A stretch of DNA of 64,000 bases from Perkinsela sp. CCAP 1560/9. Lineage: Eukaryota; Protista; Euglenozoa: Kinetoplastea. The stretch lies in the NCBI GenBank assembly GCA_965644495.1, contig CBFFSA010000001.1, positions 3,596,001 to 3,660,000 of the forward strand. Reading direction: 5' to 3'. Position 1 is the first letter of the stretch. Every line of letters starts with the position of its first letter. The notes beneath the pieces were generated by a model. It was not told the origin of the DNA, searched no databases, and saw only the letters and a list, made by a program, of their open reading frames with translations. A program made the position numbers and the translations under genes. Shown one piece after another: positions 1 through 64,000 of this stretch.

Positions 1-1255
1 TGAAGTCGATTACGAAAAGTTGATTCGCGATTTTGGAAGTGAACCTATAACTGCGGATATGGTTGAAAGTCTTAAAATTTTGACAAACTCACGACCCCAC
101 CATTTCTTATCTCGTAACATTTTCTTTAGTCATCGTGATTTTCATCGTATTTTACAGGCACACTCTAGTGGGACGCCTTTTTACCTGTATACAGGAAGAG
201 GGCCTTCCTCCGAGGCCATGCATTTGGGTCACCTTGTCCCGTTTCTCTTTACAAAGTGGTTACAAGACGTTTTTGACGTTCCTTTGGTGATACAAATTAC
301 GGATGACGAGAAGTACCTTTGGAAAGACATCACGATGGAGAAAATGGACCGCATCGCGCATGAAAACATTAAGGACATCATTGCTTTGGGTTTCAATCCC
401 CAGAAAACGTTTATCTTTAAAAACTACGAATACCTTGGATCTATGTACCGCGTGGTGTCAAAGATTCAACGCGGTGTCACTGCCTCCCAGGCGCGTAATT
501 GCTTTGGCTTTCGTATGGAAGACAACATTGGAAAGTGGTCCTTCCCAGCCATTCAAGCCGCTCCCTCTTTTGCTGCAGCTTTTCCTCATCTCTTCCCAAT
601 GCCAGAAAAAGAACAGAGGAACGTACTGTGTCTCATTCCTTGTGCGATTGACCAGGACCCCTACTTTCGTCTCACGCGGGATATTGCACCGAGGCTGGGG
701 TGGCCCAAACCTGCGCTACTGCACAGCATCTTCTTCCCCGCTTTGGTCGGTCCACATACCAAGATGAGTGCCTCCGCCTCTCACACGTGCATTTACCTCA
801 CCGATACACCGGAAATGATAAAAGATAAAATCTCTCGGTATGCTTTTAGTGGCGGGGGCGCGACGCGTCGAGAGCATCTAACCCTTGGGGGGCACGCGGA
901 GATAGACGTCCCGTTACAATGGCTGCGATTTTTTATGGAGGATGAGAATAAACTCGCGGAGCTCACCTGGGGGTACCGCACGGGACGAGTCTCCACGTCT
1001 GAAGTGAAGAAAGTGCTTATTGAGGTGCTGCAGAAAATAGTAGCGGAACATCAACGAGCTAGGGCATTGGTCACAGATGCTGATGTCAAATCATTTACTT
1101 GTGTGCTTTCAAACAAACCAAAGAATCAAGGAGAAAACGTGACCAACAGAACATCTGTTAACAAGAAATGTATGCGTGAGAAACTCACGAAGTTTTGGAC
1201 TGCTGCATGTCTTCGTCTCAGCAAAAGCAAAGCATGCTTTCGGAATTTGATTTGA
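1..1255 (+). CDS. TrpRS: Tryptophanyl-tRNA synthetase, eukaryotic type (5' end lies upstream of the window)
   Basis: Motifs YTGRGPSS, HLGH (HIGH), CAIDQDPYFR, KMSAS (KMSKS) and AFSGG. The frame is open from base 2 (EVDYEKLIRDFG). Confidence 0.96.
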   Translation, partial: EVDYEKLIRDFGSEPITADMVESLKILTNSRPHHFLSRNIFFSHRDFHRILQAHSSGTPFYLYTGRGPSSEAMHLGHLVPFLFTKWLQDVFDVPLVIQITDDEKYLWKDITMEKMDRIAHENIKDIIALGFNPQKTFIFKNYEYLGSMYRVVSKIQRGVTASQARNCFGFRMEDNIGKWSFPAIQAAPSFAAAFPHLFPMPEKEQRNVLCLIPCAIDQDPYFRLTRDIAPRLGWPKPALLHSIFFPALVGPHTKMSASASHTCIYLTDTPEMIKDKISRYAFSGGGATRREHLTLGGHAEIDVPLQWLRFFMEDENKLAELTWGYRTGRVSTSEVKKVLIEVLQKIVAEHQRARALVTDADVKSFTCVLSNKPKNQGENVTNRTSVNKKCMREKLTKFWTAACLRLSKSKACFRNLI

Positions 1256-2230
1256 TGTATTGTAGTTTTTTAGTCCATTGTCTGGAACAATGTCCACTGC
1301 TCATTTTAAATAAGCGTCTTGTCGGGTAAAAAATTATTTACCGTATTTTATGGACATGATACACATTGCTTACTACGTGGAGAGCGTAAGTTCATAGTTT
1401 GAGTTAAATCTTTGAGTATCTGTTGCGGACAGAAGGATAATTTTCAAACGATACTTTTCTGTTAATGCATTGATCAACACATCTTCCAGTGTAAACAACA
1501 CAGGTACTGGCAGAGGTATTGAGTCTGGAAGCCTCGAAAGGATTCGAATCACTCAGCCTCCTTGGTAGCCACGAGGCACTTGGCCTTGAGGCTGAGGCCG
1601 ATGCACTTAGTTTCCCTTCCTAGGGAAGACATTGCCTGAGCATACAAGGAGAGAGCAGCAATAGTTACATCAACCAAGTTGAAATCCGTGGAAAACTTGT
1701 CCGTGCATTTTTGTGTACCTATTTATAAAAGCATGAGGCCGAGGTGGTCCCCCTGCCTCAATCCCTTGCTGATGATAATCTTTTCATCTCAAAATACTAC
1801 CGTATACGGGGGGGGGGGCACGAAAACTAACAAGGTCCGCATTTTAGCGTCCTGAGGCCGTTTGAGCTGATTTTTGTCGCAAACGAGAGATCTCGTTCTG
1901 AATATCGTGTCTACACTATTTGGATCCCGTTTCTTCTCAAAAACAATTATTTACAAAATACTGGAATTTTGGCCAAAATATTTTGCAAAAAGTACTGAAA
2001 AATGTAAAAAGGTTTATTTTTTCTTCTTTTTACCTTATTTTGGGCAAAGGGAATAGATTAAAACGTCGCCAGCTATCACCAGAACAGTGTTCATATCTTG
2101 TGCACATTGTTTGTGCACACAAACAACTATTCCGGATACGGCACGTATGATGAACTGTTCAGAGAGCTCTGTTTCTCGGTACAAAGCTGCTATTCCAAAG
2201 GCCAAGGAATTGTTGAACGAATGTCACGAG

Positions 2231-3263
2231 GCGTGTGTAAACCATAGCTGTAAAATTGCGGTGGTTGTAAAACTACCGCTCTACACTCGATTATTGAAGA
2301 AAAAGTGAACAAAAACAGTGAAAATATAAAGGGGAACACAGTAATATAATAGAAGAAAAAAATATAAAAGGGGGCTCCGGTGGACCAAAACTGAAAAATT
2401 GAAAAAAATGGGGGGTCCAGGGGGGGGTCATGGTCGAGCAAATTTTTTCGAAAAAATTAGTTTTCGAAAAAAAAACGCAGAAAGGGTAGCCGGGGTCTTG
2501 GCGCGCATTTTCCACCCCCCTACCCGGGGGTGACCCCCCCGCGTATCCGCAGGACGGGTCCGCCAAGTTCGGATTTTTTCGGAAAAAACATTTTGAAAAA
2601 AATTTCAACTTGGCGAAAAAAATGGCAAAAAAATATTTTTCCAAAATCGTTTCCCCTATTGTATTTTGATAGTTTGGGACCTACACTAGCTTTCTCCGCA
2701 GTTGTTTTCGCAAGGTATCCCTTCTTCTAACCGTGGTGCGCCCCTCAAAATGACTCATTTTTGACTATAAAAGGTGAAAAAGTATTTTTCGGACCCAAAT
2801 GGGCCTTTTTGTGTCGAAAGAATGGTATGGTTGGAGTCGTATTCTCTACCCAATACGTTCAGTAGGGTTCATGCTTACGAGTGATTTCCCACACGAAAAT
2901 GTCGGATTTAGTGCTCTGACAGCAAAAATACGCGAAAATCACCCCATTTTTACCCGAAATTCGGCTATTTTTGGCTATAATCTTTCCGTTTTTCAGGCTA
3001 AATTTTCTTTTTTAGGCTCTTCGTTAAACGCGGTGGTAGTTTTCAACGCGAAGAGCGCAGCATGAGTGACTTCTAAGTTGAAAACAACCACCGCGTTTAA
3101 CGAAGAGCCTAAAAAAGAATTGAAAAAAAAGTGAACAAAAACAGTGAAAATTTCAGTAATCATGTTAATTTATTAATAATTATTAATAATTGACCCTTTC
3201 TTTTAATAATAATTATTCATAATTATTATTAAAATTATTAATACAGCTATGGCGTAAACACGC
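2231..3263. mobile_element. Possible nested small TIR element
   Basis: GCGTGTGTAAACCATAGCTGTA at 2231-2252 versus the reverse complement of 3242-3263, 3 mismatches in 22. No clear TSD. Confidence 0.45.
2256..3112 (+). mobile_element. Non-autonomous interspersed repeat copy 1 (Helentron/DINE-1-like architecture)
   Basis: Inverted homolog of 5430-6347. TT then GCGGTGGTTGT (2258-2268) with a short hairpin at one end. Its exact reverse complement ACAACCACCGC (3084-3094) lies inside a 95-bp palindrome (3015-3109) at the other end. Confidence 0.75.
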
Positions 3264-4501
3264 TAAAGAGACACCCCACGCGCCTCGCTACACTACGTGC
3301 GCGTGGAGGTGGGAATACTGGCTATTAAGACCTACTTTCTGGGTACTTTTTGGGCCGTGGTACGTAAAAATTACGAATTTTACCCGTTTTTCAATTTGCA
3401 AAATCTTTAAATTTTCACTTTTGTAACTCATTGGAAACGTTTTCCGGTGAACGTTTTTGTATTTTAAATAGCGTAGACACGATATTCAGAACGAGATCTC
3501 TCGTTTGCGACAAAAATCAGCTCAAACGACCTCAGTACGCTAAAATGCGGACCTTGTCAGTTTTCGTGCCCCCCCTGTATATCCCTCAGTAATACCTAGT
3601 GTACCTACCTATCTACCTACTCGAAAAAACTTTCATTTGTTTTCCCCCTATTTTCCGGTACATCTTAAGTAAATTGTTTTATTATTTTAAGTTACCTTAC
3701 AGTACTAATCGAATTTTCATAAAACCATGCTCACTTTACGTGGCTTTAGTGTAAGCGCTTCAAACAAATGTATGTCATTGCTTCGCGATGATTGCAGCAC
3801 TTTTTCTTGGGCCTTTGGTTCAAAACAAAGCGCACACGAAGCTTAACATTATGATCATTCAAAATCTGTAGTCATGATGCCTCTTTTAAAACGAACGATT
3901 TCTATGAGAGATGATCTAGCCATATCTCTTTTAGTTAAGTTGAGGAAGGATCATAAGACGCCGTGTTCCCACCCTTCTCCTTGTCGAATAACAAAAGACT
4001 CTTCACCGATATTGGACCAGCGCGCCATTTCTTGCCCTTTACAATACCATAGCACATGCATGAACAAAAGTGGACTGATTGCTCCAAGTTCCCCACTTTG
4101 CGGTGGTTATGAACTTCTACAAACTATAGATTCGGATTACTTTACTTTTGACATTAGATCAGAAAATGAAGCAGCTGGTGCTCATGCATTGATGAAAATC
4201 CATGATTTTCTTGGCAAGCTAGAGGGGAGCTTATCTCCTGTGTAAGTCGAAATCATGTACTTTGAGCCATCTAACGGAAATGTGTGGTGCTCATTATCTC
4301 GTTTTCTTATAACGTGGGTAGTGTTTACTGCAACGTCATAAATGCTATTTACGCTTGCATATCCATGTTTTTTTATGAATCTCTGATAAAATTTTTTAGT
4401 GAAACTACAATTTAACTAATTAGATATTTCTTTCCGCGTACCGTTGCTGATACTGTTGTAGGTTCGGATTTCTTGCTTCCAGCTTTTTGTATTAAAAATC
4501 A

Positions 4502-5007
4502 CTGTCCCCCCTACTTAAGAGTCCTTTTTGACGGAGCCTCGGGCTGCCTGCGGCGCGAAACGCCGCCAGATTTTTTTCTTTTTCTTTGATTTTTTTAGTT
4601 GTCTTCCCGTTGCGTTTAGTTGCATTTTTAGTATTTCCAAACTATTTATACTTGATGGTACTCCAAGGAAGGAGCAGACTACGGGCAGGCATGGTACACA
4701 ACCATCCTCCTCAACCCCCTTCAACTCTCTCGCGAAATGATCGAAGTAATTTTATCAAATTCATAAAATTTACCACTCCTCATGTGAGTGCGCAACGGGG
4801 AAGTATGGTCAGGACCTCCTCGTGGTCTTCCCTGGCACTGCTATCTTATCGATAATACAGACGCCGACCTTCATTAGACAAAAAGTAGAGAAAAAAACAT
4901 AGACAAAAAAGGAACCGGCCATATTGAAATTTTATGAAAAAATGCTGACCCCCCCACTTAAGAGTCCAAATGCCCAAAATCGGCGGACTCTTAAGTGGGG
5001 GGGACAG
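4502..5007. mobile_element. MITE / non-autonomous TIR element
   Basis: CTGTCCCCCCTACTTAAGAGTCC at 4502 and GGACTCTTAAGTGGGGGGGACAG ending at 5007 followed by TA. An internal third TIR copy lies at about 4946-4967. Confidence 0.7.
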
Positions 5008-5094
5008 TATGTCAAAGTGGTAAAGTGGTGGAATACTGTCTCCCCCGTTTATGTGGAGCCTCTTGACTTCCGCGCAATATTTTACTAGCAATTA

Positions 5095-6371
5095 CACCCC
5101 CGCCAAAAAGTATTGTTCACAAAAATGGCCTACACAAAAGTATTGTATTTAATAGTGTCGACCATTTTTTTGAGTTTTGACCTGAATTTTAGTTGTTTTT
5201 TTCGAATTTTCAGGAAATTAGCATAATGAGTTCTGATATACGCGGCCACTTGATCACCTCGAGGGAAGCTGAGTGATTTCTCTCCTATTTTTGTGCTTCA
5301 CTATACGTTTACACAGATCCGATATGATAATGTCCAACTTTTTGGAGGCCAGTGGAAAATCGTGAAAATCGACAAAAAGCATTGTATTTATTAGTATCGA
5401 TCAAACATTCGTGGTCGATACCAATAAATTTAGGCTCTTCGTTAAACGCGGTGGTTATTTTCAACTTCAAAGTCACTCATGCTGCGCTCTTCGCGTTGAA
5501 AACTACCACCGCGTTTAACGAAGAGCCTAAAAAAGAAAGTTTGGCATGGAAAGCTGAAGAAAACAGAAAGATTGTAGCCAAAAATAGCCGAGTTTCGTGT
5601 AAAAATGGGGTCATTTTTGGGTATTTTGGAGCACTAAATCCGACATTTTCGTGTGGGAAATCACTCGTAAGCATGAACCCTACTGAACGTATTGGGTAGA
5701 GAATACGACTCCAACCATACCATTCTTTCGACACAAAAAGGCCCCTTTAGGTCCGAAAAATACTTTTTCACCTTTTTCGGTCAAAAATGGGTCATTTTGA
5801 GGGGCATACCACGGCTCGAAGAAGAGATATCTGGCGAAAACAACTGCGGAGAAAGCTAGTGTAGGGCCCAAACTCTCAAAATACAATAGGGGAAACGATT
5901 TTGTAAAAAAAAAAATTTGCCATTTTTTTCGCCAAGTTCAAATTTTTTCAATTTTTTTTTCCGAAAAAATTCGAATTTGGCGGATCCATCCTGCGGATAC
6001 GCGGGGGGGTCACCCACGGGTAGGGGGTGGAAAATACGCGCCAAGACCCGGCCTACCGCTTCTGCGGGTTTTTTTAGAAAAATATTTTTTTCAAAAAAAA
6101 AATCGTGCGGTAACCCCTCTAGGACCCCTCTAGACCCCCCCCATGGACCCCCCCCGGACCCCCCCATGGACCCCCCCCTAGACCCCCCATTTTTTTCAAA
6201 TTTTATTTTCGATTTTGGACCACCGGAGCCCCCTTCTATATTTTTTTCTTCGATTATATTATTGTGTTCCTCTTTATATTTTCACTGTTTTTGTTCACTT
6301 TTTTTTCAATAATCGAGGGTAGAGCGGTAGTTATACAACCACCGCAATTACAATACGTTTTGGCGGGGGTG
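5095..6371. mobile_element. TA-flanked TIR element carrying a nested repeat
   Basis: 22-bp TIRs CACCCCCGCCAAAAAGTATTGT and ACAATACGTTTTGGCGGGGGTG, with TA at 5093-5094 and 6372-6373. Confidence 0.8.
5430..6347 (-). mobile_element. Non-autonomous interspersed repeat copy 2 (Helentron/DINE-1-like)
   Basis: Reverse-complement homolog of 2256-3112. 95-bp palindrome at 5433-5527, expanded GGACCCCCCC array at about 6110-6190, end hairpin at 6324-6345. Confidence 0.75.
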
Positions 6372-6482
6372 TATATGCAGTCGGATTCTCGCACAACTTT
6401 TTTAGCTTATCGAATTTTAATAATCTTTTATGTACGAAAGAACTTTTGTTCCTGTGTTCTTATTGTTAACTTCTTTATTGGT

Positions 6483-7184
6483 ATGAACGCTGCTGGCATC
6501 AGTTGTAAGGATCCGTTTCCATGTGAAACAGAAATGACTGGCAGTGGTAATAGCTTACACTCTACTGAAGGTTTAGGAAGCAATCAACAAAGTGTATCCC
6601 GGGCAGGAAAAGTCAGGAAGTCCACATTGCCGCAGGAATTCCAACTCTTCCGTGTTGTCAAGAATGTGCGAAACACGCACAGTTCTTGGTTGGACACCGT
6701 ACCGATATGTGAGTGGAGCGGAGTCATTTGCGAAGATGGACAGGCAAAAGAAATATATTGGGGGTGGCGCGACTTGTCGGGAACAATAGATTTTGAGTCC
6801 TTGCCTCACTCTTTAAATGCGTTTTCCGTTTGCACAAATGATCTCTCCGGGAACGTAGCTTTCGAGAATCTGCCACAAGTTCAGTATTTTAGCTTAACCA
6901 AAAATGCCTTCTCAGGTACTCCAGTGATCGAATATCTCTCAAATAATTTAATTGTGCTATTTCTAAGTTACAACGATCTTGAAGGTTTCGTCGATTTTAC
7001 GACCCTTCCCACATCTTTGAAAGAATTATGGTTACGGGCAAACGAAAAGTTGACCGGTGATTTGGACATTCCAAAACTTCCACTTTTGCTTCAGTATGAT
7101 GTGGCATGGACTAGCATTACAGTATCAAATGGAAGGGAAAATAGATGGCTTTCGACTCCCTTAAAACATGGCTTGCTCTGGTAG
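6483..7184 (+). CDS. Leucine-rich repeat protein, lineage-expanded family
   Basis: GKV...LPQE...SW...CEWSGVIC cap followed by LPxxLxxLxLxxNxxxG repeats. The upstream part of ORF 6264 lies in transposon DNA, so ATG 6483 is preferred. Confidence 0.85.
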   Translation: MNAAGISCKDPFPCETEMTGSGNSLHSTEGLGSNQQSVSRAGKVRKSTLPQEFQLFRVVKNVRNTHSSWLDTVPICEWSGVICEDGQAKEIYWGWRDLSGTIDFESLPHSLNAFSVCTNDLSGNVAFENLPQVQYFSLTKNAFSGTPVIEYLSNNLIVLFLSYNDLEGFVDFTTLPTSLKELWLRANEKLTGDLDIPKLPLLLQYDVAWTSITVSNGRENRWLSTPLKHGLLW

Positions 7185-7521
7185 AAAAGGAGTGTTGTCT
7201 TTTATAGTCTATATACACAATTTTTGTCTTTTACAGTCTACTACATGAACATGCATAGGGTTTGGTTGATTATTGTGCACGTCACAAGTCTTGAATCAGT
7301 ATCAGGTGGAATATTTCGCACCTTGTTTGAGGCGAATATTCCATCAGGTATTTGTTAGTCGCACCTGTTCATAGTCACAACTTATAAATTCATAGTCACA
7401 ATTTATAAAGTCACCCTATTCCCAACATTTACTAATGACTATCATATTTCTCATTTTCCATTATCCAATCTCATTTTTACGTTTTTTTTTCGTTTTTACC
7501 TCTCTCCTTTCTTCACCCTAC

Positions 7522-8346
7522 ATGGCATCCACCATTCCCTCCCCCGAGGCCCTCTTAACACTGGGTCAGTCTATGAACCTGGAGCGCTTTCTCCAGCTCC
7601 CCCGTGCGCATCGCGTCGCGGTCATCCCCTACTGCTCAGTCGAGGTCCGGCGTGAGATCGCGGCCCTGGCTAAGGAACCCTCGGCGGCCGTTGCCGAGGC
7701 CCCCGAAGACTCCACCCCGGAACTCTCCCTGCTCGACTTCAACAAATCCCCTGAAATCCTGACGCTTCACCGCGGGCCGACGGGCATCCATGCCGTTGCC
7801 GCGCGTGATCTCCGTGCGGGAGAAGAAATATATACCCTCCGAGGCCCTGTGCTGCCGTACGCAACCATCTTTACCCTCCAGGTCACCCAGGGACTTCACA
7901 TGAACCCCTATGATGGCTCCGAGTTCATTGCCCATGGGTGCCGTCCGAATATTCAGGTCGTGGTGGATGAGCTCCCGGAGGGACCAAAGTGTGCGATCGG
8001 GCCCGAAGGTATCGAGGTCGCGAACAAGAATGAGACCCAGGACTTTATTCTCACTCACCCCTACGTGTTGCGCTGGATCACGTTGTGTGATATTCCTAAA
8101 GGTGCGAGTTTGAGTTTTAACTATCTAACGACGGAGTACGTCATGGATAAGCCCTTTGATTGCCTCTGTGGAGTGATGAAAACCGGAGACGTCTCTGGTG
8201 GAGGTCACCCGGAAGGGATTACGTGCTTTGGGAATATTAGTGGCTTCAAGTTTCTAAGTGCGCAAGATCGTGCCGCGTTGGCCCCGTATATTACGCCAGT
8301 CGTAAAGCAGGCTGCAATTGCGGAGGGATTATTGAGTCAACCGTGA
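7522..8346 (+). CDS. SET-domain protein with post-SET cysteines (putative lysine methyltransferase)
   Basis: GIHAVAARDLRAGEEI, FIAHGCRPN, DIPKGASLSFNY and FDCLCG...CFG. ATG 7522 follows a pyrimidine tract. Confidence 0.85.
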   Translation: MASTIPSPEALLTLGQSMNLERFLQLPRAHRVAVIPYCSVEVRREIAALAKEPSAAVAEAPEDSTPELSLLDFNKSPEILTLHRGPTGIHAVAARDLRAGEEIYTLRGPVLPYATIFTLQVTQGLHMNPYDGSEFIAHGCRPNIQVVVDELPEGPKCAIGPEGIEVANKNETQDFILTHPYVLRWITLCDIPKGASLSFNYLTTEYVMDKPFDCLCGVMKTGDVSGGGHPEGITCFGNISGFKFLSAQDRAALAPYITPVVKQAAIAEGLLSQP

Positions 8347-9051
8347 GTGAGAACAAAATAGAGAAACTTGTAGTAAATTATTGTAGATTGACTGCAGTAG
8401 AAATACTTTTTGGACCTCCTTAATAAAAATGAATGATTTTCCATAAATATTCTCTTTTGCTTCTTTCACTTTTGCCACAGTTGGCTTAACAATATTTTTT
8501 CTTTTTTAATCCTTTTCAACATAACACCGCTACTGGATTAACCTAACTCATGCGTAGCAAAATTGTTTCTTGTGACCAATACTAAATAAACTTTATAATG
8601 CATCGCAGAAAAACGATTTAATACCTCCTATGTCGCTAATTCATAAATAGTTCTGAAACGTACACGTATTCACAACAAAGTTTTAACCATGGAAATTCTT
8701 TTAAAAATATTTTTTGTTGACTGTTATAAAGGCATTATTTTGGTTTATTGGCTTTTATACACAAATTTTTAATTATCTGGCGTTCATTTGAAGGTTCGTC
8801 GAATCTTGTTTTGCTAACCTTATAACAACAAGGTAAAAGTACAAAAGAGTTAAAAAAATCGAGTGATTGCAATCCGGAGGTACAAAAATAATGACTTGTT
8901 ATTTTTCTATTATTAAGAAACAATCTCTATCCTATATGGCATTGAAAACTTTGGTCGCATGGCATTGAATTTTTTACTTGCACTTATTTTTTGGTATCCC
9001 TTTCGTCATTACCTTTTGGTAAATAAATTTGTTTTTCTACACATTACTCTT

Positions 9052-9873
9052 ATGGGATTTCTAGACGACTCGTCAGCATCCAACAAAGCGCTCTTACAAT
9101 GGTACCGACAGGAGATCGAGAGATTACAAAAAGTAGTAAGCGATCTGACCGCCGAAAATGCGCATCAACGTACCATTTATCATAGGCAAATTGAACAAAT
9201 TCTCGCACAGCATTTGCAGCAAACTCCAAAAAGCACACTTGTCGATGTCAAACGCCTGCTAAAGGACTTTCGGAGTGCTTTCGGGTCACAGAAAAATAAT
9301 TCGGTACCTTCATCAACTGCAACGGCTACTGTTGACTCCGTTTGTTCTAAAACTTTAAAGCCCGGATCCCATACGCTGCACACATCGATCCGATCTCAAC
9401 CCTGTGCACCTTCGCCGAAGGATACTCAACGTCTTTTAGGAAAACTTGCGCTACATCTAAAACGAGGTCGAGAAATCGATAGAATGAATTGCTCTGAAAA
9501 AATCTGTGAGGAGAAACTGGAAGCGGAAGCCAATGTGCCTTCCGAACATGAGCGTCCTTGCTATTCCTACAAAAAACACCGACCCATGGAGCTCCTGCAA
9601 CGTGCAGTCTCTCTCCCACGAAATACGACAACTGAGACTCAGGCACCCTCTTATCTTTTTGAAGCCTTGCTCGCTTCCACAGCGTCTCGTTCGGTTAGCC
9701 AAGTACCATCTGACTTTTCTGCTACCGCACCTCACCAGGGAAATTCTCGTCGCTGCGGTACGGTGGGTCGACGTGTGCCCACTCCCTCCCCCACACCTTG
9801 TCGACGAAGCGTGACTCCTCCCACTTCCCATAACCGTGGAAGCGCTCCGCGCGAACTAAACGTGGATGCTTAG
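9052..9873 (+). CDS. Hypothetical protein with N-terminal coiled coil
   Basis: Long + strand ORF with heptad-like YRQEIERLQKVVSDLTAENAHQR. Start uncertain (8959 or 9052). Confidence 0.6.
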   Translation: MGFLDDSSASNKALLQWYRQEIERLQKVVSDLTAENAHQRTIYHRQIEQILAQHLQQTPKSTLVDVKRLLKDFRSAFGSQKNNSVPSSTATATVDSVCSKTLKPGSHTLHTSIRSQPCAPSPKDTQRLLGKLALHLKRGREIDRMNCSEKICEEKLEAEANVPSEHERPCYSYKKHRPMELLQRAVSLPRNTTTETQAPSYLFEALLASTASRSVSQVPSDFSATAPHQGNSRRCGTVGRRVPTPSPTPCRRSVTPPTSHNRGSAPRELNVDA

Positions 9874-10208
9874 ATCAAAGGCGAAAGACAAACAATCATC
9901 ATAAAAACAAGTACTTCCTCGTTTAGTTTCTTCAAAATATTTTTTGTTATCCGCCTTTTTTTGTTTCTGGTCGACAAGTTTACTACGTTGAGGTTTACTA
10001 CGTTGGGTTTTTTAGCCGACTAATGAGACAATCGTGTGATACATACAATTGTACCCATAGCACACGAATAGTAAAGAATGTATCATCATCTTGACTTTAA
10101 CTTTTTTTTGTTTGCGATAAAATAGCTCAATATTAAGTATTCTGTAAATCTTATTCCGTTATTCTTATTGAAGAATCTCTCTAAAATCCACTTGTTAATT
10201 TCTCCTAA

Positions 10209-10433
10209 ATGGCTGCTCCTGCTAAAAAGGCTGTGAAAAAGACCGTTAAAAAGGCGAAGAAGCCCGTCGTTAAATCACGAAAAGTACAAGCCAAGCGAGC
10301 AGTAAAGTCCAAGAAAGCCAGTCCGGCCAAGAAATCGGCTACTAAAAGCAAGAAAAGCCCTGTCTCGAAGAAGAGTCCCGTGATTAAAAAGAAGTCGTCT
10401 CCCAAAACTAGTGCAAAGAAGACTAAAAAATAG
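10209..10433 (+). CDS. H1: Histone H1-like Lys/Ala/Ser-rich protein lacking a globular domain, copy 1
   Basis: 74 aa, K/A/S/P-rich, SPxK motifs, shared core KSRKVQAKRAVKSKK. Resembles kinetoplastid H1. Confidence 0.8.
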   Translation: MAAPAKKAVKKTVKKAKKPVVKSRKVQAKRAVKSKKASPAKKSATKSKKSPVSKKSPVIKKKSSPKTSAKKTKK

Positions 10434-10976
10434 GAAAAGTCGAGAAACTCTTAGTTCAAACGATTCCTAGAACCGAAAGAAAGCTGTGTCCTTAAAATTT
10501 AACACAAATTTGTTCTTTAAAATATACAAAAATATTTTTATGCAACATAGTCTATGATATGAAGTGCTATGATAGCACTTACAATATAAATCATAACAAG
10601 TCAACTGTAGATCTGTAGTTGGACCAGCGTAATAGTAGTAAAAAACTCTCGCTGCTTTTTAATCATCGGTAAAAACCATCGGTAAAAAAAAAGTAAATAT
10701 AATATGTATTATGTTTTGTAGTTTCTTTTATATACATGTATAAACTAGTGTGTGTTTTGACATTCACCCTTTATCGAATTTAGAAAGTTGTGCAATTATC
10801 GAACTTCAATTAAAGCGTGGCTAAGAAAAGCCATTTATCCAGGTACTATCCAGGCAACGATAGGATAAATTTTTCTTTAACATGTTTCTTGCATTTTTCG
10901 TGTCGTTTCAATAGTTACGATTGAAAAAGATGTAGTATTGGTATATTTTTATCTTTTGTTTTTCATTTGTAGCATA

Positions 10977-11234
10977 ATGACTGCTCCTGTTAAAAAAATT
11001 GTGAAAAAGAGCGCGAAGAAACCGGTAGCTCCAAAGAAACAGGTCTCAAAACCACGTAAAGTACAGGCTAAGCGCATTGTAAAGTCTAAGAAAACGAATT
11101 CAGTCAAGAAAGCATCAACTAGAAAGAGTCCGGTCCCAAAGAAGAAGTCAGCTACTAAAAAAACAACTGTTAAAAAAGGTTCGGCTAAAAAGAAATCTTC
11201 CTCAAAATCTACCGCAAAAAAGTCGAAGAAGTAG
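10977..11234 (+). CDS. H1: Histone H1-like protein, copy 2
   Basis: MTAPVKK..., core PRKVQAKRIVKSKK. Pyrimidine tract and AG lie just upstream of ATG 10977. Confidence 0.8.
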   Translation: MTAPVKKIVKKSAKKPVAPKKQVSKPRKVQAKRIVKSKKTNSVKKASTRKSPVPKKKSATKKTTVKKGSAKKKSSSKSTAKKSKK

Positions 11235-11761
11235 TGTAGTGCATTAAGGTATCTTAATCGAGATATTCTGTGTATATTAAGTTTTTTTAGCAATCTTCCT
11301 TTTTTATAGTGTCAAAAGTAGATTTTCTCTTAAGATTCTAAAAATCTTTTCTCGTAATTTTCACAGGTTACATGCCTTTTACGAGCGTGATAGGAGCTGT
11401 ATTTTTCTTAATGTATTGTATGTAGTGTTTGCTCAACGCTGTTTTTAAGCCGAATAATTTCGTAAGAATCATACATTATTAAATATTTACAATGGTTTTC
11501 CGCATACAATATAAACTTATAGGTTTTGGTGAATTCAACCTATTTAAAGGTATCAATACTGACAAGGATACATAAAAATGCGCTTTTCACAAGGATCGCA
11601 CTTGATTCCAGACCTTGTTTTCACCTCATTAGCTGTCTTCAATCGTGTCTTTAGTTTATTGAAACTTGTATATTTTTGAAAGCATGCACTTGGTATGTAA
11701 GGTCACTGGTGTTCTCGTCTGTTTATTATTGTTATTATTCTCTTTGTAAACTTAGAATTCA

Positions 11762-12025
11762 ATGGCAGCTCCCGCTAAGAAGGTCGTCAAAAAGGTATCA
11801 AAGAAGCCTGTGGTATCAAAAAAGGCTGTTGTCAAGTCGCGAAAAGTGCAAGCAAAGCGCTCAGTAAAATCCAAGAAAGCTAGTCCGGCCAAGAAATCGT
11901 CTACCAAGACCAAAAAAAGTCCAGCCTCGAAAAAAAGCCCCGTGTCTTCAAAAAGCTCAGCTAAGAAAGGATCTGCAAAAAAGAATTCCTCTTCCAAAAC
12001 TAGCGCCAAGAAATCAAAAAAATAG
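11762..12025 (+). CDS. H1: Histone H1-like protein, copy 3
   Basis: MAAPAKK..., core KSRKVQAKRSVKSKK, SPAKK motifs. Confidence 0.8.
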   Translation: MAAPAKKVVKKVSKKPVVSKKAVVKSRKVQAKRSVKSKKASPAKKSSTKTKKSPASKKSPVSSKSSAKKGSAKKNSSSKTSAKKSKK

Positions 12026-12542
12026 TCTCCAAATATTAGGAAGCGTAGTATTAATACAATAAGCTAGTAACATACACAAAACATTGAATGGGAACAATGC
12101 ATACTGCTAGTCAAGAATAGTTTAACACAAAAATGTGACCGTATTAGCTACCACTTATTTAGTTTACGGTCTTAACTTCATTGTATAGTCTTAGCTTTAT
12201 ACAATGCAATATTTTTTTAGGATTTAGGCATGAAAAATATGCTCATATGCTCTTCTGTTATCACATCTAATTCTTTTTTTATCCTAGTGATATTGTTTTG
12301 CATCGTTAATTTTGAAAGAACTGTACAACTTGTTTACTATTACGCTGAATTGTGAATTATTTATGTAGATACACTGTAACTGTCATGTGCTACGTTGAAC
12401 TAGTGCTACACTGCATACTAAAGGGCTTGAATCATTATCATTGCTTATGAAATCCTTGGTAATCAAAGACAATCTATGAAGGTTCACTATTTTTTCTATT
12501 TGTACTCTCGGTTATATTCTAATTGTATTTTCTCGATTGAAC

Positions 12543-12803
12543 ATGACAGCTCCAGTCAAAAAAGTAAAAAAGGCTGTTAAGAAAGTTGCAAATACTGCAC
12601 CTAAGAAATTGATTTCTAAATCCCGTGAAGTGCAGTCTAAGCGTGCTGTGAAATCTAAGAAGTCTAGACTAGTTAAAAAATCCGTTACCAAAGGCAAGAA
12701 GAGCGCAGTTTCGAAAAAGAGTCCCATTGTTAAGAAGGGTTCGATCAAGAAAGGACCTGCGAAAAAGGTTATCTCTAAAAGTTCTAAGAATGTCAAGAAA
12801 TGA
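12543..12803 (+). CDS. H1: Histone H1-like protein, copy 4 (most divergent)
   Basis: MTAPVKK..., core KSREVQSKRAVKSKK. Confidence 0.75.
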   Translation: MTAPVKKVKKAVKKVANTAPKKLISKSREVQSKRAVKSKKSRLVKKSVTKGKKSAVSKKSPIVKKGSIKKGPAKKVISKSSKNVKK

Positions 12804-13477
12804 AAGCGGGGGAATGGCGCATATCCCGAATGTAAGCGAGTTATTCACTTTCAGCTTAATCTTCAAATATAGATGGAGCAATAGTTCAGCGTAGCGCATG
12901 GCAGTTAGAGTGTACATAAAGTGTAAGTTACAGTGTGTTACATGTACATCTACATGTATATCTAGTAAAGTAATATAATATAATAATGTATTATCTATAG
13001 TAGTAATGTTATTTAATAGTTGATGTTTTTTTCTAGTTTAATGTATGGAGTTAAGTTACTTAACTCCATTCGTACTCAAAGTACGAATTGTTGGTTCGTA
13101 CCACGGAGATAACATTATGGGCAATGATTGCTGAGACATTTTAATCAGGGTAGAAAACTTTTCTCACACTTTTAAAATTTCTAACTTATCTCTACAGGTA
13201 AGTCTTCTCACTGATTTTGTTATAACGTATGTAGAATTGCGCTTTGAATCTCTACATCATAAAAGGTTACTATAGCACGCCAAAATATTCCTTTTCCTCA
13301 AGATCGGATACCGAAAAACCGAGAAATTGATTGTATGATGTTTTATTGCACGATCTTTATTGAAGCTTTTTAGACACCATTATGAGCTTCTGCCGGCTCC
13401 CAATCACTCTCCTTTGTCCTCCGTGACTTCTCTCTCCTTACTCCCTCCCCCACGCCCGCACTGCCCCCCCCCACTGA

Positions 13478-14698
13478 ATGAAATGTCCCCGTATCCATTC
13501 CACCCTCGGCTTCACCTTCCTCCTCGCCTGGCTCATCACCCTTGGCGTTCTCCTCGTCACGCTGTGTGTCACCGTCTCCCCCACCTCCTTCCAACCCGTC
13601 GCTGTGGTCTCTCTCTTCCACGACACCCCGGAGGTGTTGGAACTTAGTGGATTCCCCTCTATCGAGTCCCACTCCCCCTCCGTGGGTGCCCTCCCACGCT
13701 GTCCGTGGTACGTGCTGTTCTATGCGCCCTGGTGTGCACACTGCCGGCGTGAGGCCCACACATATAAACAACTTGCGGTGAACATCTCACGCCAGGGCGA
13801 CAACCCCACACACATTGCTGCCGTGGACTGCTCCCTCTATGGACGACACTTCGCGGAGGCCACCATCGAGGCCTACCCCACGTTGTACTACGGAGGGCGC
13901 GAGAGCTGGAGAGAGGTGGATCTGCCGGACGGGGACTTGTCTCGGGTTTTCTCGGTGGGTTCCGCAGGGGGGGAACCCAACACGGAGGCGAGTCGTGCCC
14001 CGTTGCTGTGGGAACAAAACCATACCGCCACCCGGGTGTGTGTGGCCTCACGAAATGAGGCGGTCGACCGCCGACGACAGCTCCCCCGTACCAATGCGGT
14101 GTTTGTTCCCCGGGTGGGGTGGTACAATTACTACCAGAGTTTTTATGCCGCGTTGCAGGAGGAGGTGGATCCACACACCCGGGAGCTCGCGAGTAAGCTT
14201 CCGGAAGAGCACTGTGACTCGGATACAGAGGTGGGCTCTCCGGTGTGTGTGTATATGAAATTCCGTGCCGCCGCCCTGGCAGGGGTCCCGGAATTACAGT
14301 ATACGTTAGCACCGGATCCGCTGACGGACTGCGGGTACACTTGTGGTCTGTGGTTGCTCTTTCATCGAATGATACAAGCCCCGGAGGCTCTTGAAACGCT
14401 GGATGCGATACGGAGTTACGTCCTAACTTTTTTTCGTTGCACTGCGTGCCGGGATCACTTTCGGAAGATTCCCTACACCCCGAATCGGAGCTCTGGGGCA
14501 CGAGAGGATGAGGCGAGGCTGTGGTTGTGGCGGTCGCATAACGCGGTGAACCTCCGTTTAGGCAAAGCTCATTTTCCCTCCCCCTCGCAGTGTCCAGAGT
14601 GTGTAGATGAGAACACGACATTGGATTTTCTGAGCACGTATTATGGTCCCATGCCGAACACTCCGAAAAAGAGATGGTTTGGCTTCTTTCCATGGTAG
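13478..14698 (+). CDS. QSOX: Quiescin-sulfhydryl oxidase (thioredoxin plus Erv/ALR domains)
   Basis: N-terminal hydrophobic signal/anchor. Trx motif FYAPWCAHC and YPT. Erv motifs CGLWLLFH, CTACRDHF, LWLWRSHNAVN and FPSPSQCPEC. Confidence 0.92.
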   Translation: MKCPRIHSTLGFTFLLAWLITLGVLLVTLCVTVSPTSFQPVAVVSLFHDTPEVLELSGFPSIESHSPSVGALPRCPWYVLFYAPWCAHCRREAHTYKQLAVNISRQGDNPTHIAAVDCSLYGRHFAEATIEAYPTLYYGGRESWREVDLPDGDLSRVFSVGSAGGEPNTEASRAPLLWEQNHTATRVCVASRNEAVDRRRQLPRTNAVFVPRVGWYNYYQSFYAALQEEVDPHTRELASKLPEEHCDSDTEVGSPVCVYMKFRAAALAGVPELQYTLAPDPLTDCGYTCGLWLLFHRMIQAPEALETLDAIRSYVLTFFRCTACRDHFRKIPYTPNRSSGAREDEARLWLWRSHNAVNLRLGKAHFPSPSQCPECVDENTTLDFLSTYYGPMPNTPKKRWFGFFPW

Positions 14699-15357
14699 AA
14701 ATCACCTCGGACGGCATGAAGCTCGCGTTCTTACAGTATGTGGGTAATGTGCATTGTAGAGGGCACTCTTCCCAAAATCGCAATGATCTTGAAGTGATGC
14801 AGACGAATACAATACGAATATACAATACGAGTGTACTTTCGTACACTCGCTAAAACTCTTGAAAGAAGAACATGGCATTTCTTGCAATAGTGGGCAAGTG
14901 ACAAAATCACGACTGCAAGTCATTGCTTTTTTCTGACGTGAACTCCGTTTATGATCTTATTTTCGAAGGTTGAATACGTTTTCTGCTCCTACCGGATCAT
15001 AGTTCCGCTTTTTTTCTATCGTGGGTGACTTATTCCCCCACAAGTGAAGACTAGCAGATGACTTGAGAAGCTTTAATTCTTGTCTACGTCGGACCCTTTC
15101 CTCTTTTTCTCGTGGGGTACCCTTTCCTACAGTGGATCGCAAGCTCTGGTACAATGTACGAATGTACTACAACAGTACTCAGAAAATTGTGGTCTGTTTT
15201 CTTATTTCTCTTAGAAGATGGTTTTAATTTAAAACTTTTAAACTCGTCTATTCCTTTAACTCTTTTTTCCCTTGATTTTTTACAGAATGCTTCTTGCGTT
15301 GTGTAGGATTTCGTGCAGTTTATAGTTCTCTGAAATTTCGTCTTACAATATTACCGC

Positions 15358-16863
15358 ATGGTATTACATGAGCTGGGGCACAAGATCGCGGGTGCCCTGC
15401 ACAACTTTCACAAGCACGCCATTGTAGGCGATGAGGAGATTGATCTTCTTCTGAGAGACATTGGTAACGCGCTGATGCAGTCGGATGTCAATGTAAAGAT
15501 AGTGATGAAGCTTCGCAAAGACATTAAGACCCAACTGATGCTTACAGAAAACCAGGCCGGAGGTTTTAGTCGGCGTAAACTCGTTCAGAAGGCCGTTTTT
15601 GATGCAATTAAACAGATGATTGACCCTGGAGTGAAGGCCTATCAACCCAAACGAGGACAATCGAACGTAATCATGTTTGTCGGGATGCAAGGCGCAGGGA
15701 AAACCACTTCATGCACGAAATACGCTTCCTATTACCAGCGAAAAGGCTTTAAAGTAGCACTGGTGTGCGCTGACACGTTTCGTGCGGGGGCATATGATCA
15801 GCTAAAACAGAATGCTTTAAAGGCTAGAGTTCGATTTTACGGCAGCTTTGCTGAGGGCGACCCAGTGGCCCTTGCCACACAGGCAGTAGAGACCCTCAAG
15901 ACGGAGGGGGTGGAAATCATTATTGTGGACACCAGTGGCCGTCACAAACAGGAGGAGGCACTGTTTGTAGAGATGCAAGAAATTCGGGATGCTATTCAAC
16001 CCCGTGACATTGTCTATGTCATTGATAGCACGAATGGTCAAATGGTGCAGGAGCAGGCGGCAGCATTTCAAAAGTTTGTTCCCGTCGGGTCCATTATTCT
16101 TACCAAGCTTGACGGCCACGCAAAAGGAGGGGGCGCGCTCAGCGCCATAGCAGTTACCGGGAGCCCCGTCATTTTTTTGGGAGTCGGCGAGCACTATGAC
16201 GAGTTTGAGCCTTTCAATGCGCAAAGTTTTGTAAGTCGTCTTCTGGGCTTTGGCGACGTGGAAGGCTTGGTGGACGCGTTAAAGGACAGTGGGTTTGATG
16301 AGAAATCCGTGTTATACAAGCGTTTTGCAGAAGGGTCCTTTACGTTGCGCGACATGTACGAACATTTGGAAAATGTGATGAAACTAGGACCTATGAACAA
16401 AGTTTTGGAAATGATGCCCGGACTTGCGATGACCGACAGCCGTGGTCGCGGGGAGCAAAACACTTACCAGTTGAAATGTTATATGACTATTATGGATAGC
16501 ATGAACGAAGCTGAGTTGGACGCCCCAAATGTGAAGAAGTTTTTTACACCAAGTCGACTTGCTCGAATCTCGAATGGGAGTGGAAGGGCAATGTGGGAGG
16601 TGCAGGATCTACTAAAATCTTATAATAAGTTTGACGATATGGTACGGAAAATGGGTAAAATGAATTTTAAGCAGCTAACTAAGGATCCAAGTTTGCTATC
16701 CACACACACAGGGCAAGAGCAAATGTCGAAGCTTGCTCGAGCCATGGACCCTCAAATGTTGCGACGCATGGGTGGGGTGTCGGGACTGCAAGCTATGATG
16801 AAACAACTTTCTGAGTACGAATCAAGTGGGAAAAGTGAGAAAAAAACTGGAAAAAGTCGTTGA
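15358..16863 (+). CDS. SRP54: Signal recognition particle 54 kDa subunit
   Basis: GMQGAGKTT, DTFRAGAYDQL, DTSGRH, TKLDGHAKGGG and a Met-rich M domain. Confidence 0.98.
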   Translation: MVLHELGHKIAGALHNFHKHAIVGDEEIDLLLRDIGNALMQSDVNVKIVMKLRKDIKTQLMLTENQAGGFSRRKLVQKAVFDAIKQMIDPGVKAYQPKRGQSNVIMFVGMQGAGKTTSCTKYASYYQRKGFKVALVCADTFRAGAYDQLKQNALKARVRFYGSFAEGDPVALATQAVETLKTEGVEIIIVDTSGRHKQEEALFVEMQEIRDAIQPRDIVYVIDSTNGQMVQEQAAAFQKFVPVGSIILTKLDGHAKGGGALSAIAVTGSPVIFLGVGEHYDEFEPFNAQSFVSRLLGFGDVEGLVDALKDSGFDEKSVLYKRFAEGSFTLRDMYEHLENVMKLGPMNKVLEMMPGLAMTDSRGRGEQNTYQLKCYMTIMDSMNEAELDAPNVKKFFTPSRLARISNGSGRAMWEVQDLLKSYNKFDDMVRKMGKMNFKQLTKDPSLLSTHTGQEQMSKLARAMDPQMLRRMGGVSGLQAMMKQLSEYESSGKSEKKTGKSR

Positions 16864-17023
16864 TTCTTCTGTATATTTTCTTGTACGTTATTTATTATTT
16901 TAAACTTTTAATGTTGTACGTATTGGTAATCAAGCAGAAACGCTTCCACTAGCCCACATTTAGAGAGAGGGTCATAATCAAGATTCCTTTATGGCTTAAC
17001 AATAGTATTTTTTTACATGCAAA

Positions 17024-17833
17024 ATGATACATACAACTTTCTTGGACACTGATTCTCTTGTTTCTCCCCCCAGAAAACGTCGTATGACGGGTAAGGTTAG
17101 CTTGTCCATTATGCCAAATGAAATTCGACTCCACCGATTTGTTCAAAAGATAAAAAATCGGCCACGGTCATGGAAACCCGGTGTGGACGTTTGCAAGTGG
17201 AAAGGGGTGATATGCATTGGTGAAAACATTACGGAATTACATTGGAACAATTTGGATTTGCGGGGAAACGTTACATGGGATGCAATTCCCGAATCGGTTG
17301 AGAATCTTTTGATCGGCAAAGACCTCTACGGGTTGGATAAGCTTCGGGGGGGATTCGATATGAAGTTGCTTCCTGCAGTTCTAAATTCCCTTGACATGAA
17401 CGAACATGCATTTGCAGGCCTGGTGGATTTTTCCCATGCGCCTCGTGAGATGAAATTTTTTGTTGCTGCTGGCAACTCGCTACATGGGCCTCTGGATCTG
17501 ACGCTTATGCCATGTACCATGGAACATGCAGAGTTACAGCGAAACCTTTTTGTTGGGACACTAGATCTCACCAAGCTTCCTTCTGTGTTGGAATTGCTCC
17601 ATTTGGGAGATAATTGTTTTGCGGGAAATGTGGATGTTTCAAAACTTCCTGATTCAATTTTGGAGATTGGTCTTTATCGTAATCGACTACAAGGGGAGAT
17701 AGATGTTCGCGATCTCCCAGATGGACTTCAAAAGCTTGAATTCAACGGTAATAATGTTACTTTTAAGGAAAACTTTAAACCCCCTAACGTGTTTTTTGAT
17801 CCTGTGGACGACCAATATTTCCATTATTTCTGA
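17024..17833 (+). CDS. Leucine-rich repeat protein, lineage-expanded family
   Basis: GKV...MPNE...SW...CKWKGVIC cap plus LRRs. Confidence 0.88.
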   Translation: MIHTTFLDTDSLVSPPRKRRMTGKVSLSIMPNEIRLHRFVQKIKNRPRSWKPGVDVCKWKGVICIGENITELHWNNLDLRGNVTWDAIPESVENLLIGKDLYGLDKLRGGFDMKLLPAVLNSLDMNEHAFAGLVDFSHAPREMKFFVAAGNSLHGPLDLTLMPCTMEHAELQRNLFVGTLDLTKLPSVLELLHLGDNCFAGNVDVSKLPDSILEIGLYRNRLQGEIDVRDLPDGLQKLEFNGNNVTFKENFKPPNVFFDPVDDQYFHYF

Positions 17834-18039
17834 AATTTCGCATCATCTCATGAGAAGCATTAGAACTTTTCCTTAGTTTGCTGTCTCTGATTGTTTGACT
17901 ACCGCGAACTTTGATTACACTGTCGCCAAAAATCATTGAATTTTTAATTATTGTCGAAACCGTGCAACTTTTAATAAAAAATTCATTAATTTTTAATTTA
18001 CCTTTCTAATTTGCCTTTCTCTGAAAACCTCAGTAATAC

Positions 18040-18900
18040 ATGATGACAAGTCGGAATGTGAATGTGCGTTTCAAGCGATGCAGTACCGCTTTGCTATTTA
18101 GTTACGCAGTTGATGTAACAAATACTAGCGTAAAAAGTGTGCTAGGTAAAGTACGAGGGGCCCACTTACCGCAAGAATACGAACTTTCTAAGTTTGCTGC
18201 GAATATTACCCATCACCGTCCTTCTTGGAGTACTTCAACTCCTGCCTGTGAGTGGGAGAACGTGTTCTGCAAAGATAACATACATGTTACGGGTATTGAT
18301 TGGAGTTGTTCTCACCTTTCCGGTTCACTGCGATGGGATTTTCTGCCCCTCACATTGTGTACGCTTTCATTGATGGACAACAAACTTACGGGAATTGTTG
18401 AACTAGACATGTTTCCACAGCAGATAGTGTACGTAACATTAGTAAGTAACTTTTTTAAAGGCACGATTGACGTAGAAAAATTGCCCCACAGTATAAGTGG
18501 TCTGGATTTGGAGTACAATGAGTTCGAAGGAAGCTTGAATCTAATGCATCTGCCCAAAAATATGAGAGTACTGCACGCAGGTCATAACAATTTGAGTGGA
18601 AATGTCATTCTTTTACATTTGCCACCGATTATGAAGTCCCTGTATCTATCTTATAATAAATTCTCAGGCACCCTGGATTTGCAGCACTTACCATCGGAGT
18701 TTCAAGATCTTCGATTGAATGTAAATAATTTTTCCGGTCTTATATTCTTGGATGACCTTCCTAAGGGCCTCAAAACATTATGGCTGTACGGCAACGAAGA
18801 ACTGCAAGGAGAGATCGACGCAAGAAAGCTTCCTGAAACTTTGGCCAGCTTTTCGTACAGCGATACAAAAATTGAAATTTTACCTACTCCTCAACAATAA
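18040..18900 (+). CDS. Leucine-rich repeat protein, lineage-expanded family
   Basis: GKV...LPQE...SW...CEWENVFC cap plus about 8 LRRs. Confidence 0.88.
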   Translation: MMTSRNVNVRFKRCSTALLFSYAVDVTNTSVKSVLGKVRGAHLPQEYELSKFAANITHHRPSWSTSTPACEWENVFCKDNIHVTGIDWSCSHLSGSLRWDFLPLTLCTLSLMDNKLTGIVELDMFPQQIVYVTLVSNFFKGTIDVEKLPHSISGLDLEYNEFEGSLNLMHLPKNMRVLHAGHNNLSGNVILLHLPPIMKSLYLSYNKFSGTLDLQHLPSEFQDLRLNVNNFSGLIFLDDLPKGLKTLWLYGNEELQGEIDARKLPETLASFSYSDTKIEILPTPQQ

Positions 18901-19283
18901 TTAGTATAAAATTTATACTCAATATTTCTACAATTACAGTACTCAATATTACGTCGCTTATACCGTCAAAGCATAATTTATGGCCTTGGGACATAAATGA
19001 CATTTTATGAGTTGTGACCAAGGACGAATGCGTAGCACCTGGATCACTTTTGTGGTTTGGGTTGTATGGAAACTCACGGTGGAGCATAACCTGTGGTCAT
19101 GGCTCTCATCGATTTTGTTTACCTTCTCTGGCTTTACGGTGACACAGAGCCTGAATTCGGATCTCTATACCAATAGGTACGTACCCGTATTGGTGGTAAT
19201 CCGAATCGGCGACCTGTGCCGCACTCATGAAGATAACGAATATAGAACACCTAAGCTCAATCACTGAAAGAGATTGAGAGGGA

Positions 19284-19505
19284 CGCCGCGAAGCGGCGCT
19301 ATATTTTTTGGGGGTTTTTTATTCCCATTTTCTCGAAAATGACTTTGTTTGTTCAAGAACACATCCCTTAAATACAGTCTGTAGAAATTTTGTAGAAAAC
19401 ATTTTTTTTTTGCATTTTAGACAAAATTTAGTATACCGTACCCGCTTAGTATACCGTACCCACTTAGTATGCCTACTAGGTATACTATCCTGGAACATGG
19501 TTTAC
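19284..19505. repeat. Truncated copy of the MITE at 42111-42401
   Basis: Shares GCCGCGAAGCGGCGC and TGCATTTTAGACAAAATTTAGTATACCGTACCC...GGTATACTATCCTGGAACATGGTTTA with 42295-42400. The left TIR is not seen. Confidence 0.75.
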
Positions 19506-19729
19506 TATTCACAAAAAAATGACGAAAAGTTTGTGAATAATAAATGGGTCCCCCCTTTACTCTTCTGGTCAAAAACAGAGGAAAAGGAAAATCCAGAAAA
19601 TGACATTTAATTCTGTCATTTTCAATTCCTTTCCCATTTTCCTTTATTTTTGATCAGGGTAGAGAAAGTCATACCTTTTGGTTCAATGAACCACGACTGA
19701 ACCAACCTACAAGGCGTACCCCCCCTTCA

Positions 19730-20464
19730 ATGTATTTATTAAATTTATTGTACATTTACGCTAAAATGAGATTCTCCATGTTCGCATTACCCGCTGAGGA
19801 CAATATACCACGTTCACGTGCCGCAAAAGCAACAAGGTTGTTTATTCCGCAAGAGGATCTATTGCAGCGCTTCCTTTACGACGTATCCGGGCATCACGAT
19901 AGTTGGGTAACAACCCGAAAAGGGTTTTTTGGTGAAAAACCTGTTCACGTTTGCGAATGGTATGGGGTGGAATGCAACGTGAAAAAAGAAGTTGTATCCC
20001 TAAAATGGCGTCAAATTTTAGGCTTAAAACTCGGAGGGGTCCTTTCCTGGGGTGACCTTCCCCATACTGTCCAAATAATCCGTCTGGAAAACAATGTTTT
20101 ACGAAGTTCCATTGATTTTCCAGTACTTCCTGACGGATTACTCTATCTGGATCTCACAAGAAACCGCTTTAGCGGTACCATTGATGGTACCCGGCTTCCT
20201 CCGCATATAAGAAGCGTTCGCTTAGGTTCTAATCGCTTTACAGGAATACTTGATCTCACTTTACTTCCCTATACTCTCGAGCATTTCAGTGCTCCAAGTA
20301 ACGAGTTCATCGGCACGCCCAGTCTGAAGTATCTTCCTGACGCACTAAAGGAGTTGGATCTTAGGGAAAATCTGTTTCAGTGGGAAGGTATCGAACCCCC
20401 TCCTCCCCCTCCGGAAATTTTAATTTATCCGCAGAGCGTCAAACAGGAATCGGAAGATGAATAG
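19730..20464 (+). CDS. Leucine-rich repeat protein, lineage-expanded family
   Basis: IPQE...DSW...CEWYGVEC cap plus LRRs. The start may be a downstream Met. Confidence 0.85.
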   Translation: MYLLNLLYIYAKMRFSMFALPAEDNIPRSRAAKATRLFIPQEDLLQRFLYDVSGHHDSWVTTRKGFFGEKPVHVCEWYGVECNVKKEVVSLKWRQILGLKLGGVLSWGDLPHTVQIIRLENNVLRSSIDFPVLPDGLLYLDLTRNRFSGTIDGTRLPPHIRSVRLGSNRFTGILDLTLLPYTLEHFSAPSNEFIGTPSLKYLPDALKELDLRENLFQWEGIEPPPPPPEILIYPQSVKQESEDE

Positions 20465-20857
20465 ATTAGGTAAAATGTATGTGTATTCGCATTTAGTTAT
20501 TGCCCCATCCTGTATTTGCTGGATACCATGCAAGTTGCTTATTTTTCGGTTTCTAACACTGACGAGTTGAGTAACACTGACAGATGTGACTAACACTGAC
20601 GAGTTTATGCTTTTTGTACGCAATAACATCGGGCGAATTTTTTACGTGCATTTTCTGTAAAGGAAAGCCGGACACTTTTCTTTTTTCAGATGACAGAAGT
20701 TTCGTCAAAGTAAAGCCGGTACCTCGTTCTGACCGAAAATGGCTGACACTATTTAGTGCTGATTTTTTTTAAATTTCATTCAACACTTAACAGGGAGGGA
20801 CGCCTAAGCGTCTCAAGTTGTCTTCGTAACACTACTCCTCCCTTTTTATTTTTATAA

Positions 20858-21409
20858 ATGACTTCTAAAAGAAAAGTTCATAAATATGTGAATAAAAATA
20901 TTTCTATCTCTTCTACACGTAGTTTGTGGCACTTTTTAATGGACCATTTTTTAAACGAAAGGGGTACGATGTATTTACTACACACTATATGCCTGCTGTG
21001 GGCAAGTAGTGGCGGCGTGGCTCAGATATTTTCTTCACGTTCAGTGTCCTATTCTCTAACTTCAGATACACACGGAGAAAAACGAGCAGCAGGCCTACGA
21101 AAAAAGGTGAACGATAACACTGCAAATCTACACGCTCACGATAAGAAATCTCACAAAGCAGAACCAGTTCACGAAGAGAATAACGATTCTCGTGATTCAT
21201 CAACTTCTTTTTACGAAACTTTGGAAGATATGTGGGATTATTATCGTACGTCAGTATGGCTTCATGTAGCTTTATTCTATGTAGGTATAATGACGTATCA
21301 GTTTGCTGCTCTTGGGACGATATTGGGAGTGCAAATTTCCTTGGTTCTGATTATATGTTCTTGTGTTGGCTTATTCGTCCACGGTTGGCTTGGCACGGGC
21401 CCGTCTTAA
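20858..21409 (+). CDS. Hypothetical membrane protein
   Basis: Possible signal (MYLLHTICLLWASSGG) and two C-terminal hydrophobic helices. The true start is probably downstream. Confidence 0.55.
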   Translation: MTSKRKVHKYVNKNISISSTRSLWHFLMDHFLNERGTMYLLHTICLLWASSGGVAQIFSSRSVSYSLTSDTHGEKRAAGLRKKVNDNTANLHAHDKKSHKAEPVHEENNDSRDSSTSFYETLEDMWDYYRTSVWLHVALFYVGIMTYQFAALGTILGVQISLVLIICSCVGLFVHGWLGTGPS

Positions 21410-22106
21410 ATTCTAGCATGCGTCATAATAATTTTGAGAATAACTTTTGGTGAAACGTAGAGTAAATGCAGCAATATTGATTTGTTTCTTGTTTCATGCT
21501 GAACATGGTATCGGGCTCAAGATCAAACCCGCTATAGGGTTTTCTCCTACGAATATTTACCCGAATAGAGATTTGGGTTAAATTCAAGCTAATTTGGCTT
21601 TGTCTTCAATTTCCAAAAAAATGTTCTTTTTACAACATTCATTCCGAAATTCTTTCCCTTTAATCCTTACAGCTTTAATAGCTACTGCTTCCTTAACTTT
21701 GGGAGCAATGTACTGGTAGTTCGATCGGGAACGATTTCAGTGACAATTTGGACTTTTTAGCCACTGCACACAACCCTTCACAGAGACACTTTGCTCACAG
21801 TGGACTCTTTGTGACAGGAAAATCGAGCACGCTACCCACAGGGCATTATATAATACTATTATTAGATACCGAAACAAAACCAGATATTTCAAAAACATGT
21901 GATTCATGAGGAATGATTGCTTCTACAGAAGTCGTAAATAAAAAATTTGCTTTAATTTCACCGAGATTTGCTATCTATGCCAATAGCCCAGGATACAGCC
22001 ATTTGGATGGGAAGTATTTCAAATGCGAATAACGTAAAATTGTTTATTTCTAATGTTATATCTGAAGATCTACCAAATATAACTGATCACTCAACTTTTC
22101 CTACTA

Positions 22107-22592
22107 ATGTTGCGTTTGGCATGGAAGGTGTCTTCGCGCATCATTCCCGGCTACCTTCGCTATAAACACAAAGACATTGTAGTCCCCCCTGATCGATGCG
22201 AATTCATTGCCATGAGAAATTCTTCGGGTCCTGGAGGTCAAGCAGTGAATGCATCTTCAAATAGAATTGAATTGCGAGTGTCTGGAATCCACCGCGTGCC
22301 GTTTCCAAATATTGATAACGAAACGTGGTCAAGATTCTTAGCCAGACATCGAAACTCTGTATGCATGAGATCGGATACTTTGATTATACACTGTAGAGAG
22401 CATCGTTCTCTTTCTGCCAACAAAACGGGGTGTATAGATAAAGTTCGACACATGATAGCCAATTCCTCCTTTGTTGAGCCTCGGGCGGAGATTATTCCTC
22501 CGAAAAGTGAAAATAGAAAACAGAAAATCGTTACAAAAAAGAAATTTAAAGGAACTAAAATGCTTGCGAAAATCGCTAGATCACTTTCCTGA
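22107..22592 (+). CDS. Mitochondrial peptidyl-tRNA hydrolase, RF-1/GGQ domain (ICT1/ArfB-like)
   Basis: SSGPGGQAVN motif, CREHRSLSANK, basic C-terminal tail and an MLRLAW targeting-like N-terminus. Confidence 0.85.
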   Translation: MLRLAWKVSSRIIPGYLRYKHKDIVVPPDRCEFIAMRNSSGPGGQAVNASSNRIELRVSGIHRVPFPNIDNETWSRFLARHRNSVCMRSDTLIIHCREHRSLSANKTGCIDKVRHMIANSSFVEPRAEIIPPKSENRKQKIVTKKKFKGTKMLAKIARSLS

Positions 22593-22630
22593 AATACTTT
22601 CCTGTATAATGTTATGCAAGTTAAAGGTTA

Positions 22631-22765
22631 GTGTGATACAAAAACCCCCCACAGTGAAAAGTCACCCCCCTCTAACTTTTCAGTCAAGTGCCCGTTTGAG
22701 CTCATTTTTGTTGCATTTTGCAGATCCCAACGCAAAGACTTTGCACATTAAAACATGGAACTAAA
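22631..22765. repeat. Solo terminal fragment of a Tc1-like element related to 27818-28767
   Basis: AAAAGTCACCCCCC...CCGTTTGAGCT...TTTTGTTGCATTTTGCAGATC...GACTTTGC matches 27838-27927. Confidence 0.65.
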
Positions 22766-22905
22766 AATCTCAAATGCGGGCATCCGATAGACGGATTATC
22801 ACTTTCTTCACATTTTTCAAGAGACCAATTTCTCACATTTCAACTAATTAAATCTTCCCCCATGAGAAATTCAATTATTTCTTATGGCTGATGATCTCAT
22901 GGCAG

Positions 22906-23468
22906 CAGATGGCTCCGCCTTCTGCTTTTTGCCTTGCTCCTCCTCCTTCCTCTACGATTTTGCAGATCACAAATGTAACAAGCCTTAGCGTTGATCAAAT
23001 CACACTCGTTGACGGGTCAACCAAATGGCAGCCACTTCGTTGACAGTCGGGTTTATTGTCAACGAAGTGGCAGTCAATTGGTTGACCCGTCAAAGAAGTA
23101 GAGACGTACCCGGATATTTTACTGTCAACGAAGTGGCAGCCAATTGGTTGACCCGTTCCCAATCCTAACATCTCCGTGGTTCCAAAGCAGATCCTAGGGC
23201 TTCTGTTGTTGTTGTTGAGCTCCTTACAGATTCCCATGCGAGGAAGTCGTCGTCGCTACATCGAAAAGGCAGAAGGCTCCGCCTTCTGATTTTTGCCTTG
23301 CTCTTCCTCCTTCCTCTACGATTTTGCAGATCACAAATGTAACAAGCCTTAGCGTTGATCAAATCACACTCGTTAACGGGTCAAACAAATGGCAGCCACT
23401 TCGTTGACAGTCGGATTTACTGTCAACGAAGTGGCTGCCATTTGGTTGACCCGTCAACGAAGTAGATA
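22906..23468. repeat. Direct duplication (about 200 bp, period about 364) with a ~90-bp palindrome in each copy
   Basis: 22906-23105 matches 23269-23468. Hairpins at 23007-23093 and 23370-23460, with an extra half-arm at 23120-23157. Confidence 0.85.
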
Positions 23469-24252
23469 CATAGCCAAATTTCCTCCCCCTTTTGTAGTTC
23501 CGCCTTCAACCCAACAGGTAGTAAATAATGCATTGGAATGATCATTCCCAGGGTTACATTTCACAGGTCGATGTGTAGGGGTGGCATTGTAATGGCATCA
23601 CGTAAGATGTCGTGATCAATTTCTTACATATGATATGTTTTTTTATAGCTTTTCTAAAATGATCAATCATCTGGCATGCAAAATAAAAAAACTCTTTAAA
23701 AATATTTTGATGCAATACGCAGCATTTAAGCAAAGTATACATTTGTTGGTTTCATTGACAAGTATATTTGATTCTCTATGAACAGTACAACTGAAGCTGC
23801 ACCGGCCTTTCATTCGTCCAGACGCGGAAAAGTTACAAAGAGTGCTTTGCCTCTAGAATATTCTCTTTCTCGTTTCATAGAAAAAGTAGAAAATCCGCAT
23901 TCCTCGTGGAAGGCAGATAACCCAGCATGTGAGTGGAAAGGAGTGAAATGCGATTTCGGAGGACATTTGCTTTGCTTGGCTTGGGCTAACTATGGCTTGC
24001 TTGGGACACTTCTCTGGCATCATACTCCTCCGATACGAGGAAACTTTTTTGTACATTGTAATTCTTTGCAAGAAAATGTGGATTTGAGTCAACTGGAAGA
24101 TGCAACAGAGCTGTGCAATTTAAGTCACAACAAATTTCAAGGTATGATAGATTTTACGCAATTGCCATCAGGCTTGGATTCACTGTGGCTTTCATACAAT
24201 GAATTCTCTGGAAAAGTAGATCTTACAGCCTTGCCCACTGGACTTCGATTGT

Positions 24253-24401
24253 TATTATAGATACAGTTTCTGTACCTTGTTGGTACATTTTGCTAGCCCT
24301 TCCTTTCTTTTCCCGGAAACGGGCATATTCTTACTTTTAAATGCCCGTTTCCGGCTGACGGCTAGCTGGAACTGTCCCTCTTTGTCGCGGAAGTAGGGGA
24401 C
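24253..24401 (+). ncRNA. Spliced-leader (mini-exon) RNA gene-like sequence, 5'-truncated orphan
   Basis: TTATAGATACAGTTTCTGTACCTTGTTG|GTA contains the conserved euglenozoan SL core TACAGTTTCTGTAC, the TTG exon end and a GT donor at 24283. It is followed by a perfect stem CCGGAAACGGGCAT/ATGCCCGTTTCCGG and a further GTCCCT/AGGGGAC stem. Confidence 0.7.
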
Positions 24402-24864
24402 GCACTTCGCACTCTTCACCCCTCCCCGGCTCGCTCTCTTCGAGTGAGCTTTCTTCCCTCCCCGGCTCTCTACTTCTCGTGCTTTCTTCTCCCGGGAGCT
24501 ATGCGCCATGGTGGCCTCCTTTGAGGACCACTGGGCGTGCTACAGCGGGAGGACACGTTGTATGCGTGTATAGGGGATGCGAACTTGCACCCCTCTCTCC
24601 CTACATGCTGTAGCGAGTGCGGAGGTAACGGACCTCCCCATGATGCATCATGATCCACGATAGACCATCTGACAGCATGAACCCACGGCTTGACCGTGTT
24701 GCAGCATGAACCATGGCTATACGTGCTGTAGCATGACCGATGGGCGACTCGTCTCCTACCTCGCACTCCACTCTCTGTGTGACACCCGTCGTATGCGGGT
24801 CATGCGCTGATGGTATCGGCCGTCACACAGAGAGACGTATCTCTGCGCCACGAGCGTATGATCA
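24255..24864 (+). mobile_element. 610-bp SL-headed insertion without TIRs
   Basis: Bounded by TA at 24253-24254 and 24865-24866 inside an LRR codon run. GC-richer than the flanks, with internal short repeats and a 13-bp inverted repeat (24771-24783 / 24822-24834). Confidence 0.7.
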
Positions 24865-25613
24865 TAACCCTTCAAAATAACGTATTTTGTGGAACGCTAA
24901 TTTTAAATTTTCTTCCAGGTAGCATGAAATTTGTTTCCCTTAGGAACAATCAATTCTCTGGTATACTGCATCTGACTTCCTTGCCCCAGAGTCTACGAAG
25001 GATGGATCTGAGTCAAAATTCGAAACTAAACGGTGAAATCGATAGGAATTTATTTTCTCCTGATCTCACAATGGTGAGTCTCTAGTTCACCATTTTTTGT
25101 CGCAAAAAAATACTCACAGCGACTCACAGCGATCTACAGGTACTCAAAGTTTCTGCTATTCCATACAGAATTGCACTCAGTGTTCTAGACTTCTTGTTCA
25201 AAAGTTATTTGGTGTAAAAATAGAATTTACCTTCTCTAAATCTTTTTCTAGAAGATTTTTTTATTTATAAGTAATGTCGGTGTGCTAGCAGCTTCGTTAA
25301 AAAGCGGTGGTTGTTGGTAAACGGGCTTCGCAAATTGCTTCCCACTAACGACGCCGTGTATGGCCTCGCGCGGGCCCTCGCCATACCTCTCCCCTTCGGC
25401 TTCACAAATTGTTTCCCACTAACGGCGTCACGTATGGCTCAGGCCAGCTCACGCGGGCAAAACCTGGCAAAACTTAACAGGTTTCAACCCTCTTTATTTC
25501 TATAGTAATAGAAAATCAATGAATTTAATCATAGATTCGCATAAATCCTAATTTCTTCTGGTCATCAAAAAGTTTTTTCTTATAAAGTTTCTTATAAAGT
25601 TTTTTCTTATTTA

Positions 25614-25920
25614 CTGTACCCCTCCTACTTGTTTGTCACTACTTTTCGCGAAAAGGTGACAGATAACTAGGCGGACCAGTGTGCGACAGATAACTAGGGA
25701 GGGGGTCTGTCACAAAAAAAAGGCAGAGCATGGAATTACAGAAACGGTTTTATAATAGCACTACGCACGACCATTCGCTTGAAACACAAAAAGGAAAAAT
25801 ATAAGTTTCATTTTATGATTTTTTTTGTCAAAAAGTATTTTACCTATTTTTAAAAAGTGACAGATAACTAGGGGGGGGGAGGGGGGGTGACGTGTGACAG
25901 ATAACTAGGGGGGGGGACAG
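25614..25920. mobile_element. TA-flanked MITE
   Basis: Degenerate left TIR CTGTACCCCTCCTACTTGTTTGTCAC and right TIR GTGACAGATAACTAGGGGGGGGGACAG, with TA on both sides. GACAGATAACTAGG occurs four times. Confidence 0.7.
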
Positions 25921-26430
25921 TAATTACAATCATTTATGCAACTCCCAGTAGTCGGTTTACTTTCCCCTAAGCCATTAAGCATGACCAGTCTTTTGAAGTG
26001 CCTCTTCCAGTCTTTCGGGGTTTTCCGACGAAAAAAATACTCACAGCTACTCACAGCGAATCACAGCAGCCCACAGCGATTCACAGAAACCCGCACATAT
26101 CTACAGATACTAACTACAGACTCACCAATAGTTAAAGAAGGAACGGGAATACTTTCTTGATCACCTGAATTTACTAAGTTTCTGTATCGGTAGGTATGTC
26201 AAACTCAAAGTTAAAGCCTGACTCGTTTTCCCGGATTTTATCGGGATACTTTATTTCTCAGTTTCCTTAAATAGAATGTAAGAAAGAAAGAAAACAAAAG
26301 CAGTGAAACAAATTCGGCTTTCTTTATTTTCTCCTCCGTTGAAAAAGTAAACACGCAAAGTGTGTGCTGCCAAATCCATAATGTTTTTAACTCGAGGTCT
26401 ATTTTCAGTTATTTTTTTCTTTTTAATGTC

Positions 26431-26787
26431 ATGCTAGAATCATTTTTCTGCGTACGTGATTTTTTTATTTTGCGCCGTTGGGGTAATAAAATAGAAAATA
26501 GTAGGAAAAAGAAATTAAACGTTCTCAATTCTGCTCAACGCCTTCGTCTTCCCTTACTTGCACAAGCGCCTTGGGGAGCCATTGTGGTCATATCTGCTGC
26601 ACTTCTTTTTTTTGGGGCTGATTTCGCCTATGGAGCTTATCGTCGCTACGCGGATCCAACAACAGACAATGAAGAACGAAACCGCGTTCGTGTTCGTAAG
26701 CAACAAGAAGCAAAGCAGTGGGTCCGGGCAGAAACTGTGGCCTATTCAAAAAGTCGTCCGAAAGGATACCGAGGAGAGGATAAATAG
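26431..26787 (+). CDS. Small hypothetical single-pass membrane protein
   Basis: Hydrophobic helix WGAIVVISAALLFFGADFAYGAY followed by a charged tail. Start uncertain. Confidence 0.5.
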   Translation: MLESFFCVRDFFILRRWGNKIENSRKKKLNVLNSAQRLRLPLLAQAPWGAIVVISAALLFFGADFAYGAYRRYADPTTDNEERNRVRVRKQQEAKQWVRAETVAYSKSRPKGYRGEDK

Positions 26788-27425
26788 AGGGAAATATACA
26801 CTTTATGTAAATAAATTAATTAATGGAGACAATGAAGTGTGCCACTTTTTTGGATGACACTGGATGACTAATTTTGTTGATACTCCAGCTTATCTATACC
26901 CTCTCACCTTTATAGTTCATTTGCCAGAACGAACGTTTGCCCGTTCTTCAGGAGAGCATCTGACTTCCGGCTAAGCTCTTTTTTTGATTCGCAGTTTGCT
27001 TTTCTTTCGATTTTTTTCTCTTTTCTAACACCCTTATTGCGCAGGAAATCCCTTTTATACTTTTCGGCTTTCAAAAATAACGAAGCGATAGTGATGGTAC
27101 GTCTCACTACAAGGTTCGTTTGTGCCTTCACTCCATGCTCATATCTGTCTTGGACGGCACTCGATCGCACTGGATGACAGTGAACAACTGCAGATTGTCC
27201 AATTCAATGATCGTTTTAGCTTTTCTCTCACACGTTGAACTGGTTGAAGACCGTAAAGGTAGACGTAACAAGCGAAGCTCGTCTAGAAAAGTTCGAAAAA
27301 CATGAAAAATGATCAGAAATTGATCACTTTTAGCAGAAATATGATATTTATGCTACAAGCGACACTATTTAAATACGAAATTTTTTGGGTTTTTATCAGC
27401 GCCACTTTAATTAAGGCAACTTTAA

Positions 27426-27670
27426 TTTTCTTTTTTAGGTTCTTCGTTAAACGCGGTGGTAGTTTTCAACGCGAAGCGCGCAGCATGAGTGACTTCTAAG
27501 TTGAAAGTCTAAATTAATTAACGTAAACATTTATTTCTCGTCAGAAATTACGTTAATTAATTTAGGCTCTTCGTTAAACGCGGTGGTTGTTTTCAACTTA
27601 GAAGTCATTCATGCTGCGCGCTTCGCGTTGAAAACTACCACCGCGTTTAACGAAGAGCCTAAAAAAGAAA
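27426..27670. repeat. Head-to-head pair of the 95-bp palindromic module forming a larger palindrome
   Basis: Partial copy 27438-27506 and full copy 27565-27659, separated by CTAAATTAATTAACGTAA...TTACGTTAATTAATTTAG. Confidence 0.85.
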
Positions 27671-27817
27671 CATCTCCAAAAGATCATGAATAATCTACTT
27701 TTTTTGGGGAAAAAGCTCGATTTTTCGGCAAAAATTGCGAAATTTTACACCAAATTTGGGCCTTTTTTGATGCCTTCCCATTAGGGGCAGGAGTCGATTC
27801 TGTCGAAAAAAACGTCG

Positions 27818-28767
27818 CATAATAAACCCCCGCTCACGAAAAGTGACCCCCCTCTCTTTTTTCGTACAAATGTCCGTTTGAGCTGTTTTTTGTTGCATTT
27901 TGCAGATCTCAACACAAGGACTTTGCGCGTGCAGAAATGAGACAAAAAGAAACGAATACGCACAATTTAGAGAAGAATTACCATTTTGTCACTTTTTCGC
28001 CCTTCAATCTTATACACTCCTTAAGTCGAGAATCAAAACTTAATACTGTTTTGTCGATCACTTTTTGAGTTAAAGAAGACCATGCTTTACATACACATCG
28101 GATAAGTGAAGGTTTGTCCGATGGGGTTTGTTCGTCTACCGCCTCTTGGACCATAGACCAGACGTTTTCTATGGGGGAAAGGTCGGGCGAGTTGGGGGGC
28201 CAGTTTCTTAGAACATCACTCATTCAATTCTCAATATACTCTTTGGAGGCACGGGCAGTATGTGCCGTTGCCCAATCCTGTTGAAATACACTATTAGGGG
28301 GGAAATCTACCTGTTTTAATGTTTCTGTGTACGTCTCACTTGTAATAGATGTGTCATTGTAGATGTCTCACTTGTAATAGATGGTCACAGGACTCAAAGT
28401 GTATTCCCCGCTAGATTTTTTTTCGTTCAGATATTTTTTGATTATCCTTCTAGAGACGTTAAAATCACGGGATAATTGTTTTATCGGAACACCTTCTGCC
28501 TGTCTCATCTTCAACAGAACCTTACCACTATCCGTAAGCCCCCCTTTTGGGAGCCGATATGGTGATTTGGTCATTTTTGGAAAAAAAAGTTGAAAAACCA
28601 ATTATGTTTTTTGACTAAATTTCAAAATCTTAAAATGAGCTAAAAACAGCGGGAACGTACAGATCTCGAAATTTTGAACGAAAAAGTGATACGATAACCC
28701 ACCGACGCCCCCCTGTGCTAAAAATAAGGGGGGGTCACTTATTCGTGAGCGGGGGTTTTTATTACTG
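27818..28767 (-). mobile_element. Internally deleted Tc1/IS630-like element with a DD35E transposase pseudogene
   Basis: TIRs AAACCCCCGCTCACGAA(T)AAGTGACCCCCC at both ends. HTH GVPIKQLSRDFNVSRRII, and FQQDWATAHTA...WPPNSPDLSPIENVW with one in-frame TGA. The first catalytic Asp region is missing. Confidence 0.9.
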
Positions 28768-28850
28768 TGTTTCTCTTTATATTTTCACTGTTTTTGTTCA
28801 GTTTTTTTTCAATAATCGAGGGTAGAGCGGTAGTTATACAACCACCGCAA
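28768..28850 (-). repeat. Hairpin end of the Helentron/DINE-like repeat (copy 3)
   Basis: Near-identical to 6266-6347, including GCGGTAGTTATACAACCACCGCAA. Confidence 0.8.
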
Positions 28851-28862
28851 TAAGTTGTTATA

Positions 28863-30582
28863 CTCCCCTTGTCAGAATAAAATACAAATCGATTTTTCGT
28901 TGTGGTAAAATCTACCCCAAAGAAACAGTGCCATTTATACTTTTCAAAAAAAAATCGATTTTTTTTGTGAAATATTTTTTTCCTGAATGCCGTCTGGTAG
29001 GCCGTTGTCTGCGAAACGAAAGAGTTCAATGACTCATTATGTTTCACAGGGTGGAAGGCCTTCCAATCGTGAGATTGAGCGGCGCGAGGAAGGGTGGAAA
29101 GAATTTGTGAGTAATAGCGGAGAATCTCATATAATGGCTCTTCCGAACATTGTAAGCGAATACATAGAAGAAGCGTCGAACTTGTTCTTCGAAGCCCAGA
29201 ACTTTCTTTTCATGTCTTTGGAGGAAAAAATCCGTTCTGTGGCATGTGATGAAGAGTTTGTGGTGAAGATTGGTAGATGGTGTTGTCCAAGCAAAGAAGC
29301 AAGAAGATGCCTGGACTCCTTATTCTACGTTTCGTCGTTGGTTGGATTGCTTGAACATTGTCAACAAATCTTCCAAACGTACCATGAAATTGCTTATCCA
29401 GATGATTGGGAGGTTCAAGGAAAAAACATGATTCTTCGGATTGTCTTTATTGTTTCACATGAGCACAAGGGATCCCCACGGGAAGAACTTATTGTCAACG
29501 TGGATGAGACCGGCATTGCTTACAACAAGCTAGCACAAAGTGGGTTCTGTATGCAGGGTGAAAAACTTTCAAACATCGCAAACTCGGATAAGAGGAGCGC
29601 TACACTTCTAGCATGTATCGCACTATCAGGCTCTCTTCTTTCACCATTTGTAATTTGGAATGGAAAGCAAGGAAGCTCTCGCGCATCAGTAAAAGAACAT
29701 TCCCTATCAGTTCAGTATCAAACTTCTAACCACTATATCACTGGAGCTATTCTTAAATACGTGGAAAAAAAATTGTTTCCCTATTATGAACGCCAAATTG
29801 TCTTTTTGACTGAAAGACCATTTCCTGTGCTAGTACTCCTCTGGGACTTGTTCGGTGCATACTTCAAATGAGACAAAGTTATCTTTCACTAGCCAGTGCT
29901 GTGTGGGGGGGAAGTATCACTGGATACGCATCGTATATGTACCCGCTAGATGCACGGGCAAGCTTCAGCCGTGCGACGTCGGATTATTTAATCGACTAAA
30001 GTCGAAACTTTTGCATTTTCGCATTAAGTCGCTTCTTGAGTACTGCCGAAGTCAAACCCTACAAGGAAAAAGCATCGGAAGCAGCTCATCTATTGGCGGC
30101 AAAATATGTAAAAAAAGGTATTGGAATCACTAGACAATGTCTACCTGGTCTTAAAGGATCCTAAACATATTGAGGCCAATGTAAAAGCTTTCCACGACGT
30201 AGGTATATCCATTCAAGCGCTCACATCTCCCGAGAACATTGTTGAATCTATAAAAAGACAAAGCGTACTATTTAGTCTCAATTATACGACGAGCATCGTA
30301 TCAGACGATGAAGTGCAAGAAATTGAAGTAGACGAATACGCACTAGACACGAAGTAAAAGGCAGATTTGTGGATGTATGCTTTTTCTGAATGTGAATGCT
30401 TTTTCTTTCTGGGCATTTATACTTTTTCTCGGCGATTTATACTTTCTCATATTGATTCATCCTTTTTCTGCACGATTGATACTTGTTTGATCCATTTATA
30501 CTTCTAAAATATAATATAAATAGAAATCACCAATTTCCTTTATGTTTTATATTTACTGTATATTTTATTCTGGCAGGGGGAG
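28863..30582 (+). mobile_element. pogo/Tigger-type (DDE_1) transposon with a frameshifted transposase (28987-30357)
   Basis: 22-bp TIRs CTCCCCTTGTCAGAATAAAATA / TATTTTATTCTGGCAGGGGGAG with TA on both sides. Motifs NVDETG, LSPFVIWNGK, LLWD and VPARCTGKLQPCDVG span three frames. Confidence 0.9.
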
Positions 30583-30813
30583 TAACCCGTTTTATGAGGT
30601 AGAGATTTAGCGAAACGTTTCTTTTATGCGTTTTTAGATGTCCTCTCGCAGCATTGCTTTACAAAATTCAACGCGATTGTTACGCTCGGCCTCTGTTAGA
30701 AGAAGTGCGTTTTCTTTTGAGAGGAGTCTATATCCGTGGTAATATAAAAGGAGGTATCTAATTTTTGTTTTGTGTTCCTCTATACTGGTATCCGGAATAG
30801 TATCACTGATTTC

Positions 30814-31281
30814 TCAGTTGCATGACTCCGTGACAATGGGTAACTCTATTCGGGGGATGGTTTCTTCAGTGCTCTCCTCGACGTCGGAACTTGAAACTTT
30901 TTCTTCCAATATGTTTAATAGCTGTCCTTCATATAAAACAGTGGAATCGGGTTGCTCCGTCTTCTCATTGCTATGGTATTCATCAAATCCGCGAGTAGAA
31001 TCAGTAAAGTTTTCTATGGCGTGTTCTTGTTTGGAACTTTCAGACACACCTCGAAGTTCGGTGATTGCTTCGAAAGTCTCCTTATCGCTCCATTCCTCAG
31101 TATCACAAGTAGAAGAACCAGAGAGATCATCGTCCGGATCCCAATCAAAATCATTTCCTTCACACACAGCAGTTATGTCTGAGGCGGAACTCGATGTTTC
31201 AGAAAGTGAGACTGTTTCGCAAGTGAGCACTTCTGCATCGTCTGATTCGCTATCCAAAAGTTTGAACGTGGAATCAATCAT
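30814..31281 (-). other. Acidic minus-strand ORF, possibly a pseudogene or element-derived
   Basis: 155 aa, Asp/Glu/Ser-rich. The frame continues about 59 codons past its TGA. It is opposite to the gene cluster strand. Confidence 0.35.
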
Positions 31282-31873
31282 AAAAAATCAGAAAAAACAA
31301 AGGAGTATAAAAGGCAGACTATAGTGATATGGCGTAAATGGTCTAATTCGTGAAATTAGAAATATCAAAGCTGTAAATATGAAAGCATAAGTCGAAGAAC
31401 CCGAAACGACGAAACAAATCCGGGTATTTGATTCTCCGACCAAAAAATTAAGCGGTACGGCGGCATGTAGGTAATAAAATTAAAGATCATATTGTAGGAA
31501 AAAAGAAACACGAGCTAATAACAATTTTAAGCTAGTCACGACGACGTCATACATAATCCACAAAAAACAGAAGACGAAAAGCTCTTTTGGCGCTCTCTAA
31601 ATGTTACTATATTCTGGGACGGAGGTGTACCTATACTTTGATAAAATAATGTGACGGGTATGTGGTTTATTATAAATTATATTGTCGCTTTTTTCCGAAA
31701 TGTGGTGACGGATAACTACGGGGGTATAGTACTTGTATTTACAATTAACGTACTTGCAAATTGTGTTCTCACTGTGTTCGGTACTTTTCGATCAATATCA
31801 CAGGCCAGCATTATTAAGTTTTTTAACAAACGCTGAAAACAATTTTTTTCTGCATAGTATCTATTAGTCTTCA

Positions 31874-33247
31874 ATGGGTCAGGGAGAACGCCGTGCCGCC
31901 ATTCTGCGTCGCAGAACTGTCGATGAGCAAATTAAATACTGTATTTTGATTGAAGGAGCTTCGATTTTGCGTAAAGAAATTCAGCACAATCCAGAGTCGC
32001 AGAGAATACTTCACTGGTCTTCATGTCTTCCTTCTTCCTATCGTGAACGGATGAACGTTTCGCATGCTTTGGGTGATGGGCAAAAGGCCTCGTTCGACGA
32101 GCATGAAACCGACAAACAAACCATTGCCCCAGAGGACGGAAGTGTATCTGAATCAGATACTACGGAAGCACAAATCAAGGGTAGTTCCGAATTAGCTTTA
32201 CAGGTGGGAAATAAAAATGTCAGTATTGAAGTAGAAAATCCAGAATTTGTTACAAATCTTTCAAAGGTGTCCAACAAAACGTTTCCATCAAAGGAAGGGA
32301 TTGAAACGCCCGGAGCAGAAATTTTAACTGAGATTTCATATTATGAATCACGAAAAAATATTCCGGAAACCGGAATAGACAGTGATGCCAATCCGAATTG
32401 TGATTCACATGCTAGGAACAAAGACTCTCCACAGAAAAAAGTGTCCAACCGCACCACAGAGCCTTCGCAGGAACTGTCACCCAGTGAGTCACTATCTCGG
32501 TGCACCTCCGAGGCGGTCCGGTTTATTATTGGGGAAAATTTTTCGAAAGCGGTGGCCCGGGGCCTTACGCACCTACAGAAGGATGTAATGGCGTTCTACT
32601 GCGTACTACTCGGAATTACTGATAAATTGCCTAAAGCAGGAAAGAATATTTTGCTTTGCATGCTTACTAATTTTTTTTACACTTCCCTTTTCGATCGCTA
32701 TATTGGACCACATAAACGGGAGCAACCTTCTCCCCCGCGGGCCACTGCAGTATCATCGGAACTGCCACGGAAATCGAAGCGCATCAAAGACAAAGCCTTT
32801 TTGGTGCAAAAAGAGGTCGCATCAGATACAAGAACTGAAGGTGTGGAGGCAATTGTAAAACCGCGCAAAGCAAAATCCCAAGAAACAAAATATGATTATC
32901 ATCTCCGGGACGAAGAAACTTTTTCTAGATCCTCTTTGACCAACAGCACTGCAGTTAATTTATCTAACACCCCCTTTCCTACGCATGTCGCCAATCATGA
33001 TATCACTTCGCAGCATGAGCTTTCTGATCATGAACCTTCGGGTGGGCTTCTTCAAAAGTATGCTCCTTACTTTTATGAAGCATTCGAGAAGTCCCCCATT
33101 CTTCCCCTTGCTTCAGTGCGGGAATGTGTTGCGTTACGCCTTGGTGCAGGCCCCCCTATCACTGAGTTACGATCAGTCGCGCAGCAGCTGCATGACTTGC
33201 AACAAATCGCGTATTGTGTTAGCGATGACATTATGTATGTAATCTAA
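31874..33247 (+). CDS. Hypothetical protein
   Basis: 457-aa + strand ORF with no motif I recognise. Confidence 0.6.
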   Translation: MGQGERRAAILRRRTVDEQIKYCILIEGASILRKEIQHNPESQRILHWSSCLPSSYRERMNVSHALGDGQKASFDEHETDKQTIAPEDGSVSESDTTEAQIKGSSELALQVGNKNVSIEVENPEFVTNLSKVSNKTFPSKEGIETPGAEILTEISYYESRKNIPETGIDSDANPNCDSHARNKDSPQKKVSNRTTEPSQELSPSESLSRCTSEAVRFIIGENFSKAVARGLTHLQKDVMAFYCVLLGITDKLPKAGKNILLCMLTNFFYTSLFDRYIGPHKREQPSPPRATAVSSELPRKSKRIKDKAFLVQKEVASDTRTEGVEAIVKPRKAKSQETKYDYHLRDEETFSRSSLTNSTAVNLSNTPFPTHVANHDITSQHELSDHEPSGGLLQKYAPYFYEAFEKSPILPLASVRECVALRLGAGPPITELRSVAQQLHDLQQIAYCVSDDIMYVI

Positions 33248-33634
33248 CGAATCAATGGAAATTATCATTGGTGCAATGGACGTGGTACACGCAACGCAAA
33301 ACTTCGAGAAAAGATTTGAGCGGTGTCGTATACTAGAATTAAATCCGGATGTCAATGCTATCTCTAGAACTGCGAATTTTTTTCGGACATAACACGTAGA
33401 AGTAGACTCGTTGAAACCATGATATCTTCATCTATCACCTCTATTTTAGAATCTATTCTTGGAATACATTCTATTCTTCTAGTGTCTCTTCTTCGAATAT
33501 ATTAGGATAGAATTTCTAACCTACCTGTATGTATCTGCATATTTCATAATCTATTAAACATTGCTCGAAAATCTCCTCCCTAGTCGACCTGAATTTACTT
33601 TTTCCCTCACCCCACCCTCCTACCCCGGACAGTG

Positions 33635-35338
33635 ATGCTCCCCAGTACCCTTCACCGGTGCGCACTCAAAACTTCCCGACACCGTCTTGCCGTCATGGCC
33701 CCTTCCCCCGAGCTCGGCATTACCATCCCCTCCCACGACACCGTTCCACTTCCCACCTCGCCGCTCCCTCCACTTACCCCCACCGGGGTCTTTCCCAAAG
33801 GTCAGTCACTACCCTCTGTAGGAGAGCGTCACACCGAGGCCCTGGGTCCACACCTCCTTCCCTTCACCACGGAACTCACCAAACGCCCCCCGTTGTCCTC
33901 TCCCTCCTCCCCAACGAGTCCCCTTCCCTCAACCACAACCCGTACCACAACTCCCAGTGTCGCCCCCTCTGTCGTAAACACCATCTTAAATCCTGCTGTC
34001 GTAAACACAACCCCCAATCCCCCTGTCCTCAGCACAACACCCCATTCATCGGTACTCACGACAGCATCGAACTCCGCTGTTCCTTCCTCCCCCTCCCCCC
34101 TTTACGACCTCGCGACCGGACTTCCCTTCTCCCCTGTACTACGCGACGCCCTTCACGAGAAATCCAGCGACTTCTCGTCTTCCTCTTCCTCTTCTTCCTC
34201 TTCTCTCTCCTCTCCCTACTGGGTCACCGACACCCACCTCGCGGCCTCCGGTGTCGAGCTGCTCCCCCAGTTCCGAGGCAAAGGGTTCGACACCCGTCGC
34301 CTGGGAAGACACCCCCCCGGTCCACAACACCGGTCCAGCCCCCCCGAGCGTCGGTTCGCGCAGGGCCACGATCTCGAGCTCACCCCCACGGAGCAAGCCA
34401 TGGTCGACGCCGGGGCGATGCTCTACCACCTCTCCCAAACCCGTGAGGGGGCCACGCTGGAGGGGCTCCGCGGGCGGCTGGTCCCGACCGACGCGCTCAC
34501 CGCGGCGCCGTTGCCCGCTCCCACCTCGAATGTGCTACGGGAGGCGGTGGGGGGCTACCCCACCAGTCAGTGGGTCCGGGAGGAGTTCCTGTGCCTCGGG
34601 CTGCGGCCGGCCCCGGAGGCCCGGGCGATTTGTATCACGGTGGAGGAGACGTATGAGGATGAGGATGAGGCGGGGGGTGGTGGGGGGTCTACGGATTACC
34701 TCCACCGCCTGGGGTTCTCGCGTCGTCCCGTGGCGAGTTACTCGGAGACGTATTACAACCTCGCGGATCTCGTGGTGTCGTCTGAGTTGCTGACGAGGCT
34801 GCGGGAGTGTTACCCGAGGAGTGCGAGTACGCGGAAGTGTTACCGGCCAACGGTGGCGGTGCCATTGCTGAAGGTGGCGCTACGACACTCGCTTACCTCT
34901 CCGTTTTGGGTTACCATGAAAGGGGCATTGTATGCCGGGTCACGTGTCGTGGATGACTCCCTGGGGGTACGCCCCATGGCGAGAAGTGAGGCCGTGCTGC
35001 ACAACACGGAGTGCTGTGCGCAGTCGGAAGATTTTTTGGAACGACTGCAAAGTGGGGTACCTCGAGCGATGTCTGGGTATAACGGAAAGCCGTTCTCCGA
35101 GGAGTCACAGTCGGCGCTGCGGGAGGCCAAGGGGGTCCGAGGGTTCAATAGCGTGTATTGGATGACCCGGAAACAGGCACGGGAGCTGGGGTCGGGGATT
35201 CGCCCTGGTTCCGTGTCGGTGACAGTGCCCATGTCAGGTGGAACTCGGGAATTTTATAACGTGGACCAAACGGAGTCACCCACCCGGATTATGGATCGTT
35301 TGCAGTTTTTGGGTCTCCTGCAGCCAGTGGGCGTATGA
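33635..35338 (+). CDS. Tc38/RBP38-family (ArdC-N-like) kinetoplast nucleic-acid-binding protein with P/S/T-rich extension
   Basis: Repeated modules such as SGYNGKPF...RGFNSVYWMTRKQARELG...FYNVDQT. ATG 33635 follows a pyrimidine tract and AG. Confidence 0.8.
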   Translation: MLPSTLHRCALKTSRHRLAVMAPSPELGITIPSHDTVPLPTSPLPPLTPTGVFPKGQSLPSVGERHTEALGPHLLPFTTELTKRPPLSSPSSPTSPLPSTTTRTTTPSVAPSVVNTILNPAVVNTTPNPPVLSTTPHSSVLTTASNSAVPSSPSPLYDLATGLPFSPVLRDALHEKSSDFSSSSSSSSSSLSSPYWVTDTHLAASGVELLPQFRGKGFDTRRLGRHPPGPQHRSSPPERRFAQGHDLELTPTEQAMVDAGAMLYHLSQTREGATLEGLRGRLVPTDALTAAPLPAPTSNVLREAVGGYPTSQWVREEFLCLGLRPAPEARAICITVEETYEDEDEAGGGGGSTDYLHRLGFSRRPVASYSETYYNLADLVVSSELLTRLRECYPRSASTRKCYRPTVAVPLLKVALRHSLTSPFWVTMKGALYAGSRVVDDSLGVRPMARSEAVLHNTECCAQSEDFLERLQSGVPRAMSGYNGKPFSEESQSALREAKGVRGFNSVYWMTRKQARELGSGIRPGSVSVTVPMSGGTREFYNVDQTESPTRIMDRLQFLGLLQPVGV

Positions 35339-35825
35339 ACAACATTCACGCATGGTTTGTGTTTGAGAATGTCTGTTTCTGTTTTTTTCTAAATCATTAA
35401 TTGTGTTGTAGAGTAAAATCACGAAGTAGATCAGAAGTCGGTGTGTAAGTTAATAGGCCTTTTGGTGGGATATTTTTTTACTAAATGCTACTCTGATTTA
35501 GAAATGTTTGATTTTTTATCTAGCCCTTAGTACACTAGAACCCCTTTTCTCTTATCATGCGTTGTAGATGCGATTCACTTTACTATGAGATACTCAGAAA
35601 AGGAACTCTTAAATATGTATCATATTTCGTAATCACATTGACAAACTTTGTATAAATTCGTAACGATAAGAATCGGGCGGCTTTTATCTTTGTGTCACGG
35701 TTTGCACATCATTTTTCTTTTGTTGGTCAACGGCAAAGCTTTTGTATTTTCATATTTTTGCTCAAAGATTAAGCCGAATCTTACAGGAGATATTCTTTTT
35801 ATCTTTCCGTGTTTTTTGCTACCTG

Positions 35826-37223
35826 ATGATTCGACTTTCGTCTAAATGGTTCAAGTCTAGCAAAATTTTTGTTCCGTCTTCCGCTACCTCAACGGGATCC
35901 AAGACCGCTCCCTCCGCCGCTCCTCGTGCTTTAAGTGCTGCCACTGGAAAACCGTATCCCTCCGGCCTGGCCCAAACCCTAAACATTCGCGCATTTCGCT
36001 CCAACCTATGGCTCACGGAAGCCCAAATGGCATTGTGTGGTGTCACGCTACGTGAGGATCAGCGTGGCAAAGGGGTCGTCGTCCCTCGCCGTCCTCGATC
36101 CTACACGCTCTACAACGCCTCACAAACCACTGACTTTGACAAAGTCCGCGCCATGCAGGGAAAGCTTAATGTCACCAACGCCTTGACCGGGAACGCAATC
36201 GCCGCCACGGCCGCCGCAAAACTCACCGCCTCCCTCGGGAACTTCCCCACCAACCAGTGGGTCACACGACACCAAATCCACGCCCTCTCCTTAAAACTAC
36301 TCCCCGGCGCCACCCCTGTAGTCATCACACACATCACTCTAAAAAAACGTCCCCCACGAAAACGACCCTTGGCCATTACACACCCCTCCTCCTCCTCCTC
36401 CTCCCCCTCTTCTCCCCCCACCTCATCCACCAAACGTGCCACAACTCTCACAACGGCTCATCTCTCACCTTCTTCGACTTCTACAGCTTCCCCTACATCT
36501 CGCTCGTCTTCTTCGTCTTCACCCTCCCCTTCCCCCACGACCGCTTCTTCTACTGCTACTGTCACTACCACCACTACGACTACTACTACTCACTACTACA
36601 ACCTGGCTTCTCTCGCCCACCCCTCCACCCTCTCCCTCGCCCACACCCTCTACCCCCGCTCCGCCCTCTCCCGCAGGCCCTACCACCGCGGCGTCGCCTA
36701 CCCCTTACTCCGGGTCGCCCTCGAGCGCGGGTTCCGCTCCCCGTACTGGCTCAGCCGCGACACCGCCGCACGCCGGCGGGTCGGGCTGCGGGAGGGGGCG
36801 ACCGGGGCCGCGGTGTGCTTCTACCGGAAGCGAAAGCTGGTGCTGTACAACGCCGAGGAGACGACGGCCCCGGGGAGGGTGGTGCCGCGGGGGGGGACGG
36901 GACGAACGGCCCCCCGGGGGGGTCGGTGGGGTCCCGGGGGGTTGACGTTGCTTCCGAGGTCGGCGATTTCGGGGGGGCAGTACCCGGAGCCGACGCGGTC
37001 GGAGTTGTTGGAGGTGGCGCAGCAGAGAGGGTACCGTTCGCCGTTGTGGATGACACGGCGGCAGGCGGCGCATTTGAATGCGGAGGTGCGAAGCGGGGAG
37101 GAGCCGACGGCGGTGCATTTTTATAAAGGGTCGCTGGAGTTGTTTAACGCGGAGCAAACGAAGAATCGGTACTTTTTTGCGAATCGACTGAAAAAATTTA
37201 GACACGTGCGAAAGAAGGGGTAA
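35826..37223 (+). CDS. Tc38/RBP38-family protein
   Basis: Four modules (SAxTGxxY...WLT..Q...YNA.QT) and an MIRLSSKW targeting-like N-terminus at 35826. Confidence 0.85.
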   Translation: MIRLSSKWFKSSKIFVPSSATSTGSKTAPSAAPRALSAATGKPYPSGLAQTLNIRAFRSNLWLTEAQMALCGVTLREDQRGKGVVVPRRPRSYTLYNASQTTDFDKVRAMQGKLNVTNALTGNAIAATAAAKLTASLGNFPTNQWVTRHQIHALSLKLLPGATPVVITHITLKKRPPRKRPLAITHPSSSSSSPSSPPTSSTKRATTLTTAHLSPSSTSTASPTSRSSSSSSPSPSPTTASSTATVTTTTTTTTTHYYNLASLAHPSTLSLAHTLYPRSALSRRPYHRGVAYPLLRVALERGFRSPYWLSRDTAARRRVGLREGATGAAVCFYRKRKLVLYNAEETTAPGRVVPRGGTGRTAPRGGRWGPGGLTLLPRSAISGGQYPEPTRSELLEVAQQRGYRSPLWMTRRQAAHLNAEVRSGEEPTAVHFYKGSLELFNAEQTKNRYFFANRLKKFRHVRKKG

Positions 37224-37942
37224 GGAGATGAATAAATAGAGGAAACGCTAGCTCGTAAAAAAGGTAATCTCCTTTTTTGGGGGGGCATGTCAGGCGTCCT
37301 TTTTGCGGTATCTTGTCTTGAATGTAAGTTTCGGTGCATTATGGTGCATGCAGTGCGTATCATACACTGCAATGTACACTGCAACGGTGTAACTGCAAAC
37401 TAATTGTTATTCACTCGGTAGGAGTAAACCTCTATACTAGAGGGAGGGCGTGGTACTTCACATCCCGTGGCCCACGATTCGCTGGTTTTATAGAGATGAA
37501 AACGACATGACCTCTTTCGTTATGACGATGTAACACTTTCAAGAGCATTTTTCGATCTTCGACAATGGCATGTACGGCTGTCGCACCGTTCTGGGCATCC
37601 AACTTATTCGGCTTCAATCACCTCGTACACACACATTGTACATTTTACCATTTACCATGACAATTACATCTCCGATTGAAACAACTTTAATTGTTTCTCA
37701 GTTCGAATTGTATAGATTTAGTATCTCCACCTAGCAAAATTATCTATTTCACAAATTCAGATAATATTTTCACATCCAGCAAACAAAACAAACCACAAAG
37801 AAATCCTTTTTTCCACACTACCACCCATCCACCCCCAGCCATGCTCCGTTCGGCCGTCCCCACACGGTGAACCTGACCCCACAACACCCAAAACCACCCA
37901 CCCCAACCCAAAAACACACCCTTCCCCCCTTTTCTCCTCTCC

Positions 37943-39073
37943 ATGTTCCGTCTCTTCCTCCCCTCCCGCACGCCCTTCTCCCCCCGCTCTCTCGCCTACA
38001 GCGCCGCCACCGGTGCCCCCTACCCCGCCGCCACCGCCGCCGAGCTCGCGGCCAAGGGCTACCGCTCCAACCTGTGGCTTACCCGAACCCACGCCGCGTT
38101 GGCTGGGGTTGCGCTCCTCACCGAGGAGATCCCCAACGGCCACCCCCTCCCCCTCTCCCGGGGACTCGTCACGTTATACAATGCCGACCAGACCACCGAC
38201 CCGGGCCGTATTAACGCGTTAAAGGGCCAGCTGTTCCCGACACACGCCCTCACGGGGCTACGACTCGGTCCACAGGCCTCGGCAGCGATTGCCGCCTCCG
38301 CGCGTGTGATCAGCGGGGACGCACGCACCTGTAATGAGTGGGTCACGGCACGAGAGTGTGAGATACTCGGGTGGGGACGACGCGGGGGTTCGAAGGAGAG
38401 GGCGGGGAAAGGGGTCTCGGTGGAGGTGGTGGTGGAGCAAACATCGACGGACCCGGACGGGCTGCCGAATGTCACCGAGGTGAGGAAGGTGGTGGAATAC
38501 GTGAATTTGACGGAGCTGGAGAGCCCGTGGAGGGTGCGGACGGCGAGGGAGATGTACCCGATGGCGGTGTCCACGGGGCATAAGTACTCGATTGAGCCCG
38601 CGCTGGTGTTGTTGAAGGCGGCGGTCAGGTATGGGTACTCCTCGTGTTACTGGCTCACGTCGGAGGGGTGTAAAGACCTTGGGATTCAGGTGCGTACTCC
38701 CGAACAAGGGGTTCACCTGCTCCTTCCTCGGCGGAACTCCGAGGTGGTGTTGTATAATGCGGACAATACGTTGGGGAGAGCCAACATCGTAAAGGCGGCG
38801 TACCGCGCCCGGTTAAAACCACGCTCCGCCAAAACAGGCTTGTTGTTTCCCCCGGAAACGGGATCCCAGTTAGAGAAACACCGGGAAGAGCGTGGGTTTG
38901 GCAGTCCATACTGGTTAACTTACCCCCAAGCCTTCGTGATCGGGGTGAAAATACTCTCTAACGAACGCCCGAAGACAATTATGATGTCTGGTAAAGTGAC
39001 TAACTTGTTTAACGCGGATCAAACGGATAATCCCCGAAAAGTTTGCCTCTATGCCGAGGATGGAAGGTGGTGA
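37943..39073 (+). CDS. Tc38/RBP38-family protein
   Basis: MFRLFL N-terminus and four modules, e.g. RGFGSPYWLTYPQA...LFNADQT. Confidence 0.87.
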   Translation: MFRLFLPSRTPFSPRSLAYSAATGAPYPAATAAELAAKGYRSNLWLTRTHAALAGVALLTEEIPNGHPLPLSRGLVTLYNADQTTDPGRINALKGQLFPTHALTGLRLGPQASAAIAASARVISGDARTCNEWVTARECEILGWGRRGGSKERAGKGVSVEVVVEQTSTDPDGLPNVTEVRKVVEYVNLTELESPWRVRTAREMYPMAVSTGHKYSIEPALVLLKAAVRYGYSSCYWLTSEGCKDLGIQVRTPEQGVHLLLPRRNSEVVLYNADNTLGRANIVKAAYRARLKPRSAKTGLLFPPETGSQLEKHREERGFGSPYWLTYPQAFVIGVKILSNERPKTIMMSGKVTNLFNADQTDNPRKVCLYAEDGRW

Positions 39074-39519
39074 ATTACACATTTTAGAGCAAGCTCACGC
39101 GTCTCGTAACGTTCTTCAGGTACGTACCTAGACAGTTTGGACTCGTCTTCTTTGCTTAACCAACTCAAATTATTGTGTTGCCCCCACTAAAACAAACTTG
39201 CAGATTTTTGTAAAACTGATTAGATATTAAAGATACGGTACGCAAAATCGTGTTGTAAAGTACATAGCCTACATAAAGTACATCTACGAATTTCTCGGTG
39301 TTCCGTTAGACTTAAACGTGAAGGCTTGGCGTACACACAGCTTTCTACAATAATCCACATTAGAATAGAATTTTTTACGGAACAACGACTTACAGTAGTA
39401 CCATTACAGCTTTTTCTCTTTTTTTATCGTGTTGGACAACTATAATTTTCAATAATCAAAGTCGTATACAAATCATTGACAAAACTCTTATTGGCTTTCC
39501 TTACATCCTACACTTTATA

Positions 39520-40644
39520 ATGTTGTTTCGGAACCTCTCTTTCTTTGCGAAACAAGTCGCCTCAAAGAAACCCAATTCCACTCTCCCCGCTGCTTCCGCA
39601 GTTTCCGCGCTCACCGGCGCGCCTTATCCCAAAAGCAAAACCACCGAACTCGTCGCCCGTGGGTTCACCTCCCCCGTATGGCTAACAGAGAAACAGATGG
39701 AGACCATCGGGGTGGGGCTGAAGCCCGGGGCCCAGGGAAAAGGTCAAAAGCTCTCCTTCTCGGCCGGAACCTCCTGCACACTCTACAACGCGACCCAGAC
39801 TACGGACCCTGCGCTGATCGAGTCTTTGATGGGTCGCTTGCACCCGACGAATGCGATTACCGGATATGACATTGGTCGTGAGGCCGCGCCTTTGCTGCTG
39901 AAGCGTCTCGGGAACTTTCCTACAAACGAGTGGGTGACGGAAAAACAAGTCTCGGGTCTCGGATTGAAATTAAAACCTAAGGCAAGGGGTGTGGAGATTG
40001 AGCTCGCGTTTTCTTCCCCTTCCGCAGACCCTATAAAGGACGAGGGGCTACTCCTGGATCGTGGGGTGACGGTGACGTATTACAACGTGGGAGATCTCGA
40101 GAACCCGGAGGTGGTCAAACGTGCGAAACGACTGTCCCCGATTTCTGCCTCCACAGGGCGTAAGTATGCGAAGGAGATTGCCGTTCAACTGCTACGTGAG
40201 GCACTGCAGAAAAGGTACGAATCTCCGTTTTGGTTGACTCAGAATGCGTGTCGAGTTTTGGGACTGACGTTAAAGCCACAGAGCGAGGGGGTGCCGGTCT
40301 CGGTTGCGTCCTCGTCCAAACAGATTGTGCTGTTCAATGCGGACTGCACTAATAACCCCTCCAAGGTGGCTTCAGAGTCGTACAAGGCACAGTTCCAACC
40401 ACGCTCTGCGGTATCTGGGGCATTGTATCCCGAGCCCACGAGCTCGGAGCTCTCATCGTTCGCGCTGAAAAACAAGTTCCGTAGCCTTTACTGGCTGACG
40501 TACAAACAGGCGAGCTTCCTAGGGGTGGACATAGTGCCAGGACAGAAACCGGCAGAGGTGTTTTTAGGCTCCGTTTACGTTAAGGTGTACAACGCCGACC
40601 AGACCACGAACAAGAAGAAGGTAGAGGAGCACGCGACCAAGTGA
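39520..40644 (+). CDS. Tc38/RBP38-family protein
   Basis: MLFRNL N-terminus and four modules, e.g. FRSLYWLTYKQASFLG...VYNADQT. Confidence 0.87.
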   Translation: MLFRNLSFFAKQVASKKPNSTLPAASAVSALTGAPYPKSKTTELVARGFTSPVWLTEKQMETIGVGLKPGAQGKGQKLSFSAGTSCTLYNATQTTDPALIESLMGRLHPTNAITGYDIGREAAPLLLKRLGNFPTNEWVTEKQVSGLGLKLKPKARGVEIELAFSSPSADPIKDEGLLLDRGVTVTYYNVGDLENPEVVKRAKRLSPISASTGRKYAKEIAVQLLREALQKRYESPFWLTQNACRVLGLTLKPQSEGVPVSVASSSKQIVLFNADCTNNPSKVASESYKAQFQPRSAVSGALYPEPTSSELSSFALKNKFRSLYWLTYKQASFLGVDIVPGQKPAEVFLGSVYVKVYNADQTTNKKKVEEHATK

Positions 40645-41233
40645 GCCGCGGGGTGCGAGGATCACCGGATGTCTGCATGGGAGCGTCTTGATGTGTCATG
40701 ATTCTCCTCTTTTTGGTAATTAGTTTGTTTAGATTATATTTTTTACGATATACTGAATGTGTGGTATCACACACACCTCGTCTTCTGAATCTTGGAAAAT
40801 GTTTAGAAATGTGTGTATTCCATAATAAAAATTGGCAATAGAGTACTTTCAGAGTAGAATAGTATGTAATTTTTGTGGCCTTCTTTTCTCTCGCACTATT
40901 TATATGATTTCTGGCTCCTTACACGATACCATTTTGAATACGTAAGGAATCACAATGGAGAACACAAGAGTAACGAAAGTTTTTTAATTCGCAACCCTTG
41001 TTTATCCTTCATTTACGAAATCTTTTTTTAGAGATTTTAGATGGTACTCTACTTATTAAACCCATGGCGGCGAATAAGACATAACCGAAAGAAGGATTTA
41101 CCGAAAAATAGGCCTTTGAAGGCTTCACACGTACCTCTCCATTTTTTCTCTCGAAGTTGTTAAGCACCTTTTTTCAACGCTATTTTTCATCCTCTTTTTT
41201 TCACTTTTTAGCCCTTTGAGTTTCGTTCCCGAC

Positions 41234-42007
41234 ATGTTTGATCAAACCCCTCCACAACCCCAATCACTACTTGTGAGCCGATTTCTTCTACCCCATCTTC
41301 ACGCTACCGATTCCACCCCCTCCCCTCCCACATCCCATCTCGGCAAATCCCGTCGGTTACTGCACCCACCGGAGGTTGATCTCCTCACCCTCACCCAGCA
41401 TACCCTGTGGCCGCATCACTCTTGGAACCGCGATGTCCAGGCGTGCATGTGGGCCGGTGTGATCTGCGACGTCTCCGGGGAGATCCCCACGGAGCTACGC
41501 TGGGCGGGTTTTCTGCTACATGGCAACCTTACCTGGGAAGCGCTCCCGCGTACAACACGCCGCGTAATACTCTCTAACAACATGCTGGGAGGGACGCTGG
41601 ACCTCACCGCATTGCATGACATCGTGGAATTCTTCTCTGTGTCGTATAACCGGTTGGGAGGAACGCTGGAGCTGCGCGAGTTGCCTCCAAATATTGCTAC
41701 TCTAAATGTAGCGCACAATCGATTCACCGGAGGGGTGGATCTGCGGATGCTTCCCAATACGCTCACCGGACTGTTTTTACAGGATAACTATTTGAGTGGT
41801 GTGGCACACATCCCAAGCGATCCGGACGCCCGGAAGAATAGAGATCCAAAAACGATAGACCTTACTTTGAACCCGAATTTAATCGTATTTCCCGACGTGG
41901 GAATTATCCGAGAAATACGGTACGATGGAAGTGCCGAGCCGTGGGAGTATTCCTTCCTGGTTCTTGGCGCTTTGGCCGCAGTTTTAGGTATTGATTTGAT
42001 TTTTTAA
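41234..42007 (+). CDS. LRR family protein with C-terminal hydrophobic anchor
   Basis: HSW...CMWAGVIC cap, LRRs and a terminal FLVLGALAAVLGIDLIF. Confidence 0.85.
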   Translation: MFDQTPPQPQSLLVSRFLLPHLHATDSTPSPPTSHLGKSRRLLHPPEVDLLTLTQHTLWPHHSWNRDVQACMWAGVICDVSGEIPTELRWAGFLLHGNLTWEALPRTTRRVILSNNMLGGTLDLTALHDIVEFFSVSYNRLGGTLELRELPPNIATLNVAHNRFTGGVDLRMLPNTLTGLFLQDNYLSGVAHIPSDPDARKNRDPKTIDLTLNPNLIVFPDVGIIREIRYDGSAEPWEYSFLVLGALAAVLGIDLIF

Positions 42008-42110
42008 TCAAACTGCTACAAAAGTTTGACGGGTTGAATATCCAAGTATCGTAATATCTGTTGAAGAAAATGCTTTTTCACTTCAGTAAGCTTTGAACTC
42101 ATTTTATGTA

Positions 42111-42401
42111 GTAAACCATGTTCCAGGATAGTATACCCATGCCCACTTAGTATGCCGACCCCCCCCTTCCCAGCAACAGGAGCGTGATACGTGCCTTTTT
42201 TAGAAGCGCCAGAGCATTTTTCTAGCAATCACACGGTATTAAATCGCATTTTAAGGTCAAGACACCATTTTTCTAGCAACTACAGATGAGAAACGCGCCG
42301 CGAAGCGGCGCGAAAATTTTTTTCTGCATTTTAGACAAAATTTAGTATACCGTACCCACTTAGTATACCTACTAGGTATACTATCCTGGAACATGGTTTA
42401 G
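42111..42401. mobile_element. TA-flanked MITE
   Basis: TIR GTAAACCATGTTCCAGGATAGTATACC and its reverse complement ending at 42401, with TA on both sides. A second partial copy lies at 19284-19505. Confidence 0.8.
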
Positions 42402-42440
42402 TACCAAACTGTGCCGTTTCTTCAGAACTTCAGAAGCTAC

Positions 42441-42731
42441 TACTCCCCCTGTCATTAATAATGATAATCTTAAAAAAGATATCGTTCTATGTGGTGAAGA
42501 CTCTTAAAAAATTATCAACTTATTTTCATGCACGCAAGATTTTCTTAAAAAAAAAGTTTTTTGAACTAAAAAACTACTGGTAAGGTTTCAAAACCGGCCC
42601 AAATTCGGGTTAAAATTTATCATTTTTGACCTGAAAATCGTGTTTTTTGGCGAAAACTATGTACTACCCCTGCCATTAATGATAATGATAATAATAATCT
42701 CAAAAATATTATCATTATCATTATTAATGAC
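42441..42731. repeat. Degenerate MITE with pogo-like terminus
   Basis: TACTCCCCCTGTCATTAATAATGATAAT at 42441, a similar copy at 42663 and the inverted ATTATCATTATTAATGAC at about 42714-42731. Confidence 0.55.
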
Positions 42732-42998
42732 TTTTTTTGCACTATTTTCGTTATTTTTCGGAATTTTTATTATACCTGTAGCTAGTTATTGTACCGGGGA
42801 GGTACATTAACACGGACGGGGGTTTACTTTGATTTATTAGTATTAAGTTATTAGTATAAGTTTCACACATGATTCTATGTTTTTTATAGGATCATCAACT
42901 TTTTTCTCGACGATACGCTCATAACATCTTTATAAGGCATTATTTTCTTATCATTGTATTAGTTTTTTTTTCTTGTGCTAACACGCTACATCGGTAGA

Positions 42999-43865
42999 AT
43001 GCTGCAAAATGCATTGTTCTCTGACCCACATGCCCCTGGACGAAACTCCGAAGCAATCTCAGATACCCCTCCTTGCCGACTGGGAAAAGTAGCTGGCATT
43101 ATTTTACCTCCACAGGTTGCTCTCGATCTTTTTCTGCAAAACATCACGTCACGCGATCCTTCTTGGTCCACGGAGAGAGATGTTTGTAAATGGGGACACG
43201 TATCCTGCGATGAGAATTCCACTCTTCGCAAGCTTATGTGGTCAAACCTTGGTCTTATGGGGACTCTTGCATGGCGCTTTCTTCCGCACAGCCTTGAATT
43301 CATACTTCTTGGAGGCTATGGCAGTAATAATGAGCTTTCAGGTTCCCTGCCTGCTGCGCACCTCCCAAGGAATTTGGTCACACTGTCGTTGTCGGAGAAT
43401 AAATTCTCGGGAGAGCTTTATCTGCTAGACATGCCTCAAACTCTCCTAGATTTGTCCGTTCGTTCGAATTGTTTCTATGGCGTGCTTTACCTTCCTGATT
43501 TACCACCTACGGTAAGAACATTTAGTGCCTCCTACAATAAATTCTCCGGTCCCCTTGTCCTTGATAAACTCCAAGAATGTATTGTAGAATTGTATCTCAC
43601 AGCGAATTTATTTGAAGGGAGTGTTCGATTAGACCAATTGCCATTTACAATGCGTCGACTTCACCTGTCCGACAATAATCTTTCTGGGTGCATTGAACTT
43701 CATTCACTACCGGTTACTCTTGTTGCGTTGTTTTTACACTGTAACAAGTTTAGCGGACCGCTTGATGTATCTCATGTACCCCAATCACTCCAATCGCTCT
43801 ATCTTTTCGGAAACCAGTTCACTTCAGTCTACCCCGAGGTACTTCCATCTTGTGTTAAAATATAG
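42999..43865 (+). CDS. Leucine-rich repeat protein, lineage-expanded family
   Basis: GKV...LPPQ...PSW...CKWGHVSC cap plus about 8 LRRs. Confidence 0.88.
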   Translation: MLQNALFSDPHAPGRNSEAISDTPPCRLGKVAGIILPPQVALDLFLQNITSRDPSWSTERDVCKWGHVSCDENSTLRKLMWSNLGLMGTLAWRFLPHSLEFILLGGYGSNNELSGSLPAAHLPRNLVTLSLSENKFSGELYLLDMPQTLLDLSVRSNCFYGVLYLPDLPPTVRTFSASYNKFSGPLVLDKLQECIVELYLTANLFEGSVRLDQLPFTMRRLHLSDNNLSGCIELHSLPVTLVALFLHCNKFSGPLDVSHVPQSLQSLYLFGNQFTSVYPEVLPSCVKI

Positions 43866-44221
43866 AACTGGGGATACCATGAACTCCGAAAACGATATCA
43901 CTGTATTGGTTGTATATTTAATGGTTGTCCTACACTATACACCTAATACACCTGCACCATACTGGGGGTATGTTATCGTGTATTAATGTCGATAGTGTAC
44001 CCTCCCCTGTTTAAGGCAGATAGGGTGCTCTGGTGATTCTTGTTTACGGCTCTAAGATCTTTTCAAGCTTTAAGATCTAAAGTCCCTGTTTTTGAAATCC
44101 TTTTCAACGTTCTTGTTCTTTTATTGTTGTACCTATAGCTAGTTATACTGGTGAGTACATAAACCCGGATGGGGGTTTACATTTCCCGTAATGTATTCAC
44201 TAACACTGGCACCGTGCTTGA

Positions 44222-45568
<1,347 letters not shown>

Positions 45569-46236
45569 GGTTACAGCGTATAGAGTAAGTGGGTAGCAAA
45601 AGGCGTTTTCAGAAACGCATTAATTGGGCTACTTGAATTGTCATGATTTTGCATTAATGTTGAACTCGTAATCTTCTTGGATTCGAAATTGCGCTGTTGT
45701 GGGCTATCTGCTTTTTTTATTTGCACATCGAAAGGTGTGCATCTCGTATTGTGAAATAATTCTCTTGCGACTAGAGAATAGAATATTTCTGTTGCTTTCT
45801 TCTGCTCTGGGAGTGCATTTTGTAGTTGCGCTTTTTTGCTATTTCGGGGCCTTTATGTCATGTAGGAAAAAAATATACATGTGTACTGCACGTATTATAG
45901 AACACTTTATACTTCGTGCAGGTCACTATTAGGGTCACTATTAGGTCACTATTAGGTGCACGAGAATGTTTCAAAATGCATTCAGTTGTCCTACACCACT
46001 ACTCAATCGCTTGTTTTCCATTGTTTTACCACCGCGTTTAACGAATCTACTATTCCTTATGTAGGTAATGCACGGTAAAAAATATTGATAGATGTACTAA
46101 AAACAATTAGAGGATTAGAGGTGGTCCTCCTTTTAAGGGTCCTTTCGAAATCTAAAGGCATTTTCTTTTTCATGCAAATTAAATTAAAGAAATGTATTTC
46201 TATGTACTGCCGTTGCCACATTGACCTTCCCTCTAC

Positions 46237-47451
46237 ATGCATTCCGGGTCTCTTGTCTTACATTTTCACGCAACCAGCATTGCACGTGGAGAGCAAACGA
46301 AGGTCTTTTCCCAGCCCTATTGTGCCGTGAGTGCCGCCACGGGGAGAAACTACTCGCTTGCCATTTCCCAAGCGCTTACCCGGCGTGGTTTTCTATCTCC
46401 TCTGTGGATCACGGAGTCTCAGCTTGTACTCGCTAATGTCGCTGTTAAACGTGCACATCGACATAGGGGCTACCGCGCCTACTTGCCAACTCCGGGCACT
46501 AATGAGTTCTCGCACGTGATGTTGTACAATGCAGAGCAGACGACCAACTCCTCTCGGGTGGAATCGTTGAAAGGAAGGTTGGTGCCTGTGTTTGCTCTGA
46601 CTGGTCAAGAAGTGGCAGACCGGGCGGTGTCTATTGCGTTGGCCGCCCAAGCCCAGGCTCACCCTAGCAACGCGTGGCTCACAGCGAGGCAAGTAGAGTT
46701 TCTTCAACTTCCTTTACTTGAGGGGGCGCTCCCGGCGAGGGTTTACATGGCCAAACTTCTGGACGAGGGGGCGCAGAGTTTTCCCTGTTCTTCTGATTCT
46801 AACGTAGAGAGCACAAAACCAAAGGAGGAGTGCTATTACAACATCAATCAGCTACGTAATCCTGAGGAAGTGGCTCAACTACGCAAGCTGGCTCCAATCT
46901 CCTCTAGTTCCGGAAAAAAATATAAAGAGGAAGTGGCACTTTCACTCATGCGTGCAACACGAGCCAAAGGATTTTCTTCTCCATTCTGGATTACCGCCGG
47001 AGCTGTCACCTCACTAGGGTTACGGCTTATCGATCCCGACGGCGGCACTACAGTACACTTTTTTCATAGGTCCATGTTACTTTTTAATGCGTGTCAAACA
47101 GACCAACCGCAGAGGGTGGCAGCAGAGGCATTTAAGGCGCAATTTACCCCCAGATCTGCGATCTCCGGTAGCTGTTACCCTGAGCAACCCGCAGATATAC
47201 TTTCCCGTGCCGCGCATCGCATGAAGCATAAAAGTCTCTACTGGCTGACCCAAAAACAGGCGGCATTTCTCGGAGTTGAAATCCTGCCAGGTCAAAGTCC
47301 CGTGTTCGTATCAATGGGCGGAGCAAAGATTCGAATGTTTAACGCGGACCAGACCAACAATCGATCTCGAATTGAAGAACGATTCAGGAAAAAAGGTACC
47401 CATGAAAAAGAACGTAGTAGCCTCGACACATCTTCCTCTTTCACACACTAA
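46237..47451 (+). CDS. Tc38/RBP38-family protein (dispersed fifth paralog)
   Basis: Same four modules. The last module (SLYWLTQKQAAFLGVEILPGQ...FNADQTNN) is closest to 39520-40644. Confidence 0.87.
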   Translation: MHSGSLVLHFHATSIARGEQTKVFSQPYCAVSAATGRNYSLAISQALTRRGFLSPLWITESQLVLANVAVKRAHRHRGYRAYLPTPGTNEFSHVMLYNAEQTTNSSRVESLKGRLVPVFALTGQEVADRAVSIALAAQAQAHPSNAWLTARQVEFLQLPLLEGALPARVYMAKLLDEGAQSFPCSSDSNVESTKPKEECYYNINQLRNPEEVAQLRKLAPISSSSGKKYKEEVALSLMRATRAKGFSSPFWITAGAVTSLGLRLIDPDGGTTVHFFHRSMLLFNACQTDQPQRVAAEAFKAQFTPRSAISGSCYPEQPADILSRAAHRMKHKSLYWLTQKQAAFLGVEILPGQSPVFVSMGGAKIRMFNADQTNNRSRIEERFRKKGTHEKERSSLDTSSSFTH

Positions 47452-47652
47452 TTCTGATGAAAGGGGACTTTTTTTCCCCGAAAACTTCTTTGACCTCCTC
47501 TCATTTTCTTTTCACTAGGGCTATTTTTCCATTGTATTTTCCTCTTTCACAAAAAAAATCGTTGTTATCATGACACACTCCCGTTTTATCTACACGCTAT
47601 TCCCTCCCTCTCTTTCTCTCTCCCTCCTCCTCTCTCTCCCCCTCCACCCCCC

Positions 47653-48777
47653 ATGCAGCCCACCACCCCCTTCGCCCCCTCCGTCCCCGGCTCCCCCACC
47701 TTCCTCCCCCCCGAGTACAACCTCTCCAGCCCCGACCTCACCCTCGCCCCCCCGCCCCACGCCCCCGCCCTGGAGCTCGAGGGCCCCGCCCAGCTGCTGT
47801 ACAAACTCGAGGAGGAGACCCGAGCCCACAGCGAGCGCGCCCTCGGCCTCCTCGAGGCGCTCCGCGCGACCGTCCAGGCCTACCGCGGGCTCAGCGAGCA
47901 GCTCAGCGCGGAGCGCGCGGAGGCGTACAAATGCCTCCGCCGGGTCGACCGGATTGTCTCGCGGTACGGCTCCGTGGAGGACCCGATCGTCGCCAGTGAT
48001 GGGTTTACCTATGAGCGAGGGGTGCTGGAGAGGTATTTGGAGGATTGCGAGCGCGCGTCCCAGACCCCGGTGAGTCAGCAAACGAAGGAGCCGTTGGAAC
48101 GGACGTTGTACCCGAATGCGAGTTTGAAAAAGTTGGTGGATTTGTTGAAAGGGTTGCAGCTGGCGTCGGTGTATAATGCGGGGAGTCCCACGACGGGGGC
48201 GGGGAGTCGTGGGCCGGAGTTTAATGGGAGTGATAGTTTGACGGAGCTGTCGTCCTCGCATGACCATAGTCCGGTAAGTGGGTTGGAGGGTCAACGAGTG
48301 GTGAGTACCCCGCACGGGGGAATATCGCAGATGGCTTCTACAATCTTATCTACACCAACTCCAAATAACGCAGCTGGACACCGGCGAAACCACGGAGTCA
48401 GTGGGGGCAGCACTCAAGGACCGCTCTTGGCGAATGTTACCCCAGGAAACAAACCTTGGGCTCGCCAACGGGGACAGAATCGTGACTCACATTTACAGAA
48501 AAGTCCCTCGGACTACGCTCTGCCGGGGAATTTGGTTATGGGACATTCGAGTACTGGAACTAGCAGGCAAGGGGTTATGGATCACCCCGAAGGCGGCACC
48601 CCCCCTCACACTCACCCTTGTCTACGAATTTACGGCCGGTGTAATTACGGGGAGCGTTGTGTGTATGCCCCTTATCCATATGAGGTGTGTTTAAGCAACT
48701 TAAAGGGGAAGTGTCGCCTCGGTGCACGATGTCCCGAACCTCATCAAGAGATGAAAGTTGGAACCCCAAGTGACTGA
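47653..48777 (+). CDS. U-box plus CCCH zinc finger protein (ZC3H39/40-like architecture)
   Basis: U-box DPIVASDGFTYER...PVSQQTKEPL...LYPNASLK. C-terminal CLSNLKGKCRLGARCPEPH with a degenerate preceding finger. Confidence 0.8.
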   Translation: MQPTTPFAPSVPGSPTFLPPEYNLSSPDLTLAPPPHAPALELEGPAQLLYKLEEETRAHSERALGLLEALRATVQAYRGLSEQLSAERAEAYKCLRRVDRIVSRYGSVEDPIVASDGFTYERGVLERYLEDCERASQTPVSQQTKEPLERTLYPNASLKKLVDLLKGLQLASVYNAGSPTTGAGSRGPEFNGSDSLTELSSSHDHSPVSGLEGQRVVSTPHGGISQMASTILSTPTPNNAAGHRRNHGVSGGSTQGPLLANVTPGNKPWARQRGQNRDSHLQKSPSDYALPGNLVMGHSSTGTSRQGVMDHPEGGTPPHTHPCLRIYGRCNYGERCVYAPYPYEVCLSNLKGKCRLGARCPEPHQEMKVGTPSD

Positions 48778-49201
48778 ACGTGGTCACCGGTTGCTTTTAA
48801 TACTTTCAAATTACCCACCAGTTAGTGGTGTAAGATTTGGATCTTTGAAGAAACAGGGCAATATGTGATTTGGTAGGGAGGCTGGAGAAGGCATAGAGGC
48901 GTTAGAGATAGTGTACTGACACAGTACCTAATGAATGAAACTGTTCCTTAGATTGTACATTGCAGTTAAATTAAGCATAGGCATATTTCGTTGTCTTATA
49001 GTATACATCATGTATGATAGAGGAAGTCGAAGAAGTACATACACTGGATTTCGCTCTATCTCAATTCTGTAATTGCAAACAATTGGTAATCTTAAATTCG
49101 GTAGGTCATTTTCTGTCCTTAATTTTTATAGCAATACTATCTTAAGACATCGTAACCTATTTTCTCTTAGAGTTTCATCCTTCGGGGTACATTTTAAAAC
49201 T

Positions 49202-50941
49202 ATGAACTCTCGATTATCGTCTTCATTAGACGCCATTGAAAAGGTATTCGCCCCTTCTCATCTAAAGTCATTACGAAACCAGCGACGCCAAAATAAATCC
49301 ACGAACCATATCGAATCCGGATTCCCTAAACTCACCAATCTATCAATTGCTTGGAGCTTGAATGCAAATTGCCAGAAACATAGAACACCTTGCATACACT
49401 CCGTCACGAGTGACTTTTTTCGACATAAACAAGTCTCAAAAAGATATTACAGCACTCACACCCCTAACACATCCATTGAGGAGGTAGTTCCCCTCTCTTC
49501 ATCTCTCTCTCCCCTTACGACCCCCCGCACCCCTCCCGATACCCCTTCCACCCCTTCCCATCATGATCCTCCCCCTCCCACCCCACACACACCCCAAAAT
49601 TCCCCTGAACCCCCTCTCCCTCCGAACCCCACGAACCCCCACCATACAACCCCCACCACCCCCCTCCCCACCCCCCTTCCCTCCACCCCCTCCCTCTGGC
49701 CATCCACCTCTACCGCCGACCCCACCCACGGCCCCCTCCACTACGTCCACGCCGAACTCGATCTCCTCCGTTCCTACCATCTCCCTGCCCTCGCCTCTCT
49801 CCCCTCCCCCTCCCCCTCCCCCCTCTCCTCCCCCACCCCCCTCCCCTCCCCCCTCCACACCGCCGCCACCCACCTCCTCACCACCCCCGGCAAACTCCTC
49901 CGTCCCGGTCTCATCTGCCTCATGGCCTACGCCCTCCTCCCCCTCCCCCTCTCCACCGCCCTCCACACCCAGGTCCGTACCCACCCCACGCTCTACCGCC
50001 AACTCCCCACCCCCACGCAGCTCACCCGGACTCCCCACCAGACCCCCCCCTCACCTTCCCCCCCCTCCTCATCTCCTCAGGCCACAGCGCACCTGCCCTC
50101 TGTAGCCTCTGTATCTTTATCGACTCCTACTACTCCTACGACTACCACTACTCCTCCTCCCATGACCTCCCTTCACCCCATCCTACGCCTCGCTGCCGTC
50201 ACCGAGCTCATCCACACCGCTTCCTTAATCCACGATGACATTCTCGATGGCGCCACGACCCGTCGCGGGCGTCCCTGCTTACATCAGACGGAGCGTGGGG
50301 GGACCGCGACCGCCGTGCTCGCGGGGGACTACCTGTTAGCGAAGGCCTCCGGGGCCCTGGCGGCGCTGCGGGAGCCCGAGGCGGTGGTGTGTATGAGTCG
50401 CGCGCTGGAGGACCTCACCAAGGGGGAGGTGATGCAACGGGAGGGGGTGGGGGGGGTGCGGGGGTACCTGGAGAAGAGTTACTGTAAGACGGCCTCGTTG
50501 CTGGAGAACGCGCTCAGTGCGGTGGGGGTGGTGTGTGTGGGGGAGGGTGCGCCGGAGAGGAGGTATGCGGCGGATTTTGGGCGACACCTTGGGGTGGCGT
50601 TTCAGATTGTGGATGATTGTTTGGATTTTACGGGGGATGCGAGGAAGCTGGGGAAGGAGGTGCATGCGGATTTGCAGTCGGGGATCGCGACGCTTCCGGT
50701 GCTGTTGGCGGCGGAGAAGGATGAGGGGGTGCAGGCGCGTGTGCGACGGAAGTTTGAGGTCCCAGGCGATGTGGATTACACACTTGACGTCGTGCAGAAG
50801 TTACAGACTGTTCCACAGGCTCAGCAGTTGGCGTGGCAGGAGTATGAAAAGGCAATGGTCGCGTTGCATCAGTTACATTCTTCTCCGGCTCGGGAGGTGC
50901 TGGCGAATGCCGCTTCGTATGTTCTCTCACGTTCTGAGTAG
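49202..50941 (+). CDS. Long-chain trans-polyprenyl (solanesyl/decaprenyl) diphosphate synthase
   Basis: GKLLRP, ELIHTASLIHDDILD...RRG, AGDYL, KTA and FQIVDDCLD motifs, with P/T/S-rich insertions. Confidence 0.92.
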   Translation: MNSRLSSSLDAIEKVFAPSHLKSLRNQRRQNKSTNHIESGFPKLTNLSIAWSLNANCQKHRTPCIHSVTSDFFRHKQVSKRYYSTHTPNTSIEEVVPLSSSLSPLTTPRTPPDTPSTPSHHDPPPPTPHTPQNSPEPPLPPNPTNPHHTTPTTPLPTPLPSTPSLWPSTSTADPTHGPLHYVHAELDLLRSYHLPALASLPSPSPSPLSSPTPLPSPLHTAATHLLTTPGKLLRPGLICLMAYALLPLPLSTALHTQVRTHPTLYRQLPTPTQLTRTPHQTPPSPSPPSSSPQATAHLPSVASVSLSTPTTPTTTTTPPPMTSLHPILRLAAVTELIHTASLIHDDILDGATTRRGRPCLHQTERGGTATAVLAGDYLLAKASGALAALREPEAVVCMSRALEDLTKGEVMQREGVGGVRGYLEKSYCKTASLLENALSAVGVVCVGEGAPERRYAADFGRHLGVAFQIVDDCLDFTGDARKLGKEVHADLQSGIATLPVLLAAEKDEGVQARVRRKFEVPGDVDYTLDVVQKLQTVPQAQQLAWQEYEKAMVALHQLHSSPAREVLANAASYVLSRSE

Positions 50942-51194
50942 TGGATAAGGAATGTCCGGGGTCACCCCATCGAAGGGTTTGACGTGCATCCGCTGCAATA
51001 GCATCTTTTATCTATACAAGAGTAACAAGAGTGGTTCGTTAAGTGGCTCGTTAAATTAAGAGACAGATATCAATACCTTTGCATTGATAGGTTTGTATTG
51101 GTTTAACTGGAGATTCTTTCACGTTTAGAATAAAGAAGGTGGTGTTTAAAAGACTCACTTCTCCATATTTTATGAACCTCCTCATACGCTTTAC

Positions 51195-53855
51195 ATGTCA
51201 GTCTCTCGACTTTGGTGGATGGCTCAACAGCATGAGCAAGCTGGAAAATGGATTGCCGCTCTTCAGCTTATCACCGATAATGGTTTATTTCTTCGCAAAC
51301 TGGCGGACATTCCCTCATTAACCCCTGTTCTACGCATTATTATTCGCTGTTGCTACCGCCAAACTATTGAGAAAAACAATCTACGCGCGTTTCAAGCCAT
51401 TGAAAGCTTGACGCGCAGTTCCTACGTAGGCGAATATTTTACCCCCTTAGTTTTGGCAGAGGGGTTGGCCTTAGCATACGACGCAGGAAGACAGATAAAC
51501 CCTTACAACTTGAATTCGTTAGCGCTGAATGACGACAACTGTACAACAGAGAATTCCGGTGGATTATCCGACTTAACCCCTCATCCGGATATGTCCTTTT
51601 CGCCAAACTCATATTATTCTATAAAATATGACGAAGGTCCTCGAATGAGGCAAAAGGATTTCTCTCCCAGAGAGCAAGTTTCTTCATTGATGTCAAGGGG
51701 TATGTATTGCACGTCATTTAGCTCTGGTGCATACTCCATCTTTGAACTTATTTCCCCAGTCGAATATATTGCGGAATGGGTTCGACGAAAAATTATTCGG
51801 CATGCTCGGCAGGGTAAAGCTGAAAATGTTTCTAAAATAGGACAAAGAAACAACTCCACTGACCATTTAACCAATAGTGGTACAACATTTTACCCAGAGA
51901 TCTTCCAAAAGACGGGCATGTGTGCATCGAATAACGATGTGCATCGCGAAACTTCAAGGAAAATAGAGCTTGACGCAGAGGAGTTGGACAGAGTGGATAT
52001 TTTTGAGCCTGAAACGTTCTCTTTTCCTTCAACTGTAACACAGGAGTTATCTTCTTACTCTTTATCTCGGGAACGTACTGACTTTCCAAGTGTGCATTTC
52101 TGTCCTTTAATTCATGAACGTTGCTCGAAGGGGTTCTGGTATGAGTCTCTGCAAGCACTGCAGGACAGCTGTCGTCCAATTGATGGGCATCGTCAGGAAA
52201 TCGGGGCTGATGTTCTCTCTTCTGCTTTTAGGGATTCGTTTCCATCTTTTTCTCCCGAAGCCGTTGCATCCCATTTCTCTGCATATCGAATATATCAGCA
52301 AGTTCCAACTCTTCATGAGATTCGCCGAGCGTTTCAGCACACCGTACAGAGTTGGAAGGCTTCGCTACGTGTTTTGGAGGAAAGCCGTGTTCTCTTGAAT
52401 CGTTGCACTTCTGAATCTATTGATTCCGTTTTCCCCTCAAATGATATCCAAACAAAATACATCTCTAGCTATGCTCCAAAAAAACTATTTTACCCCGTGA
52501 TTCAGGAGTATGCATTACATTCGATGCGTACCTGCTGGTATGCCTCCTTGAGCTTCTGGAATCAAATTCATGCAAGACTTCCCTCACGTTTTCGTCGTAG
52601 GGCTGAGAGCCGAATGCTCAATATCATGCGACGACATGGACGTTGGCGAGAAGTCTTGCGTTTATGTGGCATAGATTTCTCCTCAAAGCAGCGGATAAAA
52701 AAGCGAAACGACAACTCTGTTGCTACTTCCTTTTCTCAGAACTTTGTTACGACAAACGAAACAGTTGACCCGCTCAGTCCAGTCGAGCTAATGGAGAGCT
52801 TGCGCCGGTGCCCGCGCCTGCTTGCTCCATTGCGACAGGCAATGTGGTGTAGAGGTCTCGCCGCTTCCCACTTTACACGCCAAGTTATCTCCTCACAATC
52901 CGCACTACGTCCCGTCGTACTTCCATGGAAACAGCATAGCAGCAAACCGTCCCTCCAGGACACCTTACACCCGTGCGCTGATTTGCAACACGCACGAGAG
53001 ATGCTACGACGAATTACCTCTCAAGTACTTTGCACGGAAATCGCCTCCGCCATGTCCTATCACACCCAAATGGCTCGTCCTCGGACTGGGCCAGAGTTAG
53101 TGGCCCACACACTCTACACGCATGCGTTCCGTGGTCAATGGGAGAAAGCTCTCGCCCTGCACCTCTGTGTGCCTAGCCCGAATAAGCACGAAACGAGCGC
53201 CGCACTACTGGCCTGTCCCCCAGGCATTTTAATACAACTGCTACAACGGGGAGTCCAACAGGAACAGCTCATGCTTCCGTATCGCATGCGTATGCCTTAC
53301 TACGGTTTGTTGTGTCACAGGTTACTCTCGGACACATCGCAGGCATCGTTTTGGTCAACGGCTCTAGCATTGGCAGCGGAGGCCCGAAGTCATAGTACCG
53401 TTGCTGTATCAATCAAGAAGGGGACACAAAACTTGGTTTTTCATGGGGGCATCAGCGGAGAAAAGGATGGCGCTCATTCCTACACCGATGAAATTATACC
53501 CCCTCACACTTTTTTAGATTTTTGGGCAAGTGCACGTGAGCGGCGATCTACGGGCTACGCAATGCCTATTCGTTTCATTTTACAAAACCTTGGAATGAGG
53601 TTGGGATCTCATTGTGGGACCATGAATTCATTTTCTTTGTGTAGTGTCGAAAATGCTGAAGATGAATTGCCTGATACTTCCTATCAGCATCAAAAAGCAA
53701 GCTTGGTAAAACTTGTAGTAAAGCTTTTGTTGCTCTGTCGGAGCTCTGAGGAGCTTGACTTGGTACATCAACACACTCCATATTTTATCTCACACGAAGT
53801 TTCCAAAGAGTTCAAAAAGTCTTCTGCGCTCATCAATGCATACACACCGTTGTAG
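51195..53855 (+). CDS. Large hypothetical protein, possibly with degenerate helical repeats
   Basis: 886-aa + strand ORF with recurrent G.W..AL segments. Confidence 0.7.
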   Translation: MSVSRLWWMAQQHEQAGKWIAALQLITDNGLFLRKLADIPSLTPVLRIIIRCCYRQTIEKNNLRAFQAIESLTRSSYVGEYFTPLVLAEGLALAYDAGRQINPYNLNSLALNDDNCTTENSGGLSDLTPHPDMSFSPNSYYSIKYDEGPRMRQKDFSPREQVSSLMSRGMYCTSFSSGAYSIFELISPVEYIAEWVRRKIIRHARQGKAENVSKIGQRNNSTDHLTNSGTTFYPEIFQKTGMCASNNDVHRETSRKIELDAEELDRVDIFEPETFSFPSTVTQELSSYSLSRERTDFPSVHFCPLIHERCSKGFWYESLQALQDSCRPIDGHRQEIGADVLSSAFRDSFPSFSPEAVASHFSAYRIYQQVPTLHEIRRAFQHTVQSWKASLRVLEESRVLLNRCTSESIDSVFPSNDIQTKYISSYAPKKLFYPVIQEYALHSMRTCWYASLSFWNQIHARLPSRFRRRAESRMLNIMRRHGRWREVLRLCGIDFSSKQRIKKRNDNSVATSFSQNFVTTNETVDPLSPVELMESLRRCPRLLAPLRQAMWCRGLAASHFTRQVISSQSALRPVVLPWKQHSSKPSLQDTLHPCADLQHAREMLRRITSQVLCTEIASAMSYHTQMARPRTGPELVAHTLYTHAFRGQWEKALALHLCVPSPNKHETSAALLACPPGILIQLLQRGVQQEQLMLPYRMRMPYYGLLCHRLLSDTSQASFWSTALALAAEARSHSTVAVSIKKGTQNLVFHGGISGEKDGAHSYTDEIIPPHTFLDFWASARERRSTGYAMPIRFILQNLGMRLGSHCGTMNSFSLCSVENAEDELPDTSYQHQKASLVKLVVKLLLLCRSSEELDLVHQHTPYFISHEVSKEFKKSSALINAYTPL

Positions 53856-53909
53856 AAAATCGAAAACTATAAAGGTTTCGTATACCTAGCAGTCCGCGGG
53901 GTACACTCA

Positions 53910-54600
53910 ACACAATTATTTGTGTAACAAAAAGCAGGAAAACAAAAATTTGTGAATTTTTTATTGTGCAACATTTTTAAAAATGGAAATTTTATTTTAA
54001 CTTTCTTGACCAAATTCTAAAATCGAAACTGTTTTTTAGCCTAAACGAGGGTCCGGTTTAGACTACCTGTGATCTTGTACCATACCGGAGGTGGTGTGGT
54101 ATTGTGACCCAGGACCAATAGCATACCCCCCTGGTTTTTAGCATTTCCCCCTGATTCTCTTTAGCAGTTGTGCTTAAGATATATGGTTGTGCCCTAGAAG
54201 TGTTGTGGAATATATGAGTTCTTTCCTATATATGGTTCTCAGGGTTGTGCCCTATGGTTGTGCCTAAATCCTTTTTTGATTGTGTTTAACTTTCTTTTCA
54301 AACGCAATATTTTATTAGTACTTATCACACGTCCGAATATACACACACATTACATTACTATTCATACCGAATTACCTTCATACCATTACTATTCCAAATC
54401 TGTCTTTGAATGGTCTAGCTTACCAGTGACCGTCCGGAGCAATCCGGAATGATTCGGGTTGGATTGGATTTATCCATACCGCCCACATTTCCTTCAACAA
54501 AAAAATTTCTCTACAAATATTTGTGCAACAAAAATTTGTGAATTTTCTATTGTGCAACAATTTCAAAAGTTGCACAATCAAAAATTGACAAATTTTGCGA
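53910..54600. repeat. Degenerate repeat-rich non-coding segment, probably an element remnant
   Basis: ACAAAAATTTGTGAATTTT.TATTGTGCAACA at about 53942 and about 54528, plus GGTTGTGCC repeats at 54185-54265. Confidence 0.45.
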
Positions 54601-55481
54601 ACGCTGTAATCAATACCCAAGAGTTCTTTTGTTGACCTCCTACAGAAAAATTTTGCTTTTCGAAGCTGACCACTTTAATTCTGACTGCGTCTGAAATATT
54701 CGGTAGGCAGAACAGCACTGCTAGATCTTGAAATTCTAAATGCAGAGAAAGTAGAACTAATAAGTAGAACATAGAATTAATCAAACTAGCACTAAACTCT
54801 ATTTGTGCGAGCTAATAACTTGTACTGTGGCAACCTTTTTGCTCTTCATTCGTCTTCGTCTTTGTGTTACCTCCTTGCATCTCCTTTACGGAGATAAGTC
54901 ACTGTCAGCGGTGGATCACAATTACTTCTTGAATTCAACAAAAGTTCTTCACAAACTGTAGAAAAAACTCCGCATCGGTTCTTACGACCTTTACGAAGTC
55001 ACGCCGCTTCAGAGATGAAATATTCCTGAACTTCCATGCGTGATACTTCGCCGGTAACAACCGTAAAAGTAGTGGAAACGGTGTGGTGTGTGTACGTCAC
55101 GAAAGTAGTACGCTTAGTCTACTCCCGGTACCACGTATGCACATTCCAAATCCCCTTGAGCCCGCTTGGGCCTTGACGAGGTGAAGAGAAACCATGCATT
55201 ACACATATTTTTTTATATCATGATTTTTCAGAGACGCTCTATACGTCCACTGGGTCGTTCTGCGAACTTTTCTAAATCTCTTTCTAAGATGTTTCTACAC
55301 ATTTTTTAGGTATCAAACATGTTTTTAGACCAAAATACAAATTTGTAGATAAACAACAAAAACTTAAAACAAAATAGAAATTTGATAAAACCATGCTACT
55401 TGATTTGTCATGTCAGAAGGTCCTTTTTATCTTTACACCTCTGCTTTATTTTTAAATAATTAAAAAGATCTTTACTCTCCC

Positions 55482-57509
55482 TTGTTTGTCGAATTATTCG
55501 GACTTACATTTTTAATGGGAAACTCGGCGTGTGCCTCTAGAATGGGTATCAACTATCTCCTAGTGTTAATCTTCCAGGGTTGCTTGACTCCAATTTGCTA
55601 CACTTCTGAAAACAGCGATAATGGCTTTGTCAAGAAAGTTGAAATGACAGCGAAAGCTCAAGGGGTGAAATTTGGCTCGGTCAGCTCACGAAGGCCTGCT
55701 GGCGCAACTTCTTCTCTTGACCTCTTACAAGCTGATAGGCAAAATCAGTTGCAGGATCCAGTTGCAGTATCCGCTTCCGCACTTATTTCCATGAGAAGTA
55801 ACTCCCGCACCGAACTTCCGCCTCCAACAGTGATGGGAACTCTCATACAGTACATTAAAAACCCTCACGCAAGTTGGCTCAGTGCTCAAAGTCCCTGTCA
55901 TGCTTACGGAGTTTCTTGTGACAAGGAGCATAACGTCATAGAGATTTCTTGGTCAAGTCTTAAACTTCACGGTAATCTGACGCTCAGCGCTTTACCGCGT
56001 ACGCTACACCGTCTGAGTGTGTCTCAAAACCGTTTACGTGGCTCGTTGCAGCTTTCCACTCTACCTCCGAAATTGCGGTCTTTAGATTTGAGTAATAATA
56101 TATTTTCTGGAAACGTAGCAATTGATGACACAGATGAAAACGAAAGTAGCGAGGATAGCCAAGAGACGGGAGACGCTTTAATGTGGCTTCCCCATGGTCT
56201 ACGTGTTTTAGATTTAAGCCATAACGAATTCATTGGGCATTTTTCATTCTCCGCGCTTGCATCAGTGGGAATTCTGTTTCTAGATATTAGTCACAACAAG
56301 TTTGAGGGGGTTGCGGAATTGGCTCAACTCTGGAAGGATATGTATTACCTGCGGATTAGTCATAACTCCTTTTCCTCTTTACGTCTCGGAAACATTCCAG
56401 CCAGTTTGCACACATTTGAAGCCAGTCATAACCGCATTCAAGGAGCAGTTGACTTTGCAGCTCTCAATCCGAACCTCAGCACACTGGATCTATCGTGCAA
56501 CATGCTCACCGAATCGCTTGATCTTTCAGCTCTTCCGCGTGGGTTGCGAAACCTTTCTCTCAGCAATAACACATTTGTGGGACCTATACTCTTGCAACAT
56601 CTTCCCCCACAGCTACGAATTCTGCAGCTTGACAACAACGCTCTGTGGGGAGCCGTCGATTTCAGTCACTTGCCTTCTACGCTCGATCATTTGGACTTGT
56701 CGAACAATAAGTTGGACGGAAAGCTTTCGTTGACTTCACTTCCTACGCCATTGCTTCGTCTAGACGTTTCACAAAATGCTTTTTCAGGTGGCATCGACTT
56801 ACGTGACTTGCCGCCTCAGCTACGCGAGTTAGATTTGTCCCGCAATCGCCTTGAAGGGTCGTTGGGGAATTCTCTACGCGAACTTCCTGCCACACTCTCT
56901 GTGTTAAATCTCTCACAAAATGCACTTCACGGTGTTCTCGATGTTTGTGCACTTCCCCTTCATCTCCTGGAATTAGATGTCTCGGGGAACAACTTTGATG
57001 GCGAGATTTCTCTTGGGGCTCTGCCCTCAGCGCTGCGTTTGCTTGACATGAGCGGAAATGCCTTCTTCGGCAAGCTTCGTCTGGAGAATCTACCCCCGCA
57101 CCTGGGGTATTGCTCCTTTACCTCTAACCATTTTTCCGGTCTTGTCACTCTACAGGGGTTGCCTGCTTCTCTCTTTCACCTTGATCTCAGCCACAACAAT
57201 TTTGAAGGAAATCTGGAGGACCTTGCACTCAGCCCCACGCTGGACACTTTGCTACTCGCACACAACGGATTTAATGGAGTGCTAGACTGTCGGATAGTTC
57301 CTCCTTCTCTCACAGTACTTGACCTCTCGCACAATAGTATCGCGGCTGTCAATCACGAGGATGCGCTCTCGCAGGAGATGGAATTTTTAGATCTCAGTGG
57401 GAATCGACTTCAGGGAGAAGCTGATCTAGATCACTTCCCACCACGATTGTTTTTTGACCTTAGCGAAAATCGAGATCTGCGTTGTGTTTCGGAAGTCACT
57501 TCGTATTAG
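55482..57509 (+). CDS. Long LRR protein (about 20 repeats), lineage-expanded family
   Basis: ASW...CHAYGVSC cap, then tandem LPxxLxxLDLSxNxxxG repeats. The true ATG start is uncertain and downstream of 55482. Confidence 0.88.
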   Translation: MFVELFGLTFLMGNSACASRMGINYLLVLIFQGCLTPICYTSENSDNGFVKKVEMTAKAQGVKFGSVSSRRPAGATSSLDLLQADRQNQLQDPVAVSASALISMRSNSRTELPPPTVMGTLIQYIKNPHASWLSAQSPCHAYGVSCDKEHNVIEISWSSLKLHGNLTLSALPRTLHRLSVSQNRLRGSLQLSTLPPKLRSLDLSNNIFSGNVAIDDTDENESSEDSQETGDALMWLPHGLRVLDLSHNEFIGHFSFSALASVGILFLDISHNKFEGVAELAQLWKDMYYLRISHNSFSSLRLGNIPASLHTFEASHNRIQGAVDFAALNPNLSTLDLSCNMLTESLDLSALPRGLRNLSLSNNTFVGPILLQHLPPQLRILQLDNNALWGAVDFSHLPSTLDHLDLSNNKLDGKLSLTSLPTPLLRLDVSQNAFSGGIDLRDLPPQLRELDLSRNRLEGSLGNSLRELPATLSVLNLSQNALHGVLDVCALPLHLLELDVSGNNFDGEISLGALPSALRLLDMSGNAFFGKLRLENLPPHLGYCSFTSNHFSGLVTLQGLPASLFHLDLSHNNFEGNLEDLALSPTLDTLLLAHNGFNGVLDCRIVPPSLTVLDLSHNSIAAVNHEDALSQEMEFLDLSGNRLQGEADLDHFPPRLFFDLSENRDLRCVSEVTSY

Positions 57510-58027
57510 TGAGCATAATTTTAGAAAGTGTAGATGAATTTATTTAGAAGATGAAGAATAGAAACTGAAAATAGAATTCAAATTCTAGAGACATAAAATA
57601 CATGTATGTGCATAGGTTAACTATAGTTGGAAACGCTCATGTACAACGTTTAGATCGTAGAGTGACCAATAAATTTTATCTCTTCTTCGTACAAAATTGG
57701 TTTGGGCTAAGGCATGAGTCGCTATTCCATTTCTATACTTGACCCACTAACCCTATTTTTATGGCGCAGAAACGAATTTTCTAGAATGCCGTTTTGTCGC
57801 TTAAAATGTATAAAGTCTTTACCTTCTTCACTAAAGATTTTAAAATTAGTAGATTGTTTGCAGTATGATCTGTATTAAAGTGTTATCAATTTCACCAGTA
57901 GCGAACTGCAAACTCCATTCTTCAGATTATTACGTGGAAATGGTAAAATACTGGAAATTAAGAATTAGGGATTTTTATCCATATTGAATAGAAGTATCAG
58001 ACCTAGAAACTTAGCAATTATTGGTCA

Positions 58028-59092
58028 ATGGAAGAAGAGTATGAAGTTCAGATTAACGCGGAAGACGTTGAAGATAATAAAAAAGATTGCAAAAGTGAAA
58101 AAGGGGATCTTTCTTCCGAGGAAGAAGATGCTTTGCGTTCTCTGCTTAAAGAGGCTATTAATGACGACCGCATAAACATTGATATTCCTCCAATGCGCCT
58201 ATTTTATTTTCATGTTCTTTCAAAAAGTCTGACACAACTTGACTGCACGGATGTTATATCACTCTCCGTGCGACGCAATTTACTTCACCAACTTAGCCCG
58301 TTTCCTTTTAACATTAAAAGAACGCTTACCGAACTTGACCTCTTTGATAACAAATTGTTGCACTTGGGGCACATAAATCACATGCCTCATTTGCAAAAAC
58401 TAGACTTGAGTTACAATCAGATTACGTCGATTCCCTCGGATGCTCTTCAGGATCTGCCTTCACTTCAAGAACTCTATCTCATCGAGAATCAAATTTCTAA
58501 CACAGAAGGCTTAGTTCATCTTTCCCGTCTGCGTCTGCTTGAGCTTGGTGGAAATCGTCTTCGTCACATTCCACACGAAATCAGCTCGCTGCATGATCTT
58601 GAAGAACTGCATCTTGGAAAAAATAAAATACACACGATTGAAGGCTTGGAGGATGCAACACGTCTGCGCGTGTTGTCGCTTCCAGCTAATCGGATCAAAC
58701 ATGTTGGTGAGGGATTGCGACAAAATCTCTCCCTACGAGAGATTTATCTTTCGGAAAATTGTATCGCACACATTGAGGGCTGTGATCACCTTCCTTTTCT
58801 AAGGCTCGTAGACTACTCACGGAATCCTATAGAATCCTTGAACGGAGTAGAAGGCCTATCGAGGGACACGATGGAGGAATTCTGGCTCAGTGAAGGCAAA
58901 CTTGAGCTGTGGGACGAACTTCGAAAGTTATCTTCTCACGAGAAACTCCACACAGTGTACTTTCTGGGAAATCCGTTAGAACGAAATGACGTTCGATACC
59001 GTGCTAAAGTGACGCATTTGCTTCCCCAGCTTCGGTTTGTGGACTCTTGGCCTATTGCTTCTCGGGCCACAGGGGGTTCTGTGTATAAATAG
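58028..59092 (+). CDS. SDS22: Protein phosphatase 1 regulatory subunit 7 (Sds22-type LRR)
   Basis: 22-aa LRRs (LELGGNRLR, LHLGKNKI, LYLIENQI) and an LRRcap GNPL...YRAKV...LPQLRFVD. Confidence 0.82.
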   Translation: MEEEYEVQINAEDVEDNKKDCKSEKGDLSSEEEDALRSLLKEAINDDRINIDIPPMRLFYFHVLSKSLTQLDCTDVISLSVRRNLLHQLSPFPFNIKRTLTELDLFDNKLLHLGHINHMPHLQKLDLSYNQITSIPSDALQDLPSLQELYLIENQISNTEGLVHLSRLRLLELGGNRLRHIPHEISSLHDLEELHLGKNKIHTIEGLEDATRLRVLSLPANRIKHVGEGLRQNLSLREIYLSENCIAHIEGCDHLPFLRLVDYSRNPIESLNGVEGLSRDTMEEFWLSEGKLELWDELRKLSSHEKLHTVYFLGNPLERNDVRYRAKVTHLLPQLRFVDSWPIASRATGGSVYK

Positions 59093-59388
59093 ATGACTTT
59101 ACAACCTTGGATAAATTGCACTCCTTGGGCTCATGGATGTCTTCATGTTTTTTGTCCTCGTAGTGTACATACATACCCACATACTGTATCTGTTTTTCGA
59201 TCTCAAATGATGCATTTTTTCTCTTTCTTAATTTTCTTCATCTAATGAGTCGATAGGGAAAAGAGAATACAGAAAAGAAGGAGATCACATTTCTTTAGTT
59301 ACCTGTAAAATGCAAAGCGGTGTGTAAAGAATTTCTGAAAGATTACTTGTGTAATAATTTACGATAGATTTGTTTACATTGGGATTAT

Positions 59389-59820
59389 ATGGATCGTCTT
59401 TATGACATTCAAGATAGCACGAAAATGGGATTTGCGTTTCTTGTTTGCGGTGCAGCGTTCACTTTCTTGGGTATTGTGCTTTTCTTTGATGGTACACTGA
59501 TGACAATGGGAAGCTTGATTTCACTTGTAGGCATCGTACTCGTCATCGGGACGCGTAGGTTTCTTTCTTATTTTAGTGATCATACCAAGTGGCGGGGAGG
59601 GGGGCTCTATCTTTTTGGTGTGTTTTGTGTACTTCGGGGTCACGCCTTTGTTGGTGTTTTGCTGCAGTGGTTCGGGGTACTCAATCTTTTTGGAAATCTT
59701 TTTCCTTTTTTGTTTACCGTGCTTCAAGGAGTACCTTATGTAAGCACAGTTTTGCGCCAACCTACAGTCGAGGAATATATTGGCCATAGGCTATGTGGAG
59801 TACGTCGCAGTAATGTGTAG
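59389..59820 (+). CDS. GOT1: Got1/GOLT1 vesicle transport membrane protein
   Basis: DSTKMG...FTFLGIVLFFD..LMTMG, four hydrophobic helices, LFGNLFP and VPY. Confidence 0.88.
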   Translation: MDRLYDIQDSTKMGFAFLVCGAAFTFLGIVLFFDGTLMTMGSLISLVGIVLVIGTRRFLSYFSDHTKWRGGGLYLFGVFCVLRGHAFVGVLLQWFGVLNLFGNLFPFLFTVLQGVPYVSTVLRQPTVEEYIGHRLCGVRRSNV

Positions 59821-60326
59821 CTTGGTGTCATTTCGTTGTCATGATTATTCATTTCACACTGCACTTTTGGCTTCTTTTGACTACTACCTGTAGCGTTCGG
59901 TAACGCATGTCTATGACTGGACAAACCGTTGATTGTTGTGATCTCATAGTTATTCCTTGTTATCCCTGCATGACGTGTGTCTTGCCCCAATGAGAAAAAA
60001 GGAGACGTCCGTTGGAGTGTCCAAAATTTGTCAGCTGAACACACCAAAGTATTGTTTGATTCTCCCGGAAATTCAAATCCACACGTGATCCTTGAATCCC
60101 CTCGCACCTTAAGTGCTCTTTAATGTGCTTCTCGAAGCAGATCCCCGTAGCTAGCTTGCGAAAGATGTGCTTTTTACTTTTTCGTTACAACGTAAATAAC
60201 ACGTACCTTTGAAGAAGTGTGTCCCAACTCGAGTACACGATAATGTAAGAAATTCTTTGTTAGCATTATTTGAAATAAGTGTCTACCTTTAGTTACATTT
60301 CTTTGTTTTCTTTATTTTCTGCGGTC

Positions 60327-63300
60327 ATGTGGCGTATCTCAACTCGGCGTATTCTTTCGACAGACCCCCTCACCGTTCTCATGCGATGGTGTGGATCTTC
60401 TACAACAACGGAAACGCTGACTGGCCCACTTACAGCGAAAATAAGCAAATCTTCACGAAGTACATTACCAGCGCTTTCAATTGATGAAGTAGCCAAAGCG
60501 CTTACCTCACTTCGTCGTGAGCATCAACACACGCTTTCGGCAAAGCAAAAATCCGATACGCGTAAAAAAGCTTTGAAACTCCTTCCTCGGGGCAAGACTG
60601 ACCACTCAGAAGTGACTTCAAAAGCGACATGGATTTGGCTTAACAACGGTGTTTACTTTCACGCTCGTCACGAATCCATCGAACCTTACATAACGTGGGC
60701 TCTTGAGTGTCCCGACAAGATTGATAAAGAACATTTTCCGGCTATCTTAAATTCTCTTTCGCATATTTTCCGTCCCGTACAATCCACAGGTCAGCCTCCT
60801 GTTATCGGAATCTCTGAATCTCTTAAAGAAAAGGCACGTCAGGTATTTGAGGGAGACTTTCTTTCCGTTGCGCTTAAACTCACTCAGTCTGGTCCTATGA
60901 AGGGTGTTGACGCTATTCTTCTTGTCTCGGCTTTCTCGCGCATGAGTGTACTGGAAGACACATTGTACGAAAACCTCGCAAAGTTGCTTCAACCGGAGTT
61001 GCCCAAGCTCAAGTTCGGAGAGCTTGCCAACGTCGCCTCTAGTCTGGCCCGTGTCAGTGTTTTCCCGGAAGAATTCTTTGAAAAAATGCTTCCCCGAGCA
61101 AAAGCTACCGTTGCAGTGGGTAGTCCGAAGGAGATCTCAACTTTGGGAAACGCAATTCTCCGCTCGGGAGCGGAGGACAAGGATTTTTTTAATCTCGCAG
61201 CCGTTGCTATGACTGGACGCGTCCGTCGTTGTAAATCATATGAGCTTGCAGGGCTGATTAACACTTTTGCAAAGGCCGGAGTGGTGCACGAGGAGACGTC
61301 GAGGAGTCTCGTGGAATTTGCATCCATTGTTGGAGTGATACATTTCACACGCACCGAGATTTGTTTTGTTTTGCCCGCTATATTGAAATTACCAGCAAAA
61401 TCTGCAACGCTTTTTGAAGTACTTGCGCCACGTGTGGTCAAAGAATTAATTCCTACATTAAAGGCATCGGAGGTCCAGGCTCTTTTCTGTGCATACGCTA
61501 AAAGCGAGAGTCGAAAAACCGGAGAAGTCATTCGAGCTTTACTATCGAAAATCGAAGAATTCAATGATGAATACGGTTCTCAAGAGGCATTGACACTTTT
61601 AGACGCTTTGACGAGACTTCCTTGGGTACTGTCACGTGCAGAACTTAACTCCTTGTACAAGTCCTTTGAGTTCCGAGCCATGTCTCGTCTCCTTGAGGGT
61701 GGAGTCACCGAAGTTGTTTCTTTTGTTTCTATCTTGTCCCGGGACTCTGAATCATTCGCAATCATGCCAAACATAGTAAAAACGTGTCGTGAGCAGTTAA
61801 AGCAAAATCTCTCATCTATTTCCGTTCAAGAACTTTCTGTTCTTACGAACGCTCTGAGTCGAGATTGCTGTAAATTTCTTCTCAACGAAGAGATATCCGC
61901 CTCTTTGATGGAACAATGTCAACGTTTGCTTCCAGAATGCAAAGCTATTGATATTGCTGCTCTTTTGTCTTTTCTGACCAGCGCTAATGCCCAAGGTGGG
62001 GAAGCCTTTAGTCGAGAGGCACTGAAAGCTGTGTCATCCGCTATTCCCCATATGGGAACTACGGAGCTCTCCACTACGGCAAATAGTATCTCCCGTATTT
62101 CGATACCCGAAGCTTGTGACGTGGAACTGTGGAAGAGAATCGAGGACCACGCATGTAAACTAAAAGGAAAGCTTACGGCTACACAAATTGGTGGTCTCAT
62201 GTCTGCGTTTGTTCGAGTGCAAATCACTCCGAAGCGATTTTTTAGCGAAATAGTAGACCCACTGGTCACGAGACACGCCATGAGTTTAAGTGCACATGAG
62301 CTTTGTGAAATTCTTGGAGCCTACGCAAAACGCAATTTTGAAGAGGATACCGTTTTTGCGTCCTTAGCGGATCGTGTCTGCCAAGTGGCTCCTCAGTGCA
62401 CCACACATGAGCTCTCCACGATACTCCACAGCTTTGCGAAGTTTGGCATTCGGAACGAGACTGTGTTTTACGACTTCCTACCCCACGTACTGCGGCACGC
62501 ACCAAAAATGAAGTCTGCGGAACTCTCTACCGTCATTGTCGCATATGCTCGAATTGGAGTGTGGAATTTACGTGTGTTTACAGCCCTAAGCGAGCGAATG
62601 AAGGAAATCCTTGAGGAGTGCAGCACGCAGGACATTGCCAGCGTTCTCAACGCCTTCGCCAACATGGATATGAAGGACGAGGCGTTCTTTCGGGCATGCG
62701 GCGATCGTGTGGTGCAGCTCTCGACTCAGTGTACTCCACGTGAGATGGTGAGTATTCTCCATGCCTTTCACGAGGTCGATTTCGAACATGATGCACTGTT
62801 GAATGAGTTTCTCACCCGGCTCTCTGCGGAGAACGTGGCACAAAGCCTCTCCATCGGGGACTGCATCTTCATAGCGACCAGCATGCCACGGATTCGTCGC
62901 AACGTGGACGAACGCCTGGCGACTATTTACGACGCCCTCGCACGACGTTTCACCCGAGAGGCCTCACTCCTTCTCCCCACCGCCCTGGCCAGTATCCTCC
63001 ACGCATTCTACCGCAAACGGATCACCGTCCCCTCCGCCGGAGCCATGTTCGAAGCCCTCACCCTCCGTGCCGCCGCGGACGTCGAGAACTACCAAATCCG
63101 CAACCTTGCCATTCTCCTCGGGGCCGTCACCAAAAGCGAGAACGCGTCTCACGTCCCCCTTGCGGCCTTTGTCCCTCGTCTGCTCCAACTCATCCCCCAG
63201 TGCAACGCGCATAACCTTATGACCGTCTCCACCGCGTTCGCGTCGGAATCCGAATCCCTCATCCGTTCCCGAGCCGATACCCCAGACCACAGGGAGGAGA

Positions 63301-64000
63301 ATCCGCATCGTTGCTCTCCTGGAACGGCCACAAATGAAGGCGAGGGGTGGGGAGAAGGAGATGGAGGAGCTGGTGGTGTTGGCGTAGAGAGCCACGAGGA
63401 CGTCCCCTCCCCCCTCGACCCCGAGTCCTCCGAACAGGTCCTCGACGCCCTCCTGGCCCGCACCCTCCACCTCCTCCCCTCCCTACGCTCCTACGAGCTC
63501 GCCTGGACCCTACGCAACCTCACCCTGCTCTCCGCCGCCTCCGGGTCCCTCGAGACCGACCGCGACACGCTGCTCCGGGTCCTCGACAAGGTCAAGGCGC
63601 TCCACCCCCACCTCGGGGGCCGGGACTGCGGGAATCTGCTGCGGGTGTGCGCGCTGCTCGGGGTGGACCCCGGGGAGGAGGTGGTGGAGCTGGTGGTGGG
63701 GCGCGCGGTGGTGACCCTGACCCAGACCCCGCCGCGGGGGGTCGCGGAGACCCTGGACGCGCTGCGGGTGATGGGGAAGGTGGTGCCGGAGTACTTGGGG
63801 CGGGTGGTGGGGGAGTACCGGCGCACGAGGGGGTTTGAGGGGCAGAGGGGGGAGGTGAGGAGGGTGGTGGAGGAGGCGCTGGGGTATTTTGGGGTGGACT
63901 TGGGGGTGGGGGGGAAGGGGGGGGAAAAGGGAGAAGGGGAAAAGGGAGAGGAGGAAAAGGGAGAGAAAAGGGGGGGGGAGGGGATAGGGGGAGGAGGGGG
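60327..64000 (+). CDS. Large mitochondrial-type helical repeat protein with 37-aa (HPR/RESC6-like) repeats, 3' end beyond the window
   Basis: ATG 60327 (MWRISTRRILS). The frame is open in all segments I translated and at the window end, and no stop-terminated ORF in this frame is in the track. Tandem 37-mers include CTTHELSTILHSFAKFGIRNETVFYDFLPHVLRHAPK and MKSAELSTVIVAYARIGVWNLRVFTALSERMKEILEE. Confidence 0.85.
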   Translation, partial: MWRISTRRILSTDPLTVLMRWCGSSTTTETLTGPLTAKISKSSRSTLPALSIDEVAKALTSLRREHQHTLSAKQKSDTRKKALKLLPRGKTDHSEVTSKATWIWLNNGVYFHARHESIEPYITWALECPDKIDKEHFPAILNSLSHIFRPVQSTGQPPVIGISESLKEKARQVFEGDFLSVALKLTQSGPMKGVDAILLVSAFSRMSVLEDTLYENLAKLLQPELPKLKFGELANVASSLARVSVFPEEFFEKMLPRAKATVAVGSPKEISTLGNAILRSGAEDKDFFNLAAVAMTGRVRRCKSYELAGLINTFAKAGVVHEETSRSLVEFASIVGVIHFTRTEICFVLPAILKLPAKSATLFEVLAPRVVKELIPTLKASEVQALFCAYAKSESRKTGEVIRALLSKIEEFNDEYGSQEALTLLDALTRLPWVLSRAELNSLYKSFEFRAMSRLLEGGVTEVVSFVSILSRDSESFAIMPNIVKTCREQLKQNLSSISVQELSVLTNALSRDCCKFLLNEEISASLMEQCQRLLPECKAIDIAALLSFLTSANAQGGEAFSREALKAVSSAIPHMGTTELSTTANSISRISIPEACDVELWKRIEDHACKLKGKLTATQIGGLMSAFVRVQITPKRFFSEIVDPLVTRHAMSLSAHELCEILGAYAKRNFEEDTVFASLADRVCQVAPQCTTHELSTILHSFAKFGIRNETVFYDFLPHVLRHAPKMKSAELSTVIVAYARIGVWNLRVFTALSERMKEILEECSTQDIASVLNAFANMDMKDEAFFRACGDRVVQLSTQCTPREMVSILHAFHEVDFEHDALLNEFLTRLSAENVAQSLSIGDCIFIATSMPRIRRNVDERLATIYDALARRFTREASLLLPTALASILHAFYRKRITVPSAGAMFEALTLRAAADVENYQIRNLAILLGAVTKSENASHVPLAAFVPRLLQLIPQCNAHNLMTVSTAFASESESLIRSRADTPDHREENPHRCSPGTATNEGEGWGEGDGGAGGVGVESHEDVPSPLDPESSEQVLDALLARTLHLLPSLRSYELAWTLRNLTLLSAASGSLETDRDTLLRVLDKVKALHPHLGGRDCGNLLRVCALLGVDPGEEVVELVVGRAVVTLTQTPPRGVAETLDALRVMGKVVPEYLGRVVGEYRRTRGFEGQRGEVRRVVEEALGYFGVDLGVGGKGGEKGEGEKGEEEKGEKRGGEGIGGGG

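What the first reader, a model, noticed from the sequence alone, without database searches (positions are those of the whole stretch)
24253..24866. Spliced-leader RNA sequence has moved into an LRR gene, starting at SL exon position 12
Seen: a 610-bp insert splits an LRR repeat at a TA. Its first 28 nt (24255-24282) are TTATAGATACAGTTTCTGTACCTTGTTG, then GT and stem-loops. Known: kinetoplastid SL exons are 39 nt, contain ACAGTTTCTGTAC and end TTG|GT, so 28 nt equals positions 12-39. SL-specific non-LTR retrotransposons (CRE, SLACS, CZAR) insert at about the 11/12 junction. Because the GT and intron-like part are present, this is not a processed mRNA. Inference, three options: a whole SL repeat unit excised and re-integrated (the right junction reads into AAC, the SL start); an SL-derived SINE-like element mobilised by a CRE-type enzyme; or the end of a non-autonomous CRE at an ectopic site.
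Basis: partly seen in the sequence, partly recalled or inferred. Interest (0 to 1): 0.88.

Follow-up and report, generated by a model that had tools for sequence, protein, structure and literature searches.

The report
Retroposon copy headed by relic spliced leader
The insert is a recent copy of a short, non-coding retroposon that broke a leucine-rich-repeat gene, and its spliced-leader head most likely marks an RNA that was trans-spliced before it was copied back into DNA.

Summary
The insert is real, but it is not a moved SL gene piece. An empty-site allele in public run X2 sets it at window 24257-24869: 613 bp in place of a single T, with no target duplication. It belongs to a dispersed family with at least 58 matches. 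Copies share a fixed 3' end (..CATRACC), many are 5'-truncated, and there are three subfamilies.

Only 24259-24282 matches this organism's own 38-nt SL exon (positions 15-38). Other copies start anywhere from position 3 to 20, most often 10-12.

The GT after the SL belongs to the element body. The true SL intron differs (GTATGAGAAGC..) and shows no similarity to the body. At least nine unrelated bodies, including about 4.8-kb LINEs with RT and an R2-like endonuclease, are joined exactly at the exon's last base. Some variants have a fresh SL joined right after a downstream AG. This points to trans-spliced RNAs that were reverse-transcribed.

About half the copies sit in LRR coding repeats at one register. 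No AG-bearing source copy was found.

First-stage notes of this scan flagged the same phenomena on other DNA of this genome; none had been followed up.

The parts
24257..24869 (+). Whole inserted element: one copy of 'family A', a short non-coding retroposon
   Evidence: The empty-site contig in run X2 skips exactly this stretch. The genome holds at least 58 matches, about 17 of them near full length at 95-100% identity.
24259..24282 (+). Relic spliced-leader head, matching positions 15-38 of the organism's 38-nt SL exon. The AT at 24257-24258 cannot be assigned.
   Evidence: Exact match to the exon of the SL RNA genes in L071.
24283..24296 (+). First 14 nt of the body (GTAC...GCTAG). It ends in an AG that acts as a secondary trans-splice acceptor in other copies.
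   Evidence: Copies L013, L014 and L016 lack exactly these 14 nt, with the SL end joined to CCCTTCC. The true SL intron starts GTATGAGAAGC.
24263..24375 (+). Stable nested hairpin that pairs part of the SL head with the body
   Evidence: Minimum free energy -59.4 kcal/mol, z = -5.63, 0 of 200 shuffles as good. No Rfam family matches.
24390..24395 (+). Hot spot where 5'-truncated copies begin (query positions 138-143)
   Evidence: Six independent truncated copies, L018 to L023, start here.
24781..24869 (+). 3' region conserved between subfamilies, ending in the fixed terminus ..GAGCGTATGATCATAACC
   Evidence: This region matches a second subfamily at 75-77% identity, and all family A copies end within ..TATGATCAT(A/G)ACC or ..TATGATATCAT.
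23778..24256 (+). Upstream piece of the interrupted LRR gene
   Evidence: ORF. LRRNT_2 scores 22.4 bits, above its cut-off.
24870..25085 (+). Downstream piece of the interrupted LRR gene, in frame with the upstream piece in the empty-site allele
   Evidence: The X2 contig joins 24256, one T and 24870, which keeps the LxxLxLxxN frame. LRR_1 gives a weak hit.

Best explanation
Window 24257-24869 is a recent daughter copy of a roughly 600-bp non-coding, non-autonomous non-LTR retroposon (family A of three related subfamilies).

Its RNA carried the organism's spliced leader at the 5' end because it had been trans-spliced like any kinetoplastid Pol II transcript. A LINE-encoded reverse transcriptase copied that RNA from its fixed 3' end by target-primed reverse transcription. 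The likely source is one of the abundant LINEs with RT and an R2-like restriction-like endonuclease, which are themselves SL-headed. The cDNA was joined to the target before reaching the RNA's 5' end, so only SL positions 15-38 were kept.

The insertion landed at the family's preferred site, immediately 5' of the Leu codon of the LxxNxFxG part of an LRR coding repeat. It removed one T and put a stop codon into the gene.

Shown here: the insert limits and the empty allele, the dispersed family with 5' truncations, the exon-exact SL junctions on many unrelated bodies, the AG-dependent secondary junctions, and RT plus RLE in the LINEs.

Inferred: trans-splicing as the source of the head, which LINE supplies the enzyme, and target-primed reverse transcription as the mechanism.
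For: 1. An empty-site allele exists in run X2, with no SL sequence at the empty site.
2. The genome holds at least 58 matches with a constant 3' end and 5' starts at query positions 1-22, 138-143, 159, 197-209 and 261.
3. The SL 3' part plus GTA occurs 265 times against 0 in the control.
4. SL heads of family A/B/C copies begin at positions 3 to 20 even among copies 97-100% identical, so the template RNA carried a near-complete SL.
5. At least nine unrelated bodies, including about 4.8-kb LINEs with open frames of up to 1571 aa, are joined exactly after the exon's last G. Most do not start with GT.
6. L013, L014 and L016 have the SL end joined right after the next AG of the body.
7. In genome-wide double heads, the second head starts just after the CAG (9 cases) or the AAAG (2 cases) of the SL. 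Every other start has 2 cases or fewer.
8. A solitary copy of the unspliced SL RNA, truncated at position 3, shows that cellular RNAs do get retroposed (L072).
9. The body shows no similarity to the SL intron: score 17 against a shuffle mean of 14.0, SD 2.1.
10. The LINE ORF matches R2 proteins at E = 1e-34, and its C-terminus aligns to the R2 endonuclease domain with the CCHC and PD..E motifs.
Against: No source copy with an AG acceptor directly before the body was found. The AG+GTAC.. pattern gave 0 hits, and every family A/B/C body start in the assembly is preceded by the SL end apart from 3 point variants. The same holds for one LINE family.

Head starts peak at positions 10-12 rather than next to the cap, and this is unexplained.

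Many full heads share an ATC start instead of AAC, which could mean that heads are inherited as DNA.

No run on record as RNA holds the element, so trans-spliced element RNA has not been seen directly.

No LINE in hand shares more than about 11 nt of 3' tail with family A.
Confidence: 0.77

Rival explanations
1. SL-RNA-gene-derived SINE. A master gene in the largely unassembled SL array fuses the SL promoter, the exon and the first 3 nt of the intron to a foreign body. Its capped transcript is retroposed, so the head is inherited from an SL gene rather than added by splicing.
For: The junction retains GTA, as in the SL gene. No AG-bearing source copy exists in the assembly. Only two SL genes are assembled, so an array may be missing. 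The recurrent ATC heads hint at inherited heads.
Against: Nothing beyond GTA is shared with the intron. The same exon-exact junction occurs on bodies that do not start with GT. Family A variants are re-joined after a downstream AG. SL-gene upstream sequence is found only at the two true genes. With nine or more bodies, one starting with GT by chance is expected.
Confidence: 0.13
2. The SL part is a remnant or duplication of the target. A CRE/SLACS-like element inserted into an SL sequence at about position 11/12, and the SL(12-38) stretch is flanking target DNA rather than part of the mobile unit.
For: Head starts peak at 10-12. Several elements abut the truncated head of a neighbour directly (L003, L073, L075, L077). 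One 36-bp duplication includes SL sequence (L075).
Against: The empty site of this very insertion contains no SL sequence. The upstream flanks of about 40 copies are unrelated unique sequences.
Confidence: 0.04
3. A whole SL repeat unit was excised and re-integrated, or the insert is an assembly artefact, or it is a spliceosomal intron.
For: The insert size is of the order of SL repeats in other kinetoplastids. An X2 contig skips the stretch.
Against: The SL repeat here is 297 bp with a different intron and spacer. The family is dispersed with 5' truncations. The skipped stretch ends AT..CC, and X2 holds a 228-kb contig and even depth over intergenic DNA, so it is DNA rather than spliced RNA.
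Confidence: 0.02

Closest known systems
Relic spliced leaders on retroposed genes of dinoflagellates (DinoSL retrogenes; PMC6050394, PMC5585692)
   Same: The SL exon is encoded in DNA at the 5' end of a retroposed sequence and joined exactly at the exon end. Tandem relic SLs are truncated after an AG inside the SL, showing repeated rounds of trans-splicing and retroposition.
   Different: Here the host is a kinetoplastid, and the tagged sequences are the retrotransposons themselves (LINEs and a SINE-like family) rather than ordinary genes. Heads are usually 5'-truncated. No acceptor-bearing source copy is seen.
CRE1/CRE2, SLACS and CZAR: SL-gene-specific LINEs of trypanosomatids (own knowledge; listed in PMC12278014 and PMC4640811)
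   Same: The host group is the same, the elements are associated with SL sequence, and the LINEs of this genome carry RT followed by a restriction-like endonuclease.
   Different: Those elements sit inside SL RNA genes between nt 11 and 12 and do not carry the SL as their own 5' end. This insert has no ORF, lies in an LRR gene, and its empty site has no SL. Clade membership of the local LINEs was not tested.
SINEs and the non-autonomous partners of trypanosomatid LINEs (RIME, NARTc, SIDER)
   Same: The element is short, non-coding, dispersed, 5'-truncated with a constant 3' end, and occurs in subfamilies of near-identical copies.
   Different: There is no tRNA/7SL/5S head and no Pr77 hallmark. 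The head is a spliced leader. No regular target-site duplication is present.
R2 and other RLE LINEs that target multicopy sequences such as rDNA, snRNA genes and microsatellites (PMC4640811)
   Same: Insertions show register-exact site preference in a multicopy target, variable junctions with small deletions, and also fall in (GT)n (L076).
   Different: The preferred target is a protein-coding repeat (an LRR unit), and the elements are also found at many other sites.

Membership tests
Kinetoplastid SL RNA gene or repeat unit | Complete exon preceded by the SL-gene upstream region | tested here: not met
   The head starts at SL position 15. SL-gene upstream sequence occurs only at C1:661341 and C1:661638.
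Kinetoplastid SL RNA gene or repeat unit | The exon is followed by the SL intron | tested here: not met
   The intron begins GTATGAGAAGC and the insert continues GTACATTTTGC. The local alignment is no better than shuffles.
CRE/SLACS/CZAR site-specific LINEs | Inserted in an SL RNA gene between exon nt 11 and 12 | tested here: not met
   The target is an LRR gene, and the empty site has no SL sequence.
CRE/SLACS/CZAR site-specific LINEs | Encodes RT plus a C-terminal restriction-like endonuclease | tested here: not met
   The insert has no such ORF. The SL-headed LINEs elsewhere in the genome do have RT plus an R2-like RLE, but their clade was not determined.
Non-autonomous non-LTR retroposon (SINE-like) | Short, non-coding and dispersed, with a constant 3' end and 5' truncations | tested here: met
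Non-autonomous non-LTR retroposon (SINE-like) | 3' tail shared with an autonomous LINE partner | tested here: inconclusive
   Only a terminal motif of about 11 nt (TATGATATCAT) is shared with the LINE in L075. No longer homology was found.
Non-autonomous non-LTR retroposon (SINE-like) | Pol III-type head (tRNA, 7SL or 5S) | tested here: not met
   No Rfam family matches, and the head is an SL exon fragment.
Relic-SL retroposed sequence (copy of a trans-spliced RNA) | The SL is joined to the body exactly at the exon's last base, and this junction recurs on unrelated bodies | tested here: met
Relic-SL retroposed sequence (copy of a trans-spliced RNA) | Secondary junctions fall right after AG dinucleotides | tested here: met
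   There are 9 cases after CAG and 2 after AAAG in the SL, and 3 copies re-joined after GCTAG in the body.
Relic-SL retroposed sequence (copy of a trans-spliced RNA) | A genomic source copy with an AG acceptor at the junction | tested here: not met
   0 hits in the assembly. The assembly may be incomplete.
Relic-SL retroposed sequence (copy of a trans-spliced RNA) | Element RNA carrying the SL is seen in RNA data | not testable with these tools
   No run on record as RNA holds the element.

The most novel reading that the evidence does not exclude
A kinetoplastid hosts a currently active LINE/SINE system of R2-like (RLE) retrotransposons that propagates through SL-capped, trans-spliced RNAs. 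It has a register-exact preference for inserting into the coding repeats of LRR genes, so it repeatedly breaks or reshuffles a large surface-receptor-like gene family. The SL head may itself be functional, for example for capping, translation or 5' joining.
Probability: 0.3. Interest if true: 0.8.

Novelty: new variant of a known kind. Interest (0 to 1): 0.6.

Why it matters
The result implies that in this kinetoplastid the RNA intermediates of retrotransposition are trans-spliced RNAs. Each new copy carries a built-in SL tag that marks it as RNA-derived. I found this described for dinoflagellate retrogenes but not for kinetoplastids in the literature I could search.

The tag gives a simple way to list and date retroposition events. 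The insertion polymorphism between isolates shows the system was active very recently. The fixed register of insertions in LRR coding repeats suggests a sequence-specific endonuclease aimed at a protein-coding repeat, which would be a new target class for RLE elements and a force shaping a large gene family.

The missing source copies and the 10-12 peak of head starts are open questions that long reads and RNA ends could answer directly.

Tried and rejected
- Rfam, at gathering thresholds on the whole window and at permissive thresholds on the insert: nothing relevant, and no SL RNA or ribozyme family.
- Search for source copies with an AG acceptor before the A/B/C body or before one LINE body: none found.
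- Search for SL-gene upstream sequence in front of dispersed full SL heads: present only at the two true genes.
- One head-specific pattern was too narrow to be informative, with 4 copies.
- Regular target-site duplications: none above a shuffled-pair null.
- LINE partner by 3' homology: none beyond a short terminal motif.
- tRNA next to the SL genes: none.
- GAPDH search for the organism: best relatives are only about 66% identical, so no species can be named.
- Literature: the exact SL string was not found in any held paper, and no kinetoplastid report of SL-headed retrotransposons was found. One paper search had a malformed term.
- RNA evidence: no run on record as RNA. All laid runs are contigs, so no RNA ends could be read.
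I worked with loci L001-L077 and pattern counts only.
- The two pieces of the LRR gene were searched separately. The joined model was not searched.

Full report
**What is there**

An LRR-type ORF (23778-24260) runs into ..TTATTATAGATACAGTTTCTGTACCTTGTTG, followed by GTAC and GC-rich, hairpin-forming sequence. The LRR frame resumes near 24870. The upstream piece hits LRRNT_2 above its cut-off, and the downstream piece hits LRR_1 weakly. The two pieces were searched separately; the joined model was not searched. Other genes in the window (SRP54, GAPDH, a Tc-38/p38 protein) place the organism among kinetoplastids. It has no close sequenced relative: the best GAPDH hits are about 66% identical.

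**Exact limits and recency**

I laid contigs of four public runs on window 22400-27400. One X2 contig of 1025 nt matches 23436-24256 and then 24870-25072, with a single T between. Its depth (101.6) equals that of the unique flanks. X2 holds a 228-kb contig and covers intergenic DNA evenly, so it is DNA. The skipped stretch ends AT..CC, which is not intron-like.

This is an empty-site allele. The insert is therefore 24257-24869 (613 bp). It replaced one T and made no target-site duplication. The terminal ACC belongs to the insert. The empty allele keeps the LRR frame (..L L F L Q N N..), whereas the filled allele stops at the TAG created at 24258-24260. The best other copy, on contig C15, is 99.5% identical. 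The insertion is therefore very recent and polymorphic between isolates.

**It is one copy of a dispersed retroposon family**

Searching the organism's own 21-Mb assembly with the insert gave at least 58 matches, which is a lower bound.
- About 17 are near full length at 95-100% identity.
- About 13 are 5'-truncated, starting at query positions 138-143, 159, 197-209 and 261, and all run to the same 3' end.
- A second subfamily matches positions 4-287 at about 91% and positions 529-610 at about 76%.

All family A copies end in ..GAGCGTATGATCAT(A/G)ACC or ..GTATGATATCAT. A fixed 3' end with variable 5' truncation is the classic signature of non-LTR retroposition. No regular target-site duplication is seen. 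The element has no credible ORF and matches no Rfam family. Its first 164 nt fold into a very stable nested hairpin (z = -5.6).

**The real spliced leader**

Two tandem genes 297 bp apart on C1 (locus L071) carry a 38-nt exon that starts AACTTTAACGATAAAG and ends CCTTGTTG, followed by the intron GTATGAGAAGCTTCG... Their upstream sequence occurs nowhere else in the assembly. The exon-intron junction occurs at 8 loci. One of these (L072) begins only at exon position 3 in a foreign context, so it is a retroposed copy of the unspliced SL RNA.

In the window, only 24259-24282 matches this exon, covering positions 15-38. Across about 40 independent family A/B/C copies, the SL part begins anywhere from position 3 to 20, with a mode at 10-12. 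Copies that are 97-100% identical in the body differ in where the head starts. The template RNA must therefore have carried a near-complete SL.

**Why the GT is not an SL intron**

Beyond GTA, the body has no similarity to the SL intron. The local alignment scores 17 against a shuffle mean of 14.0 (SD 2.1), and 46 of 500 shuffles score as well.

More decisive is what other elements show. Full-length LINEs of about 4.8 kb, with open frames of up to 1571 aa, also start with the SL. In them the SL is joined exactly after the exon's last G to quite different bodies, such as AATTATTTT.., a T-run, and ACCATTT... In the loci in hand, at least nine different bodies share this exon-exact junction. With that many bodies, one starting with GT by chance is expected. 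A junction that always falls at the exon end, whatever follows, is what trans-splicing produces.

**Direct traces of trans-splicing on these elements**

Three independent family A copies (L013, L014, L016) have different flanks and different head starts. Each lacks exactly the 14 nt GTAC..GCTAG, so the SL end is joined to CCCTTCC, right after the first AG downstream of the old head.

Genome-wide, double heads also point to AG use. The second head begins just after the CAG of the SL in 9 cases and just after AAAG in 2 cases. Every other start position has 2 cases or fewer, and the reversed control gave 1 hit against 28. This is the same logic as the relic DinoSL copies of dinoflagellates (PMC6050394, PMC5585692). 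Head-bearing copies are transcribed, trans-spliced again at the next AG, and retroposed again.

**The likely engine**

The genome has more than 1000 RT candidates, and 150 scored above the Pfam cut-off. The SL-headed LINE in L076 matches R2 proteins best (E = 1e-34). Its C-terminus aligns to the R2 endonuclease domain, including the CCHC knuckle and the PD..E region. No AP-endonuclease domain is found in it or in its nearest homologues. These are therefore RLE-type LINEs, the broad group that includes CRE/SLACS/CZAR. I could not test clade membership. Family A shares only a terminal motif of about 11 nt with one LINE tail, so its partner is inferred, not shown.

**Target preference**

Of 32 A/B copies with both flanks in hand, 13 pass a strict LRR test. 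By eye, about half lie in LRR coding repeats. In 7 of the 8 cases where the 3' flank passes the test, including this window's copy, the element's 3' end is followed in frame, at offset 0, by the Leu of LxxNxFxG; the eighth lies 4 codons further on. Other insertions lie in (GT)n (L076) or directly against the truncated head of another element (L003, L073, L075, L077). First-stage notes of this scan had flagged the LRR register and the SL heads on other DNA of this genome; none had been followed up.

**What remains unexplained**

- No source copy with an AG acceptor directly before the canonical body start exists in the assembly, either for A/B/C or for one LINE family.
- The head-start peak at 10-12 is not what a block at the cap would give. 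It coincides with the classical CRE/SLACS site, so cleavage or joining within SL sequence by the element's endonuclease is possible but untested.
- Of 161 near-full SL heads, the mismatches fall almost only at positions 1-2, and ATC recurs often. This could be misreading near the cap, a shared flank, or inheritance of heads as DNA.
- The SL array is clearly under-assembled, which leaves room for the rival model of a promoter-driven SL-gene fusion.
- No run on record as RNA was available.

**Verdict**

The kind of event is known from dinoflagellates. Here it appears in a kinetoplastid, on the retrotransposons themselves, with an unusual LRR-register target and evidence of current activity.

Noticed in passing
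L072 about 2076-2200 (= G000 C2:801573..); also C1:410098, C20:10940, C25:23931, C49:34382, C86:12046: Solitary copies of the SL exon plus the true intron lie outside the tandem pair. The one in hand starts at exon position 3 in a foreign flank, so it looks like a retroposed pseudogene of the unspliced SL RNA.
   Followed up: partly
L001-L060 flanks; window 24240-24900: About half of the A/B copies lie in LRR coding repeats. In nearly all testable cases the 3' junction falls exactly before the Leu of LxxNxFxG, suggesting a register-specific target in a protein-coding repeat.
   Followed up: partly
G000 C1:2477630, 2482722, 2487815, 2492908: Four full SL heads (GAC.. variant) lie at an exact spacing of about 5093 bp, indicating a head-to-tail tandem array of SL-headed LINEs. 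Similar spacings of 4.3-4.9 kb occur on C41, C42 and C44.
   Followed up: no
Genome-wide: Among 161 near-full SL heads, mismatches fall almost only at exon positions 1-2, and ATC replaces AAC in dozens of copies. This could be misreading next to the cap, a shared flank, or heads inherited as DNA.
   Followed up: no
L008, L043 and L074 heads: Three copies from two subfamilies carry an extra GATAAA unit in the SL head (GATAAAGATAAAGATAC). This may be slippage or a variant SL.
   Followed up: no
L076 about 2900-8300: A LINE and a family B element both sit inside one long (GT)n tract, so the microsatellite appears to be a second favoured target.
   Followed up: no
L075 2676-3290: A family A-like copy lacking its own head is flanked by a 36-bp duplication that includes 10 nt of LRR flank plus SL positions 11-36 of the neighbouring LINE. 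Target duplications can therefore be long when the target is an SL head.
   Followed up: partly
window 22567-22900 and 25239-25900: Contig depth in all DNA runs rises 10- to 60-fold here, marking other high-copy repeats next to the LRR gene. A motif from 25320-25345 recurs upstream of an SL-headed element in L037.
   Followed up: no
window 33632-47451: This stretch holds several tandem ORFs with the Tc-38 (p38) domain, and a GAPDH gene lies among them.
   Followed up: no
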